Shown here: in pieces, positions 1 through 64,000 of the stretch | Layout: every line of letters starts with the position of its first letter | Position numbering within the stretch: the first letter of the stretch is position 1 | Assembly: GCA_964421815.1 (NCBI GenBank) | Contig: CAYQYT010000002.1 | Coordinates: forward strand, 33,396-97,395 | Reading direction: 5' to 3' | Length of the DNA stretch: 64,000 nucleotides | DNA from: an uncultured Eubacteriales bacterium | GTDB taxonomy: Bacteria > Bacillota > Clostridia > Oscillospirales > Acutalibacteraceae | Program-made: the position numbers and the translations under genes | The notes under the pieces: model-generated | Told to the model about the DNA's origin: nothing | The model's database searches: none | The model's input: only the letters and a program-made list of their open reading frames with translations

Positions 1-632
1 TTTGCCAAAGCCGCAAATCTCTCACCGTCAAACATATTGTGACCATAGAGAAGAGTGTTTCTGTCAAGGGGCTTGAAATCTGCTTTGTAGGTTGCAAAAA
101 CAGCACCGTAGCTGGTGGTTTTACCGTTAAAGTCATGTTTCAAATAGTATTTGTCGTTATCCGCCTGAACTACGGGAGTGTCTATTTTTGTTCCGTCGAT
201 TTTGAGATAGCCTACCGTCTGGGGATTTTTTGCATAATAGAGCGCATAGTCATAAAGAATGCCCGCAGGGAACTTCACATCTAAAAGTTCCGGATATTTT
301 TCGTAAAGATATGCCCACTTTTCTTCCTCGGAAAGTCCGTCAAGGTCTTTTAGAACGCTGTCAGGAAGCAGGGCCTCATTCTGAGTTTTTTCCTCTTGGC
401 GCAGAACCAAGAATTTTTCTATGCCTTTTTTACCCACATAAAATCCGGAAACGAGTACCGTAAAAGCAAGAACAAAACTGATTACGTTCAGAATACGTTT
501 TTTTAGTATTCTTCGTTTTAAGCGTTTATATATTTCTTGCTTTTGGGTTTCGTCGGTTCTGAAAACCGTTTCTTCCGATTTTTCAAAGTAGGTATAAGGT
601 GAAGAAACAGGTTCTTTTTTCTTTTTTTTCAT
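1..632 (-). CDS. srtB: class B sortase; start codon present, C-terminal end runs off the window start (open-ended, so absent from the ORF track)
   Basis: Manual minus-strand translation from the ATG at 632-630 gives MKKKKKEPVSSPYTYFEKSEE...ILNVISFVLAFTVLVSGFYVG, an N-terminal TM anchor. It continues ...GYLKIDGTKIDTPVVQADNDKYYLKHDFNGKTTSYGAVF...NTLLYGHNMFDGERFAALA with no stops. The YLKIDGT-IDxPVVQ and YGHNM (catalytic His) motifs are typical of SrtB. The ATG overlaps the TAA of the upstream ORF (TAATG). Confidence 0.75.
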   Translation of the reverse strand, partial: MKKKKKEPVSSPYTYFEKSEETVFRTDETQKQEIYKRLKRRILKKRILNVISFVLAFTVLVSGFYVGKKGIEKFLVLRQEEKTQNEALLPDSVLKDLDGLSEEEKWAYLYEKYPELLDVKFPAGILYDYALYYAKNPQTVGYLKIDGTKIDTPVVQADNDKYYLKHDFNGKTTSYGAVFATYKADFKPLDRNTLLYGHNMFDGERFAALA

Positions 633-1120
633 TATATATCACCCAAAAGATTTAATGCTGTAAAAACAGCAGAAATTCTATTTTGTAATCTTATATCATT
701 TGTAAAGTTGTTTCTCAATTCCTTACAGATTGTTGTGTTACCGTCCGCGATGCAGACATAAATCAGTCCTACGGGTTTTGAGGTGCCGTCGGAGGACGGA
801 CCCGCGATTCCGGTTATGCCTATACCGATGTCGCTTTTCAAAGCCTTTCGTACACCGTTAGCCATTTCGGAGGCAACCTGTTCGCTGACCGCACCGAAGG
901 ATTTGAGAGAGTTCTCCTTTACACCCAAAATATTCATTTTTACTTGGTTGGAGTAGGAGCAAACACCACCTTGGTAAACCGCGGAAGCACCGCTGACATC
1001 GGTTATTATTTTGCTGACCCAACCACCCGTACACGATTCTGCAAGTGCAAGGGTTTTGTTGCTTTCTTTCAGTTTATTTACCGCCTTTTCGGCAAGTTTG
1101 ATTAAATCAAGTTCAGTCAT
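632..1120 (-). CDS. CinA-family C-terminal domain protein (PncC-like nicotinamide-nucleotide amidohydrolase)
   Basis: 162 aa. The LALAESCTGGW and GIGITGIAGP motifs and the overall length fit the stand-alone CinA/PncC deamidase domain. Confidence 0.8.
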   Translation of the reverse strand: MTELDLIKLAEKAVNKLKESNKTLALAESCTGGWVSKIITDVSGASAVYQGGVCSYSNQVKMNILGVKENSLKSFGAVSEQVASEMANGVRKALKSDIGIGITGIAGPSSDGTSKPVGLIYVCIADGNTTICKELRNNFTNDIRLQNRISAVFTALNLLGDI

Positions 1121-2300
1121 TTTCTACACCGTTTGAAGTTATGGCAATACGTTTGATTCCCTCAAGGGCTCTTTGGCAAAGAGCCTCAATGTCAAGGACT
1201 TTTTCCGCCTCTTCCACATCATGAAGTTGTGGACGGGTTTTGGGATGCTTTGGTGTGAATACCGTGCAACAGTCCTCAAAGGGTTGGATTGAAATATCAA
1301 AGGTATCGATTTTTCTTGAAATTGTGATTATTTCTTCTTTGTCCATACCGATACAGGGACGGAAAACGGGTTGATTTGCAACTGCATCCGTGCAACCAAG
1401 AGCTAAAGTTGTCTGACTTGCAACCTGTGCCACACTTTCACCGGTAATAAGTGCATGACAATCCGTGTTTTCTGCAAGCATACAGGCAATACGCATCATA
1501 AAACGGCGCATAATAATTGTGAAGTATTCCTCGGGGCATTTTTCACGGATAAGTTCCTGAATTTCCGTAAAGGGAACCGTGTGAAGCCAAATTCTTCCGC
1601 TGTAACGGGCAACCTTTGCAAGTAAGTCGTGAACCTTTTGCTCGGAGCGAGGGGATGTATAGGGGGGAGAGGCAAAGTGAATACCCACAAGTTCAAGTCC
1701 GCGTTTTGCCATCATATAGGCGGCAACGGGACTGTCTATACCGCCGGAAATAAGGAGCATTGCTCTGCCGGAGGAACCAACGGGCATACCACCCGCACCT
1801 TTTAACTGATTTCCGCGGATATATGCTTGGTCGCGTATCTCAACCGTAACCTTGATATCGGGATTTTTAACATCGACTTTAAGGTGGGGGAAATGTTGCA
1901 GAAGTCTTTCTCCGACCTTTGCGGAAATTTCAGGGGAGTTATATGGGAAACTTTTGTCGGAACGCTTTGCCTCAACTTTAAAGGTGTTGGCATCTTCAAG
2001 TTGTTCCCTCAGATACTCCGGTGCAATTTCAAGTATTTTATCCATATCTTTTTCGGAAACCGCCGCCCTTGAATAAGCGGATATTCCGAATACTCGGGAA
2101 ATTTCATCCGCCGCAGCATCCAAATCAGCATTTTCATCCATAGGTGTTACGGTAATTGTTGATTGTGAACTTTTAAGTTGGAATGTACCGAAGGGATGTA
2201 TTCTCCGACGAATATTCTTCATTAACATTGATTCAAAAGAGGAGCGGTTCAAGCCCTTGAGAGCAAGTTCGCCGTCTTTTATAAGAATGATTTCTTTCAT
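1113..2300 (-). CDS. thiI: tRNA 4-thiouridine(8) synthase ThiI
   Basis: 395 aa. It has an N-terminal ferredoxin-like/THUMP region and the PP-loop SGGIDSPVAAY. It lies immediately downstream of a cysteine desulfurase with a 1-nt gap and overlaps the next ORF by 8 nt. Confidence 0.9.
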   Translation of the reverse strand: MKEIILIKDGELALKGLNRSSFESMLMKNIRRRIHPFGTFQLKSSQSTITVTPMDENADLDAAADEISRVFGISAYSRAAVSEKDMDKILEIAPEYLREQLEDANTFKVEAKRSDKSFPYNSPEISAKVGERLLQHFPHLKVDVKNPDIKVTVEIRDQAYIRGNQLKGAGGMPVGSSGRAMLLISGGIDSPVAAYMMAKRGLELVGIHFASPPYTSPRSEQKVHDLLAKVARYSGRIWLHTVPFTEIQELIREKCPEEYFTIIMRRFMMRIACMLAENTDCHALITGESVAQVASQTTLALGCTDAVANQPVFRPCIGMDKEEIITISRKIDTFDISIQPFEDCCTVFTPKHPKTRPQLHDVEEAEKVLDIEALCQRALEGIKRIAITSNGVEND

Positions 2301-2301
2301 T

Positions 2302-3438
2302 TCATCTTTCCTTTTTGCCGTATTTTTCTGCGGCTTCTTTTATTGCGTTTATTAAATAATCAATTTCTTCCTCCGTATTAAAACGGGATAGGCTGATTCT
2401 TACTGCGCTGTCAATTCTTTCGGGAGAAAGTCCCATTGCAGTCAGCACAGGACTTCGGTGCCCCATTTTGCAGGCGGAACCTGCGGAAATGCAGATACCT
2501 TTTTCGCTCATGAAATTCACTATGGGTTGACTTGGCAGACCCAGAATTGAAATATTTAAAATATAGGGTATTGCATCTTCGGGGGAGTTAATTTTAACAC
2601 AGGGAATATCAATTATACCGCTGAGCAGACGGTTTTTAAGGGTTTTAACATATTCGCTGTTTAAGGCGATGTCCGCAGCCTCCTGTGCCGCAGCACCGAA
2701 AGACATAATGGCGGGAGTGGCCTCAGTACCGGAGTGGATTCCCTGTTCCTGTCCACCGCCGAGTATATATGGCTTTATTATTCCTTTTGATTTGAGATAA
2801 ATGCCGCCCACACCTTTCAAAGCGTGGATTTTGTGACCGCTTACGGTGTAGATATCCGCATCCAGCGTTTTAGGTGATAGGGGGATTTTTGAAAAAGCCT
2901 GAACGCAGTCCGAATGAATTACCGCAGGAGCACCCCCACGTTTTACGGCGGCGCGAATACGGTTTACGGGAAGTACGGAACCCACTTCATTGTTAACTGC
3001 CATACAGGAAACAAGAATTGTGTTTTGATTTATGCTTTCAAAAAGCTCATCTTCACGAATTTTTCCGTTTTCATCGGGATTCAGTCGGATAACTTCAAAG
3101 CCCGAAGCCTCAAGACGCTTTATAGGTTCAAGAACACTCGGATGTTCAATAGCCGTTGTAACGATTCTGTTGCCCTCACGTTTAAGTTTTTCACACGCTC
3201 CGAAAATTGCCGTATTGTTTGCGATTGTGCCGGAGGAGGTAAAGAAAAATGAATTTTCATTGACATTTAAAAGTCGGGCAACCTGCTTTCTTGCAGTTCG
3301 GAGATTATCGGAAGATTCCAAACCAAAAGAATGGAGTGAGGAAGGATTGCCCCAGGCGTTTTCCATTGCTTCTTTTGCGGCATTTACCGCCGCAGAGCAA
3401 GGCTTAGTTGTTGCACTGTTGTCAAAATACGCTCTCAA
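2302..3438 (-). CDS. iscS: cysteine desulfurase (class V aminotransferase, NifS/IscS/NifZ-like), the sulfur donor partner of ThiI
   Basis: 378 aa with the PLP-lysine motif SGHKIHALKG and the persulfide cysteine loop SAGSACK. Gene order with thiI matches the Firmicutes nifZ-thiI pair. Confidence 0.85.
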   Translation of the reverse strand: MRAYFDNSATTKPCSAAVNAAKEAMENAWGNPSSLHSFGLESSDNLRTARKQVARLLNVNENSFFFTSSGTIANNTAIFGACEKLKREGNRIVTTAIEHPSVLEPIKRLEASGFEVIRLNPDENGKIREDELFESINQNTILVSCMAVNNEVGSVLPVNRIRAAVKRGGAPAVIHSDCVQAFSKIPLSPKTLDADIYTVSGHKIHALKGVGGIYLKSKGIIKPYILGGGQEQGIHSGTEATPAIMSFGAAAQEAADIALNSEYVKTLKNRLLSGIIDIPCVKINSPEDAIPYILNISILGLPSQPIVNFMSEKGICISAGSACKMGHRSPVLTAMGLSPERIDSAVRISLSRFNTEEEIDYLINAIKEAAEKYGKKER

Positions 3439-3598
3439 AGCAATACTTCCTTTCGATAATTACCCATTATTTCGTTTATTATACTATATAAACGGCATTT
3501 TTGTAAATGCTTTTAGATGAACTTTTAATGTAAATTTGTTGAATAATTTATTAACTTCGGTAAAAAATGAAAATGATGTATTCAAAGAGGTGTATAGC

Positions 3599-4939
3599 AT
3601 GATTAAAAAAAGACGTAACGTAGTAAGACTTGTCAGCTTTCTTACGGCTGTTGTGGTGGCTCTCGGTATATGGGGCGGAATGAATATGTACAAATTGGCC
3701 GTAATAAAGCGTGATGTTCAGGCTTCAAGAGAACGGGCTTTGACGCAGTTGGGGACATATATGGATGATATTGACCTTAATTTGCAGAAATGTATCTATT
3801 CATCAAGCCCTTCAATGCTTTCCGAAGTTGCTTCAAAACTTTGGCGCTCAAGTTCCTCTGCAAAGGAAAGCCTTTCAGAGATAACTGACGGAAACACCCA
3901 GGTTTCCGAAGTGTATAAGTTTTTGTCACAGGTGGGTGAATATACCCTGTCTCTTAATGAAAAACTTTCCAAAGGCGAGAAACTTACGGAGGAAGAAACC
4001 GATAATCTGAAAAAATTAAAACAATATTCGGAAAAACTTTCCCAAACCGTAAATTATCTCATTGAGGAAGAAGAAAACGGCGGACTTAACTTTGAAGAAG
4101 TTAAATCCACGCTTCAGGGCGAGGGGGATGAAAAACTCTACCTTGCTACGGAACTCAACGATGTAAATCAGGCATTGGAGGATTACCCAACGCTTATTTA
4201 TGACGGACCGTTTTCCGACCATATCAATTCAAAAAAGTCACAACTTCTTGAAAATCTTGAGGATGTGACCCAGGACAACGCTCAGGAAAAAGCCGCTAAA
4301 TTTCTCGGTGTTAACAAAGAAGAAATCTATTTTTCAAATAAGACCGACAGTAATTTAAGCACATACACCTTTTATAATTCGGACACCACCGTGTCCGTAA
4401 CCCAAAAAGGCGGATTGATTTCATATATGCTTAAATCCCGATATGCAGGGGAAAGCACCCTTGAAGCAAAGGATGCGGTGAAAAAGGCACGGGCATTTTT
4501 GGAAGAAAAGGGCTACACCAAAATTAAAGAAAGCTACTATTCCACCGTGGATGGTGTGTGTACCGTTAATTTCTCCTATTACGAGGATGGAGTGACCTAT
4601 TACACGGATCTTATTAAAGTCAGTGTGGCTCTTGATAACGGAGAAATAACCGGTTTTGATGCCACCGGCTATATAATGAACCATAAAACCCGTAACATTC
4701 CCGCAAAAACAAAATACACATTGGAATCGGGTAAAAAACTTTTAAAAGACGATTTGAAAGTTTTGTCCTATAAAAAAGCGTTTATTCCTACGGATTACGA
4801 AACGGAAAATTATGTTTATGAGTATCATTGCAGAGCGGATGATTCCCGGGAAATACTTGTTTATATTGACCCGTTGACAGGGGAAGAAAAGAATATTTTG
4901 ATTCTTCTTTACAGCGACGGCGGAGTTCTTACAAAATAA
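3599..4939 (+). CDS. ypeB: germination protein YpeB (N-terminal TM, PepSY-type C-terminal domains)
   Basis: The ORF 3536-4939 is trimmed to the ATG at 3599, which is preceded by AGAGGTG. MIKKRRNVVRLVSFLTAVVVALGIWGG is a TM segment. The YpeB-like central region reads SEVYKFLSQVGEYT. C-terminal PepSY-like repeats include VALDNGEITGFDA and IDPLTGEE. Confidence 0.75.
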   Translation: MIKKRRNVVRLVSFLTAVVVALGIWGGMNMYKLAVIKRDVQASRERALTQLGTYMDDIDLNLQKCIYSSSPSMLSEVASKLWRSSSSAKESLSEITDGNTQVSEVYKFLSQVGEYTLSLNEKLSKGEKLTEEETDNLKKLKQYSEKLSQTVNYLIEEEENGGLNFEEVKSTLQGEGDEKLYLATELNDVNQALEDYPTLIYDGPFSDHINSKKSQLLENLEDVTQDNAQEKAAKFLGVNKEEIYFSNKTDSNLSTYTFYNSDTTVSVTQKGGLISYMLKSRYAGESTLEAKDAVKKARAFLEEKGYTKIKESYYSTVDGVCTVNFSYYEDGVTYYTDLIKVSVALDNGEITGFDATGYIMNHKTRNIPAKTKYTLESGKKLLKDDLKVLSYKKAFIPTDYETENYVYEYHCRADDSREILVYIDPLTGEEKNILILLYSDGGVLTK

Positions 4940-5017
4940 GTATATTTAAAAAAATTCGAGGAATAATTATATAGGAGCTACCAGAAATTTATTTATCTCC
5001 GGAAAGGGCGTGAATAT

Positions 5018-5278
5018 ATGAAAAGGCTTATTACGGTTGTTGCAGTTGCTTTGCTTATCGGTTGTATCGCATTTGTGTTCACCGGTTGCGGCGGTAATGA
5101 TGAAAATGTAACTACTACCACAATACCCGCCACATCAAATTCTGCCACCCAGAATCCCGGTGTGGTAACAGATGAGTCCCAAAAGGGCAATAACGGTGTT
5201 TTAGGTGATATTGTTACAGATATTTCAGAGGGCGTGTCGGATGCAGTTACTGATGTATCGGAAGGTTTAACACGCTAA
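5018..5278 (+). CDS. small secreted lipoprotein, function unknown
   Basis: 86 aa. Signal peptide plus lipobox (LIGCIAFVFTGCGGND), followed by a T/S/D-rich mature part. A weak RBS GGAAAGGG lies 9 nt upstream. Confidence 0.5.
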   Translation: MKRLITVVAVALLIGCIAFVFTGCGGNDENVTTTTIPATSNSATQNPGVVTDESQKGNNGVLGDIVTDISEGVSDAVTDVSEGLTR

Positions 5279-5282
5279 AAAC

Positions 5283-5605
5283 TTCTGAATTTTACCCATA
5301 AGCCGATTTTTCCCCCTCGTAGTATCCATATACAACTTCGGGGCAAGAAATCGGCTTCTGCATTAAAATTCAAAAGTTTTTATTATAACGGATTTCTGAA
5401 TTTTACCCATAAGCCGATTCTTCCCTTGTGGTATTCACTAACTTCAAGGCAAGAAATCGGCTTCTGCATTGATATTCAAAAGTTTTTATTATAACGGATT
5501 TCTGAATTTTACCCATAAGCCGATTCTTCCCTTGTGGTATTCACTAACTTCAAGGCAAGAAATCGGCTTCTGCATTGATATTCAAAAGTTTTTATCATAA
5601 TAACT
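5283..5605. repeat. three head-to-tail copies of a 106-111-nt unit, each containing a 16-18-bp imperfect hairpin
   Basis: TTCTGAATTTTACCCATAAGCCGATT recurs at 5283, 5394 and 5500. Units 2 and 3 are near identical and unit 1 has diverged. Each unit has AAGCCGATT(C/T)TTCCC...GGCAAGAAATCGGCTT inverted arms. Confidence 0.9.
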
Positions 5606-5638
5606 ATTAAATTTTACCTGTCCGTTGTTTTAAACAAG

Positions 5639-5677
5639 AAAAACAGCAAATCATTTTTCGTGATTTGCTGTTTTTAT
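5639..5677. terminator. bidirectional intrinsic terminator between convergent genes
   Basis: AAACAGCAAATCA-tttttcg-TGATTTGCTGTTT is flanked by A-run and T-run, immediately 3' of the 833-aa minus-strand ORF. Confidence 0.7.
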
Positions 5678-5678
5678 A

Positions 5679-8180
5679 TTAAAAACTGATTTTCTGTTGT
5701 GCAACTGTTTTACCGTTTGAGTCCAAAAGTTCAAATACAACCGTGTAATTGGTGTATTGGGTTGAGGGGTACGACATAACCGCCGTATTGTTGCTTTCGG
5801 AAAGGGTTACGGTTTGTTTTTGGGAATAACCGTATGCGGTTGTATATTTCAGAGTAAGTGTTTGACCGTAAAGAGACTTATCATTGACAACGGTGTGGAA
5901 GTATATAACCTTTGTATTGTCAAGTTTTGTAAGGGCTGTTTTCAGGTCGGAGGAACCGTAATTTACAAAAACTTTAACATCGGAGGAAGTAACCTCTGAT
6001 GAGCCCAAAAGTTCTTTGCGAAGTTCTGCACTGTTGCGGTAACCTGCAGATGTAAGCTCGTCGAGATATTTTACGGTAGTTTTGTTTGTTTTATCAAAAT
6101 TATCCGTAACATACATATATTTGGCTTCGGTAATTTTGTCCTTGGAATCGGAGTATTTCTTGATTGCCGTAAGTATTTCAATGGCAGTTTCATACTCTTT
6201 GTTTTCCATTAAGGAGAGAGCTTTTCTGTAAGAACACTCCTTAACCATTGTTTCACTGTCTCCATACTCACCAAGTTCGGTAAATAGTTTGGCTGCAGTA
6301 TCAAAGTCCTCGCTTTCCAAAGCCTTATTTGCTTCACTGTAAGCACATGCCTGTGCTCTTGTTTTGGAGTCACCGTAATTGTCCAATTTTTCAAATATGA
6401 TTTTTGCTTCCGAGAAGTTTTCTGCTTCTTCAAGAAGTACAGCCCTGTTGTATTCACATTCCGTCAGTTTGTCTTTACTGTCGGAATAGTCGCCTAACTC
6501 GGCAAATACCGTGATAGCATCATCGTATTTTTTTTCTTCCGCCAAGGAAACGGCTTTGTCGTATTTGTAGTCATTGACAAGTTGAGGTCCGAATTTGTAG
6601 CCTGAAACAAGTCCTGCCAGGGCAATTAACAAAACAACCAAAACAAGACCTTTGCGGCTTTTTTTCTTTTTTGGTTTTTTGTCGGTTCCATTTTCTTCCG
6701 GAACAGGTTCGTTTGAAATATCATCTTTATCGGTATCATTCACCGCAATATCACATTCAATAATGTCATATTTAGGTTCGGATTCAATTTCCACAATTCC
6801 GTCGGATTCATCGGTTTCGTCAGTTCCGTTTGAGGAATCTTCCGAACTGGTTTCCTCCTCTGTTTCAACGTCGTTTACTTCTTCATCAACCGATGTGGAG
6901 GAAATGTTTTCGGGTTCAATTTTTTTCTCGTCCGTGGATGTATCTTGAACTTCAATTTCGATTACATCGTCAGCAAGGTAATCTTCCTGTTCTTCTTCGG
7001 GTGTGTCCTCGGTAACAGACTCGGAAATTTCCTGTGTTTCGGTTTCCTGTTCTTCCTCCGGGGATGTTTCCTCAACAGAGTCAACCTCGTCAATTATCTC
7101 GGAGTCGGGGTGTGTATCTTCGTTTGCAGGTTCGCTTTCTCCAACAACATCACCCGTTTCTTCTTGAATTTCGGGAGCGTTTTCGTTTTCGTCAGAGGTG
7201 TTCTCCGCAATTTCTTCGGGTGCTTCTTTGGTAACGGGTTCGGGGACAATCTCGGGTTCGATGAAAACAACTGTTTCTTCCTGGGTTGCTATGTGTTCAT
7301 CAAAGTGCTCCTTATAGCTTTCCTGAAGAAATTCGTAGGAAACGCTTTTCAATTTATCGGCAATTGCACCCGTGCCCTTAATTGTGTTGTACTGACCTTG
7401 CTCGAGCAGTTCTTCAAGTTGATTGAATTTTTCTGCCTGTGAAAGAAGAAACTCGTATTTGTCATGGCTTTTTTGGAAGAACATAACAATACAGCGGTAA
7501 TAAATTTCGAGATTTTTTATATCGTTGGTAAGTATTCCCGTAAATACCGTATGGGACGCGATATTTTCGCAGATTTTTTGGAATTTGATGTCTCCGACTT
7601 CTTCTGCAATTTCCTTTTCAACATAAAAGCAGTCGGAAAATTTAACGGATATTTGTTGTGAAGAACTTTCGTTGTACTTTGCCACAAGGTCCGAAAGATT
7701 TGATCTGAAAGCAGTTGCTTTGTCCTGAATATTAAGAATGGCGGCAACTTCTTTTTTTATTTTTTCCGCATCCGCATCTGCAAACAATCTGACATGACTT
7801 TCAGAAAGGGCTTTTTCGGTTTCTTGAATTAAGTCATTTGATATTGCAATAAGTTTGGGGAAGTCCTCATGGGGAACATCGGAAAAAGCATCAATTATTT
7901 TTTTGTAAGTGGCTTCAAGAGAATCGGTGTCCTCGTCAAATTTCTTTGCGTCGCATAAAGCCTTGTAAATAACCGCAAGGGGTTCAGCACCGTTTTTGAC
8001 AATATACTTCATCAGGCAATTATCCGCCTCACCGTAATTCCCTTCGTTATAATACTGGACACCTAAAAGGAGATTTTCACAACTTTCCTCGAAGGTTGTC
8101 TCACATGAGGGGCATACGAATTTGCCGCCTTTATTTTGAAGATAAGCGTTTTTACATTCCGTACAAATGATTCTTATCAT
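5679..8180 (-). CDS. membrane protein: N-terminal zinc ribbon, about 200-aa acidic low-complexity region, one TM helix, four TPR-like 36-38-aa repeats, C-terminal beta-rich domain
   Basis: 833 aa. The zinc ribbon is CTECKNAY...CPSCETTF. An E/D/T/S-rich segment follows, then KKKKSRKGLVLVVLLIALAGLVSG. The repeats read G(D/E/N)Y(S/G)DS(K/E)(D/T)..TEC.Y. No recognisable enzymatic motif. Confidence 0.6.
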   Translation of the reverse strand: MIRIICTECKNAYLQNKGGKFVCPSCETTFEESCENLLLGVQYYNEGNYGEADNCLMKYIVKNGAEPLAVIYKALCDAKKFDEDTDSLEATYKKIIDAFSDVPHEDFPKLIAISNDLIQETEKALSESHVRLFADADAEKIKKEVAAILNIQDKATAFRSNLSDLVAKYNESSSQQISVKFSDCFYVEKEIAEEVGDIKFQKICENIASHTVFTGILTNDIKNLEIYYRCIVMFFQKSHDKYEFLLSQAEKFNQLEELLEQGQYNTIKGTGAIADKLKSVSYEFLQESYKEHFDEHIATQEETVVFIEPEIVPEPVTKEAPEEIAENTSDENENAPEIQEETGDVVGESEPANEDTHPDSEIIDEVDSVEETSPEEEQETETQEISESVTEDTPEEEQEDYLADDVIEIEVQDTSTDEKKIEPENISSTSVDEEVNDVETEEETSSEDSSNGTDETDESDGIVEIESEPKYDIIECDIAVNDTDKDDISNEPVPEENGTDKKPKKKKSRKGLVLVVLLIALAGLVSGYKFGPQLVNDYKYDKAVSLAEEKKYDDAITVFAELGDYSDSKDKLTECEYNRAVLLEEAENFSEAKIIFEKLDNYGDSKTRAQACAYSEANKALESEDFDTAAKLFTELGEYGDSETMVKECSYRKALSLMENKEYETAIEILTAIKKYSDSKDKITEAKYMYVTDNFDKTNKTTVKYLDELTSAGYRNSAELRKELLGSSEVTSSDVKVFVNYGSSDLKTALTKLDNTKVIYFHTVVNDKSLYGQTLTLKYTTAYGYSQKQTVTLSESNNTAVMSYPSTQYTNYTVVFELLDSNGKTVAQQKISF

Positions 8181-8247
8181 ACATCCACCTTAACCTTGTT
8201 AGGTATTTTGAGTGATAATTTCACCCATATCAAACTTCATAATACCA

Positions 8248-8302
8248 TAAAACGACCGTTCTTTGCAACATTTTATTACAAAAAGATTGCAAAAACGGTC
8301 GA
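8248..8302 (-). terminator. intrinsic terminator after the 744-aa ORF
   Basis: On the minus strand, CGACCGTTTTTGCAA...TTGCAAAGAACGGTCG is followed by TTTT. Confidence 0.55.
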
Positions 8303-8319
8303 AAAAGGTAACAAATATG

Positions 8320-10554
8320 TTATTTTACAGGTTTTAGCCAAAGTTCACACAACTTAAAGCCGTCAATGTCCTCTTTTATTTCCAACTCCAATGTGCCGTT
8401 TATGAATAAATTTTTCGGCAAAGTGTATTCGGCACTTTCAAAACCTTCTGCCAGCATTTCTCTGTCAAAGGCAGGATCTTTTTTACCTCCGTACTGTTTG
8501 CCGTCATAAACCGTTACACCGTTGGCAATTACGCGGTGATGTTCTATTTGGGGGTTGATATCGGTTTTATAAGCAATTTTCAATGTGTAATCCATGTCGG
8601 CTTTGAATCCGCCAAACAGAGCCTTGAAAGAAAAATGGTCATAAACCTTTGTCATTGACATGGGCATGGAAAGTTCCTTTGCAATGGGTTTGTCTGCATA
8701 AACATCCATGTAGAACTCACCGCTCTGGCATGTGCCCAGGGTGTTAAGACCGTGGAGGGCAACGGAGAAATATATTTCACCATTATTACAACTTCTGCAA
8801 GAAATAAGGCGATCGATGAAGGCATTTTTTTCGTTCTCATTAAGAGTGAGAGCATATTCGATTTTTTTTATCAGAAATGCTTTGTCGGTTACGTTGTTAT
8901 CTATGGTTTCTAATACAGCACCCCTCTCCCAACTGTCCGCACAATAGTGTTCAACATCAAGCTGTAAACCGATAAGTTCAAAAAGTTTTTCCGCCAATGT
9001 GCCGATTTCACTTCTTATAAGGGAATACTGAAAATTGAAAGGAGTGTTGAGAATTTCCAAAGCACTTGAAAGTCTGTGGTTTTTAAGTTCTTCCGTAGCA
9101 TCCTTGCATAGTTTTAACTCGAAAACCCGTCTCATTTTAACAAGTTTATCACAGCAAGCGCGGAAATATAACTGTAAAAATCGCCAGTTACCCGAAAGAG
9201 CGGGGTATTCCTTCAGAAGCTCACAAAACATCTTGTAGCACAGATCTATACAGGGATTTTCTTCGGGAGCTCCCTGCCAGTTCTTTTCCAAAAGGAATAT
9301 GCAATCGGTTATTTTTTCTTCATCCGCACCGTACATAAATAACCTGACATAGTCGAGTACGATTTCCCTTAAATCCGTATTACAATCCCATTCCAATGCG
9401 GACCAAACCGCTTTGTTCAGGTCATCATGAACACCCTCCGAATAACTTACGCTTCCTATGGTGTAGGGAGAAAAAATGCGGTGGAGAGTGCGTAACTCTG
9501 TGGGACGGGGGTTTACGCTTTCTCTTGAAAGTGTGGCGGCAAGGGAATAGTGCCAGTCGTCTTGTTGAAAGTTTACGGGGTATTCGCAACGGAGATTGTG
9601 GGTAATATCGGGATAAAATCTCATTGGGTATTTTTCGGGAATACGCTTTCTTAACTCATGAATGGGGAAAGCATGGTTAGGTCCCATAATAACTGCATTG
9701 ATTTCTTCGGGTTCGTTCTGTAATCCCTTGCAGAAAACCTCTCCCCAGTCTTTAATTGAGTGGGGGGCTTGGGCTGATGGTTGTACTTTGCCGTGGGGAT
9801 GGTATTTTTTTAAAATTCTTTCCGTCTTTTTGCATCGTTCCAAGAATTCGTCCGCAGGAAGTTCACCCGGATCACCTCCGGGAGGGAAAACAATATTAAG
9901 TCGGGGCATATCGGCATATAGTTTTTCGCTTTGGGCGAGGGCTTCCTCCTCCGTTTCCCAGGAATTGTTTGCCTGCCAGAGAGAAACATCCAAATCCACG
10001 GTGTCCGCAAGCCTTGATGCCTCTGCCAAAAACTCCTCTTGCTCGTATTTCATAAGTCGGTTTTTGAAATTTCCTTTAGGTCTTGTTCCGTTATGCTCCA
10101 CGGTATTTGACCCGAAAGCCATCATATCAAGGTAATATCTGAAATACTGTTCGTAGTTCCAAGCATCGTAGGTATTAGGCGTAGTGCGGTAGCCAACTTG
10201 ATGTCCGCGTATTTTCTTTTGGGGAGAATACTTTCCGGAAATGTTTTTTATTAGGGTAATTACACCGTTGGAGAATGTGCATTTCCTCAGAAACAGTGAA
10301 TAGCCGAAAATTAACCCCCGAATTGTTTTGGCGGTGATTATGATTTCGCCCTCTGTTTGATTTATTTCAAAGAAATCCTTGTTGTCTATACTGTTGTCGG
10401 TAATAAAGATTATTTTCGGAAAAGCAGGTGCCTTTTCAAAAACGGGCAGGGATTTACCCGTTCTTACTTTTATTTCCTTAGCAAAATATGTAGCCGCTTT
10501 TACGGAATCCTTTCCAACTGCTTCAATATTTAAACTTGTGAAATTGTATTTCAT
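8320..10554 (-). CDS. cytoplasmic hypothetical protein, possibly glycoside-hydrolase-like (GH20/GH67-type N-terminal alpha/beta domain, then barrel-like region)
   Basis: The ORF is trimmed to the ATG at 10554, preceded by GGTGGTG. There is no signal peptide. The N-terminus (AATYFAKEIKVRTGKSLPV...IIFITDNS...GEIIITAKTIRGLIFGYSLFL) resembles the N-domain seen in several GH families. The family was not identified by eye. Confidence 0.35.
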   Translation of the reverse strand: MKYNFTSLNIEAVGKDSVKAATYFAKEIKVRTGKSLPVFEKAPAFPKIIFITDNSIDNKDFFEINQTEGEIIITAKTIRGLIFGYSLFLRKCTFSNGVITLIKNISGKYSPQKKIRGHQVGYRTTPNTYDAWNYEQYFRYYLDMMAFGSNTVEHNGTRPKGNFKNRLMKYEQEEFLAEASRLADTVDLDVSLWQANNSWETEEEALAQSEKLYADMPRLNIVFPPGGDPGELPADEFLERCKKTERILKKYHPHGKVQPSAQAPHSIKDWGEVFCKGLQNEPEEINAVIMGPNHAFPIHELRKRIPEKYPMRFYPDITHNLRCEYPVNFQQDDWHYSLAATLSRESVNPRPTELRTLHRIFSPYTIGSVSYSEGVHDDLNKAVWSALEWDCNTDLREIVLDYVRLFMYGADEEKITDCIFLLEKNWQGAPEENPCIDLCYKMFCELLKEYPALSGNWRFLQLYFRACCDKLVKMRRVFELKLCKDATEELKNHRLSSALEILNTPFNFQYSLIRSEIGTLAEKLFELIGLQLDVEHYCADSWERGAVLETIDNNVTDKAFLIKKIEYALTLNENEKNAFIDRLISCRSCNNGEIYFSVALHGLNTLGTCQSGEFYMDVYADKPIAKELSMPMSMTKVYDHFSFKALFGGFKADMDYTLKIAYKTDINPQIEHHRVIANGVTVYDGKQYGGKKDPAFDREMLAEGFESAEYTLPKNLFINGTLELEIKEDIDGFKLCELWLKPVK

Positions 10555-10711
10555 AAATACACCACCATAAAACTGTATATAAACACATATTATCACAGGT
10601 TTCACAAGCCTTCAAGAGAAAAGTTGTTTTTATAAATTTATATCTGCATACTTGAAATTTTTCCTTTCTGTGATAAAATTAAGAAACTGAATATAATAAG
10701 GTGGTTCTTTT

Positions 10712-11476
10712 ATGAATGCATTTACAGTTAAGTGGTACACAAAGTTTATAACATCCCTTTTAGGCTACACTCCTGAATTGAGGAAAGCCATTAAAATGAA
10801 GAAAACAAAATCCTGGGAAGAATATAAGCCCTTTGTTGATCAAAATGTCAGAGATTGGCTAATTCCTCTGATTGATATGGCGAATGTTAATTTTGTGGTT
10901 AAGGGTAAGGAACTTGTTCCCGAAAACGAACCCATTATTTACACCCCAAACCATGCGGGTATGTTTGATATTCCCGCGGTTTTTCTTAATGCTCCCACAA
11001 TGCCCATGTTTATTGCAAAGAAAGAATTAAGTATGTTCCCGTTTTTAAAACAATGGATGTGGGTGCTTGACTGCGTTTTTGTTGACAGACAAAAGAAAAA
11101 CGGTTCCCGTTCCTCGCTCCACGAAGCCATTGAAATGGTGAAATCCGGCAGAAGTCTTGTGATTTTCCCCGAGGGTACCCGCAGTAAAACAGGCGAACTT
11201 GGCGAATTCAAAGGCGGCGCAATGAAAATTGCAATGGAGAGCGGAGCAAAAGTTGTTCCCGTGCTTATTGAGGGTACGAGAGCAAGACTTGAAGAAACAG
11301 GCAATGTTACTGCAGGTACGGTTTATGTAACATTTTTACCGCCCATTGAAACAAAGGGTCTTGAAAAAGAGGATTTCTTTAAAATGCCCCAACAAATAAG
11401 AGCGATGATACAAAACGAAAGAGATAAGCAGAGAGCAGAAAAAGAAACAGAAACTATAAGTGAGATAGTTGAGTAA
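10712..11476 (+). CDS. plsC: 1-acyl-sn-glycerol-3-phosphate acyltransferase
   Basis: 254 aa with the HX4D motif NHAGMFDIP and the FPEGTRS motif. An RBS AAGGTGG lies upstream. Confidence 0.85.
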   Translation: MNAFTVKWYTKFITSLLGYTPELRKAIKMKKTKSWEEYKPFVDQNVRDWLIPLIDMANVNFVVKGKELVPENEPIIYTPNHAGMFDIPAVFLNAPTMPMFIAKKELSMFPFLKQWMWVLDCVFVDRQKKNGSRSSLHEAIEMVKSGRSLVIFPEGTRSKTGELGEFKGGAMKIAMESGAKVVPVLIEGTRARLEETGNVTAGTVYVTFLPPIETKGLEKEDFFKMPQQIRAMIQNERDKQRAEKETETISEIVE

Positions 11477-11618
11477 TCATAAGGTAATCATAGATAGTCA
11501 ACGGGGATGTAGAAGTGAAAGCTTTTACATCCCTTTCGGTATATTTGACAGATTGTAAACATTGTGATATAATTTTCCTCGTTTTAGATTACAAATTGTA
11601 ACTTTTAGGAGAGGGAAT

Positions 11619-12977
11619 ATGACAAAACGGTTACTTTCTTTTGTCTTTGCGTTTATTTTTGCCTTGGGAGTTATACCCTTTGCAAGTGTAAACTCCGTGG
11701 CTGCTAAAATGGAAATATACAGTAGTTCCAAAGCTCTTAAATATGCACAAAAAAACTGGAATAACGGCATTGGCTTGTGTGCGGATTTCGTTTCGAAATG
11801 TTTGCAAGCGGGTGATGTTGATGTATATAGCGATACGGTGAAAAAACTGTATAACAGTCTTAAAGATACATACGGTAAAGCATATAAATTGAAACTCACA
11901 AACGGCAAAAGCGGAAAAATCAGTATGTCTGAAAATTCCGGTAAAATCAAAAAAGGCGACCCGATTTTTTACAAATGTAATTATTGCGGCGACTTTGAAC
12001 ATGTAGTTCTTTGTAACGGTGAAAATAACGACGGTTATTCCGTGGACTATGCACACAACAACGCTCATAACGGTCAAAAAATAACCTATACATACAGGCA
12101 TTGCGGTGGAGAAAGTTGGACTTTGTATTCCGTAAGAATGTATGAAGTTCCTAAACTTTACGGCAAAAAGACCAATGTGGGAGTTCCTAAAATTTCCTCT
12201 GTGGCAAACGGTGCGGATGGTATTGTTATTAAGTGGAGTTCGGTAAAGAATGCGGATAAATACAGGCTTTACCGCAAAACTTCCGATTCATCATGGGAAA
12301 GACTTTTAACAACAAAATCAAAGAGTTATACCGATAGCACCGCAAAAAACGGTGTTACTTATACATATATGGTCAGAGCCGTTGACGGCAAAGTAACAAG
12401 CCAGTACTACGCAGGGGAGAAAATCAAGTGCCTGGCGGCACCCACGCTTTCTTCAATAAAGAATAATAGTTCCGGAGTTAAACTCACTTGGAAAAAAGTA
12501 TCCTCCGCAGACGGTTACTATGTATATAGAAAAGGGAACTCAGGTTCATGGAAACGGATTGCAACTGTCAAGGGCGGAAAAAAACTCACCTACACGGATA
12601 CAGGAGTTAATTGCTCCGAAACATATAAATATACTGTCAGAGCATACGACGGAAAGGTTAAGGGCTGTTACAATAACAGCGGTATTGAAACAATTTTTCT
12701 TACATCACCAAAGGGATTTACCGCAAAAAGCGGCGAAACAGGTATTGTTTTGACTTTCAAAGATGTGGATGGGGCGAAGGGCTATTATATTTACCGTAAA
12801 ACCGCCGACAGCGATTGGGAAAGAATCTCCAAAGTTACGGGCGGTGACACAACTTCCTTTGTTGACATTGATGTGGAAGACGGAGTAACCTACCAATACA
12901 GCGTAAGGTCATATAACGGCAAGTATTACAGTGCATTCAATTCAAACGGCGTTTCTTGCAAATATAACAAAATATAA
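11619..12977 (+). CDS. secreted protein: papain-fold amidase-like N-domain (Cys/His) plus four Fn3-like repeats
   Basis: 452 aa with a signal peptide. The N-domain has GLCADFVSKCLQAG and FEHVVLCNG. There are four repeats of about 70 aa of the form G(V/I).L.WKKV..ADGY.(V/L)YRK....W.R(I/L). Confidence 0.6.
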   Translation: MTKRLLSFVFAFIFALGVIPFASVNSVAAKMEIYSSSKALKYAQKNWNNGIGLCADFVSKCLQAGDVDVYSDTVKKLYNSLKDTYGKAYKLKLTNGKSGKISMSENSGKIKKGDPIFYKCNYCGDFEHVVLCNGENNDGYSVDYAHNNAHNGQKITYTYRHCGGESWTLYSVRMYEVPKLYGKKTNVGVPKISSVANGADGIVIKWSSVKNADKYRLYRKTSDSSWERLLTTKSKSYTDSTAKNGVTYTYMVRAVDGKVTSQYYAGEKIKCLAAPTLSSIKNNSSGVKLTWKKVSSADGYYVYRKGNSGSWKRIATVKGGKKLTYTDTGVNCSETYKYTVRAYDGKVKGCYNNSGIETIFLTSPKGFTAKSGETGIVLTFKDVDGAKGYYIYRKTADSDWERISKVTGGDTTSFVDIDVEDGVTYQYSVRSYNGKYYSAFNSNGVSCKYNKI

Positions 12978-12980
12978 ATA

Positions 12981-13022
12981 CAACGGACGGAAAACATACG
13001 GTTTCCCGTCCGTTGTTTATTA
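12981..13022 (+). terminator. intrinsic terminator
   Basis: CAACGGACGGAAAAC-atac-GGTTTCCCGTCCGTTG followed by TTTATT. Confidence 0.7.
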
Positions 13023-13062
13023 GTGACTCGGTTTATCCGTTCTACGCATTTTCCAAGTTCCT

Positions 13063-13503
13063 TTATTTGAATTCCCATTTAAAGAGCAATATTCCACCTA
13101 TGGATATTATAACTCCCACAAGTTTTTGCCATTGAAAATCCACCTTTTCCACACCAAAAAGTCCGAAAAGTTCAATCAAGTATGCAACAAGAAGTTGGGC
13201 GGTTACTATTATCATAACCGCTTGGGCGGGGCCAAGCCCCGACATACTGCGTATAACGGTGTAGGTTATCAAAGCACCTATGATACCGCCCAAGAGCATA
13301 TATTTGTTTTCTATTTTGAAAAGAGCTCCCACGGAGCTTTCACGGCCTGTAAAAAACCAGGCGGCAACGCAGAACAGGAAAGCGGTGAATTGTACAAAGG
13401 CGGCGGACATCCATATGGATGTCTGCTTTGTTACGCCCTCATTGAACACCCCTTGAATACTCATCAGCGCACCTGAAATAACCGCAGTAATAACAGCAAG
13501 CAT
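13063..13503 (-). CDS. DMT-superfamily small transporter (YdcZ/DUF606-like)
   Basis: 146 aa with 4-5 hydrophobic helices. The N-terminus AVISGALMSIQGVFN is typical of the family. Confidence 0.65.
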   Translation of the reverse strand: MLAVITAVISGALMSIQGVFNEGVTKQTSIWMSAAFVQFTAFLFCVAAWFFTGRESSVGALFKIENKYMLLGGIIGALITYTVIRSMSGLGPAQAVMIIVTAQLLVAYLIELFGLFGVEKVDFQWQKLVGVIISIGGILLFKWEFK

Positions 13504-13621
13504 AAAAAACTCCCTAAAGTGATTTTGGGATTATTTTTTGTAAAAACTCATTTTTTATACCAATTTGATGTAATTTTAATAATTTTTTTTACAAGTTCTT
13601 TACAATTATACAATTAAAGAA

Positions 13622-13650
13622 TTGTAAAAATAAATATAATGTGATATAAT
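13622..13650 (+). promoter_or_regulatory. sigma-A-type promoter with extended -10 for the 1675-aa surface protein gene
   Basis: TTGTAA, 17 nt, TGaTATAAT. The 9-bp inverted repeat TTTACAATT/AATTGTAAA (13599-13628) overlaps the -35 element. Confidence 0.5.
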
Positions 13651-13683
13651 TTACGTAACTTTTCACAAAAACGAGGTGCTAAA

Positions 13684-16600
13684 ATGAAAAAATTCATAAG
13701 TGTTATACTTGCCGCTGCATTGATAATTACATATATCCCGGTTATCTCTGTGTTTGCGGATAGTGTTGTGGAAATATTCGATGACAGCGGTGTTCAGATT
13801 ACCGATAAAATATATATCACCGAATATCGCAGTGAGCAGTTGTCGGCACTCACTCCCACAACAAACGAGGACAGTACGGTCAGCGGTACGGAAATTGATA
13901 CTTCCGACGGAAAGTATGTGACTTGGGAAAGTAATCTTCCCTTGCTTGCAGATGTTGACGATACCGGTAAGGTTACCGCATACGATTTCTCAAAACGTGC
14001 AATAATCCAACTTTGGATCGATGAAAATATTATGTCAATTCCCCTTGTGGGCGAGGCAACCGCAAAAGCCATTTGGAATGCCATTGATTCCTCGGGAATT
14101 GATGTGGATAATGCGGATACGGATACCATTGTGGCAATTGTGTCCGCAATTGCAGGGGAACAGTTAGGTGAATCCCTGCGTACATACCTTGACAATATGA
14201 ATGTTGTTGTTACGGCAACACTCTATGATGTGGATGGTAATGTTCTCGGAAGTGACAGCGTAGAGATTGTGGTGGAAAAAAGTTTAATAGCATCGGTTGC
14301 ACCCACAGGCGTGCATATTACTAATAAAAAGACTGTACCCACCCTTGTTGCAGTGGGAGCACAGGTTCAACTTTACGGCGCCTGTACACCCGTAAGACTC
14401 GGTCAGGGTATAAAATGGTCAGTGGGTAAAAATGCATTTGACACAAGTGCATCCAATTATGCAAGCGTCAGCAGTGACGGACTTGTTACATTCCTGGCAG
14501 CAGGGCAAGTTACAGTCCGCGTTAACCCCGAAAGTACCGCATACGCAACTTTTTCGGACACAATTACTTTTACAGTTGTTGAGCAATCCGAATTACCTGT
14601 TGAATGTTTTGATATTGTGGGTTCAACATCCGTGGCAGAGGGAGAAACAATTCAACTTAGTATAGATAATGTTGTTCCCGAGGGTGCATATAGGGGAGAT
14701 CTTGCTTGGAGCACTGCAGACCCCACCATTGCGGTTATTGATGAAACCGGTATCGTAACGGGTCTTAACGGCGGTGACGGTTTAACTTACTCAAAAACGG
14801 TTGCTATTACCGCAAGTATGGGCGGTGTGCAAAAAAATGTTGATATTAAGGTAACAAGGCCCATTGTTTCCGCACTCACTTCTGTTGAGATTGAGGGAAA
14901 TACAGTTCTGGGCTTAGGTGTTACGGAAACTTATACATCCCGCGTTTCTCCCGACAGACTTAATAACAGTTCAAGCGTTAATCGTGAATGGGGCGTATAT
15001 GACAATGACACGGGAACGGTAATTTACGCAACCTCCGGCTCACCGGTAACCGACGGAATTATAAGTGTTGATTATCAAGGTAATGTTACAGCGGCTTCGG
15101 CAGGTGTGGGAAGGCTTTATGCAAAAGCCACCTACGGCTCGGGAAGTGTTGAAACAAGTATGGAAATTGTCTGCGGAAATGCTGTTACCGATTTTGAAAT
15201 TACCGGAAAAACTACGGTCAATGAGGGTTCAACCACCACACTTTCCGTAAATGTATTGGCACCGGATGATTATGAAGAAAGTTTGCTTAATACGATTAAA
15301 TGGAGCGTGGAGGATGATTCCATTGCCTCGGTTTCCGCTGACGGCGTTGTGCTGGGACGTGACGCAGGCGGAAGAAACTCGTCAAAATCCACTACGGTTT
15401 ATGCAACAATTTCAGGTGTTACGAGAAGTGCAACGGTTACTGTAAAAAGGGGACTTTTGGCACTTTCAAAGTTCACCGACGGTCAGGTGGAGGGCGATGA
15501 TTATGTTATTCGTGATATTCCAAACAGCTTCACAATGAAAACCTACCCTGCGGAACTTACTCAGTCCGAGGTGCGTTGGGGACTTATAAAGGATGACGGA
15601 AGTGAGCCTTGGAGTATTACGGCAAATACTGTTAGAAATGTTAATCTTGAAAATGAGTTTGCTTCAGTTACCGACGACGGAATTGTCACGGGCAAAAAGA
15701 CGGGAACGACAACACTTTACGGCTTCAGCAGATATTTACTCCAGAGCCATATTGTCAGAACAAAGGAAATTGAAATTATCGAGATAATTCCCGACAGTAT
15801 CACATTGAAAGCACCTGATAAGCTTGAGTATGTTGAGGGTGAAACAGAACTTGATTTGACGGGCATGGAGGTTTATCTTAATTATAAAAAAGAATCCCTT
15901 GAACCGTATTATTCGAACTGGGAAAGCTATACGGATGAATCTCTCAGATGCAGTGTTACTGACTATACCGTAAGCAGAATCAATACTAAAATTCTTGATG
16001 CCCCGCAGTATATTATTGTTTCTGTGGAAAGAGCGGGCGAGACCTTTAATGCGGTATTTACCATTACCCTTAATTCAAAACAGGTTGATACCATCACAAT
16101 TACCCCACCTTCAAAAACAGTATATGTAGAAGGCGAAAAATTCGATTCAACGGGACTTAAAGTTATTGCGAACTATCTCAACGCCGAGAGTGAAGAGGTT
16201 ACGGATTATGAAATAGACGAAGATTCATTCTCCATGGAAACCTACGATGTTGAACAGAATGTAAGAGTGGTTTATGAACATGTTGACAGAAGCGCAGAAG
16301 CCACGTTCCCGATTATTGTATATGGTAAACCCGTCATCTCGGTTAGTGCAGATGGTGTATTGGGTGAATGGACCGCGGAAGATGTTGTCCTGAATCTTGA
16401 CAGCACCCACCAGCTTGACGGTGCAACATATTATTGGCGGGAAAACGATAGCGAGGTTTGGACCCAAATTGAAGGCAGTGTTCTTACATTTGATTCGAGC
16501 TATGACGGCATTATATATATAAAAGCCGTAAACAGTCAGGGTTATGAAAGTGACGAAAGCGAGCCTATTACAATAAAAATTGATAAAGCTTACCCCGGAT

Positions 16601-18711
16601 TTACTTTAAACCAAGGTGTAACCTCCGTTACTAACAAGGGTTATGCCGTCGGTATTAAAAATTTGACTTGCGGTATTTCGGGAATTAAATCAATCACCTT
16701 GAACGGTGAGGAATTAGGTGTCGATTCAAGGGCATTTGTAGTTTCCGTAAACGGCGATTATACGGTTAAAGTTACGGCAAATAACGGGCTTTCAACAAGC
16801 GTGACTTTAAATGTCAATAATATTGATAAGGAAGCCCCGGGTATAACCAATATAGAACTTATTCAGGAGCCCGCCGATGCTCCCGAAAGGCATCTTGAGG
16901 GTGAATTCGGCAATTATTACAGCGGCAATCTTGTAGCTGTTGCAACTGCCGAGGATAGCGGTGTTGCAGGTGTTGATTATATAAAATACAGACTTGTTTC
17001 CGCGGATTATACCCCCTTGACATCCTGGGTAGTTATTACGGAGGAAACCCGGGCAGTTTGCGAAAGCAATATGAAAGGCTATTTTGAGTTCGTGGCGGTT
17101 GACAAGGTGGGAAACACATCTTCATCCTATTATTCCGACGGATTTGTACACGACAGTGTCAAACCGGTTATAACAACCATCAATGCCATTTGCGGTGAAG
17201 ATGGGAAGAAGGAATATGAAAGCGGTGAATGGGCGGATGATATGGTTTTCATGTGCCCCCAAGCAGACTCATTCTCGGGAATTTATCAGTATTATTACAA
17301 TATTGACGGAGGCGAGTGGACAAAACTTACAACGGATACTATCCGTGCGAAAGATGACGGAGCATACTGCTATGGTTTCAAGGCTGTTTCCTATTCCGGT
17401 CTTGAAAGTGAAGTCTATGAGTTTGATGTAAATATTGACAGAACCGTTCCCAATGTAAGGGTTGATTTTGAGGGAGTGTCTGGACAATGGACAAAGGACA
17501 ATGTAACTTTCACCCTCAGCACCCTTGTGGATTGTGTGTCGGGATGTGAATATTATTACAATGACGGCACCGGTTGGCATAGGATTGACGGCAATGTGCT
17601 TGTTCTTGATAAAAGTACAAATGCCAACTACACTTTTAAGGCTGTTAACGGCGCGGGACTTGAAAGCGCACCGTCAAACTCCTATAAAATTATGATAGAT
17701 AACATTCAACCCACCGCCCAAATTATTTACGGAGTAACGGAAAAAACGGATGCACCTTACGATATTGCAATAGTTCCCGTTGTGGGAGAATCCGGATACC
17801 TTAAAATATATTTTAACGGTGAGGATGTTACGGAGACTCTTAAAGCTACTGTAAGCAAAAACGGAAGTTATGCGTTGACCGTAATCGGTAACAATATGCT
17901 TTCAAGTACGGTTATGGTTGATATAACAAATTTCAGCACTATTCCTACTTCAAACTTCACATTTGCAAAAATGGACTCCGATTCCCTGACGGTTACAGCA
18001 TACAATGGCTCTGCCGCCAATGTAACGGTGCCCATGGAAAAAGACAGCGTGGAGGTTAAAGCCCTTTCAGATAATGCATTCCTCAATAAAAGCGGAGTTT
18101 CTTCGGTTAATATTCCCAATACTGTTGAAACAATCGGTGACAAGTGTTTTGCAGGCTGTGAAAAGTTGAACAAGATAATTATTCCCGAATCGGTAACGAC
18201 AATTTCCGAAAATGCCTTTGACGATTGCGAAAATGTTACCATATATTGCTATGAGGGGTCATATGCGCAAAGTTTTGCAGAAACTAAAGGAATACCCTAT
18301 GTGCTTCTTGATCTCATTCCTGTGGGCAAAACGGTTATAAATGAAGAGGCGGGAATTATATTCTCACAGCAAGCCTCAAAAACTAATGTTGAAGACATAG
18401 TCAAGGCGGATTCAAGTTATACTGTAATGGCTATTCCGTCGATTGTGAGAGCGGATAGTAATTATTACGGAACAGGCTCTGTGATATATTTCTTCAGAAA
18501 AGGCACTCTCGTATATACATACAATGTTGTAATTTACGGTGATGTAAACGGAGACAGTGTTGTTAATGTTGTTGATGCGTCGATTACCCAGATGGCATCA
18601 GTGAACAAAACAACCCTTGAAGATTTCTATTTACTTGCGGCTGATTTTGAAAGTAACGGAGAGGTCGGTGCGGCTGATTATCAACAAGTTCTGAATCTCG
18701 CATTAAGATAA
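13684..18711 (+). CDS. large surface protein: signal peptide, multiple Big_2-type Ig-like domains, other Ig/Fn3-like modules, BspA-type leucine-rich repeats, C-terminal dockerin
   Basis: 1675 aa. Repeated motifs of the type ...W.S.D..IA.V...G.VT....G.. are present. The LRR segment is NIPNTVETIGDKCFAGCEKLNKIIIPESVTTISENAFDDCENVTIYCYEGS. The dockerin is GDVNGDSVVNVVDASITQ...ADFESNGEVGAADYQQVLNLAL. Confidence 0.8.
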   Translation: MKKFISVILAAALIITYIPVISVFADSVVEIFDDSGVQITDKIYITEYRSEQLSALTPTTNEDSTVSGTEIDTSDGKYVTWESNLPLLADVDDTGKVTAYDFSKRAIIQLWIDENIMSIPLVGEATAKAIWNAIDSSGIDVDNADTDTIVAIVSAIAGEQLGESLRTYLDNMNVVVTATLYDVDGNVLGSDSVEIVVEKSLIASVAPTGVHITNKKTVPTLVAVGAQVQLYGACTPVRLGQGIKWSVGKNAFDTSASNYASVSSDGLVTFLAAGQVTVRVNPESTAYATFSDTITFTVVEQSELPVECFDIVGSTSVAEGETIQLSIDNVVPEGAYRGDLAWSTADPTIAVIDETGIVTGLNGGDGLTYSKTVAITASMGGVQKNVDIKVTRPIVSALTSVEIEGNTVLGLGVTETYTSRVSPDRLNNSSSVNREWGVYDNDTGTVIYATSGSPVTDGIISVDYQGNVTAASAGVGRLYAKATYGSGSVETSMEIVCGNAVTDFEITGKTTVNEGSTTTLSVNVLAPDDYEESLLNTIKWSVEDDSIASVSADGVVLGRDAGGRNSSKSTTVYATISGVTRSATVTVKRGLLALSKFTDGQVEGDDYVIRDIPNSFTMKTYPAELTQSEVRWGLIKDDGSEPWSITANTVRNVNLENEFASVTDDGIVTGKKTGTTTLYGFSRYLLQSHIVRTKEIEIIEIIPDSITLKAPDKLEYVEGETELDLTGMEVYLNYKKESLEPYYSNWESYTDESLRCSVTDYTVSRINTKILDAPQYIIVSVERAGETFNAVFTITLNSKQVDTITITPPSKTVYVEGEKFDSTGLKVIANYLNAESEEVTDYEIDEDSFSMETYDVEQNVRVVYEHVDRSAEATFPIIVYGKPVISVSADGVLGEWTAEDVVLNLDSTHQLDGATYYWRENDSEVWTQIEGSVLTFDSSYDGIIYIKAVNSQGYESDESEPITIKIDKAYPGFTLNQGVTSVTNKGYAVGIKNLTCGISGIKSITLNGEELGVDSRAFVVSVNGDYTVKVTANNGLSTSVTLNVNNIDKEAPGITNIELIQEPADAPERHLEGEFGNYYSGNLVAVATAEDSGVAGVDYIKYRLVSADYTPLTSWVVITEETRAVCESNMKGYFEFVAVDKVGNTSSSYYSDGFVHDSVKPVITTINAICGEDGKKEYESGEWADDMVFMCPQADSFSGIYQYYYNIDGGEWTKLTTDTIRAKDDGAYCYGFKAVSYSGLESEVYEFDVNIDRTVPNVRVDFEGVSGQWTKDNVTFTLSTLVDCVSGCEYYYNDGTGWHRIDGNVLVLDKSTNANYTFKAVNGAGLESAPSNSYKIMIDNIQPTAQIIYGVTEKTDAPYDIAIVPVVGESGYLKIYFNGEDVTETLKATVSKNGSYALTVIGNNMLSSTVMVDITNFSTIPTSNFTFAKMDSDSLTVTAYNGSAANVTVPMEKDSVEVKALSDNAFLNKSGVSSVNIPNTVETIGDKCFAGCEKLNKIIIPESVTTISENAFDDCENVTIYCYEGSYAQSFAETKGIPYVLLDLIPVGKTVINEEAGIIFSQQASKTNVEDIVKADSSYTVMAIPSIVRADSNYYGTGSVIYFFRKGTLVYTYNVVIYGDVNGDSVVNVVDASITQMASVNKTTLEDFYLLAADFESNGEVGAADYQQVLNLALR

Positions 18712-18712
18712 A

Positions 18713-18757
18713 AAATAGGATGTAAAAAACGAAAGTTTTTTACATCCTATTTTTTAT
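18713..18757. terminator. bidirectional intrinsic terminator
   Basis: ATAGGATGTAAAAAAC-gaaa-GTTTTTTACATCCTAT is flanked by A and T runs, between convergent genes. Confidence 0.8.
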
Positions 18758-18804
18758 TACGAGGAAAATGTGTAGCACGGACGAAGGATAACACTTTAGT
18801 TTTG

Positions 18805-19794
18805 TTATCGTTCCTCACGGAAATAGTTAAGACCAAGGCTTTGAGGGGGTTGATGCTCCCTCTTTTTACGCATGCTTGTGATTATAAGAACAATTATTGT
18901 TACAACATAGGGAAGCATTTTGAAAAGTTCCTGTGTTTCAGTACCAAGGCCGGGAATATAGTTGTTTGCGTTGCAGAGTGCACCGAAAACAAAGGAGCCT
19001 ACAATGGCAACCGAGGGTTTCCAGAGAGCGAAAATAACAAGTGCAATAGCCATCCAACCGCGGTCACCGAATGCGTTGTTGGACCAAACACCACTGGCAT
19101 AAGCCATAACATACTGAAGACCGCCCAAACCTGCAATAGCACTACCGATACAGGTTGCGGCATAGCGATATTTGGTAACATTTATACCTGCCGCATCAGC
19201 GGTGGCAGGGTTTTCACCAACGGAACGAAGGTTAAGACCCGTGCGTGTGCGATTGAGGAAGAACGAAGCCGCCAAGGCAATTACAAGGGCAAGATATGTC
19301 ATAAAATCGTGGGAGAAGAACAGTTCACCGAACCAACCCAAATCATCGGCAAAGGGAAGTTTGGCGGAGAAGAACGAACTTGTCTTTGTAAGTGCGATTG
19401 AAGGGAGTTCGCTTTTTGTAATATTGATGAGGGATGCACCGAGGAAGTTACCCAAGCCGATACCGAGGGTTGTAAGTGCAAGACCCGTAACATTCTGATT
19501 TGCGTGGAGAGTTACTGTAAGGAAACTGTAAACCAGTCCCATAATAACCGCTCCTGCAACGGAACACAAAAGGGGGATTATAACCGCAAGAAAAGCGTTC
19601 ATATTGGCTATATCATTGCCGCAGGCATTTTCATAAATGAATGAGCCTACAACACCGCTGATGGCACCAACATACATAACACCGGGAATACCCAGGTTGA
19701 GATGTCCGGATTTTTCCGTAATAATTTCACCGGTTGAGCCGTAGAGAAGCGGCACACCAAGGAGAATTGCACGGCAAATGAACTGAATAATCAT
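18805..19794 (-). CDS. ABC transporter permease (BMP/nucleoside-type, NupQ/YufQ-like)
   Basis: 329 aa and polytopic. It is the last gene of the SBP-ATPase-permease-permease operon and overlaps the upstream permease by 4 nt. Confidence 0.8.
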   Translation of the reverse strand: MIIQFICRAILLGVPLLYGSTGEIITEKSGHLNLGIPGVMYVGAISGVVGSFIYENACGNDIANMNAFLAVIIPLLCSVAGAVIMGLVYSFLTVTLHANQNVTGLALTTLGIGLGNFLGASLINITKSELPSIALTKTSSFFSAKLPFADDLGWFGELFFSHDFMTYLALVIALAASFFLNRTRTGLNLRSVGENPATADAAGINVTKYRYAATCIGSAIAGLGGLQYVMAYASGVWSNNAFGDRGWMAIALVIFALWKPSVAIVGSFVFGALCNANNYIPGLGTETQELFKMLPYVVTIIVLIITSMRKKREHQPPQSLGLNYFREER

Positions 19795-20909
19795 GCTTTA
19801 ACCTCCTTTTTGCTGTGACGGAATTTAACGGAGTATTGAATAAAGAATTCACAGCCAACAAGCATAAGAATAACAATACCCACAATGATTTCCGAGAAAG
19901 ATGAGTTGAGGCGTGAAGTGTCGGCAACCTTTGAAACACCGATTCTCAAGAAGACCACAATAGCGGTCATAACCGTCATAATAAAGGGGTTAAACTGACC
20001 AAGCCAGGACATAAGAATTGCGGTAAAGCCTTGACCGCCAACAAGGTTTGTGTTAATGCTGTGGTCCTTACCGGCAACAAGGAGCATACCCGTAACACCG
20101 CACAAGGCACCGGAAATAAGCATGGTACGTATAATAACCTTTTTGACGTTGATACCGATGTAGCGGGCGGTGTTTTGACTTTCGCCCACAACGGAAATCT
20201 CGTAACCCTGCTTGCTGTATTTAAGGTAAATGTACATAACCACGGTGATAAGAGCCACAGTTAAAATGTTTATGAAATATTCGTTGTTGCCCACAGCGGG
20301 GAAATTACCGTAGGGTACGGGGTTAATAACATTTGAGCCGCCGCCCTCTATGTAAACGTAGTATGCGATAATCTGTGTGGCAATGTAGTTCATCATAAGG
20401 GTGAAAAGAGTTTCGTTGGTGTTAAACAACGCTTTGAAAACTGCGGGAATAACACCCCAGAGAGCACCCGCGAGAATGCTTGTAACGGCAATGACAACAA
20501 TCAGAGCACCGTAGGGGAGTTTTTCACCGAATTCAATCATACAGAATATGGTGGCAAGACCGCCCATGAGAGCCTGACCTTCGGCACCGCAGTTCCAGAA
20601 TTTCATTTTAAAAGCGGGTGTAAGGGCGAGAGCGAGGCAGAGAAGAATTGCAATTTCCTGCAAATACTTCCAGAGCATCGTGGTGCTTCCCTGAAAAAGT
20701 CTGCCGAAAACACCGGAAAACATAATTTGGTATGTTTCCCCGAGATTTTTTTCGGTAATTGCCATTGAAAGAAATCCCACAAGGAGAAAGCTTATTAAAA
20801 TTGTGCAACCACGGATAAGCCACGCTTTCCATTGGGGCATATCGTCCCGCTTAACAATATGGAAAAGGGGCTCATGATGTTTTGTTTGAGTGTGTTTAGC
20901 CATTGTCAT
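19791..20909 (-). CDS. ABC transporter permease (NupP/YufP-like)
   Basis: 372 aa and polytopic. It overlaps the ATPase gene. Confidence 0.8.
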   Translation of the reverse strand: MTMAKHTQTKHHEPLFHIVKRDDMPQWKAWLIRGCTILISFLLVGFLSMAITEKNLGETYQIMFSGVFGRLFQGSTTMLWKYLQEIAILLCLALALTPAFKMKFWNCGAEGQALMGGLATIFCMIEFGEKLPYGALIVVIAVTSILAGALWGVIPAVFKALFNTNETLFTLMMNYIATQIIAYYVYIEGGGSNVINPVPYGNFPAVGNNEYFINILTVALITVVMYIYLKYSKQGYEISVVGESQNTARYIGINVKKVIIRTMLISGALCGVTGMLLVAGKDHSINTNLVGGQGFTAILMSWLGQFNPFIMTVMTAIVVFLRIGVSKVADTSRLNSSFSEIIVGIVILMLVGCEFFIQYSVKFRHSKKEVKA

Positions 20910-22440
20910 TCTCCTTTCCGTTATTGTCCGATTTTGTCATAAGATAACCGATTTCTTCTTTTGTGGCAGTGCGGGCATCCACAACACCCGTGATTTTACC
21001 GGAGCCGATAACCATAATCCTGTCGCAAAGTTCAAGAAGAACATCAAGGTCCTCGCCCACGAAGATAATTGCAACACCTTTTTCTTTCTGTTCGTTGAGA
21101 AGATTATAAATCATATAGGATGAGTTTATATCAAGACCGCGGACGGGGTAGGCGACCATGAGAACCGTGGGTGAGGAAGCAATTTCCCTGCCCACAAGAA
21201 CTTTTTGCACGTTACCGCCGGAAAGACGGCGGACGGGAGTGTTTGCGCCGGGGGTTACAACCTCAAGGTCGTTGATTATTTTGTTTGCAAGGTCCTTGGG
21301 ATTTTTACGTTTAAGAAAAACGGAGTGACCCTTTGTGTAGCTTCGGAGCATCATATTATCAACAATGTCCATATTGCCCACAAGGCCCATACCAAGTCTG
21401 TCCTCGGGAACGAATGAAAGCCGGACGCCCATCTGCCTTATCTGTAAAGGAGTTTTGTCCCTGAGACTTTCCTTTTTGCCTGTTTTGGGGTCAAAGTAGA
21501 AAATATCGCCGTATTCAATCCTTTGCAGACCTGCGATTGATTCGAGCAGTTCTCTCTGTCCCGAACCCGCAATACCTGCAATACCGAGGATTTCGCCGCT
21601 GTTTGCGGTAAAGGAAACATTGTCAAGAACCGTTGCACCGACTCTGTCAACACAGGTGATACTGTTTACCGTAAGTCTTTCACGGGGATTTACGGGGTCG
21701 GCACGTTGAATGTTAAGGTCAACCTTTTTGCCCACCATCATTTCCGTAAGTTCCGATTCGTTTGTTTCGGCAGTATTTACCGTACCCACGTATTCACCCT
21801 TGCGGAGCACGGAAACTCTGTCGGAAAGGGAGAGAACCTCGTGGAGTTTGTGTGTGATAATGATGATGCATTTACCGTCATCACGCATTCTGCGGAGAAT
21901 ATTGAACAACTTTTCGGTTTCCTGGGGGGTAAGAACGGCTGTGGGTTCGTCAAGAATGAGAATATCGGCACCTCTGTAAAGAACCTTGACAATTTCCACG
22001 GTCTGTTTTTCGGAAACCGACATTGTGTAAATTTTCTTTTGGGGGTCAATTTCAAAGCCGTATTGTTCGCTGATTCTCTTGATTTGCTCCGCGGAAGAAG
22101 CAAGATTGTATTTGCCGTCCTCAATGCCCAACACAATGTTTTCCGCGGCACTGAAAACATCAACAAGTTTAAAATGCTGATGAATCATACCTATTTTGTA
22201 GGTGAACGCATCCTTGGGGGATTGGATACGGGCTTCTTCTCCATCAATGAAAATCTGACCTTCGTCGGGGAAATAAATACCCGAAATCATATTCATAAGA
22301 GTGGTCTTACCGCTTCCGTTTTCGCCTAAAATGGAAAGAATCTCACCACGGTAAGCGGTAAGATTAACATTTTTGTTGGCGACTACTTTGCCGAAAGTTT
22401 TGGTAATGTTTTTAAGTTCAATAGCAGGTTGTTTAGCCAC
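20896..22440 (-). CDS. ABC transporter ATP-binding protein with two fused nucleotide-binding domains
   Basis: 514 aa with Walker A GENGSGKTT, a Walker B ILILDEP, and a second NBD with LSGGNVQK. Confidence 0.9.
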   Translation of the reverse strand: MAKQPAIELKNITKTFGKVVANKNVNLTAYRGEILSILGENGSGKTTLMNMISGIYFPDEGQIFIDGEEARIQSPKDAFTYKIGMIHQHFKLVDVFSAAENIVLGIEDGKYNLASSAEQIKRISEQYGFEIDPQKKIYTMSVSEKQTVEIVKVLYRGADILILDEPTAVLTPQETEKLFNILRRMRDDGKCIIIITHKLHEVLSLSDRVSVLRKGEYVGTVNTAETNESELTEMMVGKKVDLNIQRADPVNPRERLTVNSITCVDRVGATVLDNVSFTANSGEILGIAGIAGSGQRELLESIAGLQRIEYGDIFYFDPKTGKKESLRDKTPLQIRQMGVRLSFVPEDRLGMGLVGNMDIVDNMMLRSYTKGHSVFLKRKNPKDLANKIINDLEVVTPGANTPVRRLSGGNVQKVLVGREIASSPTVLMVAYPVRGLDINSSYMIYNLLNEQKEKGVAIIFVGEDLDVLLELCDRIMVIGSGKITGVVDARTATKEEIGYLMTKSDNNGKENDNG

Positions 22441-22466
22441 AGTAAACCTCCGTTCGTACTAATTCT

Positions 22467-22540
22467 GAAGAAACGGTTACAAAGGTTTTGGAGCCGTTTC
22501 TTCAAAATCAGTCCGGGGCGGGAGTTTCCTCCCGCCCGGG
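22467..22540 (-). promoter_or_regulatory. two intercistronic hairpins between the binding-protein gene and the ATPase gene (probable partial terminator or mRNA stabiliser)
   Basis: Minus strand: CCGGGCGGGAGG-aaac-TCCCGCCCCGG, then GAAGAAACGG...CCGTTTCTTC. No strong U-tract follows. Confidence 0.45.
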
Positions 22541-22553
22541 TTTTAATTACTTA

Positions 22554-23789
22554 TTAGCCGTAATTTCTGTCAAGGAGAGTGATACCGTCGATTTCAACGT
22601 CGAAGTAGGGAGCGGAACGGTGTTTTGATTCATAGAATACGCCGTTTTCGATAACTTCCGTATCTTTCTCGAAGTTTGCGTCAGTATCAACATCAGCAAG
22701 GTAGCTTGTTAATTTTTCGCCCTTAACCGTGAAGTTAGCGGTGTCGAAAACATTGATTGAACCGTCAAGGAGTTTAGCCTTAACGTCAGCAACCTTATCA
22801 GCAGTGCCTTCAGCGGCAGCCTTTTCATTGATATCTGTAAGAACAACTGAGCCTGTTTCGATTGTACCTGTCCAGTCGGTGTCAATAGCAGTACCGTTCT
22901 GAACACATTCAATCATGTATTTGAAGTAGGGAGTCCAGTCGATTCTTGAAGAAACGATGAATGTGTTGGGGCAAGCGGCAACAGTTGAACCGTTGTAAGA
23001 AACGTTGGGAACACCTGCTTTTTCGCAAGCTGTGGGAGCGCCCATTGAGTCAGCGTGCTGGCTGATAAGAACGCAACCGCCGGAAATAAGAGCCTGTGCG
23101 GCTTCTTTTTCGAGCTGTTCGTCATACCAGGAGCCTGTGAACTTAACATCCATTGTAACAGAGGGGCAAACAGATTTTGCACCAAGGTAGAAGGATGTGT
23201 AACCGGAAATAACTTCTGCGTAAGTGAAAGCGCCTACATAACCCATTTTAGCCTTGTCAGCGGTGATGTCGCCCTTGTCAATCATTTCGTTGAGTTTAAG
23301 ACCTGCGGCAACGCCTGCAAGGTATCTGCCCTGGTAGATTGAAGCAAAGGAGTTGTGGAAGTTTGCAAGACCTGCTGTGTGAGCCTGTGTACCTGTTGCG
23401 TGGCAGAACTGAACATCGGGGTATTTTTTAGCAGCGTCAATAAGGAAAGACTCATGGCCGAAGCTGTCTGCAAAGATGATGTTGCATCCGTCAACTTCAA
23501 TAAGTTCAACGGCAGCGTCGTAGCAGTCTTTTGACTCGGGAATCTGAGTCTTCTGAGCATATTCAACACCCATTTCTTCACAAGCGGCTTTTGCACCGTC
23601 CATGAAGTTTCTGTCATAGGTTGACTGCTCGTCATGAAGGAAGATGAAACCAACTTTAACTTCTGCTTTATTAGCGGGAGCGGCAGTTGTGTCATCGCCT
23701 GCGGGTGTTTTCTCGCCGCATGCTGCGAAGCAGCCTACTACCAATACAAGAGCAAGGCAGAGAGCGAGAACTTTTGTGAATTTTTTCAT
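22554..23789 (-). CDS. BMP-family lipoprotein, substrate-binding component of a nucleoside/purine ABC importer
   Basis: 411 aa with signal peptide plus lipobox (LVVGCFAAC). The fold signature is Med/PnrA/TmpC-like (KVGFIFLHDEQSTYDRNF). Confidence 0.8.
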   Translation of the reverse strand: MKKFTKVLALCLALVLVVGCFAACGEKTPAGDDTTAAPANKAEVKVGFIFLHDEQSTYDRNFMDGAKAACEEMGVEYAQKTQIPESKDCYDAAVELIEVDGCNIIFADSFGHESFLIDAAKKYPDVQFCHATGTQAHTAGLANFHNSFASIYQGRYLAGVAAGLKLNEMIDKGDITADKAKMGYVGAFTYAEVISGYTSFYLGAKSVCPSVTMDVKFTGSWYDEQLEKEAAQALISGGCVLISQHADSMGAPTACEKAGVPNVSYNGSTVAACPNTFIVSSRIDWTPYFKYMIECVQNGTAIDTDWTGTIETGSVVLTDINEKAAAEGTADKVADVKAKLLDGSINVFDTANFTVKGEKLTSYLADVDTDANFEKDTEVIENGVFYESKHRSAPYFDVEIDGITLLDRNYG

Positions 23790-23822
23790 TCTTGTGACCT
23801 CCGTTTATGGAATTTTTTATTT

Positions 23823-24407
23823 TCAGCAATCCTCGTCAGGTGTGAAAGTTATTTTACCGTCACACATACTGTCAACGATTGCTAAAGACCTGACTTTGTA
23901 GCCCTTTTGACGAAGTGCTTTACCGCCGGGCTGGAAGCCCTTTTCAATGGCAATACCGATGCCCACAACCTCTGCACCGGCTTGTCCGATAATGTCAATG
24001 AGAGCATTGCAAGCGTTACCGCCCGCCATAAAATCGTCAATAATTAGCACCTTATCGTTTTCATTAAGGTATTTTTTGGAAATTTTCATTTGATAATCTT
24101 TGCCGTGGGTGAAAGAATAACAGTTGGCGGTATAAACATCGCTACCTACATTTTTGTGGTCGCCCTTTTTGGCAAAGAGGGCGGGGATTCCGAAACGCAG
24201 AGCCGTGGCAACAGCCATTGGGATTCCCGAAGATTCAATGGTGACAACCTTTGTGGCGCCGCAGTCCTTGAACAGTCGGTAAAACTCCTTGCCCATTTCG
24301 TCAATGAGGATGGGATCCACCTGGTGATTGAGGAACATATCCACCTTTAAAATATCGGTACCGATAGCCACGCCGTCCTTAGCGATTCTCTCTTCCAAAA
24401 GTTTCAT
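23823..24407 (-). CDS. xpt: xanthine phosphoribosyltransferase
   Basis: The ORF is trimmed to the internal ATG (MKLLEERIAKDGVAIGTDILKVDMFLNHQVDP), giving 194 aa. The PRPP-binding motif is VLIIDDFMAGGNA. Confidence 0.85.
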   Translation of the reverse strand: MKLLEERIAKDGVAIGTDILKVDMFLNHQVDPILIDEMGKEFYRLFKDCGATKVVTIESSGIPMAVATALRFGIPALFAKKGDHKNVGSDVYTANCYSFTHGKDYQMKISKKYLNENDKVLIIDDFMAGGNACNALIDIIGQAGAEVVGIGIAIEKGFQPGGKALRQKGYKVRSLAIVDSMCDGKITFTPDEDC

Positions 24408-24446
24408 CTGAAAATCTCCCACTCGTTCAAAAAATGTACACAAATC

Positions 24447-24475
24447 ATTATACATATATTGTCGAAATATTGCAA
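24447..24475 (-). promoter_or_regulatory. sigma-A-type promoter of xpt
   Basis: On the minus strand: TTGCAA, 17 nt, TATAAT. The leader is only about 35 nt long. Confidence 0.55.
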
Positions 24476-25033
24476 TAGAAAACCGATACAAAAAATAAAA
24501 TATTTTTTGTCGTAAAAATGTGCAATCGGCAAAGATTGCAGAAGGCTTTTTCGGGTCTTTTGGGTATCGTCAAATTGCACAAATATATTTTTGAAAACGC
24601 TGCAAAAATGCAGAACGAATGTTGTTTTAAGTGTAAAGGTATTTCATTTTACAGGGAAGTTTTTTGCATTTTTCTCTGTGATGCTTTAATGCAATTACTT
24701 CCCGATAAAATAAGGAAAAAATCTTAATAATCGAACAATTTTTCTGCATTTGCGGTTTTGGAGAAAAAACGCAAATTGTAAAGAACATACACTTTACACA
24801 TATAATTGTTAAAAATTCACAATAAACAGCAGATCCATACCGTTTGCCCCGAGGGAATAAAAACCCGGGTAAACATAAAAACAGAGGGAGGGTATCACCT
24901 GTTCCGAGGCTGATAAAATCGCCGGAACGATTACGGCAACTTTTCATCGCAATTCTGAAATCTTCGGCTTTGATTTTATTTCTCAAAATTTCGTAAAAAA
25001 TACCAAAATAATCCACTTTCGGCAAGGGGCTTT

Positions 25034-25044
25034 ACGCACGCGTA
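25034..25044 (+). repeat. left copy of the 11-bp direct repeat ACGCACGCGTA bracketing the structured-RNA element
   Basis: An exact 11-mer recurs at 25675-25685. The flanks also match (TTnACGCACGCGTA). Confidence 0.8.
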
Positions 25045-25084
25045 ACACATTATAAGAAAAAATACATAATTTTCCGCGAAAGTA

Positions 25085-25113
25085 TTGACAAGCAGAGCAG
25101 CATATTGTATTAT
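25085..25113 (+). promoter_or_regulatory. near-consensus sigma-A promoter
   Basis: TTGACA (25085-25090), 17 nt, TATTAT (25108-25113). It lies about 610 nt upstream of the next start codon. Confidence 0.6.
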
Positions 25114-25119
25114 TAGTGT

Positions 25120-25670
25120 GACCATAAGGTTGGGGCAGTGGGGGTATTATACCCTCAAGCCGAAAAGGTCGGTTTTCGGCCTCGGTTTGTGAGGCACAAT
25201 TTCGGTCGGGTGAAACAAACACTCGGGTTTCGGTACGGCGTATGCCGTTTCCGCGGAGAATATCTCCGAATCGTGTGTTTGTTTTGCCCGGGCGGAAAGG
25301 TCAGTACCTCTCCTGTCTTATAAAGTGTGTGGGCGCTAAGTGCACAAAGCGGTGCTGCAGGGTGCAGCAGCGGTGGAGTGCGCGGCGGTCGGTAACGACA
25401 TAACGCTCACCGCTATGCGCTCTGAGCAATTCGGCGCTGTGCACTTTGTAAACGGCCCACGGTTAGTCACATCCTATCGGACGCGGAGTTTTAAACGGCG
25501 GTGGGGGATTTCACTTTTGTTCGGCAAGGTTCTTGCCCTGCCGCCCTTCGGGTGTTATTCTTTTGCCGGTTTTGTCCGGGCTCTGTGTCGTTACGGAAAT
25601 TTATGAAAGGGGGACTGTGCGACAGAAATGTTTTTCCGCAATCGGTGCGTGTTTGCGGTATTCGTTTTTA
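25120..25670 (+). ncRNA. candidate large structured RNA or long structured 5' leader (unclassified)
   Basis: This stretch is visibly more G+C-rich than its AT-rich flanks. Nested helices include GCCGAAAA/TTTTCGGC and CAAACAC(25215)...GTGTTTG enclosing CGGC-gtat-GCCG and CGGAGA-atat-TCTCCG. Others are GTGGGC(25329)...GCCCAC(25460) enclosing GTGCACA...TGTGCAC and GCTGCA-ggg-TGCAGC, plus GGCAAG-gtt-CTTGCC. It ends with the weak terminator-like CCGCAA...TTGCGG tattcGTTTTT (25636-25670). No ORF with an RBS was found. Confidence 0.45.
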
Positions 25671-25674
25671 GTTA

Positions 25675-25685
25675 ACGCACGCGTA
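25675..25685 (+). repeat. right copy of the 11-bp direct repeat ACGCACGCGTA
   Basis: Exact match to 25034-25044, 641 bp away. Confidence 0.8.
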
Positions 25686-25724
25686 TTTTATGTATTGGCG
25701 TACAAAAAATATGGAGGTAAATTT

Positions 25725-28700
25725 ATGAAACAATCCACTAAATTGTTAAGCATGATTCTTGCACTCATAATGGCATTTAGTTGTATGACTGTTATCGGTA
25801 GCGCTACAAAAGAAGACGTTACCAAAGATAAAATGACATATGACTCAGTTGACGACGCTATTCTTAGTGCAGAACAGGCTGCAACAGTTCTTTTCAACTA
25901 TTTGGATGCATCAGTAATGCCCGGCTTGGGTACTGTGGACCTCAGTGTTCTCGGTGAATTGAATCTTACAAGTATCGACAATGCTGTATCATCCATCTAC
26001 AACTTACTTAACAACGGTACTGTAGGTTTTTTGGCTGTTTCGGTAACCGACCTTAAAAACCTGACCGCAGGTAAGAATCTTCTTAAAGGCGTTCAGAGAA
26101 GCGGCGGCGACCTTAATGTAGCCTATGCCCTTTTCAACTACCTTGGAGCAGACGGAACCGTGAAGGTTGTTAAAAAAGCACCCTACGGTCTTCTTACCAG
26201 TAACGGTATTTCCCTCGGTTCACTCCTTAACGGTATAGTCAAGAGCTTCGCTGATATCAGTGAAATCAATGGTATTCTCACAGACATCAACGGTTATGTA
26301 ACCAAGATGGTTTACGACATGCTCATCCACGGCTCCTATAAAGAGGGTTATGAGAACAACAGCTATCCTTCCGCTGAAGATCTCGGCGGCACACTTCCTG
26401 CCGGGTTAACTACTATTGACAGCATAATCGACATGGCTGTTGCAGGTCTTCTTACAAGCCCTCAGGATTATGAATGGGATGAAGTTACACCTACATTGAA
26501 AAATTGGGATATGAATTCCTATGTTATGCCCACATTTGCAAACAACTATACTGCAGCAGATGCGGCAACATATCTCAGCCTTTCAAATCCAAGCAACAGC
26601 ATTTTTGCTCTTCTTGACAAAGTTGCTCCCTATGCAATTTATGACCTTGGTATCAATCCTCTTAACAACAACCTCAAGAAAGCTCTCTTTGACGCTGTTG
26701 AGGCAGAGACTAAAGAAATTGATATAAGCAAGGTTCCCGCAGATGCTAAAACAGCATTTGAAGCCGACAAGGAAGATGGTACTGAAAGTTATATAACATA
26801 CATCTCATACGACAAAATCTTCAAGAGCAGCGACGGTGAGTGGTATTATACAACTCTCAAGAACTCAGAGAAAATCGGTTCTAACGGTGAGCCGGAGACT
26901 GATAAAGACGGCAATGTAGTTATTGAAAAGGTTCGTAAATATTACAGAATCAACACTGCGTCTGCAAACTCTTTCTTCGATCTCATTAACTGGGATTGGA
27001 ACATTACTGCTCCCAACCCCGTTAACGGTACAGCAACCGGAGCAATCAATGAACTTGATTATGCAGGACTTATCAGCCAATACGGTTCAATCACTCAGGC
27101 TCTTAACCATCTTGTATATATCGTTGCTGAAAACGCACTTTCCGACTATGCAGGAAAGTACTTTAACGAAGTAGTTTACGGTGATGCAGAGGCAGGTAAC
27201 CCCATCTGGAAAGACGGAGCTACATCCGCGGCAGAAGGTAATTCAACCGTATTCCTTAAAAACGTTGAGCGCATCGTTAAATTCCTTCTTGCGGAATATG
27301 CAGATAAGATTTTCGGTGAGGATTCACCCTATGTTGCTTGGGAATATTCAGATGTTGAAAATATGACTCTTGTTGAGCTCATTGCACACATCGGTCCCAC
27401 ATTCTTTGAGGATGCAATGCCCCAGCTTATCATGCCCAAGGATGAAAATGGCTTGGTAGCATTCCACGACGGTGTTCAGATTCTTGAATTCGGTGCAATT
27501 GTAATCCGTGAGTTTATGACTGAAATTACTCCCGATGTCAACTACGATGCACAGATTTTTGCAGCAGGCACATTGACCTCTGCAGGAGGCAGACAGTTCG
27601 CGAGTCATTCCGCAGACGAATGGTTCGACCTTATTCTTAATATGGGTATGGACATTGCCTACACATATCTCAACCAGATTACAAACTTCAACACTGCTAT
27701 TCCTGCACAGGAAATCACAGCAACACGTTGGCAGGGTATGCTTGACAACGCAATCCTTTGGGCTGTTGGCTACGTAAGCAGCGCGGACGGTGCAAACGGC
27801 GTTCTTAAAGGCATTTCAAAGAATGAAGTTAGCGCAATTACCGGTCCTCTCAATAAGCTCAGCTACATCTTAAACACAATCCTTCCTCTTGAATTTGTTA
27901 ACGGATGCACAACCGCAGCTTATGACCTTGACGTTGAAGTACTGTTTAACAAGGTTAAAGATCTCTTCCAGAACTTCAACCTTGATACAATTGTTAGTCT
28001 CTTCGGACGTAACACAGACCCAAACACCTACAACATTCTTAACACAGGTGACGTTGTTACAACCCTTCTTGATGTTGTAGATAACATTCTTGCTCTTGTG
28101 CTCAGAGCCCAACTTCTCGGCACACACGAAAGTGTTAACGCTCTGCTTCAGAGTGATAACCTCAGCACGGTAATCGCAAATCTTCTTAACCAGCTTGAAG
28201 CAAGTGCACCTGCTCTTCTTACAAGTGCTCTTCCCGTAGTTTGTAAGCTTATTCCCGATTTGGGCGGCGAACAGGAACTCGGTGAACCCAGCATCGGTCT
28301 CAGAACTACTGTTGGTCTTAACAACGGTGCTTCTCCCACGGATAAAGACACGGGAGCTGTTAAAACCACTTTCATGATTACAAACGGTTCAACAGGTCTT
28401 TGGAGAGGTTATAAGGACGCAAGCGGCAACACTCAGAATGATAACCATTACAAATACCAGATTACCGATGTAAAGGCTTATAACTATGATGGTTCTGCTT
28501 CACCCTATATTACAAACATAACTCTTAGTGCCAAAGAACTTGACTACAGCCAAGCAGCAACAGTTACTTATACAGTTGCCAACGTAACCGACCCCGGTGT
28601 CATTGTCAGATTCGACGTATCATATAAGGTTCTTGATGAAGACGGCAATGCTCTTGCTAATAAGACGTTTGTAAAGTCATCCTATGCATGGTTGAGTTAT

Positions 28701-31226
28701 TACGAAAGTTCCGATGAAGGTACCAGAACTTTCTTGTTTGACGGATCAAACTGGGCGGGCGATAACCTTAGGTTTGGTACTAAATCACCCCAATATCTTG
28801 ATATAGATAATATAGAATCCGATATTGAGAATACAGCTCCTGCATTTATATTGTTTGATAACCCGACAAAGAGACTTAACGGATACAACGTTACGGCTAC
28901 ACCTTTTGACGGTATAACACCCGGTACTGCAGACAAGGGTTCCAGTGACTACTTGGGTTCGGGTACAAAGAGAGAATTCCCGAATATTTATCTCTTTAAA
29001 GACGGTACCTACGTTTGTGAAGGCGGTAAAACAGAAGGCGACAGAAGCATCACGGTTACCGGCGCATCTTTCAACCGTGCTGCTTGGGAAGCTGCAAACA
29101 GAAAAGAAGGCAACGAAACCAAAACGTCTGTAACGATCACGTGTAAACCGGGTAGCAATACTGAGACAAAAACCGGCGATGTAATAATTAAGTATTACAG
29201 CTCTGTAAATGCTTCCAAGCTCTTATCTCTTGTTAATGACGAAGCTAAAATTCAGAGAACAACGGATATGTATCATAATGACAACACTACCTACTATGCT
29301 GACAGACTCCTTCGTACAACGGAAGTAAGCGAAGACCTTCTTAAAGAAACCACAAGCACAGGAACTGCTTGGATTGATGACGATAAGAATGTATATGCTG
29401 AGTCACAGGTTACAAATATCGTTACCACCAACTATAAAGTTAACGGAAAAGATACCGGAATCGTTGAATCCGAGACCGGTACGGTAGTTAGCGGTGATAC
29501 AAAGATTGCTGTTAAAAAGGTTACAACACTTAACGGTGCAGATGTTTGGAACAGATACAGGGCCAACCTTGAAATCGGTATGCGCGGTGCATGGCAGATT
29601 AAGTGGCGTACAGAATCACTCTTCAACCAGGGAGAACTTTACAAAAACCTTTATATCTCTGCAACAGAAGTTCAGTTCCTTAAATTAACTGACCTTGAGC
29701 TTGCAGCAACCGGCGGTGCAGGCCTTGACAGTGCAGTTGATGCACTCGAAGCACAGCTTGACGCTGTTGAAGCTCAGTACAGCGATACTCAGGACTATAC
29801 TGATTATATGATGTATAGATGGAACCGTTACAACACAGTAAGAGAGGACGCAAGATCAATCGTTGATAAGAAGAAGGCAGCTGCTCCCTCAGCACCCGAT
29901 TCTAAGTTCTTCCCCTACTCAGGTGTAACAGAAACAGAAATTAAGGGTATTTTGTCAAATTCAGCAAACGCAGGTATTATCGGCAGCTATGTGGGCGGTA
30001 CTGATGATGGAAACTTCATCTCCGCACTTCTTGAGGATTATACCGCTGAAGAGATGCTTGTACGTAACAAAGAACTCGAAAATGCAAAGAGCAGATATGC
30101 AAACGTTTCCGCTCTTGACGTTGCACAGGCATCGAACCTTCTTAACAGAATCCCCGCAAGACTCATTGTACGTTATAAAGATGCAAGCGGTAACAAGACT
30201 GTTGTTAAAACACACCTTGCTAACGAAATTGCTTCCGCAAATGCAATGATCGGCAAAGTGAACGTAGATGAATTCGGCGATCCCAAATACACAGATCGTA
30301 GCTGGAGCAGATATGAAAAAGCTCTTGCAGCTGCTGAAGCTTTAAATGCTGATGCTAAGGCAACACAGATGCAGATCTTTGACACTAAGTGGGAACTTCT
30401 TATTGCACGTAACGGTCTTGTACTTCTTGCTGACGAGGCTGATTACAGCGAACTTGAAGAACTCATTGCACAGGCTAAGAATGCACTTGCACATCAGGAT
30501 CTCTATGACAACACTGCTAAAGATTTTGGTGCAGTTCTTGCAGAACTCGGCTTTGGTTATGATGAAGAGGGCGAGGCTATTAAGGTTGCTCTTGCAAACG
30601 GCGATAAGGTAGATCTCTTCCCCGGTTCCGCAGAAGAAGTTAACCATAAGGGTTACGACTGGACCGATCAGAAGAAGATTGACCGTGCAGCAACAGCTCT
30701 TAAAGAAGCTCTTGCAAAACTCAAATTCAAAGATTCAAATGTTGGATTTGCAGATGGCTCCGATACAGTCAAAGACATCGTTCTTGTTGAAGCAGACGAG
30801 AAAGCAGGCATTGAAGAAGTTAAACTCAGCAGTGTTGCAAAAATCGGCGCTAAGCTTGATGCAGCAGCTGTTAAGGCTCTCTTCACAGCAACCGGTTCAG
30901 AAGATGCTATCGTTTCTGCAGACGTTAACTACTCTGCAGCACAGTATGATGTTGACGGCTTTGTTGGTACAAACGCAACAATTACTTACTACAAAACTAT
31001 CGACGAAGTTAAAGTTCCCGTTGCAACAATTAAACTTGTTGTTGAAGGTGACGTAAACGGCGACGGTGTTGTTAATGTACTTGACGCAAGTATCGTACAG
31101 GTTGTTTCAACTGAGCATGCTGAACTTGAAGGTGCATACCTTGTAGCAGGTAACATGGTTGGCGACATTACAGCCGGCATCGATAGAGATGACTATCTCC
31201 AGGTTGTTAACAAAGTTCTTGCATAA
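25725..31226 (+). CDS. very large secreted protein with FIVAR-like helical modules and a C-terminal dockerin
   Basis: The ORF is trimmed to the ATG at 25725 (RBS GGAGGT 6 nt upstream), giving 1833 aa. The signal peptide is MKQSTKLLSMILALIMAFSCMTVIGSA. A FIVAR-like segment reads YTDRSWSRYEKALAAAEALNADAKATQMQIFDTKWELLIARNGL. The dockerin is GDVNGDGVVNVLDASIVQ...GDITAGIDRDDYLQVVNKVL. Confidence 0.8.
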   Translation: MKQSTKLLSMILALIMAFSCMTVIGSATKEDVTKDKMTYDSVDDAILSAEQAATVLFNYLDASVMPGLGTVDLSVLGELNLTSIDNAVSSIYNLLNNGTVGFLAVSVTDLKNLTAGKNLLKGVQRSGGDLNVAYALFNYLGADGTVKVVKKAPYGLLTSNGISLGSLLNGIVKSFADISEINGILTDINGYVTKMVYDMLIHGSYKEGYENNSYPSAEDLGGTLPAGLTTIDSIIDMAVAGLLTSPQDYEWDEVTPTLKNWDMNSYVMPTFANNYTAADAATYLSLSNPSNSIFALLDKVAPYAIYDLGINPLNNNLKKALFDAVEAETKEIDISKVPADAKTAFEADKEDGTESYITYISYDKIFKSSDGEWYYTTLKNSEKIGSNGEPETDKDGNVVIEKVRKYYRINTASANSFFDLINWDWNITAPNPVNGTATGAINELDYAGLISQYGSITQALNHLVYIVAENALSDYAGKYFNEVVYGDAEAGNPIWKDGATSAAEGNSTVFLKNVERIVKFLLAEYADKIFGEDSPYVAWEYSDVENMTLVELIAHIGPTFFEDAMPQLIMPKDENGLVAFHDGVQILEFGAIVIREFMTEITPDVNYDAQIFAAGTLTSAGGRQFASHSADEWFDLILNMGMDIAYTYLNQITNFNTAIPAQEITATRWQGMLDNAILWAVGYVSSADGANGVLKGISKNEVSAITGPLNKLSYILNTILPLEFVNGCTTAAYDLDVEVLFNKVKDLFQNFNLDTIVSLFGRNTDPNTYNILNTGDVVTTLLDVVDNILALVLRAQLLGTHESVNALLQSDNLSTVIANLLNQLEASAPALLTSALPVVCKLIPDLGGEQELGEPSIGLRTTVGLNNGASPTDKDTGAVKTTFMITNGSTGLWRGYKDASGNTQNDNHYKYQITDVKAYNYDGSASPYITNITLSAKELDYSQAATVTYTVANVTDPGVIVRFDVSYKVLDEDGNALANKTFVKSSYAWLSYYESSDEGTRTFLFDGSNWAGDNLRFGTKSPQYLDIDNIESDIENTAPAFILFDNPTKRLNGYNVTATPFDGITPGTADKGSSDYLGSGTKREFPNIYLFKDGTYVCEGGKTEGDRSITVTGASFNRAAWEAANRKEGNETKTSVTITCKPGSNTETKTGDVIIKYYSSVNASKLLSLVNDEAKIQRTTDMYHNDNTTYYADRLLRTTEVSEDLLKETTSTGTAWIDDDKNVYAESQVTNIVTTNYKVNGKDTGIVESETGTVVSGDTKIAVKKVTTLNGADVWNRYRANLEIGMRGAWQIKWRTESLFNQGELYKNLYISATEVQFLKLTDLELAATGGAGLDSAVDALEAQLDAVEAQYSDTQDYTDYMMYRWNRYNTVREDARSIVDKKKAAAPSAPDSKFFPYSGVTETEIKGILSNSANAGIIGSYVGGTDDGNFISALLEDYTAEEMLVRNKELENAKSRYANVSALDVAQASNLLNRIPARLIVRYKDASGNKTVVKTHLANEIASANAMIGKVNVDEFGDPKYTDRSWSRYEKALAAAEALNADAKATQMQIFDTKWELLIARNGLVLLADEADYSELEELIAQAKNALAHQDLYDNTAKDFGAVLAELGFGYDEEGEAIKVALANGDKVDLFPGSAEEVNHKGYDWTDQKKIDRAATALKEALAKLKFKDSNVGFADGSDTVKDIVLVEADEKAGIEEVKLSSVAKIGAKLDAAAVKALFTATGSEDAIVSADVNYSAAQYDVDGFVGTNATITYYKTIDEVKVPVATIKLVVEGDVNGDGVVNVLDASIVQVVSTEHAELEGAYLVAGNMVGDITAGIDRDDYLQVVNKVLA

Positions 31227-31419
31227 GTAATTTGAAATGTTTAAAATCCATTGACTGAAAAAACTCTCCTGCCGAGAAATCGGCAGGAGGGGAAGTTGAA
31301 AACTGCATACCATTTATATATATAATATATGGGTGTTTCAGATTTCCGCAGTCAATCGGTGCAGTCGAAAGACTGTTGTTTGGAGAGAATTTGAAAAAAT
31401 TACTCAAGGAGGCAAACAA

Positions 31420-32517
31420 ATGTCTAAAAAAATTATTAGTGTTATGCTTGCCCTTGTACTTGTTCTTTCAACATTGGCAACTGTTGCTTTTGCAGCAGGC
31501 GTTACCTTTGAAGAATTGGACGCAGAAGGTTTAAGCACAAATACACAAACTTGGTCCCTTGGTGAACCAAAAGATAACGGAGACGGCACATATTCCGTTG
31601 ATGTTACTCTTACCACAAACTACCCCACAGGTGCAATTCAGTTTCTTGTTGAAGAAACCGACCCTGACAACGCTATTACACTCACGGGTGTAACAGTTGG
31701 TTCGGCTATCACTTATGATGCTGAAGCAAGTAAAAACTCTTCAGGTCTTGTAGTTATCGTTCCGCAGACAACTGCAGATACCAGTTTGATTACCGCACCG
31801 GTAATTGATGGTGTTGTTGCAACCCTTACCTACACTTATGCAGGTAGCGGTTCTGCACAGATTGCTATCAAAAACGATCCTTTTAACGAGGAGAATGCAG
31901 CCGGTACTCTTATTGCAGCACGTATGGGCAACGGTAACATTGTTGGCACAGATTTCATTGCAGGCCAGACAGTTTTGTCAACAGGCGAAGCAAAAACAAT
32001 CGGTGCAGCAGGCAAACCCGAACTTGTTGTAAAAGCAGGTACAAACGGTGCTATTAACGATACTTACAAATGCGTTTACGGTATAGATGTTATGGATGCA
32101 GGCGAAACCCTTAGCGATGTATTTGAAGTTACCAACGGCGGTTCCTTTGTGGTAACACCCAGTGTTGAAGGTGTGGAAGAAGGAACGGGCGCTGTTATTA
32201 CTGTTTATTCCGGTCCCAACGGTACGGGCAGTGTTATCGGCGAATATACCGTAGTTATTCACGGTGATGTAAACGGTGACGGTTCTGCTGACTCACTTGA
32301 TGCCAGCATTCTTTGTGAGTTTGAAATTGGATTTATATCTGATTTCAGTGCTTACGGTATCTCTGATGATATAGCATTCATCGCCGGCGATGTTAACGCA
32401 GATGGCGGTGCTGATAGTCTTGATGCAAGTATTATTTGTGAGTTTGAAATTGGCTTCTTAGAAAATCTCTATGATATTACAACTCTTCCCGGAGACCTTG
32501 CAACTGTTTGGTGCTGA
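31420..32517 (+). CDS. secreted protein with a cohesin-like N-terminal module and an atypical twin-segment dockerin
   Basis: Trimmed to the ATG at 31420 (RBS AAGGAGG), giving 365 aa with a signal peptide. The cohesin-like pattern is YSVDVTLTTNYPTGAIQFLVEE. The C-terminus has two almost identical 23-aa segments, DVN(G/A)DG(S/G)ADSLDASI(L/I)CEFEIGF. Confidence 0.6.
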   Translation: MSKKIISVMLALVLVLSTLATVAFAAGVTFEELDAEGLSTNTQTWSLGEPKDNGDGTYSVDVTLTTNYPTGAIQFLVEETDPDNAITLTGVTVGSAITYDAEASKNSSGLVVIVPQTTADTSLITAPVIDGVVATLTYTYAGSGSAQIAIKNDPFNEENAAGTLIAARMGNGNIVGTDFIAGQTVLSTGEAKTIGAAGKPELVVKAGTNGAINDTYKCVYGIDVMDAGETLSDVFEVTNGGSFVVTPSVEGVEEGTGAVITVYSGPNGTGSVIGEYTVVIHGDVNGDGSADSLDASILCEFEIGFISDFSAYGISDDIAFIAGDVNADGGADSLDASIICEFEIGFLENLYDITTLPGDLATVWC

Positions 32518-32574
32518 TTTTTAGTTTATATATTTTGTAAATAATTTAATTTAATAGTTTTAGGAGGCACAAAA

Positions 32575-33660
32575 ATGTCTAAAACAAAAAAAGTACTTAG
32601 CCTTGTAATGGCTATTGCACTTATGTTCAATGTTTTGGCAATTGCGTCATCTGCTGCTTGTGCAGACGGTAAATTAGTCGGTTTTACTGCAGAGTCAGCT
32701 GATAAGCTTGTTGCCGGTGGTACAGTAACTGTGGATTTTTATATTGAACTTCCTGCAGGTACTGACTACACAACGTATAAACTCGGTTTGTTCCAGTTAA
32801 TTGTTTCTTATAATAAAGATATCTTGACCCCCGTTACAAGAACATGGGGCGATACTTATGCAGAGTTTATGGCACCTACTAACGGATTTAATACAACCAC
32901 CTCTACTGTTCACGGTTGGATTTCATCTTATCTCACAACAGAAGAGGCGCCAAAATATACCGGTTCTTGTGCAATTGCCGGTAGCCAAGTTGATAATACC
33001 AATTCCTATGGATATACGGGTTCAACCGGTTATTGCATTAAATCATTAAAAGATAAGATGTTTTCAATCACTTTCAAAGTTGCGGATACTTACGACGGAA
33101 CATCTTCCGCAGATGTTGCTATTCTTCAGAATTCTTTCCAGAATGCAACAAGAGCTTACTTGCGTGATATTACCGGTAATGGCGGTAGTAAACTCAACAA
33201 AAATGGTTCACAGGTTGACTGGTCTGATAGTGCTGTTACATTGACTGCAGCTGCATCTGCAACTCCCTCTGTAGCTCATGATAAAACAATGGGTCAGATG
33301 AAGAGCTGGGCATCTTTGACAGGTCCCTTCAACGGCGGTTTGGTTGGTAGAATTTCTAACCTTCCTTTGACCTTTGATGAAAATGACAACTGTAACGAAA
33401 TTAAAAAGATTGAAGTTACTATCGCAACTACCGATGGTTCAACAACTGCTGAAGCATATACTGTTTACAAACAGGCAGACGGTTCATATCTCTTCCGTGC
33501 TGTAATCAAAAATATGACTATCACAGATGAAGAAACATTAACATGCACTTATGCTGTTACAAAGGCTGACGATACAGTTATCTACAGTGATCCTTTTACA
33601 ACAACAGCAAAACAGATGTATGACACAGCACTTGCTAATTACACAGCAGCAAATCCGTAA
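32575..33660 (+). CDS. secreted cohesin-like domain protein
   Basis: 361 aa with RBS AGGAGG and a signal peptide ending ASSAACA. The N-terminal module GGTVTVDFYIELPAGTDYTTYKLGLFQLIVSYNKDILTPV follows the cohesin beta-sandwich pattern. No dockerin is present. Confidence 0.5.
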   Translation: MSKTKKVLSLVMAIALMFNVLAIASSAACADGKLVGFTAESADKLVAGGTVTVDFYIELPAGTDYTTYKLGLFQLIVSYNKDILTPVTRTWGDTYAEFMAPTNGFNTTTSTVHGWISSYLTTEEAPKYTGSCAIAGSQVDNTNSYGYTGSTGYCIKSLKDKMFSITFKVADTYDGTSSADVAILQNSFQNATRAYLRDITGNGGSKLNKNGSQVDWSDSAVTLTAAASATPSVAHDKTMGQMKSWASLTGPFNGGLVGRISNLPLTFDENDNCNEIKKIEVTIATTDGSTTAEAYTVYKQADGSYLFRAVIKNMTITDEETLTCTYAVTKADDTVIYSDPFTTTAKQMYDTALANYTAANP

Positions 33661-33866
33661 TGATTTCGAGAGCTTACGAAAAAGCAGATTTTCAAATTAT
33701 AGAGTTTGCCGTTGAGGATGTTTTGACCGCTTCAAGTGTTGTTCACACAACTCGGCCAAACACAACCGCCCCTTCAACCACTTTGCCCGGAACAACTTCC
33801 GGCAACGGAAACATAGCAGGCGGCAGCGGCGACGCGGAATTTGATTATTCTGACCTTTTCCAGTGA
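33660..33866 (+). CDS. small ORF (68 aa) with a leader-like N-terminus paralogous to the next peptide; translationally coupled (TAATG) to the cohesin-like gene
   Basis: It reads MISRAYEKADFQIIEFAVEDVLTASS, then a T/P/G/S-rich region ending DAEFDYSDLFQ. It shares the phi-x-phi-E-phi-x-phi-EDVLTxSS motif with the 33909 peptide. Confidence 0.4.
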   Translation: MISRAYEKADFQIIEFAVEDVLTASSVVHTTRPNTTAPSTTLPGTTSGNGNIAGGSGDAEFDYSDLFQ

Positions 33867-33908
33867 TTCAATAATACTTTAAAGATATTGAAAGGAGTAT
33901 TTTTTATA

Positions 33909-34034
33909 ATGAAAAAATACACAGCACCTGAGCTCGAAATCATGGAGATCGAGCTCGAGGATGTACTCACAGTTTCCAGCGGAACTGATGGCGAATGGAA
34001 CGCTTCTCTTGGCGGAGATAACGGTTGGTATTAA
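33909..34034 (+). CDS. 41-aa peptide with a RiPP/lasso-like leader (below the ORF-track length cutoff; found by reading the sequence)
   Basis: AGGAG lies 11 nt upstream of the ATG. Translation: MKKYTAPELEIMEIELEDVLTVSSGTDGEWNASLGGDNGWY, then a stop. It is followed by a terminator. Confidence 0.55.
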   Translation: MKKYTAPELEIMEIELEDVLTVSSGTDGEWNASLGGDNGWY

Positions 34035-34124
34035 TTATCAACGGTTTTTCCGATAAAGTTATGTAGTCCCTCCCACCATGTGTGGGAGCGGGCTGTGAGT
34101 AAACCTCATATTAAAAAATTTTCA

Positions 34125-34150
34125 GCAAGCCGGGGTAACCCGGCTTGTTT
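34125..34150 (+). terminator. intrinsic terminator after the small-peptide genes
   Basis: CAAGCCGGG-gtaa-CCCGGCTTG followed by TTTGAGTT. Confidence 0.65.
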
Positions 34151-34349
34151 GAGTTAATAAATTTGTTTCTGTTTGGTTTTGCAAGCCTTACAAATCGAAA
34201 CAGGTACAAATTTACGGCACTTTCAACAACCCGCTAAGCTTTATTGTAAAAATAAACTTCGGGTTCACACGTAAAAATATACGAACAAAAAGCCGACAGG
34301 AACTATCCGATAATATGTCGAAATAATAACCGCAAGAGAGGATTATTTT

Positions 34350-34832
34350 ATGCCCAAGGTAAATATGGAAACGTTGCTTCCCTATATTGAGGAGGCGTTC
34401 AAAAGAGGAAAGTCATTCCGGATTCCCGTTACGGGAACAAGTATGAATCCTCTTTTGTATCAAAACAGGGATTTTGTTAAAATAGAAAAACCCACGCTGC
34501 CCCTTAAATTGGGCGATATCCCGCTCTATCGCAGAAATGACGGCTCCTTTGTTCTTCACCGTGTTGTGGGACTGACAGAAAACGGCGAATACATTATGTG
34601 CGGAGATAACCAAACCCTTTTGGAATACGGTATTACCGACAAAAATATTATAGGAATTGCAAAGACCCTTATTATTGACGGCAGGGAAGTTGATACGGAC
34701 AATGATGCCGAGTATTTAAGATATAAAGAAAAATCTCTGAAAAACATCGGTGGCAGATATCCTTTAAGACGTTTTAAACGCAGGGTATTTCGATTGGCAA
34801 AAAAATGCCTGACAAGTTTATCCCGCAACTAA
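34350..34832 (+). CDS. S24/S26-family serine peptidase-like protein (soluble, LexA/signal-peptidase fold)
   Basis: 160 aa. The nucleophile motif is VTGTSMNPLL. The beta-barrel core reads GDIPLYRRNDGSFVLHRVVG...MCGDN. There is no N-terminal TM, and the C-terminal tail is basic and amphipathic. Confidence 0.65.
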   Translation: MPKVNMETLLPYIEEAFKRGKSFRIPVTGTSMNPLLYQNRDFVKIEKPTLPLKLGDIPLYRRNDGSFVLHRVVGLTENGEYIMCGDNQTLLEYGITDKNIIGIAKTLIIDGREVDTDNDAEYLRYKEKSLKNIGGRYPLRRFKRRVFRLAKKCLTSLSRN

Positions 34833-34960
34833 AAACACAGTTAATTTCATGTATAAAATTTTTAAAAACTATTGTAGATTGATTCGTTTTATGTTACAAT
34901 GAGTAGCATAGAATATTGTGGCTTTTCACAGCATTTATTAATTTAAAAGGGGATTCTAAA

Positions 34961-36445
34961 ATGGCTTACGAAGAGAAAAGAACACCCAACGACGATGTTA
35001 TGGGGTTTGAACCGATTCTTAAAATTATCAGAACCGTTTTTGCTAAATGGTGGCTCGTTGTTATTTTTGCCGTTACTTTTGCCGTTGCAGGTTTCGGCAT
35101 TGCTAAAATTACTTATACCGAGGTGTATTCTTCAGGTATAATATTTAACGTTTCCAACAAAGACAGAGATATTGCGGGCAGTGCCGGTGCCTATACTTCT
35201 GCAAGTGATGCCCAGGCCTCCACAACTCTTGCCAACAACTTTAAAACACTTATTCAGACAGGTAATGATTTTATTACCATGGTACAGGACATTGTTAAAT
35301 CCACTACCGGTCAGGAGTATTCCAAAAAATTCCTCCGCGGCTTAATTGATGTTCGTGTTGTTACCGATACAACTCTTATTAAGGTTAACGTTAATTCAAA
35401 TGATGAAGAATTAACCTATGCCGTTGCTTCCGCAATCCAAAGCATTTACCCGGAAATTGCCAAGAAGGCTTTCCCTACGGCTGAGATCAGCGTTGTTGAT
35501 AATGCCACCAAAGCTGCTCTTGCTTCCGACTCTACAACACTTATTTATACTGCTTTAGGATTATTTTTGGGTGCGGCTATTGCGATATTTATAATTCTCA
35601 TTGTCGCAAAAATGCAAAACAAACTGCAGAGTACGGATGATATTAAAAGTAACTTTGGTTTGAGCATTCTTGCCACTGTTTCCAATATTAAAAACAAAAA
35701 GAAAACAGATACTAAAAGACTTCTTATTACCGACAAAAATGTGGGACTGCCTTTTATTGAAACGTTTAAGCTCATCAGAACAAAGCTCGAAAACATTAAG
35801 CTGAAAAAAGGTTATTCCGTATTTGCCATAACAAGCTCTACGGAAAGTGAAGGCAAAACCACTTGTTCCGTTAACACTGCCCTCTCCCTTGCAAAAAGCG
35901 GTAAATCCGTTCTCCTTATTGATGCGGACCTCAGAAAACCCGCTGTTTGTAAAACTCTCGGCATTTCCCTTGAGGGCGAAAGAGGCGTTTATGATATTGT
36001 CAAAGGCAACAAATCCTTTGAAGAATCCGTTAAATACATAGAGAAACTTAACCTCTATCTGCTTGTTACCTCTGTTGCCGTTAAAGATCCGTCGGAAACA
36101 CTTGCTTCCGATGCCATGAGCGAAATTATTAAACAGGCAAAAGCCAACTTTGATTATGTAATTATTGACTGTCCTCCTGCGGGTGTTGTTGCCGATGCAG
36201 CTATTGTGGCAAACTACACCGATTCAGTTATTTTTGTTACAGCGGAAGACAGAGTTTCAATTTCACAGATTGAGTACGCACTCAGTGACCTTACAACCGC
36301 AAAATCCGAAGTGCTCGGTTGCATTTACAACTGTGCCGGCAGCGGTAAAGGTTCCTTTGTTACAAACAGGGCGGACGGTTATTTCTCCAACTACGGTGCG
36401 TCATATTACTATGGCGGTAAGACACACAGGTCTTCAAGACATTAA
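34961..36445 (+). CDS. fused Wzz-type chain-length determinant / bacterial tyrosine (BY) kinase (CpsC-CpsD or CapA-CapB fusion type)
   Basis: Trimmed to the ATG at 34961 (RBS AAGGGGA), giving 494 aa. Two TM helices flank an extracytoplasmic domain. It has Walker A SSTESEGKTT, A' LLIDADLRKP and B DYVIIDCPP, and a C-terminal tyrosine cluster YFSNYGASYYYGG. Confidence 0.85.
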   Translation: MAYEEKRTPNDDVMGFEPILKIIRTVFAKWWLVVIFAVTFAVAGFGIAKITYTEVYSSGIIFNVSNKDRDIAGSAGAYTSASDAQASTTLANNFKTLIQTGNDFITMVQDIVKSTTGQEYSKKFLRGLIDVRVVTDTTLIKVNVNSNDEELTYAVASAIQSIYPEIAKKAFPTAEISVVDNATKAALASDSTTLIYTALGLFLGAAIAIFIILIVAKMQNKLQSTDDIKSNFGLSILATVSNIKNKKKTDTKRLLITDKNVGLPFIETFKLIRTKLENIKLKKGYSVFAITSSTESEGKTTCSVNTALSLAKSGKSVLLIDADLRKPAVCKTLGISLEGERGVYDIVKGNKSFEESVKYIEKLNLYLLVTSVAVKDPSETLASDAMSEIIKQAKANFDYVIIDCPPAGVVADAAIVANYTDSVIFVTAEDRVSISQIEYALSDLTTAKSEVLGCIYNCAGSGKGSFVTNRADGYFSNYGASYYYGGKTHRSSRH

Positions 36446-36510
36446 CCGGTTAAGAACTCAATTGGGACTGTAAAAACAAAGTTTTTTGAGTCGTACTCTA
36501 AAGGACAAAA

Positions 36511-36553
36511 AAGAGTTAATGTAGCAAAAAGCTACATTAACTCTTACTTTTTT
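36511..36553 (+). terminator. intrinsic terminator
   Basis: AAGAGTTAATGTAGC-aaaaa-GCTACATTAACTCTT followed by ACTTTTTTG. Confidence 0.85.
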
Positions 36554-36554
36554 G

Positions 36555-36800
36555 CACTGCCACTAAAAGTGGTGAGTAAGTGCGCCTTTAACTTCAAGTG
36601 ATATTCTTTCCTTCGGAAAGAGTGATATTATGCACTTTTCGGCATAGTGATATTGAAATCTTCGATTTCAGTGTTATTTTATTCGCATAAAACTGTCCGA
36701 AGGACAATATCACAATGCGTAGCATTATATAACTGCGAAGCAATATCACTCGCCGTATGGCGAATAAAACTGCGTGAGTGTCCTCTGGACACCCACGCAT
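36555..36800. repeat. array of short hairpins punctuated by GTGATATT (left half) and AATATCAC (right half) octamers
   Basis: GTGATATT occurs at 36598, 36622 and 36647, with a degenerate copy at 36671. AATATCAC occurs at 36706 and 36742. Interleaved mini-hairpins include CTTTCC-ttcg-GAAAG, GAAATC-ttc-GATTTC, GTCC-gaa-GGAC, AATGC-gta-GCATT, CGCC-gtat-GGCG and GCGTGAGTGTCC-tct-GGACACCCACGC. Confidence 0.75.
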
Positions 36801-36905
36801 TACAGTCCCTCTTTCTTATTCTGTTTTTAGTCATTATTTATAAAAAATCACAATATTTTTCTAAACAAATTCGTCCTTTTTTTTCAACAGAAAACATAAA
36901 AACTA

Positions 36906-36933
36906 TTGATTATTTTATCTTTTATGGTATTAT
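36906..36933 (+). promoter_or_regulatory. possible sigma-A promoter (extended -10) for the pilus operon
   Basis: TTGATT, 16 nt, TGgTATTAT. The region is very AT-rich, so alternatives exist. Confidence 0.3.
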
Positions 36934-37058
36934 ATATATGTATATTGTCTTATTGTGTTTAATAGGCGATTTATAAAATGGATTTGTATAATTATTACAT
37001 AATTCCTAATTGATTAAATTATTTTTAGGTAATTATATACTGATTTGGAGGCTTGTTT

Positions 37059-37580
37059 ATGGCACTTGAATTACCCAAATTAACAAAAAAAGAAAAACAA
37101 CCCGGTGAAAAATCTCAGCTCGCCTTGAAGGTTGGACAGTTTTTCGAGAAAAATCCGATTATGAAGATAATCATTCCGGTGATTCTTTTTCTGATTCTTG
37201 TTGCGGTTTTTCTATTGGTAATTTTCGGTGACGGTGTTTTGACCGATGACGAAAACGCGGACACAACGGCGAATTCCGCCGGAACTAACGAGGTTCAGGT
37301 CGTCCCGGGAAACAACATCATCAGAGATAAAGAAATTACTAAGCTGATTGACAATGATCCTCTTTCTCCCGATATTCTTGCCACCGCCACTTACACCGGC
37401 TCGGTTACGGGATCAAGCGGTTTGAAAACCGCACTTATTCAAATCGGTACATCCGGTGATACATTGGTTCTTTCGGCAGGTGAAACAATCGGGGATTCCG
37501 ATTGGGAACTTATAGAAATTTACTCCGACTATGTTGTTTTTAAAGCCGGTAACATAACTAAGAAATTGGAATTAGCCTAA
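37059..37580 (+). CDS. PilP-like bitopic pilus alignment protein
   Basis: Trimmed to the ATG at 37059 (GGAGG 7 nt upstream), giving 173 aa with an N-terminal TM. The C-terminal beta domain follows the PilP/GspC-HR pattern: LATATYTGSVTGSSGLKTALIQIGTSGDTLVLSAGETIGDSDWELIEIYSDYVVFKAGN. Confidence 0.5.
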   Translation: MALELPKLTKKEKQPGEKSQLALKVGQFFEKNPIMKIIIPVILFLILVAVFLLVIFGDGVLTDDENADTTANSAGTNEVQVVPGNNIIRDKEITKLIDNDPLSPDILATATYTGSVTGSSGLKTALIQIGTSGDTLVLSAGETIGDSDWELIEIYSDYVVFKAGNITKKLELA

Positions 37581-37627
37581 TACTTAAAGTAAACTATTTT
37601 ATTCTACATAAATAGGGGGATTTTCAG

Positions 37628-39424
37628 ATGAAAACAAACAAACGCAAAATGAGGTCAATTGGCATTTTTGCCCTTGTACTTGTTCTGCTTGTGAGCATGA
37701 TTTTACCGCTCTCAGCAGCCGGCAGTGCCATTGACGAAGCAATGGGAACCTATGTGGTTAAGCAGGGTGATACACTTTCTTCCATTGCCGCGGCTCACGG
37801 TGTTACCGTTTCAGACATTGTAACATCCAACGGAATTTCTGCTTCTGCAGAGCTTTATGCAGGTCAGAAACTTTCCATTCCCGGTGCGGTTAATATCGAG
37901 GACGACTCCACTACATATTACGGCACATCAAGTTCCATTTCCATTAACTTTAAGGATGCGGACCTTATCGGTGCTCTCGAAACCGTTCTTGCTCACACGG
38001 GCTACACAATGATTTTTAAGGGCAGCACCACAACTGTTCCCGAAATTTCTCTTGATAATGTGTCACCTCTTACAGCCATTGACTATATTCTTCGTATGGT
38101 TGATATGACTTATATCAAGAATGATGACATGATCTATGTGGGTACAGCCGGCGACCTTAACTCAAGTTTTGCAGACAGCGAAGCCCTTACCAAATTCTCT
38201 CTCAAATATATTTCTACCGATACGTTGACTTCTCAACTTTCAACACTCGGCGTCAGCGTTAAGCTCGTTAAGGTTGATATCAACCTCAGAGAATTTTGGC
38301 TCAGCGGTACACCCATGCAGCTTGCCAAAGTTAATCAGCTTATTAAACTCCTTGATAATAAAAAGAATACAACTATCAGTAGTGCAAAGATTAGTTCAAG
38401 TCTTACCGCTATTGAAATGAAACATATTTCCGCCAGCGAGTTCAGCAGTTTGCTTGGTTCTCTCGGCCTTCATACCGGTATCGTTATGAGTGCCCACCCC
38501 ATGACACTTTTTGTATATGCTTCAGGCGATGCTTATAAAGACATTATGAGAGTTAAGAAACTCGTTGACTACTATGACGAAAATGCTGCCGAAAACACAG
38601 AAACAGAGGGTACAACGGATGTTGCAGGAGACGGCACAACAGGTGGCACAACGGGTGGCACAACGGGTGGCACAACCGGTGGTACAACAGGCGGTACAAC
38701 CGGCGGCACAACCGGTGGTACAACAGGTGGTACAACAGGTGGTACAACAGGCGGTACAACAGGCGGTTCAACAGATGTTGTGATCAGCGACGGCGAAACC
38801 TCACTTGTAAAAATTGACCTTCAGTACATTACAAAAGAAGATGCAAGCCAAATAGTTACTACATTCGGTTATGATGTTGAAATACTCGGCCTCGATCTCT
38901 ATGAAAAGAGAATTTGGATCCAGGGTGAGGCAGAAGAAGTTGAAGAAGCAGTTGCAAGAATAAAAGAAAACGATACTGCCGAAAACGACGCAACAAAGAT
39001 ATTCTTCAAATACGAGCTTCAGAATATTGTTGCCTCCGAACTTCAGAGCAAGGTTGGTTTCGTTAACCTTGACGATGTTGAATTCTACTTCGGCTCATAT
39101 CCTCAGCAGACTAAATCCATTATGGTATATTGCAGCAAGAACAAGGAAGCAGAGGTTAAGGAAATCATAGCCTCTCTTGATAACAACCTTGACAAAATGT
39201 ATTATCCCATTGAAAATATTCTAAGTGATGAGGCTCTGGCATCTGCAAGACTGAAGATGGATCTTGTTGTTGAGCTTCTCCACAACCCGGAAATCAATAG
39301 TAGTACTTTTGCTGTGTCCGGCGATCTTGATTCAACTGATGACGGCGTAAAATATGTTATTTATGTTTACGCTTCTCCCGAAAACATTGACCTTATTACA
39401 GATATGTGGGGCAAGATAGGCTAA
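37628..39424 (+). CDS. secreted LysM protein with a secretin N0-like domain and about four NolW/Secretin_N-type ring-building modules, but no secretin beta-barrel domain
   Basis: 598 aa with a signal peptide. The LysM domain is YVVKQGDTLSSIAAAHGVTVSDIVTSNGI...YAGQKLSIP. The N0-like domain is ISINFKDADLIGALETVLAHTGYTMIFKG...ISLDNVSPLTAIDYILRMVDMTYIKNDDMIYVG. Repeated modules of the type TKFSLKYISTDTLTSQLSTLG...LSGTPMQLAKVNQLIKLLD follow, plus a (GGTT)n linker. Confidence 0.6.
   Translation: MKTNKRKMRSIGIFALVLVLLVSMILPLSAAGSAIDEAMGTYVVKQGDTLSSIAAAHGVTVSDIVTSNGISASAELYAGQKLSIPGAVNIEDDSTTYYGTSSSISINFKDADLIGALETVLAHTGYTMIFKGSTTTVPEISLDNVSPLTAIDYILRMVDMTYIKNDDMIYVGTAGDLNSSFADSEALTKFSLKYISTDTLTSQLSTLGVSVKLVKVDINLREFWLSGTPMQLAKVNQLIKLLDNKKNTTISSAKISSSLTAIEMKHISASEFSSLLGSLGLHTGIVMSAHPMTLFVYASGDAYKDIMRVKKLVDYYDENAAENTETEGTTDVAGDGTTGGTTGGTTGGTTGGTTGGTTGGTTGGTTGGTTGGTTGGTTGGSTDVVISDGETSLVKIDLQYITKEDASQIVTTFGYDVEILGLDLYEKRIWIQGEAEEVEEAVARIKENDTAENDATKIFFKYELQNIVASELQSKVGFVNLDDVEFYFGSYPQQTKSIMVYCSKNKEAEVKEIIASLDNNLDKMYYPIENILSDEALASARLKMDLVVELLHNPEINSSTFAVSGDLDSTDDGVKYVIYVYASPENIDLITDMWGKIG
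38633..38773 (+). repeat. in-frame 12-nt tandem repeat (about 11-12 copies of GGY ACA ACN GGN) encoding the (GTTG)n linker
   Basis: Direct reading of the sequence. Copies differ only at wobble positions. Confidence 0.95.
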
Positions 39425-39449
39425 AAACTTTTCATTTGGAGTGACTGAA

Positions 39450-40538
39450 ATGGAATATATAAATCAACCGAGTATGTATCCCGTGAACCTTGAGCAATTG
39501 CTCAGGCTCACGGTTGAGAAAAAAGGCTCCGACCTTCATATCGTTGTAGGTATGCCTCCTTGCATTCGTATTGACGGCGACATCGTTAAGCAGGATTTTC
39601 CCCCTATGACTCCTCCGGATGTCGAGAATATGCTTATGCAAGTATTATCGGACAAACACAAAAGAGAATTGCACGATAATTTGGAACTTGATATTTCCTA
39701 TTCGGTCCCCAAATGTGCTCGTTTCAGAGGTAATATTATTGTTCAGCGCGGTACTCTCGCCGCGGTTTTCAGAGCAATTCCCTTTGAAATTCCCACTCTT
39801 GACAAATTAGGTTTACCTGCCGATGTAAGAAGACTTTGTTCTCTTCCCCGTGGACTTATACTTGTTACAGGCCCCACCGGTAGCGGCAAATCAACTACTC
39901 TTGCGGCAATGCTAAACCACATGAATATAAACTATGAATATAACATAGTTACCATTGAGGACCCCATTGAGTTCTTACATTCCCATAAACGTTCCATCGT
40001 CAGACAGCGTGAGTTGGGCGGAGATACACTCAGTTTTAACAATGCGTTGAGAACGGTTCTTCGTCACGACCCGGACGTTATTATGATCGGTGAAATGCGT
40101 GACCCGGAAAGTATCAGTATCGCTCTTACGGCGGCTGAAACAGGTCACCTTGTTCTATCAACATTACATACACAGACTGCTCCGCTGACAATTTCCCGTA
40201 TTATCGACTCTTTCCCCAGCGAACAGCAGAACCAAATCAGAAGCCAGCTTTCCAATACTTTGCGTGCTGTTATTTCCCAACAACTAATGCCTCGTTTAGG
40301 CGGCGGCCGTGTTTCTGCGGTTGAGTATATGGTGGATACTCCCGCTATCAGAAATATGATTCGTGAGGGTAAGGACCATCAGCTTTACAGCACCATGCAG
40401 ACCGCTCAAAAAGAGGGCATGCAGACAATGGACCAGGCTCTTCTTAAACTGCTCAGAGAACAGAAAATCAGCAGAGAATCTGTTTTGGAAAACTGTGTTG
40501 AAAGAGCGGAAATTCTCAGACAAATGCAGATGTATTGA
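39450..40538 (+). CDS. pilT: type IV pilus retraction ATPase PilT
   Basis: Trimmed to the ATG at 39450, giving 362 aa. There is no N-terminal GspE-N domain. Motifs are Walker A GPTGSGKST, an Asp box, a His box and the PilT signature AIRNMIREGK. Confidence 0.85.
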   Translation: MEYINQPSMYPVNLEQLLRLTVEKKGSDLHIVVGMPPCIRIDGDIVKQDFPPMTPPDVENMLMQVLSDKHKRELHDNLELDISYSVPKCARFRGNIIVQRGTLAAVFRAIPFEIPTLDKLGLPADVRRLCSLPRGLILVTGPTGSGKSTTLAAMLNHMNINYEYNIVTIEDPIEFLHSHKRSIVRQRELGGDTLSFNNALRTVLRHDPDVIMIGEMRDPESISIALTAAETGHLVLSTLHTQTAPLTISRIIDSFPSEQQNQIRSQLSNTLRAVISQQLMPRLGGGRVSAVEYMVDTPAIRNMIREGKDHQLYSTMQTAQKEGMQTMDQALLKLLREQKISRESVLENCVERAEILRQMQMY

Positions 40539-40571
40539 TAAATATTTTTATTATCCAAAGGGGGCAGACTA

Positions 40572-41771
40572 TTGGATTTTACGTATGAAGCCTTAAACCG
40601 ACAAGGTCAGTCAATAACCGGTAAAGTTGTTGCAAACAATACCAGCGAAGCCTATGAAAAACTTCGTGAGGCGGGTGTTGTTGTTACAAAACTTACCGAA
40701 GTAAAAGGCAAGAATGTCAAAAAAACAAAAAGTAAAAAAGTCGGACTTGCAGATATGTCCATGTTTGCGCGTCAGCTTTCTGCGATGATTAGTGCGGGTA
40801 TTCCCGTTACTCAGGCCATGCAGACTCTTGTCGGTCAGACTACCAACCAGACCCTTGCAAATGCTATAAGTAATATTGCTGATGATGTTGAGGGCGGTAC
40901 AGCTCTTTCCGAAGCATTCCTTGCGCAAAGACCGGTATTTTCGGATCTTTTCTGTTCAATGATTGCTGCCGGTGAAATGGGCGGTATGCTTGACAAAACC
41001 TTGCTTGCCATGTCCAACCAGTTACATAAGGACAAACAGCTGAAAGACTCCGTTAAGTCTGCAACATCCTACCCCAAGATGGTTGGTTCCTTTGCTATTG
41101 TTGTTCTTTTTGCGATGCTTATTTTTATGGTTCCCACATTCCAAGGAATGACTACAACCGTTGAAAATCTGAACCCCATTACAGAGTTTGTTTATTTCCT
41201 GTCAGAGTCCTTGAGGGCATATTGGTACATAATTTTCCCCGGAATCGGTGTTTTCATTTTCGTTTTGATTAAGGTAATAAAATCACCTCCGGTTCAGCAT
41301 TTTTGGGAAAATCACAAAATGCAGTGCCCCGTTGTCGGCGAACTGATTACAAAGACAATTCTCGCCCGTTTCTGCCGTATTTTTGCAACACTCATCGGCG
41401 GCGGTGTTACAGCCGTTAAAGCCCTTGAAACTGCGGGCCCCACTTCCGGTTCAAAACTTATTGAGGCGGCAGTTACGAAGGCAATTGAAGAAGTTGAAAA
41501 CGGTGGTACAATCCACGAATCCCTGGATGAATCGGGACTTTTCCCTCCCATGCTTATCGGTATGATTGCAATCGGTGAGGAAGCCGGTACACTTCCCACC
41601 ATGCTTGACAAGGTTGCGGAGTTTTATGAGGAAGACGTTGATACCCTTGCAAAGAGTTTGGGTTCAACTCTCGAACCCATTATGCTTGTAGGTCTTGCAA
41701 GTATCGTTGGTTTCTTGATTATCGCCCTCTATCTTCCTATTTTCCAGGCAACAACAGCAACTCCGACATAA
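40572..41771 (+). CDS. pilC: type IV pilus platform protein PilC (GspF family)
   Basis: 399 aa, with a TTG start preceded by AAGGGGG. It has two T2SS-F repeats and three TM helices. Confidence 0.85.
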   Translation: MDFTYEALNRQGQSITGKVVANNTSEAYEKLREAGVVVTKLTEVKGKNVKKTKSKKVGLADMSMFARQLSAMISAGIPVTQAMQTLVGQTTNQTLANAISNIADDVEGGTALSEAFLAQRPVFSDLFCSMIAAGEMGGMLDKTLLAMSNQLHKDKQLKDSVKSATSYPKMVGSFAIVVLFAMLIFMVPTFQGMTTTVENLNPITEFVYFLSESLRAYWYIIFPGIGVFIFVLIKVIKSPPVQHFWENHKMQCPVVGELITKTILARFCRIFATLIGGGVTAVKALETAGPTSGSKLIEAAVTKAIEEVENGGTIHESLDESGLFPPMLIGMIAIGEEAGTLPTMLDKVAEFYEEDVDTLAKSLGSTLEPIMLVGLASIVGFLIIALYLPIFQATTATPT

Positions 41772-41814
41772 ACTGTATTAAAAATCAAAAATCCTTCGCA
41801 AAGGAGCAGATATA

Positions 41815-42786
41815 ATGGCTAAAGTGAACAGTGCTATCGGCATTGAATACAACTCACACGAAATTAAAGCCACAGAGCTTTATAAACATTCGGACGGCAG
41901 ATTTGAGATTCTTGCCGTTGGAAAAGCAACCTTAGAGGATTCTGTTATCGGAAACGGTATGATTTTGGATAGTGTCCTTTTCGGTAGCGCACTTAATGAT
42001 ATTATCGCAAACGGAAAATTCAATAAAAATGCTCCGGTTGTAGTTGGTGTTAATAACGAAAATGTTATTATGCGTTACGCAACATTTCCCAAGGTTCCCA
42101 GCGATAAATTAAGAGGTGTTGTTACTATGCAGGCACAGGAATTTATTCCTGTTCCCATTTCGGAGTTGGGGTTGGATTTCGTTGTTATTGATGAAACAAC
42201 CGATGATGATGACCAACCTGCATTGAATGTTATGCTTGTGGGTGCAAGGAATATTATGCTGCAAAACCTCATACAGAACTTTGAAGAAGTAAAGCTGGAG
42301 GTTGTGGATATTGACAGTTCGTTCCTGGCTTGGTGTCGAGTGGCTATTGATGAAATCAATCCGGAGGAAGTTGTCGGATTTATTTGCTTAACCGATGATG
42401 TTCTCGACTTCGTAGCCATTGCGGATAAAGAAATTAAAATGGTTCGTTCAATCAATATTCCCGACCGTGCAACAATTGAGGTAAAGAAAGCCTTCAACGA
42501 TCCCGACGAAGTGGTTAGTACGGAAATGGATATAATTGTTGATTTACTGCAATCCGAACTTTCCTCATCAATAAATTATTTCCAAATGCAAACGGGATAC
42601 GTTATGAATAAAGTTCTTTTCACAGCGGCTACCGCCTTGGAAAAAGAAATTGTGGAAAAACTTTCGGAAAAAAGCTATGTTCCTCTTGAAATACCGGAAT
42701 TTTATAAGGATTTTTCAAATGAAACGTTTGATGCAAGTGAATTTGCCGGATGCATCAGTCTTGCAAAGGCAGCATTGGAGGGATAA
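41815..42786 (+). CDS. pilM: type IV pilus assembly protein PilM (actin-like ATPase fold)
   Basis: 323 aa with RBS AAGGAG. It has a PilM-like N-terminus (IGIEYNSHEIKATEL) and sits directly before pilN with a TAATG overlap. Confidence 0.75.
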   Translation: MAKVNSAIGIEYNSHEIKATELYKHSDGRFEILAVGKATLEDSVIGNGMILDSVLFGSALNDIIANGKFNKNAPVVVGVNNENVIMRYATFPKVPSDKLRGVVTMQAQEFIPVPISELGLDFVVIDETTDDDDQPALNVMLVGARNIMLQNLIQNFEEVKLEVVDIDSSFLAWCRVAIDEINPEEVVGFICLTDDVLDFVAIADKEIKMVRSINIPDRATIEVKKAFNDPDEVVSTEMDIIVDLLQSELSSSINYFQMQTGYVMNKVLFTAATALEKEIVEKLSEKSYVPLEIPEFYKDFSNETFDASEFAGCISLAKAALEG

Positions 42787-43415
42787 TGGTGAAATACAAA
42801 GTTAGTTTGCTTCCCGAGCAAAACAGGAAGCGTTTAAACAATAAGAAAAAACTTGAAAAAATTAAAATCAATACCCTTATAACTTTGTTTGTATTGGCTC
42901 TGTTTGCCTTTGTTGTTATGGGCACAACGATTTATGCCAACGGACAGTTGAAAAAAGCAAAAGCGCTTGATAATGAAAGTGCCCAGGAGGTTGCTCAGCT
43001 TGAGCAGTTCCGTGAAATTAACGCAAATCTTCAAAGCAAGGTTCAGCTTATTGAAAGTATTCAGGTTAATGAGCCCATGCTTGTGAACTTTATAGCAAGT
43101 GTGTCAAATTTACGTTCACCCGGTGTTTCAATACAGGGTTTTGAATGTACGGATTGGAAAGTATCCCGTGTTTGTAATTTAACAGGTACCTGCGACAATC
43201 GTAAACAGTATCTGGCTTTTGAAGAATCTGTGGGAAAAATGGAAGGAGTTTCGGGAGTTACCTGCGTTTCCTATGTTCAGGGTACTGCGGAAACCGATGG
43301 TGTTGCTTTTGCAATTTCGGTAACTTGCTCCGGCGGTTCCGCACCCGTGGAAACAGCACCCCCTGAAACAGCCGCAGCAACAACGGACGAAGCAACCGAT
43401 GTTGCAGTAGAATAA
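42786..43415 (+). CDS. pilN: PilN-like bitopic protein
   Basis: Trimmed to the ATG at 42786. MVKYKVSLLPEQNRKRL carries the conserved LLP motif, followed by a TM and a coiled coil. The C-terminus is an A/T/E-rich extension. Confidence 0.7.
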   Translation: MVKYKVSLLPEQNRKRLNNKKKLEKIKINTLITLFVLALFAFVVMGTTIYANGQLKKAKALDNESAQEVAQLEQFREINANLQSKVQLIESIQVNEPMLVNFIASVSNLRSPGVSIQGFECTDWKVSRVCNLTGTCDNRKQYLAFEESVGKMEGVSGVTCVSYVQGTAETDGVAFAISVTCSGGSAPVETAPPETAAATTDEATDVAVE

Positions 43416-43430
43416 GGAGAGGAGACGTTT

Positions 43431-44006
43431 ATGAAAAATAAAAATATTAACTTAAAAGATATAAAAAACTCTCCTTACACCTCGGCGGTTGCATTGATTT
43501 TGGTAGTTATTTTGGTTATAGCTGCCATAGTGTATTCCGTATTAGGAATATTTGAAACAAAGAAAGAAATTGTTGAAGCACGAGAGTCTTATCAGAATAA
43601 TTTAAAAGAGATTGCAATTCTTGAAGAACTCCGAGCACAGAGTGAAAAAGCCGAGGCACAGTTGGAGATTTATAAGGGAATTCTTCCCGATGAACTGGGA
43701 GATGTATATATACTTCAAGAAGATGTTATCAGAACATGCAAAGATTTTTCCCTTGATGTTTCTGCAATAGAGGTATCCCAGGTTCAGGAACAGACACAGG
43801 AAACAAAATTTGTTTTAAGTGTTCAAGGCACCTTTGAAAATATATATAACTATATGGCTTATGTTTCATCTCTTGAACAGATGCACAGATTTGATTCTCT
43901 TGTTTTAACAAAAACAGAGGACGACAAATATAATGCAGATATCACTCTTACGATACTCTCGCAAAACGGTGCGGAAGGCATTGTAGCTGTTGCGGCTGAG
44001 GGTTAA
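43431..44006 (+). CDS. pilO: PilO-like bitopic protein
   Basis: 191 aa with a TM, a coiled coil and a ferredoxin-like C-domain (FVLSVQGTFENIYNYMAYVSSLEQMHRFDSLVL). Confidence 0.7.
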   Translation: MKNKNINLKDIKNSPYTSAVALILVVILVIAAIVYSVLGIFETKKEIVEARESYQNNLKEIAILEELRAQSEKAEAQLEIYKGILPDELGDVYILQEDVIRTCKDFSLDVSAIEVSQVQEQTQETKFVLSVQGTFENIYNYMAYVSSLEQMHRFDSLVLTKTEDDKYNADITLTILSQNGAEGIVAVAAEG

Positions 44007-44121
44007 AATACTTTAGGTTTACCAAAAATATAAGAATTGCGGGCAGATAGTTTATTACAATAACGATTAACTCGCAGTTCTTGTTGGCTTTTAATTATGC
44101 GTTTGGAAAGGGAAGTTTGTT

Positions 44122-45822
44122 TTGGCAGATATGAATATAGTAATTCCCGGTACTGTGGGTTATTTTCTTGTAAAAAACGGCACGATTACCGAGGAACAGT
44201 TGCTTAATGCATTGGAAATACAAAAGGAAAGCAAAGCATTATTGGGAACAATTCTTGTAAATGAGGGGTATTGCACGGAAAGGGATGTTGCCGCTGCCCT
44301 TGCTACTAAAACCGGTTGCAAACTTGTTTCCATTGAAGAAGTAGGAATAAATTTTGCAATTGCAAATATAATTCCTCCGGATATTGTTGCACGAAAAGGT
44401 GTTCTTCCCCTTTATCAGGAAGAAAAGAGACTTTTCGTTGTTATGCGTAACCCAAATGATATTGTTACAAGAGATAACCTTTCCATCATTACAGGCGGAA
44501 TGGAAATCGTTCCCCTTGTATCAACGGATACGGAACTTAATGTTGCCATTGATACAATATTAAATAACGCAAACAGCATAGATGCATATGATGAAGATGA
44601 GATATCCGAAGATGAGCTTGATTCTCTTGAACAGCTTGCTGCGGATGAAAAACCCGCAGTTCAGCTTGTTAACCAGGTTATTACAAATGCGGTTAAGTCC
44701 GGCGCATCCGATATTCATATTGAGCCAATGGAAAAAAACATGCGTGTTCGTCTTCGTATAGACGGCGTTTTGCATGAGGTTCTCCAACAACCGATCAAAC
44801 TTCATGCTGCGGTTTCATCCCGTGTTAAAGTTATCGGCGGTATGGACATTGCGGAAAGACGTGTTCCCCAGGACGGACGTACAACCGTTAAGGTTGATGA
44901 CAGAACATTTGATATTCGTATTGCGGTTCTTCCCTCCGTATATGGCGAAAAAATTGTTATGCGTCTTTTGGAACGCGGTGCAAAGTCAGTTCAGCTTAAA
45001 GATATCAAATTTTCTCCCGCACAGTCGGAGAGGTTTATGAAAACAATATTTATGCCCTACGGTTTCCTGCTTGTTACAGGTCCTACCGGTAGCGGTAAGT
45101 CAACAACACTTTACGCAACTCTTTCAGAGGTTAGCGACATTACAAAGCACGTTATTACTCTTGAAGACCCTGTTGAGCGCAGAATGCCCGGCCTTTGCCA
45201 GGTTCAGATGAATACCCGTGCGGGTATGACCTTTGCGGCGGCTCTTCGTTCCGTTCTCCGTGCCGACCCGGATATCGTCATGGTCGGTGAAATTCGTGAC
45301 GGTGAAACTGCGAAAATCGCTGTTGAATCCGCTCTTACAGGACACATGGTTTTCTCCACACTCCATACAAACGACGCTCCCAGTGCGGTTACCCGTCTTG
45401 ATGAAATGGGTGTTGAGCCCTTCCTTACGGCTTCATCCCTTGTTGGTGTTTTGGCACAGCGTCTTGTTCGTGTGCTTTGCCCCAGATGTAAGGAAGCGGT
45501 TGATGTAACGTACCGTGAACTTCGTAACAGTATGGAAGATTTCCCTATTCCCGAGGGAAAAACACTTGACGATACAGTAAGAATTTATCAACCCAAGGGC
45601 TGCATTGCTTGCAGTAACACCGGCTATAAAGGACGTCAAGGTGTATTTGAATTCTTACAGATTACTCCGGAAATGAAAACCCTGATTCTTCAGCGTTCCG
45701 GTGTTCAGGAAATCAAGGATTTGGCAATGGCACAGGGTATGCAGACCTTGCGCCAGGAAGGTATCGCAAAAATTCTTGAAGGTACAACCTCGGTAGAAGA
45801 AGTTCTTCGTGTTATCGTATAA
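44122..45822 (+). CDS. pilB: type IV pilus extension ATPase PilB (GspE family)
   Basis: 566 aa. It has an N-terminal GspE-N/MshEN-like domain, Walker A GPTGSGKST and the tetracysteine motif CPRC...CIAC. The start could be TTG 44122 or ATG 44131. Confidence 0.9.
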   Translation: MADMNIVIPGTVGYFLVKNGTITEEQLLNALEIQKESKALLGTILVNEGYCTERDVAAALATKTGCKLVSIEEVGINFAIANIIPPDIVARKGVLPLYQEEKRLFVVMRNPNDIVTRDNLSIITGGMEIVPLVSTDTELNVAIDTILNNANSIDAYDEDEISEDELDSLEQLAADEKPAVQLVNQVITNAVKSGASDIHIEPMEKNMRVRLRIDGVLHEVLQQPIKLHAAVSSRVKVIGGMDIAERRVPQDGRTTVKVDDRTFDIRIAVLPSVYGEKIVMRLLERGAKSVQLKDIKFSPAQSERFMKTIFMPYGFLLVTGPTGSGKSTTLYATLSEVSDITKHVITLEDPVERRMPGLCQVQMNTRAGMTFAAALRSVLRADPDIVMVGEIRDGETAKIAVESALTGHMVFSTLHTNDAPSAVTRLDEMGVEPFLTASSLVGVLAQRLVRVLCPRCKEAVDVTYRELRNSMEDFPIPEGKTLDDTVRIYQPKGCIACSNTGYKGRQGVFEFLQITPEMKTLILQRSGVQEIKDLAMAQGMQTLRQEGIAKILEGTTSVEEVLRVIV

Positions 45823-45907
45823 TTCTACGGTTTACAAGGTGGGTTAAGTTTTAAATCGTGCGTGGCTTATTATTTATCTGAAAGTCGGAAAGAAAGGATT
45901 TGAGACT

Positions 45908-47800
45908 ATGAAAATCTTAACAAAGAGGAACGGTATTGCGCTTGTTGCAGTATTGACGATTTTGCTTGTTTTGACATTGCTGCTTCCTGTAATGTTTAAC
46001 ATGTCCGAGCACGCTATCTCCGGTGCTGCCTCCAGAGAAGATAAGCAAATAGCCTCATATTACGCTCGTTCAATGGTTGAAATGACGGTTTCAGCCTTTG
46101 AAGATCTTTACGACGCTGCCGAAGAAGATAAAGAAACAAATACGGATTCAACATATCTTCAGATAATGAACTCATTTAAGACTATCCCGGACGGCAGTAC
46201 CAGTAACACAATGAAGGCTCAGACTATTTATATCTACAAAAAAAATGAAGATGCTCCGGATATATCCAATGTCACAGAACAGGCTCAGATAGACGAAGCA
46301 AACGAGTATATCCGGTATTTCACAAGTAAAGACACTTCCGGAGATTACGTTTATTTAGGCGAAGCTGATTGCAATATTATTTATGAAGAAGCAAAAGAGT
46401 ATTACGAAACTAAATATAATTCGGAAAAAAAAGCCTTTGAGACTACCTTGATGACGGATCCTAACGCGGCAACAATTTACGAGAATTATATTGAATCGGC
46501 AAGGGACGGCAACATTCAAGGGGAAACAGACACAAGATATTCCAAATTGGAACAGGAAAAAGTTACATTTGTTGCAAGGGCAACTGTTAACGGTGAAGTC
46601 GGCGAAAGACGCTGTGTTATGTATCTTCCTTCAAAGCCTGCGGAAAAGAACTGGATTGCTCCCGCGAACATGGAAAGCAATCAGATTTTCCCCGATACCG
46701 AAAACGCAACAAGTATAACAAACCTGGATGTACCCGACGATTTCGTTGGGGACATAAAAGCGTTTAACAAACAGTCTGTTTTCATATTTTCATGCGTAGG
46801 CAATATGGTAATTTCAAAGGAAAATATGAAAATCAAGGATAAAGACGGCAATTATGTGGATTATAATAAATTTATTGAAGATTACAACAATAATCCCCTG
46901 CATACAGCCGACAGTTTGAAATTGATCAATAATTCCGCAGATTTCTCTCTGGGTCTGCACCCAATTACGACAACCCTTAAACCCTCAAACGATCCCTCTT
47001 TTTCCTGTGTAAAAACAAACAATATGAGATCTTGGGCAATTTCCGCTCAGCGCGATAATTTCGTTGCCTACACCGCAACCAATGCAATTGAAGTTGATAT
47101 GCCAATCAATCTTCTTATTAACCCCTGCCGTACTATGAGAATAGGTGACGGTATTTCCGCAAACCAGTCCCTCTACAAGATTATGTGCTTTCAGGCGCCG
47201 GACATAGTTTTTAAAGAAAGTGTAAACAGTTTTATGTCCCTTTACCGTAAAGAGGGTCTTGCAGCAGGTTTAAGTAACTATAATGCCTACAGAATGAGCA
47301 GCATTATTCTTTCTGCACCGCAGAATACTCCCTACAGTTATCTGAACGAAGAACGGGGCAAGGTTGTTAAAGCGGGTAAGGTTTACTTTTTAGAGGATGC
47401 ATATATTTGGCTCGTACCCTACGGGGAGGATGGTTCGGACTACAAAACCCAGACCGTATATTACAAAGGTAAAGATATTCTTCTTTACAAATTCGCAAAT
47501 GCGGGAGATGTTTTCCTCTTTAATAACGAGGTCAAAGAAACAGATGATACAAAATACGCCGGGTTTTCAATGACGGGTTACTTTATGGATGTTCTTTATA
47601 ACAAAGGTGACGCCAAAACGACCGCTCCTTGGTGGGATTTTGTTACGCGTATGCGCGGAGCAATCTTTGACAAAGCAATGGAAACCTTCAGAGAGCCCAC
47701 TTATGTTGAAGAAGATTTAAAATGGGTTGGAAACATAAAAAACGGAACAGTTGGCGCGACTCCCGTCGTTGATGATTTCTATGTTGTATGGGAGAGTTAA
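45908..47800 (+). CDS. PilX-N-domain-like large pilus-associated protein
   Basis: 630 aa. MKILTKRNGIALVAVLTILLVLTLLLPVMF matches the PilX N-terminal pattern (G-[IV]-A-L-[IV]-x-x-L, with no Glu5). The rest was not recognisable. Confidence 0.55.
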   Translation: MKILTKRNGIALVAVLTILLVLTLLLPVMFNMSEHAISGAASREDKQIASYYARSMVEMTVSAFEDLYDAAEEDKETNTDSTYLQIMNSFKTIPDGSTSNTMKAQTIYIYKKNEDAPDISNVTEQAQIDEANEYIRYFTSKDTSGDYVYLGEADCNIIYEEAKEYYETKYNSEKKAFETTLMTDPNAATIYENYIESARDGNIQGETDTRYSKLEQEKVTFVARATVNGEVGERRCVMYLPSKPAEKNWIAPANMESNQIFPDTENATSITNLDVPDDFVGDIKAFNKQSVFIFSCVGNMVISKENMKIKDKDGNYVDYNKFIEDYNNNPLHTADSLKLINNSADFSLGLHPITTTLKPSNDPSFSCVKTNNMRSWAISAQRDNFVAYTATNAIEVDMPINLLINPCRTMRIGDGISANQSLYKIMCFQAPDIVFKESVNSFMSLYRKEGLAAGLSNYNAYRMSSIILSAPQNTPYSYLNEERGKVVKAGKVYFLEDAYIWLVPYGEDGSDYKTQTVYYKGKDILLYKFANAGDVFLFNNEVKETDDTKYAGFSMTGYFMDVLYNKGDAKTTAPWWDFVTRMRGAIFDKAMETFREPTYVEEDLKWVGNIKNGTVGATPVVDDFYVVWES

Positions 47801-47841
47801 GGCATATTCTCTATTATATTGATTAAGAAAGGATTGATTAA

Positions 47842-50800
47842 ATGAAAAGGCGTAATTTCCAAAAGAGCGGCGCAAGGAAACGTTTTTTTAACAAACTTGG
47901 TATGACCTATGTTGAGCTCCTTTGTGCTCTTTCATTGCTCAGTCTTATTGTGGTAATGTTCACCCCAATGCTTTTATCCTCCTATGAAAGAATTTATTCC
48001 GCGGGGGAGAGAGAGGCTAATACTTACAGCAAAAAAGAGAGTGTCGAAACCGTGCTTTCTTCCCGTGTATCAAAGTTTTCACTTGATAGTCTGGATATGC
48101 AGATGTCCTTCAATAGCCTTGTTCAGTCTATAGAGGTCAGCGGAAAAAAAGCAATCGGCGGACTTGTTGATGGTTTTGAAACCCTTTTCGGTTATGAACG
48201 AACTACGGTTGAACTTATTTCACCCTCCACGGTGTATGATGACGATACATACCACGAAATTATTTTGCAGACATCGGGTATGGATTACGATACGGTTACA
48301 TTCGGTGAGGTGGAAAATTATGACAAAACTACCGGAGAAGTAACGAATGTGGACGCTTGGAAGGGAAAAATCCATTTACAGGTTATTATGCCCAATAAAA
48401 AATACACCGGAACCGGTGCTACTCTCCAGGAAACCGTTTACAGTGATTCAGCCTCCCAGTATTTGAATGTGTCCACAACCGGTTCGGAACCCTCAACAAC
48501 CGATCCGGGAGATCTTTCCATGGGTACCGACGGCAGAATAACTCTGAGAATAGGCAGATCGGACCTTGATTTCACCCGGTCCCCTGTTCAAATAAGGGTG
48601 TACTATGTAAACAAAAGAGGCAAGATGCGAATTATATCGGAATATTTGCATATTGAACCTGCTACCATTCTTTTTGCGGGTGAAACTGACTCCAATGCAG
48701 ATTACTACACTTCCGCGGGAGTTCAGTCGGAAACGGGTACCGACGGAAAAACCGTTTACAGCCTTAATGCAAAGGGCAGAGTAATGCGTACGGACAACAG
48801 CCCGTATCTTAATCAGCCCAGTAGATACAACAAAGGTTCTTATCAGTTGACCATGGGTCGTCCGGGTACCAACAGCAAACTCGATATTGACATCCGTTCA
48901 ATCCGCTGGATTGACAATGACAATGACGCTTCTCTGGACCCCTATTATGTTATGACAGGTACAAACGGCGCCATATACAGAATGTATAACTTTAAGAGCC
49001 ACGATAGTGATGTTTACAAAGCGGCAGTGGGCTCGGAACTTATGAACAACAATTCTCAGGCTCAGGCGTACCTGACAAAAGGCGCGGGCGCCGATACCCT
49101 TGACAAAGCGTTTAAACTCGAAACAGGTGAAAGAGTTTATTCATCACTCTGGGGCGGAGATTTCTCCCATGCCTTTGAATATTCCACGGGACAAGATAAA
49201 AGTTCCGCTTACGGTCCCTCTGTAAACTATCCCGGTGGTGACAAAACATGGATTACCTCCGAAGATGAGCTTGGTGTAAAGGGTGCTGCGAAATACAATA
49301 TTATGAGTCCCGTAGCCCAGTTTGTTTATTATGCAAACTATGAGGAATGTGACTTCGAGAGAAAGTTTAAAAAGACGCGTCCCATTTCATATATATTAAC
49401 CGAATCCGGATATGCTCTCAGACTGTTCGGAAGCGTTAACGGCGATAATGGCAGAGAATACAACGGAATGCAGGCTCTGTATGATCCGAACACTGCGGGT
49501 AGTTACGGTTACAGAATATTCGGAAAAGAATCCTATAAAAGGACCTGGGCAAATGAAGTATATGCATTCTACGGAAACAATGCAAAAAAGTATATAACTG
49601 ACAATGAACATGTTTTTTCCTCAATCAGTATCGCGGCGCTCGCCTCATATAATATAACAGCTTTTGACAACTATAGTAATAGCACCGGAAAACTTACTAA
49701 CAACACAGAAAATGTCAGATTGAATTACTTCCAGCGTTCGAGTAATCAGGGTGATAACGATGGTATAGGAACGCCTCGTTCCAACGCAAAGAGCCCGGCG
49801 TATGACGGAAATCTGGGCTATCTGAGGTATGAGTCGTTCGACGTAAATATTACCGACGCTATATATATTCCTTCTACAGCCGGTGGAACAAGTAAAGGGT
49901 CCATGTTCTATGTGGGCAATGTTCATGCATATTCGCATTTGAACCAAATTGACAAAATAAATAATAATTGTGTATGGGACTACGCGCTGTCATACAAAAA
50001 AGATGAATCTGATGGAAAATATTACAGAAGCAACGGTGAAAACAGTACATTCTTTTTATCAGGTGCTCTTACGGAATACCTTGTTGCAAGTAACGCTGAC
50101 GGAACAGGAACATATATTGCAAAATTCCATAATACCGGAGCACCGCATGAAGAAGGCGCTACTAAAACCAAACCTAGTGAAAATTATTATACTCCTGACA
50201 GAATTTTAGGTGAAGATGCAAGAGCGAAACAGCTTTATGCAATTACACATACTTCAGCTCAAACTGCCGCTACAAAAGCAACAAAAAATGAGTTCTTCTT
50301 CCCCACAAGAGGCACTACGGGCGAGTGGGAAACAATTTACATGGACGATGTTTCCTTTACGTTCGGCTATTCTTCAAACAGGGAAAAGGTTTATTCAAAA
50401 ATAACCTACGACGGTAATACGGAAAAAATTCGTTCCTTTGAGGAGTACTATTGGATTTCCCACTACGGAACCGCTAACCGCGTTGCAAACAGGAATCTTT
50501 GCGGTATTACCGGAATAACCGGCGGCTGCCTTGACGGTTGGGCGGGTAACAACGGAAATGATACGGGATACGACTATCTCAACAGTTATAATAACGATTA
50601 TTATAATGTCTGGTTCCCCGGAGAAATGTATAACCTCAACAAAATTGCTTCAAAGAACGGTGTTACCGTTGCGGTGGGCTATGCCGTTTCCGGTTCAACA
50701 TATCAGTGGATGAATCAGGATACCGCAAATTATGCCGACTGCAGTTCCACTGCTCTGGGCGGTATTTTCAATGACGGAGTTCTTGCCGCCATGATTGAGG

Positions 50801-51639
50801 GGAAGGATACCTCCCTGAACAATCTTCTTTATTTTAAAGATAATGAAACAATGGACAGGGATTTCTTATCCAAAAACAAGGCAAACTATTCACAGTTCAA
50901 GGACGCGGATAAAGGTTTAGCACAGCAGTACGGAAACCACTCCCGTGACAGCGTTCAGTTTACTGCGGTTGACCTTTTGGTTGAACAGGAAAGAACGGGC
51001 AACAACTCGGTAAACCTTGAATATTATGCGTATTACGGCGATAACAAGGGCAGGGTATTCAGATCCCTTGTTGCAAGAGGTACCGGCACAACCGATACAT
51101 CTGTGGATGTGGGAGGTAACAACTCCGATACGGATCTTGTTGTTACTTCCAACGTCAATACCGTTCCGTTTATCAAGGATCTGACGTATTCCGGTGCAGA
51201 GAATACTTCGGCGGGTTCCATGGAGGAAATTAAAATTGGCGGTGAATCCCTGAGTAAATATTTCAAGGAAATCAATACCATTGACGCAACCAATAATACT
51301 ATTATTATCAGCGGCAAAAAGGCGGATACCGTATCCTACGAATACTTCGTTGTCGGCGTAAAAAATTCCGACGGTAGTTGGAACTGGCGTGCCGTTCAAA
51401 ACGGTACATTTAACGATGTAATAAATGACGCGGCGGTTATCGGAGGCTATTATTACATTGTGAGTAACGGTTGGATGGCAGGTGTTTCTCTTGATGCTTT
51501 CAGCGATGTTAGTGTTACAAAAATCCAAGAAGCATCATACAACGGCAAGCACGATGTTTCCCAAAATAAAAACGACCTTTTATGGGTTGATTTGGGTAGC
51601 AGAAAATTTTATGCCATAGCCGGTCACGCAACAAACTAA
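47842..51639 (+). CDS. giant (1265-aa) protein with a class III (prepilin-type) signal: modular minor pilin or tip adhesin candidate
   Basis: MKRRNFQKSGARKRFFNKLG/MTYVELLCALSLLSLIVVMF has Gly at -1, Glu at +5 and a hydrophobic alpha-1 helix. About 1200 aa follow, rich in N, Y, G, T and S, with no motif I could recognise. Confidence 0.6.
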   Translation: MKRRNFQKSGARKRFFNKLGMTYVELLCALSLLSLIVVMFTPMLLSSYERIYSAGEREANTYSKKESVETVLSSRVSKFSLDSLDMQMSFNSLVQSIEVSGKKAIGGLVDGFETLFGYERTTVELISPSTVYDDDTYHEIILQTSGMDYDTVTFGEVENYDKTTGEVTNVDAWKGKIHLQVIMPNKKYTGTGATLQETVYSDSASQYLNVSTTGSEPSTTDPGDLSMGTDGRITLRIGRSDLDFTRSPVQIRVYYVNKRGKMRIISEYLHIEPATILFAGETDSNADYYTSAGVQSETGTDGKTVYSLNAKGRVMRTDNSPYLNQPSRYNKGSYQLTMGRPGTNSKLDIDIRSIRWIDNDNDASLDPYYVMTGTNGAIYRMYNFKSHDSDVYKAAVGSELMNNNSQAQAYLTKGAGADTLDKAFKLETGERVYSSLWGGDFSHAFEYSTGQDKSSAYGPSVNYPGGDKTWITSEDELGVKGAAKYNIMSPVAQFVYYANYEECDFERKFKKTRPISYILTESGYALRLFGSVNGDNGREYNGMQALYDPNTAGSYGYRIFGKESYKRTWANEVYAFYGNNAKKYITDNEHVFSSISIAALASYNITAFDNYSNSTGKLTNNTENVRLNYFQRSSNQGDNDGIGTPRSNAKSPAYDGNLGYLRYESFDVNITDAIYIPSTAGGTSKGSMFYVGNVHAYSHLNQIDKINNNCVWDYALSYKKDESDGKYYRSNGENSTFFLSGALTEYLVASNADGTGTYIAKFHNTGAPHEEGATKTKPSENYYTPDRILGEDARAKQLYAITHTSAQTAATKATKNEFFFPTRGTTGEWETIYMDDVSFTFGYSSNREKVYSKITYDGNTEKIRSFEEYYWISHYGTANRVANRNLCGITGITGGCLDGWAGNNGNDTGYDYLNSYNNDYYNVWFPGEMYNLNKIASKNGVTVAVGYAVSGSTYQWMNQDTANYADCSSTALGGIFNDGVLAAMIEGKDTSLNNLLYFKDNETMDRDFLSKNKANYSQFKDADKGLAQQYGNHSRDSVQFTAVDLLVEQERTGNNSVNLEYYAYYGDNKGRVFRSLVARGTGTTDTSVDVGGNNSDTDLVVTSNVNTVPFIKDLTYSGAENTSAGSMEEIKIGGESLSKYFKEINTIDATNNTIIISGKKADTVSYEYFVVGVKNSDGSWNWRAVQNGTFNDVINDAAVIGGYYYIVSNGWMAGVSLDAFSDVSVTKIQEASYNGKHDVSQNKNDLLWVDLGSRKFYAIAGHATN

Positions 51640-51654
51640 AAAGGAGAAAGGATT

Positions 51655-52866
51655 ATGTTCAAATTTTTGACATCAAAAAAGGGCTTCACCCTTGTGGAAT
51701 TGATGATAATATTGGTACTCCTTTCCCTTGGTTTTGTTGCTCTTGCAAATATGTTCCGTGCAACTATCAAGTCTTTCGACAAAACCGAGGAACGATACAG
51801 AAAACAGGAATCCGTAAAACTTGTTGCGGAACTTCTCCAAAAGGGTTCCACCGGTGTTGCCGCTTCAAAGACGGCGGATATATTTAACGATATATCCGTT
51901 GTCCCCACCGGCAACAAAGTGGATAAATCCTATTCCTACCTTTTTGCCGAGGAGTATAATGTTTGTTCGAAATGTGACAAAACATGGAATGAAACAAGCG
52001 GATGCCCGGATTCTTGTCCAGGTGCTCAAAAAAAACTGGATGGTTATTATATAAGCGTTCTTGACAAAGGAAAACCCCGTGCTTCTGCCCGGCGCCTTTC
52101 GCAAGAACCCATTTACTTAAGCATAGTTCCTTTAAGAGATGAGGCTAATAAAATTTCCTGCGGTGTTAAAGTCAGCATTGTTGCGGTTGAAGAAGAATTT
52201 GATGCCAACAATAAAGCCTTGTGTTTTAAAGGCTATGACGAGAACACAAACCCCAATCCCATTAGCATTGTTGATGATTATATTTTCTACGGACTTGATG
52301 TTGCATACCATTTTCCGAATATGATAGAATACGGCGGCAATGCCAGGGTAAATTTGGGTGCCGACGGGGAAATTGCAGAAGCTACGGCATACAACGCGGA
52401 CGGCTCTTTGAAAAGCGATTCTGTAAGTGCATCTGACAACGGCGGAATTGTTTTAAGGGTTTATGCGGATTCCATAATTTCCGGTGACAATATGGAAAAC
52501 GAAGTTTCCGCTCCCTCACTTTGCTTTATAGCCACGGCGTCCTACGGTCACGATTCCGGTGAGGTTGGTTTGCTCTGCGAATTCCGTGATAAATGCTTGC
52601 TTACAAATCCGTTAGGCACGGCATTTGTTAAAGCGTATTACAAGTTATCGCCTCCCGTTGCTGACTTCATTGCCGAAAGAGAACCTCTTAAAGCAACAGT
52701 AAGATTGGCACTTAAACCCTTGATTATTGTGGCAGTTAATGCGCTTGACGAGGATGTTGCCCGACAGAGTTTGCCTTTGTTTATGGCATTTATGTGTTGC
52801 GATGCAGGTGCTACGGCAATGCTTATTAAAATCACAACAAAGAAGAAAAGACAAAAATCCGAATAA
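51655..52866 (+). CDS. type IV pilin-like protein (canonical prepilin signal) fused to a CFI-box-type C-terminal domain with a TM anchor
   Basis: 403 aa. MFKFLTSKKG/FTLVELMIILVLLSLGFVAL is a canonical prepilin signal. A Cys-rich insert reads CSKCDKTWNETSGCPDSCPG. The C-terminus is LCFIATASYGHDSGEVGLLCEFRDKCLLTNPLGTAFVKAYYKLSPPVADFIAE..., then a hydrophobic helix and TTKKKRQKSE. Confidence 0.7.
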   Translation: MFKFLTSKKGFTLVELMIILVLLSLGFVALANMFRATIKSFDKTEERYRKQESVKLVAELLQKGSTGVAASKTADIFNDISVVPTGNKVDKSYSYLFAEEYNVCSKCDKTWNETSGCPDSCPGAQKKLDGYYISVLDKGKPRASARRLSQEPIYLSIVPLRDEANKISCGVKVSIVAVEEEFDANNKALCFKGYDENTNPNPISIVDDYIFYGLDVAYHFPNMIEYGGNARVNLGADGEIAEATAYNADGSLKSDSVSASDNGGIVLRVYADSIISGDNMENEVSAPSLCFIATASYGHDSGEVGLLCEFRDKCLLTNPLGTAFVKAYYKLSPPVADFIAEREPLKATVRLALKPLIIVAVNALDEDVARQSLPLFMAFMCCDAGATAMLIKITTKKKRQKSE

Positions 52867-52877
52867 AGTAAAATAAA

Positions 52878-52907
52878 AATCGACTTGCCGTGGCAAGTCG
52901 GTTTTTG
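52878..52907 (+). terminator. intrinsic terminator at the end of the pilus locus
   Basis: CGACTTGCC-gt-GGCAAGTCG followed by GTTTTTGTTT. Confidence 0.8.
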
Positions 52908-52971
52908 TTTGCTGTATAAGTGTTTGTTTGCAAGGTTTCATTATCACACAGACAAAACCGAAACAAAAAAA

Positions 52972-53628
52972 TTATACCTCAGAAGTATAGGAATCCTTAA
53001 TAAACGCAATTACTTTTTGGGGTACACGGACGGAATCGGGGTAGTTGTCCTTTGAGGGAATCAGTTTCAAAACCAACAATTCATCCGCCTTGATTATTTC
53101 CCAAAGCCGTTTCATAACTTTTTCGGCTTCTTCCGTCTTATTCTCGTGTTCCAATACAATATATCTTCCGAGATTTTCGTAAATTTGGTCATTTTTAAGT
53201 CCCAAATCACTTTCCGCAAGGCTCATTCGGAACTCCTTTTCAAGTTCGTCGGAATATTTGAAATCGTCACGGAGAATAAGGGCTTTGAGCAAAAGAGAAT
53301 GTGTTCCGCCGTTGTTTTTATTGTTGAGGGTATATTTCTCATAATAGGTGTAGGCTCTTACAAAATTCTCCTTGTACTTTTCGTAAAGTTCCCCAAGGCA
53401 GTAATACACATCGGCTTTCAGTTGGGAGTCCGAAACATCAAAATAGTGCTGTGTTGCGTAAATCAAAATGTTTTCCCCTATGGCAATGTTTCGGTTTCCG
53501 CCCCGTTCAAGAAGTTCATGGGCGGTTTCTTTTACTAAAACGCATTTTTCTTCCTTTGTATATGGGGAAATTTCTTTTATAAAATCTTCTGCGGATTTGG
53601 GCAAAGATTTTTGTGAACAGTTAATCAT
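52972..53628 (-). CDS. hypothetical helical (TPR-like) protein, last gene of the glycyl radical enzyme operon
   Basis: 218 aa with no signal peptide or TM. It starts 12 nt downstream of the isomerase-like gene. Confidence 0.45.
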   Translation of the reverse strand: MINCSQKSLPKSAEDFIKEISPYTKEEKCVLVKETAHELLERGGNRNIAIGENILIYATQHYFDVSDSQLKADVYYCLGELYEKYKENFVRAYTYYEKYTLNNKNNGGTHSLLLKALILRDDFKYSDELEKEFRMSLAESDLGLKNDQIYENLGRYIVLEHENKTEEAEKVMKRLWEIIKADELLVLKLIPSKDNYPDSVRVPQKVIAFIKDSYTSEV

Positions 53629-53640
53629 AATAACTCCTTT

Positions 53641-54699
53641 TTATTTGGACGGGGGAACGCATTTTGCAAGAGTCAAAGTACTTTTGCTTTCAACGCAAAA
53701 TTTCCCGTCACAGCAGTGGGGCATAAAGAAATAGTCACCTTTTTTCAGGGGTTTACTGTAATCCTCGGAAACAAGTTCTCCCTCACCCTCGGTCACAACA
53801 TAGACGCAAGTGCCTTGCAAACCCTCTGTTCTGCCTTTTTCTGTAATGTACCTCTCAACGCTGAAACAGGGGGTATCATTTTTACCTATAAGGCTCTCTT
53901 TTTTACAACCGTCTTTTTCATATATTGTAACGGGTGTTTTTTTGCACACGTCCATTACCTTTTTGTAATTATAAGAGTAATCAAAAACGCCCAGGGCATC
54001 TTCTTTTGAAAGACCTATATACATTTCCCTGTCGCTCAAATGATAATCTCCGCACCAACGCTCCGGCTGAATTGTGAAATCCGTGGGCTCCTGAACTTCA
54101 AGAATCAGACATCCCGCACCGATGGCGTGAACTGCCTTTGCGGGAATGAAATAAACATCCCCGGTTTTTACGGGTATTCTGTTGAGGAGCCTTTCCATTG
54201 CGGATTTATCGGTTTCGCTTTCCTCCACGGCTTTTTCAAATTCTTCGGGTGTAACACCGTCCTTGAAACCGAAGTATATACAGGCATCCTCCCTTGTTGC
54301 CAGAACAAGCCAGGACTCCGCCTTACCGAATTCGGAATTGAAGTGTACTCTCGAAAAAGCCTTGTCGGGATGAGCCTGAACGGGCAATCTTATTGCGGAA
54401 TCCAAAGCCTTAACGAGAACATCAAGACTTTTTCTGTCCCCCAACATAAGTTCCTTTTCCTGCTCAATAAGTTCATTGAAATGAATATTTGTGCCTTTCA
54501 CCGTGGAAAGTCCCTCAAATTCGTCGGTGCTTCCCTCGTTAAGTGCCTTTGTGGAAGAACAGATCCATTCCTCCGGATAAAAGGAATCCTCGCTGTCGTC
54601 ACCGAAAAAATCCCTGAAAAGTTTGCCGCCCAGATACACGCGGAAAACACGGTTTTTCTCAAAAAATACAGGTTTTGTTGCTATTTCTCTTGTGTTCAT
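53641..54699 (-). CDS. class I mannose-6-phosphate isomerase-like cupin
   Basis: 352 aa with the metal-binding motifs LPVQAHPDK and AVHAIGAGCLILEVQEPTD. Confidence 0.7.
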   Translation of the reverse strand: MNTREIATKPVFFEKNRVFRVYLGGKLFRDFFGDDSEDSFYPEEWICSSTKALNEGSTDEFEGLSTVKGTNIHFNELIEQEKELMLGDRKSLDVLVKALDSAIRLPVQAHPDKAFSRVHFNSEFGKAESWLVLATREDACIYFGFKDGVTPEEFEKAVEESETDKSAMERLLNRIPVKTGDVYFIPAKAVHAIGAGCLILEVQEPTDFTIQPERWCGDYHLSDREMYIGLSKEDALGVFDYSYNYKKVMDVCKKTPVTIYEKDGCKKESLIGKNDTPCFSVERYITEKGRTEGLQGTCVYVVTEGEGELVSEDYSKPLKKGDYFFMPHCCDGKFCVESKSTLTLAKCVPPSK

Positions 54700-54703
54700 A
54701 AAT

Positions 54704-56065
54704 TTACCTCAGTAATAAATTTTGCGCCGATTTTATATCTTTGAAAATACCGCTCGCTACGGATGCGAACACACAGGCACCCACCGCGGCTTCTTCCCTG
54801 TGCTTGGGGAGGGCGGCTTCCATTTTAAAATCCTCCGTGAATATCTTTCTCCAGATTTCACTTTTTCGCAGTCCGTTGCCGGAGCAAACAAGTTGTGTGG
54901 GAGAAAATGACAAAAGGGATTTTTCACTTTCGTACATATCAAGAAGTTCTGTACAAACCCCTTTAAGTGTGCCGTATATGAGGTTTTCGGGGGTGAAATT
55001 GAAAGTTCCCATATTTTCAATACTGCCCCTAAGTTTCGGGTTTTCACGCGTTCCGCAGAACTGACAGTTTACTGTCAGTAAATCATCGGTTTCAGAAATG
55101 TTTTCCGCCGCGGAATCCATAAGCGCATACAGATTTTCCGCAGTGCCACCGAAAATTTGGGAGCATTTCTCAAAAAAGTCCTTTAAAATTGCATAGGCTC
55201 TGCCCCCGCAAAGAGAGGAGCCCACAAAAATGTACTTGTCGTCGGTTAAGGGACGGATTTCTCCGCAAGAGGTGAGCATTACTTTGTCGGTTACAAAGGA
55301 AACCTGACTTCCCGTTCCCACATTAACAAGGAGGGAACTTTCCGAATCCGCCACGGAGCCGAGAAAACTGGCCTGATTATCCCCGATTGCCACAGCAACG
55401 GGAATACCTTGGGGCAGAAAATCGCAAGCGGTTTTTCCCGCCAAAGCCGTCGATTTAATAACTTGTGGAAGAAAACTTCCGTCAATTTCTACTTTTTCCA
55501 AAGCCTTTTCGTCGAATCGGTTTTCTTTTAAATTATATATTCCCAAACTTGCTCCGTCACTTGAATGGGTGACGGGCTTTTCCTTTGTGAGAACGGAAAC
55601 AAGATAGTCGTGAACGGTACAGAGCATTACCGCATTTTCGGGAACTTCATTGTTTACCGAATTGTAAAAATGAGTTGTAAGACCGAAGCCCGAGGCGGCT
55701 TTTATGCCAGTTTTTTCTGTCAGAAATTCTGCATAGGTTAACCCGTCCTTGTAAATCTCGTTGCCACGTTCATCCTGCCAGATCATAAGAGGGGAGCAGG
55801 GGGCGAGATTTTTGTCAAGGTACAGAATTCCGTGCATCTGTCCCGTTACGCCCACGGCATCAATAGCCAAATCTTCCGTAACATCCTTTACTGCGGATTT
55901 TACGGTTTCAATTATTTTTTCGGGGTCCTGAAGTTTTTCAAAACTTCTGCCCTTGATAAACGAGTCGTTTTTTAAAGTACAACTTTTTAAAACACCGCTT
56001 TTTTCGGTGTTCAGCACAAGTGCCGTTACGGTTGTTGTGCCTATATCAATTCCCAATATATTCAT
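54704..56065 (-). CDS. FGGY-family carbohydrate kinase (sedoheptulokinase/xylulokinase-like)
   Basis: 453 aa with the N-terminal motif MNILGIDIGTTTV and AIGDNQAS. Confidence 0.75.
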   Translation of the reverse strand: MNILGIDIGTTTVTALVLNTEKSGVLKSCTLKNDSFIKGRSFEKLQDPEKIIETVKSAVKDVTEDLAIDAVGVTGQMHGILYLDKNLAPCSPLMIWQDERGNEIYKDGLTYAEFLTEKTGIKAASGFGLTTHFYNSVNNEVPENAVMLCTVHDYLVSVLTKEKPVTHSSDGASLGIYNLKENRFDEKALEKVEIDGSFLPQVIKSTALAGKTACDFLPQGIPVAVAIGDNQASFLGSVADSESSLLVNVGTGSQVSFVTDKVMLTSCGEIRPLTDDKYIFVGSSLCGGRAYAILKDFFEKCSQIFGGTAENLYALMDSAAENISETDDLLTVNCQFCGTRENPKLRGSIENMGTFNFTPENLIYGTLKGVCTELLDMYESEKSLLSFSPTQLVCSGNGLRKSEIWRKIFTEDFKMEAALPKHREEAAVGACVFASVASGIFKDIKSAQNLLLR

Positions 56066-56069
56066 AGTT

Positions 56070-58436
56070 TTAGCACATAACTGCAGTTGATGCAGGGTCG
56101 AGTCGGCGGATTATATCTTGCTGAATTGCGGGGGAAAGGTCAAGGAAGTTTACAAATGTACCGTGAATTCGCATAATATAAACTCCGCTTGGGGCGTATT
56201 TTTTCGGCTCCGCAAGTACCTTTTTGAGAATCTCCGCAGTTGTTACGTTAACATAGAGATAGAAAGGTGCCACATTACTGTTCAATTCGTTGAAGAACAG
56301 GGGCTTCATAACTTTGTCGCGGAATTCAATTCCCTTGCCCTCGTAATCCTTGCTTGTAAAATATTTCGGGTCGATTCCAAAGTGTGAAGCATAGCCGCCG
56401 CACATTTTTTCAAAGGGCAATTTCATAAGTGAAAGGGTACGGAAGCCAAGTCCGTTCTGTGCCTCGCCGTAAAGGGGGTCAACACCGTAGTTGAGCATAT
56501 CCCGCGCCTTTCTTCCGCAGGGGAGTGCGCCCACCCAGTAGCCGTATAAAAGGTGGGTTGAGGGGGTTGAAAAGTCGGGACGGAAATTGTTGCCCAGATA
56601 GTTTTTCTGTGCCCGTACCATATCGGCAATTTTTGACGCGATTTCCGCGGTTTCCCTGTCAACATTTTCAATATTGTTACCGAATTTTTCGGCGCCGAGG
56701 AGGTATTCGTGCAATTCCTCGTAGCCCTCAAAATTGCATTTTAATGCATCGAGCAGTTTCGAGGCATCCTCGGGACGTTCGTTAATAAGTTTGTCAATGG
56801 CAACAAAGGAATCCGCAACAACGCTTGTTCCGTGAATAAGGCAACCGCTTCCGTTGTACTTTGTGCCTTGGTGAGTGATGTCACGGGTGTCGTAGCCGGA
56901 TTCAATTCCGCCCATAACCGTGCTTAAAAAGGGTACGGGTAAGTGGGATATTGCCCTTGAACAGCCGTTGGCGGCTTTGACCATTTCGTCACAGTAATAC
57001 TGTGCGTTCTTGTAAAAACGTTCTCTGACATTTTTAAGTGCCGTAAGAGCATCCGTCTTTTCACAAACCGTGCCTATATAGTCACCCGTTATTGTTGAGT
57101 AACCGTCATTCAAAGTCAGTTCAAGAACTTTGCCTAAATTGAACCAACTGTTTGTTGTGTTGCCGTTGTCCTTGCCCATAATCAGCGGTTCCTGACAGCC
57201 GGCAATGGAGGTGTCCTCAATATCATCAATATCAATTCCCGCTTTTTCAAGAACTGTGTAGAGGGAATCGTCATTGAAAAATGAGGGGGTAAGGCAACCG
57301 GGAGTGAAAAGGAATCTGCCCAATTCTTCGTAAAGTTTTTGGGGAGTGTTTTTATGTAACTTTACGGAGAGAATGGGTTGGGGGAGATTCATATCGTAAT
57401 ACGCGTCAAGAAGTGCGTATGTGGAGTCGTTTGTAAGGTCGTTTCCATGTTTGTCCCGACCGCTGACAATAAGGTTCTGGGAGATTGCCCAACTTCTGTC
57501 CGCAACATTGAAAAATACAAGGAAATGCTTGAAAAGTGCGGCGGTTTCAGCCCTTGAAAGACCGTCTTTTGCACGGTAGGGCTCGAAAATTCTGTCCGCA
57601 TTGCCCACGGAGAATGCAAAGGGGTTTGGTGCCTGTTCAAGACACATTGTTTCCCAAAGGATTATAAAACTCTGGAGGGCTTCATAGAGGGTGTCCGCTC
57701 CGTTTTCGGGAACTTTTGCGAGAGTATCAACAAGAAGTTGGAGTTCTTCCTTTCTTTCGCCCTCGGCAACGGATAATTTTTCCTCTGCAATTTCTTTGTA
57801 TCTCTTTGCAAGAATGAGGGCACATTCCAAAGCAATTTTCATTGCATCGTAATTGTCCTTTTGCTCGTGGTCGGCACTTTTCTGCTTCTCCTCAATGTCC
57901 GAAAGCATCCTTTTAATGCCGTGTTTTAATGCATAACGCATACCGGGAATAAGGTGTCCCGTAACCTGTTCAACAAAAAACGCAACCTCGCCCGTAAGAT
58001 TTTCACACTCTTTATAAACTGCGGAGAGCGTTTTAACATAATCGGTTTCTTTGTCAAGTTCACGGAGGGCTTCTATCCGCTCTTTGGGGAATTCCTCCGT
58101 CGGGTCAATATCGTCATAAACTGCGGTGGGGTCGCAGTAGCCCGCAAAGGTTTCAACTCTGAAAGAGGGGTTTATGAGAGCGTAACTCCTTGCAAAAGCG
58201 TCCCTTTGAGTGCCTGCAAAAATACCGTGGTCGCTAATGGAAAGAGGTAGAATTTTTACCGCCTCTCTGAATTTTTCCGCGGCTCTTTTCATTGGGGGGA
58301 GGGAGCGGTATTTTTCATCCGCTTTCTGCTCCGCTTCCTTAATGATAAACCAGCCTTCAAGATGGTCGATTGCTCTTTCTTCCTTGAAAAGAAGTTTTGC
58401 CTTTTCCGTTGTTTTAATGGGGTCAAAATTATACAT
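56070..58436 (-). CDS. glycyl radical enzyme, eliminase/dehydratase-type (PFL-like fold), substrate unknown
   Basis: 788 aa. The thiyl loop with general base is SIAGCQEPL (GCxE type, not the CC of PFL). The C-terminal glycyl motif is YIMRIHGTFVNF. An activase gene lies directly upstream. Confidence 0.8.
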   Translation of the reverse strand: MYNFDPIKTTEKAKLLFKEERAIDHLEGWFIIKEAEQKADEKYRSLPPMKRAAEKFREAVKILPLSISDHGIFAGTQRDAFARSYALINPSFRVETFAGYCDPTAVYDDIDPTEEFPKERIEALRELDKETDYVKTLSAVYKECENLTGEVAFFVEQVTGHLIPGMRYALKHGIKRMLSDIEEKQKSADHEQKDNYDAMKIALECALILAKRYKEIAEEKLSVAEGERKEELQLLVDTLAKVPENGADTLYEALQSFIILWETMCLEQAPNPFAFSVGNADRIFEPYRAKDGLSRAETAALFKHFLVFFNVADRSWAISQNLIVSGRDKHGNDLTNDSTYALLDAYYDMNLPQPILSVKLHKNTPQKLYEELGRFLFTPGCLTPSFFNDDSLYTVLEKAGIDIDDIEDTSIAGCQEPLIMGKDNGNTTNSWFNLGKVLELTLNDGYSTITGDYIGTVCEKTDALTALKNVRERFYKNAQYYCDEMVKAANGCSRAISHLPVPFLSTVMGGIESGYDTRDITHQGTKYNGSGCLIHGTSVVADSFVAIDKLINERPEDASKLLDALKCNFEGYEELHEYLLGAEKFGNNIENVDRETAEIASKIADMVRAQKNYLGNNFRPDFSTPSTHLLYGYWVGALPCGRKARDMLNYGVDPLYGEAQNGLGFRTLSLMKLPFEKMCGGYASHFGIDPKYFTSKDYEGKGIEFRDKVMKPLFFNELNSNVAPFYLYVNVTTAEILKKVLAEPKKYAPSGVYIMRIHGTFVNFLDLSPAIQQDIIRRLDPASTAVMC

Positions 58437-58445
58437 AAAAACACC

Positions 58446-59195
58446 TCAAGTGTGAATTAAATTCAAATTTCTTTTTTTTATTTCAGTTGCCAACAGTGTA
58501 ACATCTTCCTGTGTTACAAAGCCGTTTCGGAAATTATAGACTTTACCCGCCTTTTCGTACTTTTCCATCCCGTATTCGTGGTAGGTGAGTATTTCAAAAT
58601 ATAGGTTTTGATTACCGCTTTTCTCCCTTAATTCTTCAAAAAATTTCCCAAAAGAAACGGCGTCCTCTTTTTTGTTGTTAAATCCGTTTATAAGGGGGAT
58701 TCTTATAAGCAGGGGCTTGCCGGTTTTTGCCCGAAAAAGCAGATTGCTTTTTATGACTTCTATGTCTGCACCGGTGATACTTTTGAGGAGTTCACCGTCA
58801 GGGGATTTAAAATCCGCTATCATGTAATCTACGTTTAAAAATATTTCCTCGCAATTTTTCAGGGATGCGTTTGTTTCAATGCAGGTGTGAATATTGTTCT
58901 CTTTAAGTTTTTGCAAAAGCAATAAAACCGATTCTTTTTGACAGGTGACTTCGCCACCCGTAAGGGTTACACCGCCCCCGTCAATAAACATCATTTTGCA
59001 TGAAAGGACTTCTTTGAGTATCTCTTCAACATTCAAAGCCGCAGCTTTGTCCGACAGTTCCATTCCCTCGGGATTTGAACACCAGGGGCATTTTAAATTG
59101 CAACCGCAAAGGTGATAAACAAGGCGGTTTCCCGGTCCGTCCTGGGAGTAGTTAAACCCCTTTTGAAATATGTAAACAGTGTTCCGGTTTTGCAA
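58446..59195 (-). CDS. glycyl-radical enzyme activating protein (radical SAM)
   Basis: 249 aa with a TTG start after GGGGGTGG. Motifs are FNYSQDGPGNRLVYHLCGCNLKCPWC (CX3CX2C) and GGVTLTGGE. Confidence 0.85.
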   Translation of the reverse strand: MQNRNTVYIFQKGFNYSQDGPGNRLVYHLCGCNLKCPWCSNPEGMELSDKAAALNVEEILKEVLSCKMMFIDGGGVTLTGGEVTCQKESVLLLLQKLKENNIHTCIETNASLKNCEEIFLNVDYMIADFKSPDGELLKSITGADIEVIKSNLLFRAKTGKPLLIRIPLINGFNNKKEDAVSFGKFFEELREKSGNQNLYFEILTYHEYGMEKYEKAGKVYNFRNGFVTQEDVTLLATEIKKRNLNLIHT

Positions 59196-59225
59196 AGTGC
59201 CACCCCCAAGTTGCTATATTGTATT

Positions 59226-59254
59226 ATTTTACACTATATATGTTTGATATTCAA
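59226..59254 (-). promoter_or_regulatory. possible sigma-A promoter of the glycyl radical enzyme operon
   Basis: On the minus strand: TTGAAT, 17 nt, TAAAAT. Confidence 0.4.
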
Positions 59255-59422
59255 TAAATTGTTAGTTTTAACATTGCCAAAGTTAACTTTTTTTATTTGT
59301 TTAATTTGACATACAATATTTAAAAATACGGGCGAATTCAAAGGAAAAATCTTTTAGTGAAACTCACCAAAAACATTATCATTTATATTCTAAAAAATGG
59401 CGGTGCAAAAACAGAGTTCCTA

Positions 59423-59451
59423 TTGACAAATCCCGCGGGTTTTGGTATCAT
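59423..59451 (+). promoter_or_regulatory. sigma-A promoter of the pyr operon
   Basis: TTGACA, 17 nt, TATCAT. Confidence 0.55.
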
Positions 59452-59454
59452 TAT

Positions 59455-59575
59455 TAAGGTCTTTAAGTCGATACAGAGAGATCGGCAAGATTGAATTATG
59501 AATATGTGGGTACAGTGCAGCTGTATCAATGTCTTTGTGTGTTCAGCCTTGCCGATGTGCAAGGCTTTTTGTTTA
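59455..59575 (+). promoter_or_regulatory. PyrR-type transcription attenuator (binding hairpin, antiterminator, terminator)
   Basis: The hairpin GTCGAT-ACAGAGAG-ATCGGC (59467-59486) carries the CAGAGAG loop preceded by CTTTAAG. ATCGGCAAG (59481-59489) is complementary to CTTGCCGAT (59548-59556). That segment overlaps the terminator AGCCTTGC-cgatgt-GCAAGGCT+TTTTTG (59545-59572). Confidence 0.6.
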
Positions 59576-59599
59576 GAAATGTTATTGAAAGGGATTTTT

Positions 59600-60832
59600 A
59601 TGTCACAGCAATTAAAGGCAAAAACAATAAATAACGCTGCAACTAAAAAGGTCGGTTCTCCTTCCTTCTTTTCGGATGTTGCGGCTCAGTTGTCTTCTTT
59701 TCCCGCTATTTCTATTTTTAATTGTGATAAATATTTTATTTTCCCCGGCTTTTGCGATGTGCATGTGCATTTTCGTGAGCCGGGTTTTTCTTATAAAGAA
59801 ACCATTGAAACAGGTTGCAAGGCGTCTGCTCACGGAGGTTATACCGCGGTTCTGACAATGCCCAACCTGAATCCCGTTCCCGACAGCGTGGCGCATCTTA
59901 AAGAACAGACGGACATAATAGAAAAGAGCGCAACAATAAATGTTTACCCCTATGCCGCAATTACCGTTGGGCAAAGGGGCGAGGAACTTACCCCAATGAG
60001 TGATTTGGCGGAAAATGCAATAGCCTTTTCCGATGACGGCAGGGGAGTTCAAAGCGAGGAACTTATGCGACAGGCGATGCTTAAAGCAAAGTCCTTGGGT
60101 AAAATAATCGTTGCCCATTGTGAAGATAATTCCCTGCTCCGCGGCGGCTATATTCACGACGGTGTATATGCCAAGACCCATAACCACAAAGGTATATGCA
60201 GTGAAAGTGAATGGAAACCCATTGAACGCGATTTGAAACTCGTGAAAGAAACGGGTTGTAAATACCATGTGTGCCACATTTCCACAAAGGAGAGCGTGGA
60301 ACTTATAAGAAAGGCAAAGGCGGAGGGTTTGGATGTAACCTGTGAAACGGGGCCCCACTACCTTGTTCTTGACGAAAATGATTTGCAGGAAAACGGAAGA
60401 TTTAAAATGAACCCGCCCCTGCGTTCAAAAGAGGACAGAATGGCTCTTATAGAGGGCATCAAGGACGGCACAATAGACATGATTGCCACCGACCACGCGC
60501 CCCATTCCGCAGAGGAAAAAAGCAAGGGCCTTTCGGGAAGTGCTTTCGGAGTTGTGGGAATTGAAACCGCTTTTCAGATAATGTTTACAAACTTCGTTGA
60601 AACCGGCGAAATTACCTTGGAAAAACTCATTGATCTTTTGGCAATAAATCCGAGAGTTCGTTTCGGTATTCCGCTGAATTCGGATTTCACGGTCTGGGAT
60701 TTGGAAAAAGAAAGTTTTATAAATCCCGAAGATTTCCTTTCAAAAGGAAAAGCGACTCCTTTTGAAAATATGAAAGTCAAGGGCGAATGTGTCCTTACGG
60801 TATGCAACGGAAAAGTTGCTTATATAAAATAA
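59600..60832 (+). CDS. pyrC: dihydroorotase
   Basis: Trimmed to the ATG at 59600 (RBS GAAAGGGA), giving 410 aa. Motifs are DVHVHFREPG and ATDHAPH. Confidence 0.9.
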   Translation: MSQQLKAKTINNAATKKVGSPSFFSDVAAQLSSFPAISIFNCDKYFIFPGFCDVHVHFREPGFSYKETIETGCKASAHGGYTAVLTMPNLNPVPDSVAHLKEQTDIIEKSATINVYPYAAITVGQRGEELTPMSDLAENAIAFSDDGRGVQSEELMRQAMLKAKSLGKIIVAHCEDNSLLRGGYIHDGVYAKTHNHKGICSESEWKPIERDLKLVKETGCKYHVCHISTKESVELIRKAKAEGLDVTCETGPHYLVLDENDLQENGRFKMNPPLRSKEDRMALIEGIKDGTIDMIATDHAPHSAEEKSKGLSGSAFGVVGIETAFQIMFTNFVETGEITLEKLIDLLAINPRVRFGIPLNSDFTVWDLEKESFINPEDFLSKGKATPFENMKVKGECVLTVCNGKVAYIK

Positions 60833-60871
60833 GTTAATAAATATGATGATATAGATTTGGAGGATTTTTTA

Positions 60872-63800
60872 ATGGCAAAGAGAACGGACATCAAGAAAGT
60901 TTTAATTATCGGTTCAGGCCCCATTGTTATCGGTCAGGCGGCAGAGTTTGACTACGCAGGTACCCAGGCTTGTCTGGCACTTAAAGAGGAGGGTTACGAG
61001 GTTGTTCTTGTTAACTCCAACCCCGCAACAATTATGACGGATACCACAATCGCCGACAAGGTTTATATGGAGCCTCTCACACTTGAATACGTTGCAAAGA
61101 TTTTGAGATATGAACGTCCCGATGCGATTATTCCCGGTATCGGTGGTCAGACAGGTCTTAACCTTGCAATGCAGCTTGAAAAGAAAGGTGTTCTCAAAGA
61201 GTGCGGAGTTGAACTTCTCGGCACAAGCAGCGAGAGTATTGAAAGAGCGGAGGACCGCGAACTTTTCAAGGAACTCTGCCAGTCAATCGGTGAACCCATA
61301 ATTCCCTCGGAAATCACTTACAGCCTTGAGGAAGCACTTGCCGCGGCAAAGAGGATCGGCTATCCCGTTGTTGTGCGTCCCGCATTCACTCTCGGCGGTA
61401 CAGGCGGCGGATTTGCTTCCAATGAAGAAGAACTTATAGATATCGGCACCAACGCATTCAAAATGTCCCCCGTACACCAGGCACTTATCGAAAAGAGCGT
61501 TAAGGGTTACAAGGAAATTGAGTTTGAGGTTATGCGCGACTCCAATGACCACGCAATTACAATCTGCGGTATGGAAAACATTGACCCCGTGGGTGTTCAC
61601 ACAGGTGACTCCCTTGTTGTTGCGCCCATTCTCACTCTTAATGACCACGATTTGAAAATGCTCAATGACAGCGCTCTTAAAATTATTCGTGAACTTAAAA
61701 TTGAGGGCGGATGCAATGTTCAGTTTGCTCTCAATCCCCATTCAAGTGAATATTTCCTTATTGAAGTTAACCCCCGTGTTTCCCGTTCTTCCGCCCTTGC
61801 CTCAAAGGCAAGCGGCTACCCCATTGCAAGAGTTACCGCAAAAATTGCCATGGGTATGGCTCTTGAAGATATTAAGATTGCAAACACAACGGCGGCTTTT
61901 GAACCCTCTCTTGACTATATCGTTGCAAAACTTCCCCGTTTCCCCTTTGATAAATTTACAACTGCCGTAAACATCCTGGGTACGCAGATGAAAGCCACCG
62001 GCGAGGTTATGGGTATCGGTTCAAATCTCGAGGAGTGTCTTCTCAAATCCGTTCGTTCCCTTGAAGTCGGTACTTGCCATTTCTACGCGGCAAAATTCAA
62101 CGATATGACGGTTGACGAACTTCTTGAATATATTTCTGAATTCAGAGCGGACGGCATTTTTGCTGTTACCGAAGCCATTGCCCGCGGTGTTACTATCGAA
62201 AAACTCCACGAGATTACAATGATTACACCATTTTTCCTTGAATCCTTCAAGAAAATCATTGATATGGAGAATAAACTCAAGGAAAACAAGGGTAACCCCG
62301 CAGTTCTTACGGAAGCAAAGAAAATGGGCTTCTGTGACGAATTTGTTGCACATCTTTGGGGTGTTGACGAACTTGATGTATATAAAGTTCGTAAAGAGAA
62401 TAATATATTCCCCGTTTACAGAATGGTTGATACCTGCCACACAAATGCGTATATTCCTTATTTCTACTCATCATATTCCGAAAAGAATGACTCAATTATC
62501 ACCGATAAGGAAAAAATCATTGTTCTCGGTGCGGGTCCCATCCGTATCGGTCAGGGTGTTGAGTTCGACTATTCAACGGTTCATGCCGTAACCACAATTA
62601 AAAAATCCGGTTACGAAGCAATTATAATCAACAACAATCCCGAAACAGTTTCCACGGACTACACAACTGCGGACAAACTCTATTTTGAACCCCTCACTCC
62701 CGAGGATGTAATGAATATTATTGAGTTTGAAAAGCCCATCGGTGTAATTACTTCCTTGGGCGGACAAACCGCAATCAACCTTGCGGAGCCCCTTATGAAA
62801 AGGGGAGTTAAACTCATCGGTACGGACTGTGAAGCCATCGAAAGAGCGGAAAACAGAGACAGTTTTGAAAAAATTCTTAAAAGCTTAAACATTCCTCAAC
62901 CCAAGGGCAAGGCGGTTACAAATATTGAAGACGGTGTAAATGCCGCCGCGGAAATCGGCTACCCCGTTCTTGTTCGCCCCAGTTTCGTTCTCGGCGGACG
63001 TGCAATGCAGATTGTTGCCAATGAGGAACAACTCCGTCACTACCTTAAAACCGCTGTTGAAATCGACGAGGACAAGCCCGTTCTTGTTGACAAATACATT
63101 CAGGGTAAAGAGGTTGAGGTTGACGCAATTTGCGACGGCAGGGATGTTTTTGTTCCCGGTATTATGGAACTTGTTGAAAAAACGGGTATTCACTCCGGTG
63201 ACTCCATTAGCGTTTACCCCTCATTCAGTATTTCTGACAAGGTTAAAGGCATAATTCTTCAGTATGCGAAGAAATTGGGACTTGGCATTGGCATTGTGGG
63301 ACTTTATAACATTCAGTTCATTGTTGACGAAAATGACGATGTTTATATAATCGAGGTTAACCCCCGTTCATCAAGAACAGTGCCCTTCCTTTCAAAAGCC
63401 ACGGGCTACTCCCTTGCAGATATTGCAACAGAGGTTATTATGGGCAAGAGTCTTAAAGAGCAGGGTATATTTGATATTTACCCCACGGAGAAAAACCGTT
63501 GGTATGTAAAAGTTCCCGTTTTCTCATTTAACAAAATCCGTGGTCTTGATGCCTACCTTTCACCCGAAATGAAATCAACGGGTGAAGCAATCGGCTATGA
63601 CGATAAACTCAACCGTGCTCTTTATAAAGCACTTCAGGCTTCGGGTATGCATCTTCAAAACTACGGTACTGTTTTTGCAACACTTGCAGACAACGACAAG
63701 GAGGAGGCACTTCCCCTTATTCGCCGTTTCTACAAGTTGGGCTTCAACATTCAGGCAACCCAGGGTACTGCAAACTTCCTTAAAGAAAACGGCATAAGAA

Positions 63801-64000
63801 CCCACGTTCTCAAGAAAATCAGCGAGGGCAGCACGGAGATTCCCGATGCACTCCGCCAGGGTCACATTGCTTATGTTATCAACACAAAGGACATAAGTTC
63901 AACAGGTGAAGAAAACGACGGTTATCAAATCCGCCGTTATGCAATAGAGAACAACGCAACAATATTTACAGCCCTCGATACCGTAAGAGTTCTTCTTGAC
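60872..64000 (+). CDS. carB: carbamoyl-phosphate synthase large subunit, 3' end beyond the window (open-ended, so not in the ORF track)
   Basis: The ATG at 60872 follows GGAGG. It reads MAKRTDIKKVLIIGSGPIVIGQAAEFDYAGTQAC... and stays open for 1043 codons to the window end. A second ATP-grasp half is visible (KIIVLGAGPIRIGQGVEFDY). Confidence 0.95.
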   Translation, partial: MAKRTDIKKVLIIGSGPIVIGQAAEFDYAGTQACLALKEEGYEVVLVNSNPATIMTDTTIADKVYMEPLTLEYVAKILRYERPDAIIPGIGGQTGLNLAMQLEKKGVLKECGVELLGTSSESIERAEDRELFKELCQSIGEPIIPSEITYSLEEALAAAKRIGYPVVVRPAFTLGGTGGGFASNEEELIDIGTNAFKMSPVHQALIEKSVKGYKEIEFEVMRDSNDHAITICGMENIDPVGVHTGDSLVVAPILTLNDHDLKMLNDSALKIIRELKIEGGCNVQFALNPHSSEYFLIEVNPRVSRSSALASKASGYPIARVTAKIAMGMALEDIKIANTTAAFEPSLDYIVAKLPRFPFDKFTTAVNILGTQMKATGEVMGIGSNLEECLLKSVRSLEVGTCHFYAAKFNDMTVDELLEYISEFRADGIFAVTEAIARGVTIEKLHEITMITPFFLESFKKIIDMENKLKENKGNPAVLTEAKKMGFCDEFVAHLWGVDELDVYKVRKENNIFPVYRMVDTCHTNAYIPYFYSSYSEKNDSIITDKEKIIVLGAGPIRIGQGVEFDYSTVHAVTTIKKSGYEAIIINNNPETVSTDYTTADKLYFEPLTPEDVMNIIEFEKPIGVITSLGGQTAINLAEPLMKRGVKLIGTDCEAIERAENRDSFEKILKSLNIPQPKGKAVTNIEDGVNAAAEIGYPVLVRPSFVLGGRAMQIVANEEQLRHYLKTAVEIDEDKPVLVDKYIQGKEVEVDAICDGRDVFVPGIMELVEKTGIHSGDSISVYPSFSISDKVKGIILQYAKKLGLGIGIVGLYNIQFIVDENDDVYIIEVNPRSSRTVPFLSKATGYSLADIATEVIMGKSLKEQGIFDIYPTEKNRWYVKVPVFSFNKIRGLDAYLSPEMKSTGEAIGYDDKLNRALYKALQASGMHLQNYGTVFATLADNDKEEALPLIRRFYKLGFNIQATQGTANFLKENGIRTHVLKKISEGSTEIPDALRQGHIAYVINTKDISSTGEENDGYQIRRYAIENNATIFTALDTVRVLLD

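What the first reader, a model, noticed from the sequence alone, without database searches (positions are those of the whole stretch)
24492..25724. Promoter-driven, G+C-rich, hairpin-dense element of about 550 nt flanked by 11-bp direct repeats in a 1.2-kb gene-free gap: candidate large structured RNA
The gap between xpt and the 1833-aa dockerin gene is far larger than any other intergenic region here. Its right half differs sharply in composition from the AT-rich surroundings. A near-consensus promoter (TTGACA, 17 nt, TATTAT at 25085-25113) would start transcription about 600 nt before the next start codon.

The transcript can form many nested helices:
- a three-way junction at 25215-25283;
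- a multi-stem domain at 25329-25460 closed by GTGGGC/GCCCAC and GTGCACA/TGTGCAC;
- several GC-rich hairpins;
- a weak terminator-like hairpin plus U-run at 25636-25670.

The whole unit is bracketed by exact direct repeats ACGCACGCGTA (25034 and 25675). That pattern fits an insertion with target duplication, or recombination sites. The internal ORFs (61 and 88 aa) lack an RBS and look like by-products of G+C-rich sequence.

I did not find the universally conserved motifs of RNase P RNA (GAGGAAAGTCC), tmRNA ends, a T-box, a cobalamin box or a purine riboswitch. It could be a member of a large ornate RNA class, a new class, or an unusually long regulatory leader for the surface-protein gene.
Basis: partly seen in the sequence, partly recalled or inferred. 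Interest (0 to 1): 0.75.

Follow-up and report, generated by a model that had tools for sequence, protein, structure and literature searches.

The report
New large structured mRNA leader
The G+C-rich stretch is the promoter plus a roughly 600-base, intricately folded and unusually conserved untranslated leader of the messenger RNA for a giant cell-surface protein; it matches no catalogued RNA family, and in related bacteria the whole unit sits on a DNA segment that is found in either orientation.

Summary
It comprises a near-consensus promoter (25085-25113), the most G+C-rich stretch of the window, dense helices and an exact 11-nt direct repeat.

The element is a new, clade-specific structured RNA: the 5' leader (about 25120-25724) of the 1833-aa dockerin protein mRNA.
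- It lies at the same syntenic place (ABC-Bmp-xpt | gap | giant gene) in 24 distinct loci of Acutalibacteraceae MAGs, whose giant proteins are only 35-53% identical (tblastn best segment, against the window's protein).
- Conservation starts at the predicted transcription start and runs unbroken into the Shine-Dalgarno sequence. Invariant runs reach 19 nt, against 6 nt in xpt.
- A consensus fold has 97.6% of cells paired. Twenty pairs show compensatory changes (0 of 500 shuffles reach this), and three sequences not used to derive it keep the helices.
- G-U asymmetry places the structure on the sense strand.
- There is no Rfam match, no conserved ORF, and no other copy in the window or in phage, plasmid or viral collections.

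The direct repeat is not a target-site duplication. Its right copy is part of the invariant 3' RNA block.

In relatives, the promoter-leader cassette lies between long inverted copies of the gene's 5' end and is flipped in three lineages. The window lacks such repeats, so it appears locked ON.

The function, probably cis-regulation of the surface-protein gene, is inferred and not shown.

The parts
25031..25044 (.). Left CG-rich motif (TTTACGCACGCGTA), which includes the left 11-nt 'direct repeat'. It lies about 75-90 nt upstream of the predicted transcription start and marks the distal edge of the conserved promoter region.
   Evidence: The repeat is exact. A CGYRCGCGTA-like, alternating CG-rich patch sits at the same offset in 21 of 22 homologous loci. 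Sequence further upstream is unrelated between lineages.
25045..25084 (+). A+T-rich stretch between the CG motif and the -35 hexamer. It may act as an UP-element-like or regulator-binding region.
   Evidence: It is partly conserved (ATTATATAATAAAAATACATAATTTT-like) in the alignments. Any function is inferred.
25085..25113 (+). Sigma-70-type promoter: TTGACA, a 17-nt spacer, then TATTAT preceded by TG.
   Evidence: It matches 11 of 12 positions. TTGACA/TTGACT and TGTATTAT (TGTATCAT in L041/L042; a more diverged -10 in L021), with 17-18 nt spacing, are kept in all loci where the leader start was found. The spacer and the 6 nt after the -10 vary.
25120..25724 (+). The structured 5' leader (5' UTR) of the giant dockerin-protein mRNA, as a whole. 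The predicted +1 is at or next to G25120 of the conserved GACCAUAAGG.
   Evidence: - Homologs lie directly upstream of the orthologous gene in 24 distinct loci.
- Alignment A4 has 21 sequences.
- It is a single copy in the window.
25120..25324 (+). 5' domain.
- Invariant 5' end.
- Hairpin H3 (25139-46/25150-57).
- Hairpin H4 (25168-71/25177-80).
- A long arm, H5 (25191-97/25304-10), H6 (25201-04/25293-96) and H7 (25208-13/25284-89), closed by the long-range helix H2 (25131-38/25313-20).
   Evidence: - H4-H7 carry compensatory changes, with up to 10 double-changed cells per pair.
- In L050, which was not used to derive the fold, H7 has 6 of 6 pairs formed, 4 of them double-changed relative to the window.
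- The arm is shortened in L038 and L041 and absent in L049.
25326..25463 (+). Central domain, a roughly 135-nt irregular hairpin with invariant stems and internal loops.
- H8: UGUGGGC/GCCCACG (25328-34/25455-61).
- H9: 25339-50/25434-45.
- H10: 25354-65/25417-27.
- H11: 25369-72/25411-14.
- The distal tip (25384-25404 in the window) varies in length between lineages.
   Evidence: - MFE -72.2 kcal/mol, z = -4.25.
- The helices are 97.6-100% paired across 21 sequences, but almost only one-sided changes occur.
- Two mutually exclusive alternatives each have some covariation. One is UAUAAAGUG (25319-27) with CACUUUGUA (25441-49). The other is a local hairpin at 25354-68.
25464..25594 (+). Variable linker. 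In the window it is a long, lineage-specific hairpin that includes a terminator-like site at 25542-25564. In most homologs it is a single short hairpin of variable sequence, set between AUCC and UUUUCGGAAAU.
   Evidence: The stems differ in sequence but are perfectly paired in each lineage.
25595..25724 (+). 3' domain, nearly invariant.
- GGAAAUUUAUGAAAGGGGGAC.
- GUGCG (25617-21).
- Covarying hairpin H16 (25636-44/25650-58) with an invariant GUGCG loop.
- U-run (25663-25669).
- Right 'direct repeat' ACGCACGCGTA (25675-85), whose CGCAC (25676-80) can pair with either GUGCG.
- Invariant hairpin H17 (25682-95/25700-13), which abuts the SD GGAGG (25713-17).
   Evidence: - H16 has 4 pairs with double changes and 99.4% of cells paired. 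It is kept with new compensatory changes in L049, L050 and L023.
- In the divergent L021, the sequence shows GGUGCGU between complementary segments (CCUUAUCC/GGGUAAGG). I read this as the same hairpin with a different stem; it was not folded. L021 also keeps CGCAC, H17 and the SD.
- Invariant runs of 19, 15 and 13 nt lie here.
25725..31226 (+). Gene served by the leader: a 1833-aa secreted protein with a C-terminal dockerin-like segment and no Pfam or PDB match.
   Evidence: - Translation is.
- 156 mostly full-length homologs were found.
- Pfam and PDB gave nothing.
- The dockerin-type motif GDVNGDG appears in the consensus.
23823..24407 (-). xpt (xanthine phosphoribosyltransferase-like), the conserved left neighbour. 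Its own promoter-like site is at 24475-24447 (-).
   Evidence: Synteny is shown.
24408..25030 (.). A+T-rich left half of the gap. It is not part of the conserved element and evolves faster.
   Evidence: Strains about 95% identical over the gap are about 99% identical in the leader, so the differences and indels concentrate in the left half. No relic of an inverted copy of the gene's 5' end was detectable here.

Best explanation
**What it is.** The element is one transcription unit's front end: a sigma-70-type promoter followed by a roughly 605-nt, highly structured 5' untranslated leader of the giant dockerin surface-protein mRNA. It is the founding example of an uncatalogued RNA family restricted, as far as seen, to a clade of Acutalibacteraceae.

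**Shown.**
- The position, orthology and synteny of the element.
- Conservation that begins at the predicted +1 and runs into the SD.
- A consensus fold with compensatory changes in the 5' arm (H4-H7) and the 3' hairpin (H16).
- Sense-strand specificity.
- Absence of coding potential.
- Peripheral stems vary around an invariant core.

**Inferred.**
- The RNA acts in cis, after transcription initiation, to set how much of the surface protein is made.
- The invariant core (5' end, central domain, 3' block) is a binding platform for an unknown partner, either a protein or a small molecule.
- Its folding state is passed on through mutually exclusive helices. CACUU pairs with either of two AAGUG copies. 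CGCAC pairs with either of two GUGCG copies.
- The output goes to the H16 hairpin plus U-run (attenuation), to hairpin H17 next to the SD (translation or mRNA stability), or to both.

**Relatives.** In many relatives the whole promoter-leader cassette, with or without the SD, ATG and first codons, lies between long inverted copies of the gene's 5' end. It occurs in both orientations, which adds an ON/OFF phase switch. The window's genome has no inverted copy and is fixed in the ON orientation.
For: **Orthology and synteny.**
- nhmmer finds the leader once per locus, directly upstream of proteins only 35-53% identical to the window's (tblastn best segment), with E-values from 1e-90 to 1e-184.
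- The neighbourhood ABC-Bmp-xpt(-) | gap | giant gene(+) is conserved.

**Promoter and start.** The -35 and -10 are kept in all loci, the spacer and discriminator vary, and invariance begins at GACCAUAAGG.

**Constraint.** Across the same 16 genomes the leader has invariant runs of 19, 15, 15, 15 and 13 nt. xpt never exceeds 6 nt. Strains 95% identical over the gap are 99% identical in the leader.

**Structure.**
- The RNAalifold consensus has 104 pairs.
- 97.6% of cells are paired. Twenty pairs and 88 cells show changes on both sides. Shuffled means are 11.9 pairs and 26.9 cells, and 0 of 500 shuffles reach the observed values. Slid controls give at most 12 pairs and 26 cells.
- The out-of-sample sequences L049, L050 and L023 keep the helices with new compensatory changes.

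**Strand.** There are 321 G-U cells against 11 A-C cells. Pairing is 97.6% on the sense strand and 83.3% on the antisense strand.

**Not coding.** Frameshifts and stops break both internal ORFs in the homologs, and the AUG at 25601 is not conserved.

**Cis link to the gene.**
- The invariant block is continuous through GGAGG and AUG.
- No promoter-like site on the + strand was found between 25113 and the ATG.
- The cassette flips as a unit in L018, L029 and L039.

**Alternative helices.** Both alternatives are about 97-99% paired with some covariation. In five homologs the alternative fold lies 2-7 kcal/mol above the MFE.
Against: - There is no expression data. The transcription start, the extent of the transcript and any termination at H16 are predictions.
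- The core helices (H8-H10, H13, H17) are invariant, so covariation cannot test them. Their conservation could reflect a sequence-specific partner, or even a DNA-level role, rather than pairing.
- The consensus structure was derived from the same 21 related sequences used to count pairs. Phylogenetic non-independence inflates the shuffle test. Only three sequences served as an independent check.
- H16 is weak (-8.8 kcal/mol). It is separated from the U-run by a spacer, and the terminator scan did not call it.
- In the window itself the alternative fold costs about 22 kcal/mol.
- No ligand, binding protein or regulator gene is identified. All homologs come from MAGs of one family.
Confidence: 0.65

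Rival explanations
1. Passive leader. The structured 5' UTR senses nothing. It stabilises a very long, highly expressed mRNA, offers processing sites, or boosts translation initiation, as the long 5' UTRs of S-layer and ompA-type genes do.
For: - The gene encodes a giant secreted surface protein.
- The invariant hairpin H17 abuts an A/U-rich strong SD region.
- A clean terminator/antiterminator pair could not be defined.
- The 5' arm is dispensable in L049, L041 and L038.
Against: - Stabiliser hairpins need structure, not sequence. Here about 225 positions are invariant, in runs of up to 19 nt and including loops and bulges.
- The predicted 5' end is single-stranded for about 10 nt, not a protective terminal hairpin.
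- Mutually exclusive helices with covariation suggest switching.
Confidence: 0.2
2. Free-standing large non-coding RNA (OLE/ROOL/GOLLD-like). It would end at the H16/U-run terminator (about 25670), act in trans, and merely share a promoter with the downstream gene through read-through.
For: - Its size (388-722 nt; about 880 nt in the divergent L021) and its invariant core with variable peripheral stems are typical of ornate RNAs.
- A covarying hairpin followed by a conserved U-run lies about 55-90 nt before the ATG.
Against: - The most conserved block lies after the U-run and runs into the SD and ATG.
- No promoter-like site on the + strand lies between the leader promoter and the ATG.
- The element is never seen away from this gene and occurs once per locus.
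- In L012, L013, L029 and L039 the inverted repeats start at or downstream of the ATG, so the gene's start codon is carried on the invertible segment with the element. In L022 and L015 the SD and ATG lie inside the repeat arms.
- It matches no Rfam model.
Confidence: 0.12
3. Cis-acting processive antitermination RNA (put- or EAR-like, or the target of a NusG paralogue). It would modify RNA polymerase so that it reads through the 5.5-kb gene and the genes downstream.
For: - The leader precedes an exceptionally long gene followed by co-directional conserved genes.
- Invertible promoters followed by long leaders and NusG-like antiterminators are known for Bacteroides capsule loci (established knowledge).
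- C/U-rich (CACUCCU)n inserts in half of the homologs resemble Rho-loading sites (inference).
Against: - No NusG/LoaP-like gene is recognisable in the window by Pfam.
- Known put and EAR RNAs are 70-120 nt, not 600 nt.
- Terminators inside the operon were not examined.
Confidence: 0.1
4. DNA-level element. This could be a mobile insertion with target-site duplication, or a cassette excised or recombined at the 11-bp direct repeats.
For: - An exact 11-nt repeat brackets promoter plus leader.
- CG-rich motifs related to it are conserved at both ends in the homologs.
- The region does rearrange in relatives.
Against: - The element sits at the same syntenic site in all loci. There are no empty sites, no second copy, no transposase or integrase in the window, and no phage, plasmid or viral hits.
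- The right repeat is inside an invariant RNA block.
- The full 11-mer is present on the left only in the window and its close strains.
- Inversions in relatives use 33- to 230-bp inverted copies of the gene's 5' end, and both 11-mer-like motifs lie inside the flipped segment.
- Compensatory changes and G-U asymmetry point to RNA.
Confidence: 0.03
5. Protein-coding: one of the internal ORFs (61 aa, 88 aa, or the 22-codon ORF from 25601) is a real small gene.
For: The ORFs exist in the window.
Against: In 19 other lineages the homologous stretches differ in length by non-multiples of 3 and have early stops. The AUG at 25601 is replaced in L018, L037, L039, L043, L046 and L047. Variable inserts interrupt both ORFs.
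Confidence: 0.01

Closest known systems
Large ornate bacterial RNAs (OLE, ROOL, GOLLD, HEARO, raiA)
   Same: - Several hundred nucleotides long.
- G+C-rich relative to the genome.
- Blocks of invariant nucleotides embedded in a multi-helix fold, with lineage-specific insertions at hairpin tips.
- Found in anaerobic Firmicutes from gut or rumen.
- Function unknown.
   Different: - No covariance-model match, even at E <= 10.
- It is not a free-standing gene. It is fused to the SD and ATG of one particular gene, always upstream of that gene's orthologs (on the opposite strand in three loci where the cassette is flipped).
- Its taxonomic range is very narrow.
Riboswitch, T-box and protein-dependent attenuator leaders
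   Same: - The layout is promoter, conserved structured domain, hairpin plus U-run, then SD.
- Stems covary and junctions are invariant.
- Mutually exclusive helices share one strand.
   Different: - It is two to five times longer than typical riboswitch leaders.
- No known aptamer or specifier motif is present (Rfam negative).
- A terminator/antiterminator pair is not cleanly definable.
- The regulated gene is a surface protein of unknown function, so no ligand suggests itself.
Phase-variable invertible switches of surface structures (Clostridioides difficile cwpV and flgB switches, Bacteroides capsule promoters, E. coli fimS)
   Same: In relatives, a DNA segment upstream of a large surface-protein gene lies between inverted repeats and is found in both orientations. 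As in the C. difficile switches (PMC7446863, PMC5914908), a long leader is involved.
   Different: - The repeats here are long (33-230 bp), diverged copies of the gene's own 5' end, sometimes in two or three copies. They are not short recombinase sites.
- The flipped segment carries the promoter plus a roughly 600-nt structured RNA and often the start codon.
- No recombinase lies nearby.
- The window itself has no inverted repeat.
Long 5' UTR mRNA stabilisers of S-layer and outer-membrane protein genes
   Same: A long structured leader precedes an abundant secreted surface protein, with a hairpin next to a strong SD.
   Different: The nucleotide invariance far exceeds what a stabilising hairpin needs, and the 5' terminus is predicted to be unpaired.
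Processive antitermination RNAs (phage HK022 put, Bacillus EAR) and NusG-paralogue leaders
   Same: A cis-acting RNA at the head of an unusually long transcription unit.
   Different: It is five to eight times larger. No NusG paralogue was recognised nearby, and no sequence similarity was found.

Membership tests
Any Rfam 15 family (ROOL, GOLLD, OLE, HEARO, raiA, 6S, RNase P, tmRNA, T-box, purine and cobalamin riboswitches, ribozymes, introns) | A match to the family covariance model at its gathering score | tested here: not met
   The only hit in the window is Gut-1 at 36702-36772. Nothing lies within 25100-25700 even at E <= 10. No hit falls in the leaders of 11 homologous loci.
Cis-regulatory structured leader (riboswitch or attenuator kind) | It lies between a promoter and the regulated ORF on the same strand, in conserved association with that ORF | tested here: met
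   The promoter is conserved. The leader is directly upstream of the orthologous gene in 24 distinct loci.
Cis-regulatory structured leader (riboswitch or attenuator kind) | A conserved secondary structure supported by compensatory changes | tested here: met
   Twenty of 104 pairs show double changes, and 0 of 500 shuffles reach this. Slid controls score far lower. An out-of-sample check agrees. The structure is sense-strand specific. The core helices are invariant and cannot be tested.
Cis-regulatory structured leader (riboswitch or attenuator kind) | An expression platform: an intrinsic terminator or SD-sequestering helix with a mutually exclusive alternative | tested here: inconclusive
   - H16 plus the U-run is conserved and covaries, but it is weak and the scan did not call it.
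- H17 abuts the SD but leaves it unpaired.
- Alternative helices exist in the central domain, but a link to the platform is only inferred.
Cis-regulatory structured leader (riboswitch or attenuator kind) | A specific ligand or protein partner that changes the fold and the output | not testable with these tools
   This needs in-line or SHAPE probing, pull-downs or reporter assays.
Invertible phase-variation switch (inverton) | Inverted repeats flank the segment | tested here: not met
   - Window: no inverted copy of 25650-26300 exists anywhere in the 64 kb, and there is no relic in the gap.
- Relatives: the feature is met. Repeats of 33-230 bp with 73-100% identity occur in L010, L012, L013, L015, L018, L022, L024, L029, L037, L039, L040, L046 and L047.
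Invertible phase-variation switch (inverton) | Both orientations occur | tested here: inconclusive
   - The window and its five close strains all have the ON orientation.
- Across relatives the cassette is flipped in L018, L029 and L039, which belong to three different sub-lineages.
- Both orientations within one population were not tested. Contig breaks at the gene's 5' end in at least 7 assemblies are only suggestive.
Invertible phase-variation switch (inverton) | A site-specific recombinase acts on the repeats | tested here: inconclusive
   Pfam detected no recombinase among 30 large window ORFs, and none appears in the gene lists around the relatives. It could be encoded elsewhere, or RecA could act on the long repeats.
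Mobile insertion with target-site duplication | Direct repeats lie at both ends | tested here: met
   ACGCACGCGTA occurs at 25034 and 25675. However, the right copy lies inside the conserved RNA.
Mobile insertion with target-site duplication | Copies at other sites, empty sites in relatives, and a mobility gene | tested here: not met
   The element is single-copy. It is present at the same site in all ortholog loci with upstream sequence. No transposase or integrase was found, and there are no phage, plasmid or viral matches.
Small protein-coding gene | The reading frame is conserved across homologs | tested here: not met
   Frameshifts and premature stops occur in nearly all homologs.

The most novel reading that the evidence does not exclude
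The leader may be a new class of very large riboregulator. Its invariant core (about 300 nt) would bind a cellular signal, for example a second messenger that controls surface architecture, or a dedicated protein. It would toggle between two folds, marked by the duplicated AAGUG and GUGCG strands that compete for single CACUU and CGCAC partners, to gate transcription or translation of a giant surface protein. In relatives this RNA switch is nested inside a DNA inversion switch, giving two-tier (stochastic plus responsive) control of one surface antigen. A more extreme variant, that the core is catalytic, is not excluded either.
Probability: 0.25. Interest if true: 0.85.

Novelty: new variant of a known kind. 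Interest (0 to 1): 0.68.

Why it matters
**Rarity.** Bacterial structured RNAs longer than 400 nt are rare, and several known classes (OLE, ROOL, GOLLD) still have no established biochemical function.

**An RNA with an obvious read-out.**
- It is fused to a single gene, so reporter fusions can test directly what the fold does.
- Natural minimal versions (388-459 nt) and lineage-specific inserts already map what is dispensable.
- Invariant runs longer than anything in the neighbouring housekeeping gene point to a specific, still unknown partner.

**Biology of the host clade.**
- It marks the main surface protein of an uncultured gut and rumen clade (Acutalibacteraceae) that bears dockerins and therefore builds cellulosome-like surface complexes.
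- In relatives this protein appears to be phase-variable, through an unusual inversion that uses copies of the gene's own 5' end.
- This bears on phage and host interactions, and it explains why MAG assemblies break at this locus.

**If the function turns out to be passive.** The element would then be an ordinary, if extreme, 5' UTR.

Tried and rejected
- **Known RNA families.** cmscan of the window at gathering thresholds, of 24400-25800 at E <= 10, and of 11 homologous loci found nothing in the element.
- **Repeat or mobile element.**
  - blastn of the element against the window found no other copy.
  - An nhmmer profile against the window and all 50 loci found one copy per ortholog locus, plus short inverted copies of its 3' end in L015, L022, L039 and L040.
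  - blastn against phages and plasmids, and a pattern scan of viral contigs, found nothing.
- **Wider distribution.** An exact-pattern scan of metagenome contigs with a core motif gave only two loci, L036 and L037. This limits the alignment depth.
- **Inverted repeat in the window.**
  - blastn of 25650-26300 against the whole window gave no inverted copy.
  - tblastn of the N-terminus against the gap gave a best E-value of 0.66.
  - A profile HMM of the family's N-terminus against the six-frame translation of the gap gave nothing.
  - The idea that the A+T-rich left half is a decayed inverted copy is therefore rejected.
- **Coding.** The 61-aa and 88-aa ORFs are not conserved.
- **Anti-SD idea.** UACCUC (the 3' strand of H5) is complementary to the SD GAGGUA. 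In L012 and L013, however, H5 covaries to GUCUU/AAGGC and loses that complementarity, so the idea is rejected.
- **Linker hairpin as a universal terminator.** Most homologs have a hairpin followed by 3-5 U, but L046, L049 and L050 lack the U-run. It is not conserved as a terminator.
- **Regulator or recombinase next door.** Pfam on 30 large window ORFs found no recombinase, NusG paralogue or RNA-binding regulator.
- **Identity of the giant protein.** It has no Pfam or PDB match.
- **Same-species pairs with opposite orientation.** None were among the fetched loci.
- **Literature.** Four searches found no description of this leader or of inversion at this locus. The Limousia mucinolysome paper (PMC12997984) concerns other Acutalibacteraceae and does not mention it.


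Full report

Yes, with small corrections.
- xpt starts at the ATG at 24407, not at the TTG-extended ORF end of 24491. The gene-free gap is therefore 24408-25724 (1317 nt). It is the largest gap between ORFs of at least 150 aa inside the window.
- The right half of the gap has 51-57% G+C. The left half has 30-38% and the window averages 42%. 25101-25500 is the most G+C-rich stretch of all 64 kb.
- TTGACA-17-TATTAT at 25085-25113 matches 11 of 12 positions and is the best promoter-like site in the region.
- ACGCACGCGTA occurs exactly twice in the window, at 25034 and 25675. One 11-mer pair in 1.4 kb is not significant on its own.
- The + strand RNA folds better than shuffles: -250.9 kcal/mol, z = -5.0. 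The central domain alone has z = -4.25.
- Rfam finds nothing in the element, even at E <= 10.

**2. Homologs.**

- The exact xpt protein led to five near-identical strains. Their gap is about 95% identical to the window overall but about 99% identical across the element, so the A+T-rich left half carries the differences.
- The 1833-aa protein has 156 mostly full-length relatives. In the best-120 listing their identity to it ranges from 100% down to 37%.
- A scan of representative genomes plus look-ups of individual orthologs gave loci in Acutalibacteraceae MAGs from ruminant and other animal guts. They share the neighbourhood ABC transporter-Bmp-xpt(-) | gap | giant gene(+).
- nhmmer with the window element, and later with a profile, finds it exactly once in every locus that includes sequence upstream of the giant gene, directly in front of that gene. 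E-values range from 1e-90 to 1e-184.
- Beyond the window and its near-identical strains (L001-L005), that makes 24 distinct loci. L023 is cut off at its 5' end. L021 is a divergent version that keeps only the first 35 nt or so, a GGUGCGU-containing stretch, and the last 55 nt or so.
- A core-pattern scan of metagenome contigs added only two loci. Phage, plasmid and viral collections gave nothing.
- The window has a single copy.

**3. Pattern of conservation.**

- In all loci the -35 (TTGACA/T) and the TG-extended -10 (TGTATTAT) are kept with 17-18 nt spacing.
- The spacer and the six bases after the -10 vary freely. Invariance begins at GACCAUAAGG, the predicted +1. This is the signature of a promoter followed by a functional transcript.
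- Conservation then alternates between invariant blocks and variable-length inserts. It ends in an invariant run through GUUAACGCACGCGUAUUUU, UGUAUUGGCGUAC and AAAAUAUGGAGGUAA to the AUG.
- Across the same 16 genomes the leader has invariant runs of 19, 15, 15, 15, 13, 13, 12 and 10 nt. xpt is 74-94% identical to the window but never exceeds 6 nt, because its third codon positions vary.
- The giant gene itself aligns at only 66-75% where it aligns at all.
- Leader length ranges from 388 nt (L049) and 456-459 nt (L038, L041) to 722 nt (L029).

**4. Structure.**

RNAalifold on the 21-sequence alignment A4 gives 104 consensus pairs. Counting them gives:
- 97.6% of cells are standard pairs.
- Twenty pairs and 88 cells have changes on both sides.
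- Shuffled means are 11.9 pairs and 26.9 cells, and 0 of 500 shuffles reach the observed values on any measure.
- Sliding the partners by 1-3 columns drops pairing to 34-53%, and double-changed cells to at most 26.

Support by helix:
- Support is concentrated in the 5' arm (H4, H5, H6, H7) and the 3' hairpin H16.
- The central-domain helices (H8-H11), H13 and H17 are almost invariant. They show only one-sided, pair-preserving changes, so they are compatible with pairing but untested by covariation.
- The fold was derived from the same sequences, so I checked three sequences not used to derive it. L050 keeps H7 (6 of 6 pairs, 4 double-changed relative to the window) and H16 (8 of 8, 3 double-changed). 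L049 and L023 keep H16, and L049 adds a C-G to U-A change in H2.
- There are 321 G-U cells and only 11 A-C cells. The same pairs on the antisense strand would be only 83.3% paired. The structure therefore belongs to the sense RNA and agrees with the promoter's direction.

Coding potential:
- The 61-aa and 88-aa ORFs are broken by frameshifts and stops in the homologs.
- The AUG at 25601 is not conserved.

**5. Anatomy in window coordinates.**

- **5' domain, 25120-25324.** It has a single-stranded invariant 5' end, hairpin H3 and hairpin H4. A long arm (H5-H6-H7) is closed by the long-range helix H2 (25131-38 with 25313-20). The arm is shortened in L038 and L041 and absent in L049.
- **Central domain, 25326-25463.** It is an irregular hairpin closed by UGUGGGC/GCCCACG and AGUGCACA/UGUGCACU. 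Its distal tip varies and carries (CACUCCU)4-5 in half of the lineages.
- **Variable linker, 25464-25594.** In most homologs this is one short hairpin of free sequence between AUCC and UUUUCGGAAAU.
- **3' domain, 25595-25724.** In order it contains GGAAAUUUAUGAAAGGGGGAC, a GUGCG, the covarying hairpin H16 with loop GUGCG, a U-run, ACGCACGCGUA, and the invariant hairpin H17 next to GGAGG (25713-17). The AUG is at 25725.

Two sets of mutually exclusive pairings stand out.
- CACUU(UGUA) at 25441-49 can pair with AAGUG at 25323-27, extended by UAUA. Two of those pairs have compensatory changes and 98.9% of cells are paired. Alternatively it can pair with AAGUG at 25338-42, which is H9. In five homologs the alternative fold lies 2-7 kcal/mol above the MFE; in the window the cost is about 22 kcal/mol.
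- CGCAC at 25676-80 can pair with either of two GUGCG pentamers. L021 and L018 keep only the loop copy intact, which favours a hairpin-loop pseudoknot.

**6. The direct repeats.**

- The right copy lies inside the invariant 3' block and is part of the RNA.
- The left copy is the window's version of a CG-rich, alternating purine-pyrimidine patch (CGYRCGCGTA-like). It lies about 75-95 nt upstream of +1, is present in 21 of 22 loci, and marks the distal limit of conservation.
- The full 11-mer match is confined to the window and its close strains. L041 has 10 of the 11 nt.
- No second copy, empty site or mobility gene exists.
- A target-site duplication is therefore rejected.
- A shared DNA-binding factor at both motifs remains possible but untested.

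**7. What relatives add: an inversion switch.**

- In L029, L018 and L039 the whole promoter-leader unit, with the SD, AUG and first codons, lies on the opposite strand, pointing at xpt.
- In L029 the gene body is left without its start codon (ATA in place of ATG).
- These three loci belong to different sub-lineages.
- Thirteen loci carry inverted repeats of 33-230 bp, 73-100% identical, between the giant gene's 5' end and one to three upstream inverted copies. The 5'-end arm lies anywhere from -30 to +490 relative to the ATG.
- At least seven assemblies break within -60 to +420 nt of the ATG. Two more contigs end inside a repeat arm. That is what mixed orientations in a sample would cause.
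- This fits phase-variable expression of the surface protein.
- The window, its strains, and L025, L027, L038, L041 and L043 have no inverted copy. The window is fixed in the ON arrangement.
- No recombinase lies nearby. The long repeats could recombine through RecA (inference).

**8. Most likely mechanism and rivals.**

Best-supported reading (0.65):
- The element is a cis-acting, structured 5' leader that controls the giant gene after initiation.
- The identity as a structured leader is well supported.
- Gating through a core-bound partner, alternative helices, H16 plus U-run attenuation and/or SD-proximal H17 is inference.

Rivals:
- A passive stabiliser or translation enhancer (0.2).
- A free-standing ncRNA ending at the U-run (0.12). 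It is disfavoured because the strongest conservation lies after the U-run and no second promoter exists.
- A processive antitermination RNA (0.1).
- A DNA-level or mobile element (0.03).
- A coding region (0.01).

**9. Comparison with known systems.**

- In size and style it resembles OLE, ROOL or GOLLD, but it fails every covariance model and is not free-standing.
- In layout it resembles riboswitch and attenuator leaders, but it is several times larger and has no recognisable aptamer.
- The inversion in relatives works like the C. difficile cwpV and flgB switches or Bacteroides promoter switches (PMC7446863, PMC5914908). It differs in using long copies of the gene's own 5' end and in carrying a 600-nt RNA.
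- Four literature searches found no prior description.

**10. Caveats.**

- All evidence is comparative and comes from MAGs of one family.
- Only 24 related sequences are available.
- The core pairings cannot be tested.
- There are no expression data.
- The structure-derivation and shuffle tests are not fully independent.

Noticed in passing
L029:2694-4060; L039:2611-4220; L018:1-849; also L010, L012, L013, L015, L022, L024, L037, L040, L046, L047: In relatives, the promoter-leader cassette lies between 33- to 230-bp inverted copies of the giant gene's 5' end, sometimes 2-3 copies. It is flipped in three lineages, which is a likely phase-variation switch. In L029 the gene body then lacks its ATG. 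In the flipped state the promoter points at the xpt-Bmp-ABC operon on the same strand.
   Followed up: partly
L011, L014, L016, L017, L019, L020, L048 (contig starts); L010 and L018 (contig ends inside a repeat arm): Many MAG and metagenome contigs end within -60 to +420 nt of the giant gene's start codon. Mixed orientations, or repeats, in the sampled populations would produce this.
   Followed up: partly
window 36702-36772 (-): A Gut-1 RNA (RF01706, 56.7 bits against a gathering score of 50) lies in the 608-nt gap before ORF 37053-37580. It is the only Rfam hit in the window.
   Followed up: no
window 37628-52866 (+): A type IV pilus or type II secretion-like cluster follows: LysM/secretin-N protein, two T2SSE ATPases, T2SSF, PilM, PilO and an N-methyl prepilin-like protein. 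It also contains two large proteins without Pfam hits (630 and 1265 aa).
   Followed up: no
window 13684-18711 (+): A second giant dockerin protein (1675 aa; LRR_5, Big_2, Dockerin_1) has no copy of the leader upstream.
   Followed up: partly
alignment A4 columns 520-570 (L010, L012, L013, L015, L024, L029, L036, L039, L040, L043, L046) and columns 655-700 (L015, L029, L040): Lineage-specific inserts sit at hairpin tips. A C/U-rich (CACTCCT)4-5 tract, which looks anti-SD-like or Rho-loading-like, lies in the central domain. An (AATGCAA)n tract lies in the linker.
   Followed up: no
window 23823-24600 (-) and homologous loci: xpt here has no purine riboswitch or other Rfam element upstream. Only a promoter-like site is present, at 24475-24447.
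   Followed up: no
L021:3123-4003: This is a divergent leader of about 880 nt. It keeps only the 5' 35 nt or so, a GGUGCGU flanked by complementary segments (apparently the H16 loop with a different stem; not folded), CGCAC, hairpin H17 and the SD. These parts may be the functionally essential ones.
   Followed up: partly
window 25597-25608 and 25719-25730: The 12-nt direct repeat AAATTTATGAAA means the leader block GGAAAUUUAUGAAAGG mimics the true start region. The two copies can pair in the window's MFE, but the ATG of the first copy is not conserved in the homologs.
   Followed up: partly
window 31333-33660 (+) and homologous loci: Conserved co-directional genes follow the giant gene. In the window they are a 394-aa dockerin protein and a 361-aa protein without Pfam hits. 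In relatives they are followed by very small ORFs (about 64 and 34 aa), DUF559 and NTP_transf_5 genes. They may form an operon with the giant gene.
   Followed up: no

Follow-up and report, generated by a model that had tools for sequence, protein, structure and literature searches.

Linear polyphosphorylated peptides (LPP) from Bacilli were described in May 2026, and the genes of the system, encoding LppA, K, B, S, D and N, were characterised in Paenibacillus alginolyticus (Popov et al., Nat Commun 2026, PMC13381572). The LPP precursors are 35-200 aa long and vary at the C-terminus, the N-terminus being conserved; the published leader consensus, YxxPxVLxHQxIxFETxxS, is derived from SSN cluster 1, i.e. 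from Bacilli. The leader is cut after T-1 by LppS, a SipW-like peptidase with the residues S29, H68 and D93, in an LppB-dependent reaction, and S3 is polyphosphorylated. Deletion of LppN left the detectable LPP products unchanged, and for the Clostridial SSN clusters of the same paper no precursors are given (PMC13381572).

The second system to be considered is that of the phosphorylated lasso-peptide clusters of the paeninodin/pseudomycoidin type in Firmicutes, in which a [Y/W]xxPx[L/V/I] leader and a discrete PqqD RRE are found with an HprK-like kinase and an NTP_transf_5 tailoring enzyme, besides an Asn-synthetase-like cyclase and a transglutaminase-type B2 protease. The peptide system described here likewise has the first four and is without the last two.

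The window, a stretch of 64,000 nucleotides from an uncultured bacterium of the Acutalibacteraceae, carries two small open reading frames, ORF1 and ORF2, followed by the gene of a soluble protease (table 1). A first-pass annotation had taken ORF2 for an orphan lasso-type precursor, matured by genes located elsewhere or by an undescribed route. In the light of what follows, ORF1 and ORF2 are likely LppA-like precursors of a Clostridial LPP branch, with the gene at 34350 encoding their LppS-like leader peptidase. The route, rather than being undescribed, matches the LPP family (PMC13381572); the Clostridial leader type and the split architecture are not described in the LPP paper (PMC13381572). 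What is observed are the genes, their conservation and selection, their homologies and their cis or trans arrangement in relatives.

Table 1. Features of the peptide locus (positions refer to the window).
Feature	Position	Strand	Basis or remarks
Giant dockerin-bearing protein, 365-aa dockerin protein, 361-aa cohesin-like protein	25725..33660	+	always precede the peptide pair
ORF1, probable LppA-like precursor, 68 aa	33660..33866	+	ORF calls, orthologues, leader selection
Shine-Dalgarno AAGGAG of ORF2	33892..33897	+	11 nt before ATG
ORF2, probable LppA-like precursor, 41 aa	33909..34034	+	ORF calls, homologue clusters, leader profile
First hairpin 3' of ORF2	34064..34095	+	-23.2 kcal/mol, z -3.1
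Second hairpin, GC-rich, then UUUGAGUU	34124..34149	+	-22.5 kcal/mol, z -5.1
Probable LppS-like soluble SipW/ER-type signal-peptidase-I homologue, 160 aa	34350..34832	+	BLASTP, fold, conserved residues
Wzz/tyrosine-kinase-type gene, head of type IV pilus operon	34958..36445	+	always after the peptidase in S-side loci

The precursor pair and its leader

That the two adjacent frames share a leader block, as had been noted from the DNA alone, is borne out by their coordinates, by invariant residues and by conservation. The leader of ORF1 is MISRAYEKADFQIIEFAVEDVLT and that of ORF2 is MKKYTAPELEIMEIELEDVLT, the latter with T21 and S23 invariant; E13, E17, D18, V19, T21 and S23 (ORF2 numbering) are invariant in ORF1 and ORF2, in a third paralogue encoded on contig C15 and in relatives from further genomes, and the common block is not due to chance. 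YTAPEL in ORF2 and the degenerate YEKADF in ORF1 both read as claimed. The YxxA of the latter is equivalent to the P-13A change that weakened RRE binding of the LPP leader (PMC13381572), and YxxP is present in several ORF1 orthologues. An RRE-binding leader of the PqqD type, proposed for a RiPP precursor encoded by ORF2, would belong to ORF1 as well. Past the leader, ORF1 has a variable middle part rich in Thr, Pro and Gly and then a conserved C-terminus, EFDYSDLFQ; ORF2 has an acidic, hypervariable core that ends in a conserved GWY. The ATG of ORF1 shares one base with the TAA of the upstream 361-aa gene (TAATG), the overlap expected from the suggested coupling to this cohesin-like gene, and the ribosome-binding site ascribed to ORF2 is present (table 1).

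Of 24 congeneric genomes, 18 carry the tandem pair, as do about 50 of the 65 species-level loci that were fetched. Orthologues of ORF1, of 59-74 aa, occupy the same position in about 50 loci, and a near-invariant leader is common to 111 clusters homologous to ORF2. The pN/pS of the leader, 0.20 in ORF2-type and 0.34 in ORF1-type genes, points to purifying selection on both leaders, the cores being hypervariable; ORF1 and ORF2 are conserved genes under selection that have one leader block in common. The search for this block in the genome and its relatives, which the first-pass annotation had proposed, yielded a very large Clostridial family, with 5,268 cluster representatives retrieved by the leader profile. 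Neither peptide is matched by any model in Pfam and NCBIfam scans, and a full-text literature search with leader motifs such as EDVITTS gave no match. A match of ORF2 to an SH3-like PDB sequence (E 0.019) is regarded as chance.

As in LPP, the precursors are small, with a conserved YxxP-bearing leader and a variable C-terminus. The leader here, (K)YxxPE(L/M)EI(M/V)EFExEDV(L/I)TxS, differs from that of LPP in having a Tyr-to-Thr spacing of 17 instead of 15 and T-x-S in place of T-x-x-S, and, since it departs in this way from the Bacilli consensus, the sites of cleavage and phosphorylation are uncertain here; because it is a different subtype, no membership in the Bacilli core group is claimed. 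Furthermore, LPP cores are basic and rich in Gly, Asn and Lys, whereas those found here are acidic, ending in GWY or EFDYSDFFQ, and two precursors stand in tandem.

The DNA around ORF2 is itself conserved. The 120 nt from 33849 to 33968, which include the AAGGAG of ORF2, are 96-100% identical among six species, and the second hairpin is a conserved island of about 87% identity across species. Inversion or recombination sites were considered for these islands and rejected, as no second copy exists anywhere in the genome, and an Rfam search for structured RNA returned only a sub-threshold CRISPR-DR match (E 0.1). Of the terminator that had been placed after ORF2, two stable hairpins stand, the second of which is probably a terminator or attenuator, but the U-tract is weak and a consensus terminator scan called no terminator after ORF2.

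The peptidase and the dispersed maturation genes

The protein encoded at 34350 is 27% identical to LppS (WP_029196374.1; BLASTP E 2.6e-9) and 39% identical to a Ruminococcus SSN-9 member of the LPP paper (BLASTP E 8e-25); like LPP, the system thus has a soluble SipW-like Ser/His peptidase homologous to LppS. S31, H70 and E92 align with the catalytic S29, H68 and D93 of LppS, the Asp of the triad being replaced by Glu, and G29, T30, S31, M32, H70, D86 and E92 are invariant among 15 orthologues. An S24/S26 fold is seen in the AF2 model (pLDDT 88), which matches LexA/UmuD and type I signal peptidases only (clan-SF), at a weak Foldseek E of about 0.006. Pfam and NCBIfam scores are sub-threshold, with weak NCBIfam matches to TIGR02228 and SipW; those of the C15 paralogue include TIGR02754, the NiSOD maturation protease. 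The nearby soluble S24/S26-like protease of the first-pass annotation is, therefore, confirmed by homology and fold, if not by Pfam or NCBIfam score, and, in line with its idea of a processing route different from that of lasso peptides, is the likely leader protease.

The S26B-type Ser/His motifs GTSM...HR...GDN of SipW/ER-type signal peptidases are present. As in SodX, the NiSOD maturation protease, there is no membrane anchor, and, like SodX, the enzyme would cleave off an N-terminal propeptide within the cytoplasm. It scores far under the cut-offs of the SipW and SodX families and is not a general secretory signal peptidase; in contrast to theirs, its substrate is putatively a RiPP leader presented by an RRE.

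Neither a PqqD-type RRE nor an HprK-like kinase is encoded in the window. The suggestion that maturation genes lie elsewhere holds for some of them: a PqqD-type RRE (60 bits) is found in trans on contig C4 (103636-103899), where it adjoins an HprK-like kinase (102930-103631) with the Walker motif SGTGKST and weak family matches to ScmC and HprK_rel_A. The C4 RRE retains N33, Y60, D70 and F74, the residues with which LppB holds Tyr and Pro, in this respect resembling the discrete PqqD RRE of LPP. The two proteins may act on the window peptides in trans, if at all.

At the peptide locus of this genome there is no PF14907 NTP transferase (LppN), other NTP_transf_5 copies being located on contigs C15 and C19, and an ABC exporter of the MsbA-like LppD type is missing from the locus here and from every congener locus examined. 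The only exporter in the peptide clusters of this genome belongs to a separate cluster on C15, with the same leader type, which comprises a peptide, an HprK-like protein, PqqD (38 bits, over the gathering score), an S24-like protein 46% identical to the 34350 peptidase, the ABC exporter, LytTR and NTP_transf_5 (E 4e-41). PDB sequence searches with the C15 RRE, with the peptide and with the peptidase gave no useful match, and LppB (9x8z) was not retrieved.

In four congeners (G002, G003, G017 and G018) the genes form a single block, giant-dock-coh-pep-K-B-S-N-Wzz-T4P, in which BLAST labels one peptide and the tandem pair was placed by profile search. The K and B of these blocks are 50-68% identical to the C4 genes versus 25-41% to the C15 genes, which indicates that the orthologous RRE and kinase are relocated to contig C4 in this genome. 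The RRE is in cis in the same four congeners and in G001 and G022, while the HprK-like kinase is in cis 3' of the peptides in about 26 species besides the full blocks; PqqD is found in all 24 congeners and an S24-like gene in 23 of them.

In the genome under study K and B are thus in trans and N is absent from the locus, at variance with LPP; S and N are fused in many relatives, and the locus always has giant dockerin/cohesin-like surface-protein genes on one side and a type IV pilus operon on the other. Shared with LPP are the HprK-like kinase and the PF14907 nucleotidyltransferase in clusters of the leader family, the lack of a macrolactam cyclase and the vicinity of polysaccharide-type genes (Wzz kinase, LCP).

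The 34350 peptidase is without the NTP_transf_5 domain, which is fused to the peptidase in many relatives, the closest included (fused or adjoining in 16 of 25 S-side loci). The missing domain and the position of K and B outside the locus would fit a decaying LPP remnant, whose precursors and peptidase ceased to function when the NTase domain was lost and K and B moved. This we consider quite improbable, in that the S-only arrangement recurs in nine other species, the peptidase is full length with its catalytic residues intact, and both precursor frames are intact, a same-cluster variant of the precursor (P0001, 95% identical) differing at two core residues only. Across species the leaders of the family are under purifying selection. 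Moreover, the closest relatives with a window-type locus also have pilin, PqqD and HprK elsewhere, in a block 64-82% identical to the C4 genes and followed by an LCP gene in G014 and G021, and in the published system the loss of LppN is without effect on detectable products (PMC13381572).

It may also be asked whether the small frames encode unprocessed proteins, the N-terminal strand of which binds co-transcribed surface proteins, cohesin-like or dockerin-bearing, or the pilus machinery instead of serving as a cleaved leader. Such a role would suit the translational coupling of ORF1 to the cohesin-like gene, the lack of an exporter at the locus, and the position of LppA-like genes about 60 nt or less 3' of large secreted-protein genes (in the window, on C15 and C1 and in 8 of 10 distant loci). 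It is highly unlikely in view of the canonical clusters in which the same leader family is found with an HprK-like kinase, a PqqD RRE, a soluble SipW-like peptidase, an NTP_transf_5 enzyme and an ABC exporter, such as K-pep-B-S-ABC-N in Ruminiclostridium (L088) and pep-K-B-S-ABC in Agathobacter (L099). The peptidase lies 3' of the pair in window-type and contiguous congener loci and at the pilin locus in K-side loci, the leader bears the YxxP motif for which the trans RRE retains the Tyr- and Pro-binding residues, and no motif common to the peptide cores and the neighbouring giant, dockerin and cohesin-like proteins was found.

The lasso-peptide reading

Several features had suggested a lasso peptide. 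The leader is lasso-like, with YxxPxL and, if cleavage occurs after V22, possibly a Thr at -2; the core would begin with Ser, and Asp or Glu is present at core positions 7-9 in 94 of 111 orthologues versus about 55% expected from composition. Paeninodin-type lasso clusters likewise have PqqD RREs and HprK-like kinases, although their leaders typically carry Trp where Tyr is found here, and leader removal here is putatively due to an S26-type serine peptidase.

The absence of a lasso cyclase, a B2 protease and an ABC exporter nearby, as already noted, holds for all ORFs at 28000-40000 and for the Pfam and NCBIfam scans of the neighbouring genes. The genome-wide check for cyclase genes, likewise proposed, revealed none that is credible. 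The B2 protease model PF13471 has no match at E<=0.1 in the genome, which is 98.7% complete. PF00733 matches AsnB on C11, a 575-aa protein on C19 and a 328-aa frame on C10 (22.8 bits). The Asn-synthase-like protein on C19 is the only cyclase-like candidate other than AsnB; it is encoded in a polysaccharide locus, and its scores with two lasso cyclase models are 60 bits (cut-off 525) and 29 bits (cut-off 300). By these scans, a credible lasso cyclase is absent from the genome. None stands beside the peptides in the congeneric loci examined either, where K, B, S and N occur.

Furthermore, the length of many orthologous cores does not suffice for a threaded lasso: the median is 13 aa, and in 53 of 94 no more than 5 aa follow the putative ring acid. 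The lasso-type label is, therefore, dropped; that ORF2 is a true lasso precursor, with cyclase and B2 protease encoded elsewhere or in the missing 1.3% of the assembly, is extremely improbable.

Proposed route and wider reading

For the LPP-type reading preferred here, the steps of binding, phosphorylation and export, the precise site of cleavage and the biological role are inferred by homology to the Paenibacillus alginolyticus system. The PqqD-type RRE encoded on C4 would bind, in trans, the YxxP strand at the N-terminus of the leader; the adjoining HprK-like kinase would phosphorylate, perhaps repeatedly, the invariant Ser just past the leader (S23 in ORF2, S25 in ORF1); and the soluble Ser/His peptidase would cut the leader presented by the RRE, the most likely site being behind the invariant Thr, i.e. 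EDVLT|VSS in ORF2 and EDVLT|ASS in ORF1. The product released would be a linear acidic core, 20 aa long for ORF2 and 45 aa long for ORF1, with no macrolactam ring.

The locus gives concrete precursor families to the Clostridial clusters for which the LPP paper left them undetermined, and the Clostridial branch, from gut and rumen bacteria and hitherto unannotated, is far larger, with 5,268 representatives, its own leader consensus and no Pfam or NCBIfam model. Genes of this family, of about 35-70 aa, are routinely missed in annotation, and their loci are at risk of being taken for those of orphan lasso precursors. The pathway is modular: the cluster can split across the genome, peptidase and NTase can be fused and the exporter can be missing. 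The constant context, after giant secreted-protein genes and near Wzz, LCP and type IV pilus genes, provides a testable lead to LPP function.

That the LPP-type peptides of the Clostridial branch are partners of giant surface proteins and of the pilus and polysaccharide machinery, as opposed to free antibiotics, is an unlikely proposition as it stands. If true, the peptide gene would be co-transcribed with a large secreted protein, and the polyphosphoryl-Ser would be a reactive handle, through which NTP_transf_5 or LCP-type phosphotransferases could join the peptide to glycan or cell wall. The core, acidic and hypervariable and with an invariant Trp motif at its C-terminus, would on this view mark the surface in a strain-specific way or act as a recognition signal, and the ultra-conserved leader DNA and the conserved terminator around the core would permit cassette-like exchange of cores between species.

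The two precursor genes and their leader family

The two small ORFs reported in the first-pass annotation were found as claimed, with the AAGGAG sequence preceding ORF2 (see table), and neither was matched by a Pfam or NCBIfam model. The terminator placed after ORF2 was borne out in part: two stable hairpins lie there, but a consensus terminator scan called neither.

Features of the precursor genes and of related loci on other contigs of the same assembly (C1, C4, C15, C19)
Feature	Position	Strand	Description
ORF1	33660-33866		68 aa; ATG overlaps TAA (TAATG) of preceding 361-aa cohesin-like gene
ORF2	33909-34034		41 aa; AAGGAG 11 nt upstream
lpp-like cluster	C15:40541-49166	minus	complete; outside the window
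Locus of the fourth LppA-like gene, MNKEYTTPDFDITIFEIESILTSSSGGGGWEEDDNG	C1:258616-262766	minus	directly after 1193-aa secreted protein
Pilin-like gene, PqqD, HprK-like kinase, LCP	C4:101776-104574	minus	
C19 locus	C19:21494-26802	minus	NTP_transf_5 (E 1.9e-43) beside AsnB-like 575-aa protein

A six-frame scan of the whole 2.07 Mb genome, in which the window is C2:33396-97395, revealed a third paralogue on C15, and a profile search a fourth on C1. In the protein database, ORF2-type peptides form 111 clusters sharing a nearly invariant leader, MKKYTAPELEIMEFELEDVLT[VLI]S, the identity of which is partly a selection effect because the search was word-seeded. Their cores are acidic and hypervariable (median 13 aa, net charge -2.5), with Trp among the last five residues in 111/111 and a GWY end in 64/111. 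Leader conservation is backed independently by the pN/pS of genes drawn from genomic loci, namely 0.20 for 15 ORF2-type and 0.34 for 14 ORF1-type genes; in ORF1 orthologues (59-74 aa) the leader is retained together with (E)FDYSDFFQ at the C-terminus. The search for the leader block proposed earlier was carried out with a profile built from diverse leaders against 1.84 billion representative proteins, and uncovered a family of 5,268 members (E<=0.001), almost all of 30-70 aa, with the consensus MKEKYxxPEMEIVEFETEDVITTS. In canonical clusters its partners are an HprK-like kinase (K), a PqqD-type RRE (B), an S24/S26-like peptidase (S), NTP_transf_5 (N) and ABC genes.

Relation to linear polyphosphorylated peptides

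The system is probably a variant of the recently described linear polyphosphorylated peptide (LPP) kind, as defined by Popov et al., Nat Commun 2026 (PMC13381572). It brings to light a Clostridial branch that is very large and uncharacterised. In the published systems, LppA precursors (35-200 aa) vary at the C-terminus and are conserved at the N-terminus, which contains YxxP; LppK, an HprK-like kinase, polyphosphorylates core Ser3; the RRE, LppB, is a discrete protein; LppS, a soluble signal peptidase I resembling SipW (S29, H68, D93), cuts after Thr-1 and requires leader presentation by LppB; LppD is the exporter; and LppN is an NTP transferase, the activity of which was not detected (PMC13381572). 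The clusters contain no cyclase and often lie within polysaccharide loci, and for the Clostridial SSN clusters no precursors are given (PMC13381572). The leader studied here differs from LppA in a Tyr-Thr stretch two residues longer and in a Ser at +2 rather than +3.

Compared with the reference sequences in Supplementary Data 1 of PMC13381572, the window peptidase at 34350 is 27% identical to LppS (E 2.6e-9) and 39% identical to an SSN-9 member from an uncultured Ruminococcus (E 8e-25). S31 and H70 fall in the columns of the catalytic Ser and His, E92 in that of D93, all three being invariant across 15 orthologues. The structures matched by its AlphaFold2 model (pLDDT 88, pTM 0.77) are all of LexA/UmuD or type I signal peptidases, with weak Foldseek E-values (~0.006). 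Homology to LppS and the retention of the Ser and His columns support the earlier suggestion that this neighbouring S24/S26-like protein is the leader protease.

It is quite likely, on the analysis as a whole, that ORF1, ORF2 and this peptidase belong to an LPP-type pathway, in which the RRE encoded on C4 would bind the YxxP strand of the leader, the C4 kinase would phosphorylate the invariant Ser after the leader (S23 in ORF2, S25 in ORF1), and the 34350 peptidase would cut off the leader. Cleavage after the invariant Thr, between EDVLT and VSS, would be favoured because Thr-1 is where LppS cuts and a small residue at -1 is required by S26 enzymes; candidate alternatives are the positions after V19, after L16 and after V22, the last being the site put forward earlier.

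The claim of a RiPP precursor with a PqqD/RRE-type leader was supported. N33, Y60, D70 and F74 are all retained by the C4 RRE when it is aligned with four LppB sequences. The crystal structure of LppB has a hydrogen bond from D70 to the Tyr of the leader, the Pro being held by N33 and F74 (PMC13381572); their retention in the C4 RRE fits YTAPEL of ORF2. The C15 RRE carries D70->S and F74->V, and the peptide adjoining it reads FEKAEI, i.e. Tyr->Phe and Pro->Ala, tentatively suggesting, from a single alignment, that the two co-vary. ORF1 has YxxA, Pro and Ala alternating at the same place among its orthologues; in the published system, the equivalent change, P-13A, weakened RRE binding, which was still present (PMC13381572).

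As for the lasso topology first proposed for ORF2, 94/111 cores do have an acidic residue at positions 7-9, where composition alone would give ~55%, but many of the cores lack the length for a threaded tail. Lasso identity was rejected, there being also no B2 protease and no credible cyclase: PF13471 had no match in the 98.7%-complete genome, no cyclase gene lies beside the peptides in the loci examined, and the Asn_synthase matches in the genome are AsnB on C11, the C19 protein of 575 aa and, on C10, a weak match of 22.8 bits. The C19 protein, devoid of an N-terminal Cys, reaches 60 bits (cut-off 525) and 29 bits (cut-off 300) with lasso cyclase models. It lies, beside a further NTP_transf_5 gene, within a polysaccharide locus free of nearby peptide genes, so that NTP_transf_5 is also tied to glycan synthesis.

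Distribution of the maturation genes

The possibility, already raised, that maturation genes lie elsewhere applies to some of them, the RRE and kinase being on C4. PqqD is encoded twice in the genome, once on C4 and once on C15. The closest relatives keep the C4 block, with a type IV pilin-like gene product having a Cys-rich C-terminus and a LytR-CpsA-Psr (LCP) protein; other congeners instead have PqqD-S24-NTase-Wzz-T4P after the pilin genes. Congeners G002, G003, G017 and G018 have, on a single strand, giant-dockerin-cohesin-like-peptide(s)-K-B-S-N-Wzz-PilP/PilQ-like-PilT (peptide matches: two by profile search, one labelled by BLAST). In G001 the order is contiguous from the peptides on, where the contig ends, with S fused to N; in G022 it is S-B-K.

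K-side loci (pep-pep-K-LCP) occur in ~26 species, with pilins-B-S elsewhere where checked, then N-Wzz-T4P in G013 (the G004 contig stops after S). S-side loci (pep-pep-S-Wzz-T4P) occur in 25 species, including the one studied here, with S alone in 9 (as in the window), fused to N in 14 and beside a separate N in 2; those checked (G014, G021, G006) have pilins-B-K elsewhere, 64-82% identical to the C4 genes, with LCP next in G014 and G021. Where K and B sit within the locus, in the contiguous species, they are nearer to the C4 copies (50-68% identity) than to the C15 copies (25-41%), which points to the C4 RRE and kinase as the cognate partners, in trans, of the window peptides. K, B, S and N mark rearrangement junctions, lying where four conserved modules meet: the giant proteins with the peptides, the pilins, Wzz-T4P, and LCP.

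PqqD is present in 24/24 congeners and the S24-like peptidase in 23/24; outside the genus, 2/16 genomes of the same order gave peptide matches, both weak. The genomes are MAGs of uncultured Acutalibacteraceae/Oscillospirales living in animal guts. No exporter was found in the locus of any congener examined, and the sole LppD-like gene of the genome is on C15.

Distant loci and conserved DNA

The C15 cluster encodes a surface protein of 1033 aa and the third paralogue, a 36-aa LppA-like peptide, MKEKFEKAEIEIVEFETEDVITTSGGGAVDLPFEPV. After the latter come an acidic membrane protein of 240 aa, an HprK-like kinase, PqqD (38 bits, over the Pfam gathering score), an S24-like protein 46% identical to its paralogue, the window peptidase, an ABC exporter, a LytTR regulator and NTP_transf_5 (E 4e-41). 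An IS-type integrase and a Dcm-like methylase adjoin it. The set recurs in distant loci, the gene order being K-pep-B-S-ABC-N in a Ruminiclostridium locus (L088) and pep-K-B-S-ABC in one of Agathobacter, Lachnospiraceae (L099). The latter and C15:44654-46058 share 84% DNA identity, suggesting horizontal transfer. The cores at C15:45139-46062 and L099:5983-6899 (..VDLPFEPV, ..IDTPFEPAYLYE) resemble the mature N-terminus of the next protein (AAELPFVPDGE), and many leader-family members have ELP or LPF close to the C-terminus; the likeness between core and downstream protein may reflect a shared binding motif. The C1 gene overlaps the start of that for a 147-aa acidic Ser/Thr-rich membrane protein, with no maturation genes nearby. 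LppA-like genes lie within ~60 nt 3' of large secreted-protein genes in the window, on C15 and C1, and in 8/10 informative distant loci.

Among six species, the RBS and leader DNA of ORF2 (33849-33968) shows 96-100% identity, against ~40-55% for its flanks in the same alignment; identity drops abruptly to ~40% in the core-coding segment, and a second island (34119-34148, ~87%) coincides with the probable terminator hairpin. Leader-DNA conservation goes beyond what protein-level constraint alone explains; neither an Rfam match nor a further copy in the genome was found for this region. The islands flanking the core could reflect cassette-like exchange or an mRNA-level function. In L002 and L003, two loci of relatives, the gap between ORF2 and S::NTase (~10100-12780) has grown to ~2.6 kb and holds a DUF559/very-short-patch-repair-like endonuclease gene, so that this intergenic region tolerates insertions.

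The leader-DNA islands, secreted-protein neighbours and module junctions are leads to LPP function rather than proof of it, and the finding matters mainly for the large uncharacterised Clostridial branch, with its distinctive genomic context.

What the first reader, a model, noticed from the sequence alone, without database searches (positions are those of the whole stretch)
51655..52866. A canonical type IV prepilin fused to a CFI-box-type C-terminal membrane anchor: a pilin tethered at both ends
The N-terminus (KKG/FTLVELMIILV) is textbook prepilin. The last roughly 130 aa match, from my memory of the family, the CFI-box-CTERM pattern. That pattern is CFIATA(A/S)YG, about 8 residues, (L)xEFRDxxLLTNxxGxxFVxxYYxxSPPxAxFI, and then hydrophobic segments. 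Here it ends with a TM helix and the basic tail TTKKKRQKSE.

A protein anchored by an N-terminal pilin helix and a C-terminal TM helix cannot be extruded into a fibre unless the C-terminus is removed. This implies an unrecognised sorting or processing step, analogous to other x-CTERM/sortase-like systems, or a stationary stator-like role at the pilus base. A Cys-rich insert (CSKCDKTWNETSGCPDSCPG) adds a possible metal or disulfide module. I am not aware of this fusion being described.
Basis: partly seen in the sequence, partly recalled or inferred. Interest (0 to 1): 0.65.

Follow-up and report, generated by a model that had tools for sequence, protein, structure and literature searches.

The report
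Type IV pilin with membrane leash
The last gene of a type IV pilus operon in an uncultured gut Clostridia lineage encodes a normal-looking pilus subunit permanently fused to a conserved C-terminal membrane anchor, so it should be unable to leave the cell membrane unless cut, an arrangement not described for pilus subunits in the literature I could search.

Summary
ORF 51655-52866 (+, 403 aa) has a canonical prepilin leader (Pfam N_methyl above threshold). It also has a full-length CFI-box-CTERM domain (NCBIfam NF041770, 83.7 bits against a cutoff of 40), followed by a hydrophobic helix and a KKKRQK tail.

It is not a one-off or an assembly artefact. At least 794 protein clusters and 52 species-level genomes, nearly all uncultured Acutalibacteraceae/Clostridia, carry the same architecture. 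The gene is always the last one of a pilT-C-M-N-O-B operon, after a ~630-aa GspK-like and a ~1265-aa giant prepilin.

G-1, E+5, the CFI Cys and the FRD/YY/SPP residues are invariant. The CFI-box is the most conserved part of the protein, and spacer lengths are fixed. The Cys-rich insert is present in only 9 of 42 members.

The CFI-box itself is a very widespread C-terminal module (13,441 clusters) of Sec-exported surface proteins. It has a confident helical-bundle model, no relative in the PDB and no literature I could find.

The predicted topology is N-in, C-in, with the pilin head and CFI-box outside. Whether the anchor is kept (basal anchor, terminator or latch) or removed is unresolved. 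No processing enzyme is co-localized, and the S24-like peptidase lies in a separate transcription unit.

Verdict: a new variant of the modular minor pilin.

The parts
51655..52866 (+). Whole gene: prepilin-type minor pilin fused to a CFI-box-CTERM anchor (403 aa plus stop)
   Evidence: ORF. NF041770 and N_methyl hits. More than 120 full-length homologs. 52 species-level loci.
51655..51684 (+). Leader peptide, aa 1-10 (MFKFLTSKKG), ending in the invariant G-1
   Evidence: G-1 is present in 42 of 42 members. Pfam N_methyl covers aa 7-30.
51685..51843 (+). Alpha1 helix of the mature pilin, aa 11-63 (F+1, E+5, G+16). The hydrophobic N-terminal half is the N-terminal membrane segment.
   Evidence: E+5 and G+16 are present in 42 of 42 members and F/Y at +1 in 42 of 42. 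AF2 predicts a helix at 13-63. Hydropathy. Profile match to geopilin alpha1.
51844..52482 (+). Variable globular beta-sheet pilin head, aa 64-276
   Evidence: AF2 strands at 74-269 with pLDDT 80-91 over much of it. Mean pairwise identity is 46%, and the length varies by about 80 aa.
51964..52017 (+). Cys-rich insert, aa 104-121 (CxxC...CxxxC); an accessory feature, not a family hallmark
   Evidence: Cys positions. All four Cys are present in only 9 of 42 members. Absent in 6 of 24 members of A1.
52483..52521 (+). Linker, aa 277-289: variable in sequence, fixed in length
   Evidence: pLDDT below 50. 45% identity with no invariant column. The distance from the last beta-strand motif to the Cys is 24 aa in 33 of 33 members.
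52522..52746 (+). CFI-box helical domain, aa 290-364 (CFIATASYG ... FRD ... YY..SPP ... R..LKP)
   Evidence: NF041770 scores 83.7 bits. 71% mean identity with 26 of 75 columns invariant. C290, C308, R311, D312, Y328, Y329, S332 and P355 are present in 42 of 42 members. The domain-only AF2 model has pLDDT 90 and four helices. No PDB relative.
52771..52833 (+). Predicted C-terminal transmembrane helix, aa 373-393
   Evidence: Kyte-Doolittle 19-mer maximum of 1.75. Conserved in character in 38 of 38 complete members, with maxima of 1.6-2.6. AF2 predicts a helix.
52834..52863 (+). Basic cytoplasmic tail, aa 394-403 (TTKKKRQKSE)
   Evidence: 4-8 K/R in the last 14 residues in 38 of 38 complete members.
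47842..51639 (+). Giant prepilin-like protein (1265 aa, leader ...KLG|MTYVEL); a conserved operon partner
   Evidence: Leader motif. Present in 49 of 52 related loci. No Pfam domains.
45908..47800 (+). 630-aa pseudopilin-like protein without E+5 (weak GspK/PilV N-terminal hits); a conserved operon partner
   Evidence: Present in 49 of 52 related loci.
39441..45822 (+). Pilus machine genes: PilT (39441-40538), PilC (40572-41771), PilM (41815-42786), PilN-like (42750-43415), PilO (43431-44006), PilB with an MshEN-type c-di-GMP domain (44122-45822)
   Evidence: The same gene order is seen in L001 and L003.
37053..39424 (+). Probable operon start: a 175-aa bitopic protein and a 598-aa LysM + STN/Secretin_N-like protein with no detectable secretin barrel
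   Evidence: A terminator-like hairpin lies upstream at 36511-36545.

Best explanation
The gene encodes an assembly-competent minor type IV pilin that stays leashed to the cytoplasmic membrane.

[quoted passage not shown] The gene always sits as the terminal gene of a pilT-C-M-N-O-B operon, next to two other pilin-like genes.

Inferred:
- After prepilin-peptidase cleavage, the protein sits N-in and C-in, with the head and CFI-box on the outer face of the membrane.
- Its alpha1 can dock into the base of the fibre or priming stem like any pilin.
- The leash consists of about 20 linker residues, a bundle of about 3 nm and about 8 residues. It lets the head rise only a few nanometres, equal to a few subunit steps at about 1 nm per subunit.
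- The protein therefore acts at the pilus base. Either it is a terminal subunit that stops growth and anchors the fibre to the membrane, or it is a latch that holds the primed minor-pilin complex (630-aa cap, 1265-aa giant pilin) at the machine.
- PilT-driven retraction would simply return it to the membrane.
For: - Domain calls: 3, 4 and 62 (24 of 24 members hit NF041770).
- Topology: only two TM-like segments, with basic residues at both ends. TM helix plus a K/R tail is present in 38 of 38 complete members.
- Tandem CFI-box proteins show box, TM helix, basic loop, then a new signal-peptide-like helix, so the helix after the box behaves as a true stop-transfer anchor.
- Invariant E+5, G-1 and G+16, with 65-67% identity in alpha1, argue that the pilin module really engages in filament-type contacts.
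- The CFI-box is the most conserved region, and spacer lengths are fixed while the head varies by about 80 aa. The geometry of the leash is therefore under selection.
- No conserved neighbouring gene could serve as a dedicated processing enzyme, in 52 loci and about 965 kb.
- The trio of pilin-like genes is conserved in 49 of 52 loci.
- AF2 predicts a pilin fold plus a helical bundle plus a terminal helix.
Against: - There is no experimental evidence on processing, localisation or presence in pili.
- The near-universal invariance of the CFI residues (C, FRD, YY, SPP) across thousands of unrelated surface proteins looks more like a recognition or reaction site than a passive stalk, which favours a processing step. 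So does the fact that the leading Cys is unpaired in 56% of them.
- Minor pilins encoded together at an operon end are normally tip or priming subunits. A tip subunit that stays leashed would block extension beyond a stub.
- No terminator or anchor pilin is known in any type IV pilus system.
- The major pilin and the prepilin peptidase are not in the window, so even the type of fibre made is unknown.
- The TM helix of the window's own protein is only moderately hydrophobic and contains D383, which is G in most relatives.
Confidence: 0.4

Rival explanations
1. Dual-processed pilin. The CFI-box-CTERM is a sorting or processing domain, comparable in logic to LPXTG, PEP-CTERM, PGF-CTERM or the T9SS C-terminal domain. 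The C-terminal anchor holds the pilin in the membrane only until an unidentified enzyme, or the domain itself acting through its invariant leading Cys, cuts at or near L289|C290. The released conventional minor pilin (aa 11 to about 289) then joins the tip or priming complex with the 630-aa and 1265-aa proteins.
For: - The CFI-box is extremely conserved across 13,441 clusters on unrelated passengers, with C, F, A, T, A, G, R, D, YY, SPP and P at 94-100%.
- Conservation starts exactly at the Cys, after a Gly/Ser/Pro-rich linker, and in 56% of domains this is the only Cys.
- In the pilin family, the TM helix and tail keep only their character, with no invariant column, as in classical sorting signals.
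- The gene's position among tip-type minor pilins fits this reading.
- The '-CTERM' name reflects the curators' view of it as a C-terminal signal-like region. This is my recollection and is unverified.
Against: - No candidate enzyme is conserved next to the gene in 52 loci. No second CFI-box protein occurs in about 965 kb of flanking Acutalibacteraceae DNA or in the window. Single-substrate sorting systems usually have the enzyme adjacent; that rests on established knowledge of exosortase and archaeosortase systems.
- The conserved motif lies about 83 residues upstream of the TM helix, not directly against it as in known tripartite signals.
- A subclass of CFI-box proteins has no TM helix at all.
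- The domain is a confidently folded four-helix bundle rather than a short motif.
- No literature or proteomic evidence of cleavage was found.
Confidence: 0.3
2. Non-polymerising, pilin-like stationary component. The protein never enters a fibre. It is a bitopic or two-anchor part of the assembly platform (stator or alignment element), comparable in role to archaeal FlaF/FlaG or to PilN/PilO. The CFI-box contacts other machine parts or the cell wall.
For: - Both ends are predicted to be in the membrane.
- The CFI-box and spacer geometry are strictly conserved while the head is variable.
- The operon also encodes unusual envelope parts (a LysM/Secretin_N protein and a 175-aa bitopic protein), suggesting a lineage-specific machine architecture.
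Against: - The invariant G-1 cleavage site, F/Y+1 and E+5 are hallmarks of processed subunits that polymerise. Known stationary pilin-like proteins such as FlaF/FlaG do not need them (established knowledge).
- The variable head with indels and optional Cys-rich inserts looks like an exposed, diversifying surface rather than a conserved machine interface.
Confidence: 0.15
3. Covalent anchoring. [quoted passage not shown] This would give a wall-anchored basal pilin analogous to the basal subunit of sortase pili.
For: - An invariant, usually unpaired, extracytoplasmic Cys is the first residue of the conserved domain, preceded by a flexible linker.
- Invariant Arg, Asp, Tyr and Ser residues in a 70-aa domain suggest chemistry rather than packing alone.
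- The lineage is monoderm, and anchoring of type IV pili in the wall is an open question.
Against: - This reading is purely inferential, and no such chemistry is known for this domain.
- The domain has no detectable similarity to Hint, sortase or other autoprocessing folds.
- In the pilin family, C308 is also invariant and may simply pair with C290.
Confidence: 0.1
4. Artefact: a mis-assembled, frameshifted or decaying gene that happens to join a pilin to a C-terminal anchor.
For: None beyond the unusual architecture.
Against: - The same uninterrupted architecture occurs in 52 species-level genomes and at least 794 clusters at 34-86% identity.
- Hallmark residues are invariant, spacer lengths are fixed, and the gene has a strong RBS.
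Confidence: 0.01

Closest known systems
Modular type IV pilins (e.g. Streptococcus sanguinis PilB with a vWA module and PilC with a lectin module; Raynaud et al. 2021, PMC8179133)
   Same: An N-terminal pilin module with a class III signal peptide is joined by a short linker to an unrelated C-terminal module. These are minor pilins of a monoderm type IVa pilus operon.
   Different: Known modules are soluble effector domains (adhesins, lectins, peptidases) displayed by the fibre. Here the module is a juxtamembrane helical domain plus a TM helix and a cytoplasmic basic tail, which should prevent display. The word 'transmembrane' does not occur in that paper.
CFI-box-CTERM domain proteins (NCBIfam NF041770)
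   Same: The full-length domain match is well above cutoff and all hallmark residues are present. The domain is C-terminal, followed by a TM helix and a basic cluster, with the Cys about 106-118 residues from the C-terminus.
   Different: Typical members have Sec-type signal peptides and surface-protein passengers (InlB B-repeat, RCC1, CBM_X2, LRR and others), mostly from Chloroflexota-type metagenomes. Here the passenger is a prepilin, exported and processed by the type IV pilus route. The pilin family also has an extra invariant Cys (C308) where generic members have Arg.
GspH/I/J/K and FimU-PilVWX minor (pseudo)pilin priming complexes
   Same: Several pilin-like genes are encoded together at the end of the machine operon. 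One of them is a large subunit lacking E+5 (630 aa, weak GspK hit). There are weak N-terminal hits to GspH, PilV and ComGF, and relatives are named 'PilW family protein' by NCBI.
   Different: No similarity is detectable beyond alpha1N, and all equivalog scores are far below cutoff. None of the known minor pilins carries a C-terminal membrane anchor.
Terminator or anchor subunits of other pilus classes (PapH of chaperone-usher pili; basal pilins of sortase pili such as SpaB); analogy only, from established knowledge
   Same: In the proposed role, a low-abundance subunit cannot be followed by further growth and ties the fibre to the envelope.
   Different: The proteins and assembly chemistry are unrelated. 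No such subunit is known in type IV pili, and the role is inferred here, not shown.
Archaeal FlaF/FlaG (pilin-like, membrane-anchored, stationary archaellum components); from established knowledge
   Same: A pilin-like N-terminal helix plus a beta-rich domain that stays at the base of a type IV filament machine.
   Different: FlaF/FlaG have a single N-terminal anchor and no conserved prepilin cleavage or E+5 requirement. There is no CFI-box and no C-terminal TM helix.

Membership tests
Type IV pilin / prepilin (class III signal peptide) | Short basic leader ending in Gly, a hydrophobic +1 residue, Glu at +5, and about 20 hydrophobic residues | tested here: met
   MFKFLTSKKG|FTLVELMIILVLLSLGFVALA. 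Pfam N_methyl scores 24.5 against a gathering score of 21.2. G-1 and E+5 are present in 42 of 42 members. TIGR02532 is just below cutoff in the window protein (15.4 against 16.3) but is matched by 21 of 24 relatives.
Type IV pilin / prepilin (class III signal peptide) | Long N-terminal alpha-helix packed on a beta-sheet head | tested here: met
   AF2 predicts a helix at 13-63 and strands at 74-269, with pLDDT 80-91 over most of the head. Foldseek gave no significant PDB match, so the fold class rests on the model's secondary-structure layout only.
Type IV pilin / prepilin (class III signal peptide) | Encoded with type IV pilus machinery | tested here: met
   PilT, PilC, PilM, PilN-like, PilO and PilB lie immediately upstream. 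The same order is seen in distant relatives.
Type IV pilin / prepilin (class III signal peptide) | Cleavage and N-methylation by a prepilin peptidase, and incorporation into a fibre | not testable with these tools
   No PilD and no major pilin are present in the window or within 10 kb in 57 loci, apart from one short pilin in L052. This needs experiment.
CFI-box-CTERM domain (NCBIfam NF041770) | HMM score above the curated cutoff over the full profile | tested here: met
   83.7 bits against a cutoff of 40, covering profile positions 1-69 of 69 at aa 290-357. 24 of 24 family members match.
CFI-box-CTERM domain (NCBIfam NF041770) | Hallmark residues: C-F-I-A-T-A-A/S-Y-G, FRD, LLTN, G, FV, YY, SPP, A, R..L.P | tested here: met
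   All are present in the window protein and invariant in 42 of 42 family members. They match the consensus of 118 non-pilin carriers.
CFI-box-CTERM domain (NCBIfam NF041770) | C-terminal position, followed by a hydrophobic helix and a basic cluster | tested here: met
   The Cys is 114 aa from the C-terminus, within the generic range of about 100-118. The TM helix is at 373-393 and the tail is KKKRQK.
Sorting-signal systems of the x-CTERM / sortase-like kind | Signature motif immediately adjacent to the TM helix and basic tail | tested here: not met
   The conserved box starts 83-86 residues before the TM helix and is a folded four-helix domain.
Sorting-signal systems of the x-CTERM / sortase-like kind | A cognate processing enzyme that co-occurs with, or lies next to, the substrates | tested here: inconclusive
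   No conserved neighbour was found in 52 pilin loci or in 3 generic CFI-box loci. A genome-wide co-occurrence analysis could not be run.
Sorting-signal systems of the x-CTERM / sortase-like kind | Removal of the C-terminal region in the mature protein | not testable with these tools
   Requires proteomics or tagging.
Modular pilins (sensu Raynaud et al. 2021) | [quoted passage not shown] | tested here: met
   The pilin module spans aa 1-276, the linker aa 277-289 and the CFI-box-CTERM aa 290-403. The CFI-box occurs mostly on non-pilin proteins.
PilW / GspJ-type minor pilin (name given to relatives by NCBI) | Sequence or structure similarity of the globular part to PilW or GspJ | tested here: not met
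   Only alpha1N-level hits were found. The best equivalog scores are 13-20 bits against cutoffs of 52-295. There is no PDB sequence or fold match beyond alpha1.

The most novel reading that the evidence does not exclude
This is the first dedicated basal subunit of a type IV pilus. The pilin polymerises through its alpha1 like any other subunit but cannot leave the envelope, because it is held by its CFI-box/TM anchor or because the CFI Cys transfers it onto lipid or cell wall. It would therefore terminate growth and anchor, or latch, the fibre in a monoderm envelope. The corollary is that the uncharacterised CFI-box, present in more than 13,000 protein clusters across bacteria, is a general envelope-anchoring or reaction module.
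Probability: 0.3. Interest if true: 0.8.

Novelty: new variant of a known kind. Interest (0 to 1): 0.6.

Why it matters
Type IV pili are thought to be built only from subunits that leave the membrane. No terminator, anchor or leashed subunit is known for them, and reviews list as open questions how monoderm bacteria hold and guide these fibres through a thick wall.

This conserved pilin is predicted to be fixed in the membrane at both ends. That forces one of two new things: a basal, terminating or latching role for a pilin, or a second, C-terminal maturation step in pilin biogenesis.

It also gives a functional handle on the CFI-box. This domain is very widespread, has a confident structure model and no homolog in the PDB, and I could find no published function for it. 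In this protein, the consequences of keeping or removing it are easy to read out, by piliation, fibre length and protein size.

Tried and rejected
- **Fold search, whole model.** Foldseek of the full AF2 model against the PDB gave nothing significant (best E 0.04, TM below 0.2). Weak pilin and archaellin rows are not usable.
- **Fold search, CFI-box/TM model.** Foldseek of the high-confidence domain model against the PDB gave a best E of about 7, so there is no structural relative.
- **Sequence profile against the PDB.** A profile of the family matched only alpha1N of geopilins.
- **Literature.** Searches for 'CFI-box-CTERM', 'CFIATAAYG', 'CFI-box', 'CFIATA' and 'NF041770' returned no papers. 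Searches for pilins with C-terminal TM segments found only non-pilin S-layer-like or TafF proteins.
- **Co-localized processing enzyme.** Downstream genes differ between loci. An M28 peptidase lies downstream in L001/L002 only, and window-type downstream genes occur in about 15 of 52 loci.
- **S24-like peptidase at 34350.** It is a sub-threshold SipW-type hit, paired with a BY-kinase, and a terminator-like hairpin precedes the pilus operon. I rejected it as an operon member. A role in trans cannot be excluded.
- **Other CFI-box proteins nearby.** I found none in the window or in about 965 kb of related loci.
- **Neighbourhoods of three generic CFI-box genes.** They share no neighbour.
- **Cys-rich insert as a core metal or disulfide module.** Rejected as a family feature; all four Cys are present in only 9 of 42 members.
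- **Lipobox-like reading of the residues before C290.** The -1 residue is L, M or F in the pilins and G or S in generic proteins, so this is not lipobox-like.
- **Major pilin or PilD in the window or loci.** None found, apart from one 194-aa pilin in L052.
Full report
**1. Observation**

It has an AGGAGA Shine-Dalgarno and starts 15 nt after the stop codon of the upstream gene.

Both remembered identities hold when tested.
- The N-terminus (MFKFLTSKKG|FTLVELMIILV) passes Pfam N_methyl, at 24.5 bits against a gathering score of 21.2. It is marginally under TIGR02532 (15.4 against 16.3).
- The C-terminal region matches NCBIfam NF041770 CFI_box_CTERM over the full profile (aa 290-357, positions 1-69 of 69). 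The score is 83.7 bits against a cutoff of 40, E = 5.8e-24.
- Kyte-Doolittle analysis finds only two TM-like segments, aa 4-21 (alpha1N) and aa 372-393. The second is followed by TTKKKRQKSE.
- The CFI-box core (290-345) is not hydrophobic. There is one terminal TM helix, not several.
- The four-Cys insert is at aa 104-121.

**2. It is a real, conserved family**

A search of 5.8 billion proteins gave 794 clusters. The best 120 are all full-length homologs (43-86% identity, about 100% coverage, 380-480 aa), and most have N_methyl precomputed. The only source names are 'PilW family protein [Acutalibacteraceae]' and 'prepilin-type N-terminal cleavage/methylation domain-containing protein [Clostridia]'.

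In species-representative genomes the family occurs in 52 loci. Nearly all are uncultured Acutalibacteraceae or Clostridia MAGs, many from ruminant guts, plus Clostridiales DTU089 at 34% identity. Three genomes have two copies. Acutalibacteraceae belong to Bacillota/Clostridia, which are monoderm by established knowledge.

All 41 members with complete N-termini have the CFI motif. 38 of 41 have the TM helix plus a K/R-rich tail, and the three exceptions run off contig ends. All 24 sampled members pass NF041770. An artefact is excluded.

**3. What is conserved**

Across 42 sequences, the following are invariant: G-1, E+5, G+16, C290, C308, R311, D312, Y328, Y329, S332 and P355. Position +1 is F or Y.

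Mean pairwise identity by region:

| Region | Mean pairwise identity | Invariant columns |
|---|---|---|
| alpha1 | 65-67% | 13 of 63 |
| Globular head | 46% | 7 of 213 |
| Linker | 45% | 0 of 13 |
| CFI-box | 71% | 26 of 75 |
| TM helix | 35% | 0 of 21 |
| Tail | 32% | 0 of 10 |

Spacer lengths are fixed. The distance from the last beta-strand motif to the Cys is exactly 24 residues in 33 of 33 members. The distance from the Cys to the TM start is 83-86 residues in 38 of 39 members. The head, by contrast, varies by about 80 residues.

All four Cys of the insert are present in only 9 of 42 members. The insert is an accessory feature of a variable surface, not a hallmark.

**4. Context**

The gene closes a + strand operon:

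| Coordinates (start) | Product |
|---|---|
| 37053 | 175-aa bitopic protein |
| 37628 | 598-aa LysM + STN/Secretin_N-like protein |
| 39441 | PilT |
| 40572 | PilC |
| 41815 | PilM |
| 42750 | PilN-like |
| 43431 | PilO |
| 44122 | PilB with an MshEN-type c-di-GMP domain |
| 45908 | 630-aa pseudopilin-like protein without E+5 (weak GspK/PilV hits) |
| 47842 | 1265-aa giant prepilin (…KLG\|MTYVEL) |
| 51655 | the target |

The order pilC-M-N-O-B, then a ~630-730 aa gene, a ~1265 aa gene and the target recurs in distant relatives. The trio of pilin-like genes is present in 49 of 52 loci.

Downstream genes are not conserved (about 15 of 52 loci). No short major pilin or PilD is found in the window, or within 10 kb in 57 loci, apart from one 194-aa pilin in L052.

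The S24-like gene at 34350 is a sub-threshold SipW-type signal peptidase I hit, paired with a polysaccharide tyrosine autokinase. It is separated from the pilus operon by a 608-bp gap with a 15-bp-stem terminator-like hairpin at 36511-36545. It is not an operon member.

**5. What the CFI-box is**

A search with aa 285-403 against 1.84 billion cluster representatives gave 13,441 hits at E <= 1e-3 and 2,920 at E <= 1e-10. The domain lies near the C-terminus of proteins from 89 to 2,293 aa.

Of the 148 best representatives, 18 have prepilin leaders and 3 more are N-truncated. These belong to this pilin family, apart from one 320-aa protein (P0227) whose head is unrelated, which makes it a second pilin architecture. 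The rest mostly have Sec-type signal peptides.

Their passengers are surface-type domains (InlB B-repeat, RCC1, CBM_X2, Big_5, LRR, cadherin-like), largely from Chloroflexota or Dehalococcoidia. NCBI names one of them 'CFI-box-CTERM domain-containing protein'.

The consensus from 118 non-pilin carriers is very strongly conserved: C100 F100 I97 A100 T99 A100 … L99 … F97 R100 D98 … G100 … V97 … Y100 Y99 … S100 P100 P91 … A99 … R98 … L99. P97. It is preceded by a Gly/Ser/Pro-rich linker. In 56% of these domains the leading Cys is the only Cys.

About two thirds continue into a TM helix and an Arg-rich tail. A subclass ends about 77 residues after the Cys, without a TM helix.

Proteins with two boxes are tandem units: box, TM helix, basic loop, a signal-peptide-like helix, then a second passenger. 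This is the topology expected if the helix after the box is a true stop-transfer anchor with the basic patch in the cytoplasm.

A domain-only AF2 model is confident (pLDDT 90). It has four helices followed by one long terminal helix and has no PDB relative. Pfam has no model for the domain, and the searchable literature has nothing on it.

**6. Structure of the whole protein**

AF2 gives mean pLDDT 69 for the full protein. It predicts the alpha1 helix at 13-63, a beta-sheet head at 74-269 (pLDDT 80-91 over much of it) and a disordered linker at 277-289. Helices at 291-364 form the CFI-box, and a terminal helix spans 373-402.

The predicted topology has a basic leader inside, alpha1N spanning the membrane, the head and CFI-box outside, then the TM helix and a basic tail inside. 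An even number of spans is self-consistent.

**7. Mechanism**

Shown: the anatomy, conservation, context and predicted topology.

Inferred from established type IV pilus knowledge (subunits add at the base, rise is about 1 nm per subunit, E+5 is needed for polymerising subunits):
- The pilin module is assembly-competent.
- The leash consists of about 20 linker residues, a bundle of about 3 nm and about 8 residues. It allows a displacement of only a few nanometres.

This leaves two possibilities. Either the protein acts at the base of the fibre as a terminator, anchor or latch of the primed minor-pilin complex, or the anchor is removed first.

I favour the permanent leash (0.4) for three reasons:
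- The leash geometry is under strict selection.
- No enzyme is co-localized, although single-substrate sorting systems usually have one adjacent.
- No other CFI-box protein was seen in about 1 Mb of these genomes.

The processing model (0.3) is nearly as good. The universal invariance of polar CFI residues and of an unpaired leading Cys looks like a recognition or reaction site, and co-encoded minor pilins are normally tip subunits. A non-polymerising stator-like role (0.15) and covalent anchoring through the Cys (0.1) remain possible.

**8. Comparison with known systems, and novelty**

The closest known concept is the modular pilin (Raynaud et al. [quoted passage not shown] All of those carry soluble effector modules, and no transmembrane module is mentioned.

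The monoderm type IV pilus review lists wall crossing and anchoring as open questions.

The protein meets the tested criteria for a prepilin, for CFI-box-CTERM and for a modular pilin. It does not meet the tested criteria for a classical tripartite sorting signal, because the motif is not adjacent to the TM helix. Nor does it meet those for PilW/GspJ, because there is no similarity beyond alpha1N.

I rate it a new variant of a known kind, with interest 0.6. The architecture should surprise pilus specialists and forces a new step or role. The function is still inferred, and the lineage is uncultured.

Noticed in passing
window 37628-39424 (+) and 37053-37580 (+): The pilus operon of this presumably monoderm Clostridia lineage starts with two unusual genes. 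One is a 598-aa protein with LysM plus STN/Secretin_N-like N-domains, with no detectable secretin beta-barrel and about 330 C-terminal residues unassigned. The other is a 175-aa bitopic protein whose C-terminal half looked PilP-like to me but has no database hit. Together they could be a wall-spanning conduit or anchor for the pilus.
   Followed up: partly
window 47842-51639 (+) and 45908-47800 (+): A 1265-aa protein with a prepilin leader and no recognisable domain, and a 630-aa pseudopilin-like protein lacking E+5, co-occur with the CFI-box pilin in 49 of 52 loci. They form a conserved three-gene minor-pilin cassette of unknown structure.
   Followed up: partly
window 44122-45822 (+): The extension ATPase PilB carries an N-terminal MshEN-type c-di-GMP-binding domain (NF053729, 56.5 bits against a cutoff of 38), which suggests c-di-GMP control of this pilus.
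   Followed up: no
proteins P0134, P0139, P0140, P0141, P0250: Some large proteins contain two CFI-boxes. Each internal box is followed by a TM helix, a basic loop and a signal-peptide-like helix that starts a second passenger. These are tandem 'surface protein + anchor' units in one ORF, arising either from gene fusions or from lost stop codons.
   Followed up: partly
proteins such as P0155, P0167, P0191, P0214: A subclass of CFI-box proteins ends about 77 residues after the Cys and has no TM helix or basic tail. The box can therefore exist without the membrane anchor.
   Followed up: no
protein P0227: A 320-aa protein has a prepilin leader and a CFI-box/TM/tail, but its smaller globular part is unrelated. 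It is either a second, possibly independent, pilin + CFI-box fusion or a very divergent member.
   Followed up: partly
L052 11134-11775 (+): Only one of the 57 related loci has a short (194-aa) classical pilin gene directly downstream of the CFI-box pilin. Elsewhere the major pilin must be encoded far from the operon.
   Followed up: no
window 25533-31226 (+): A 1897-aa ORF (TTG start) has no Pfam or NCBIfam hit at all. It lies upstream of a dockerin-bearing 394-aa protein and a 361-aa protein with no hits.
   Followed up: no
window 13684-18711 (+) and 31333-32517 (+): Two proteins carry type I dockerin domains, and the larger also has Big_2, Big_3 and BspA-type LRR. This suggests a cellulosome-like surface system in this organism.
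   Followed up: no
window 34350-36445 (+): A small SipW/archaeal-type signal peptidase I-like gene (below all cutoffs) is paired with a Wzz-domain BY-tyrosine kinase. The pair is followed by a strong terminator-like hairpin at 36511-36545.
   Followed up: partly
window 52801-52803 (aa D383): The window's protein has Asp in the middle of the predicted C-terminal TM helix, where 28 of 42 relatives have Gly. This makes its anchor less hydrophobic than the family norm.
   Followed up: no
L057-L060: In Chloroflexota-type CFI-box proteins, the TM helix and the cytoplasmic tail (…RRRGRGPEYT) are nearly identical between unrelated proteins. The pilin family keeps only the character of these segments. 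This suggests the tail is recognised on the cytoplasmic side in those lineages.
   Followed up: no
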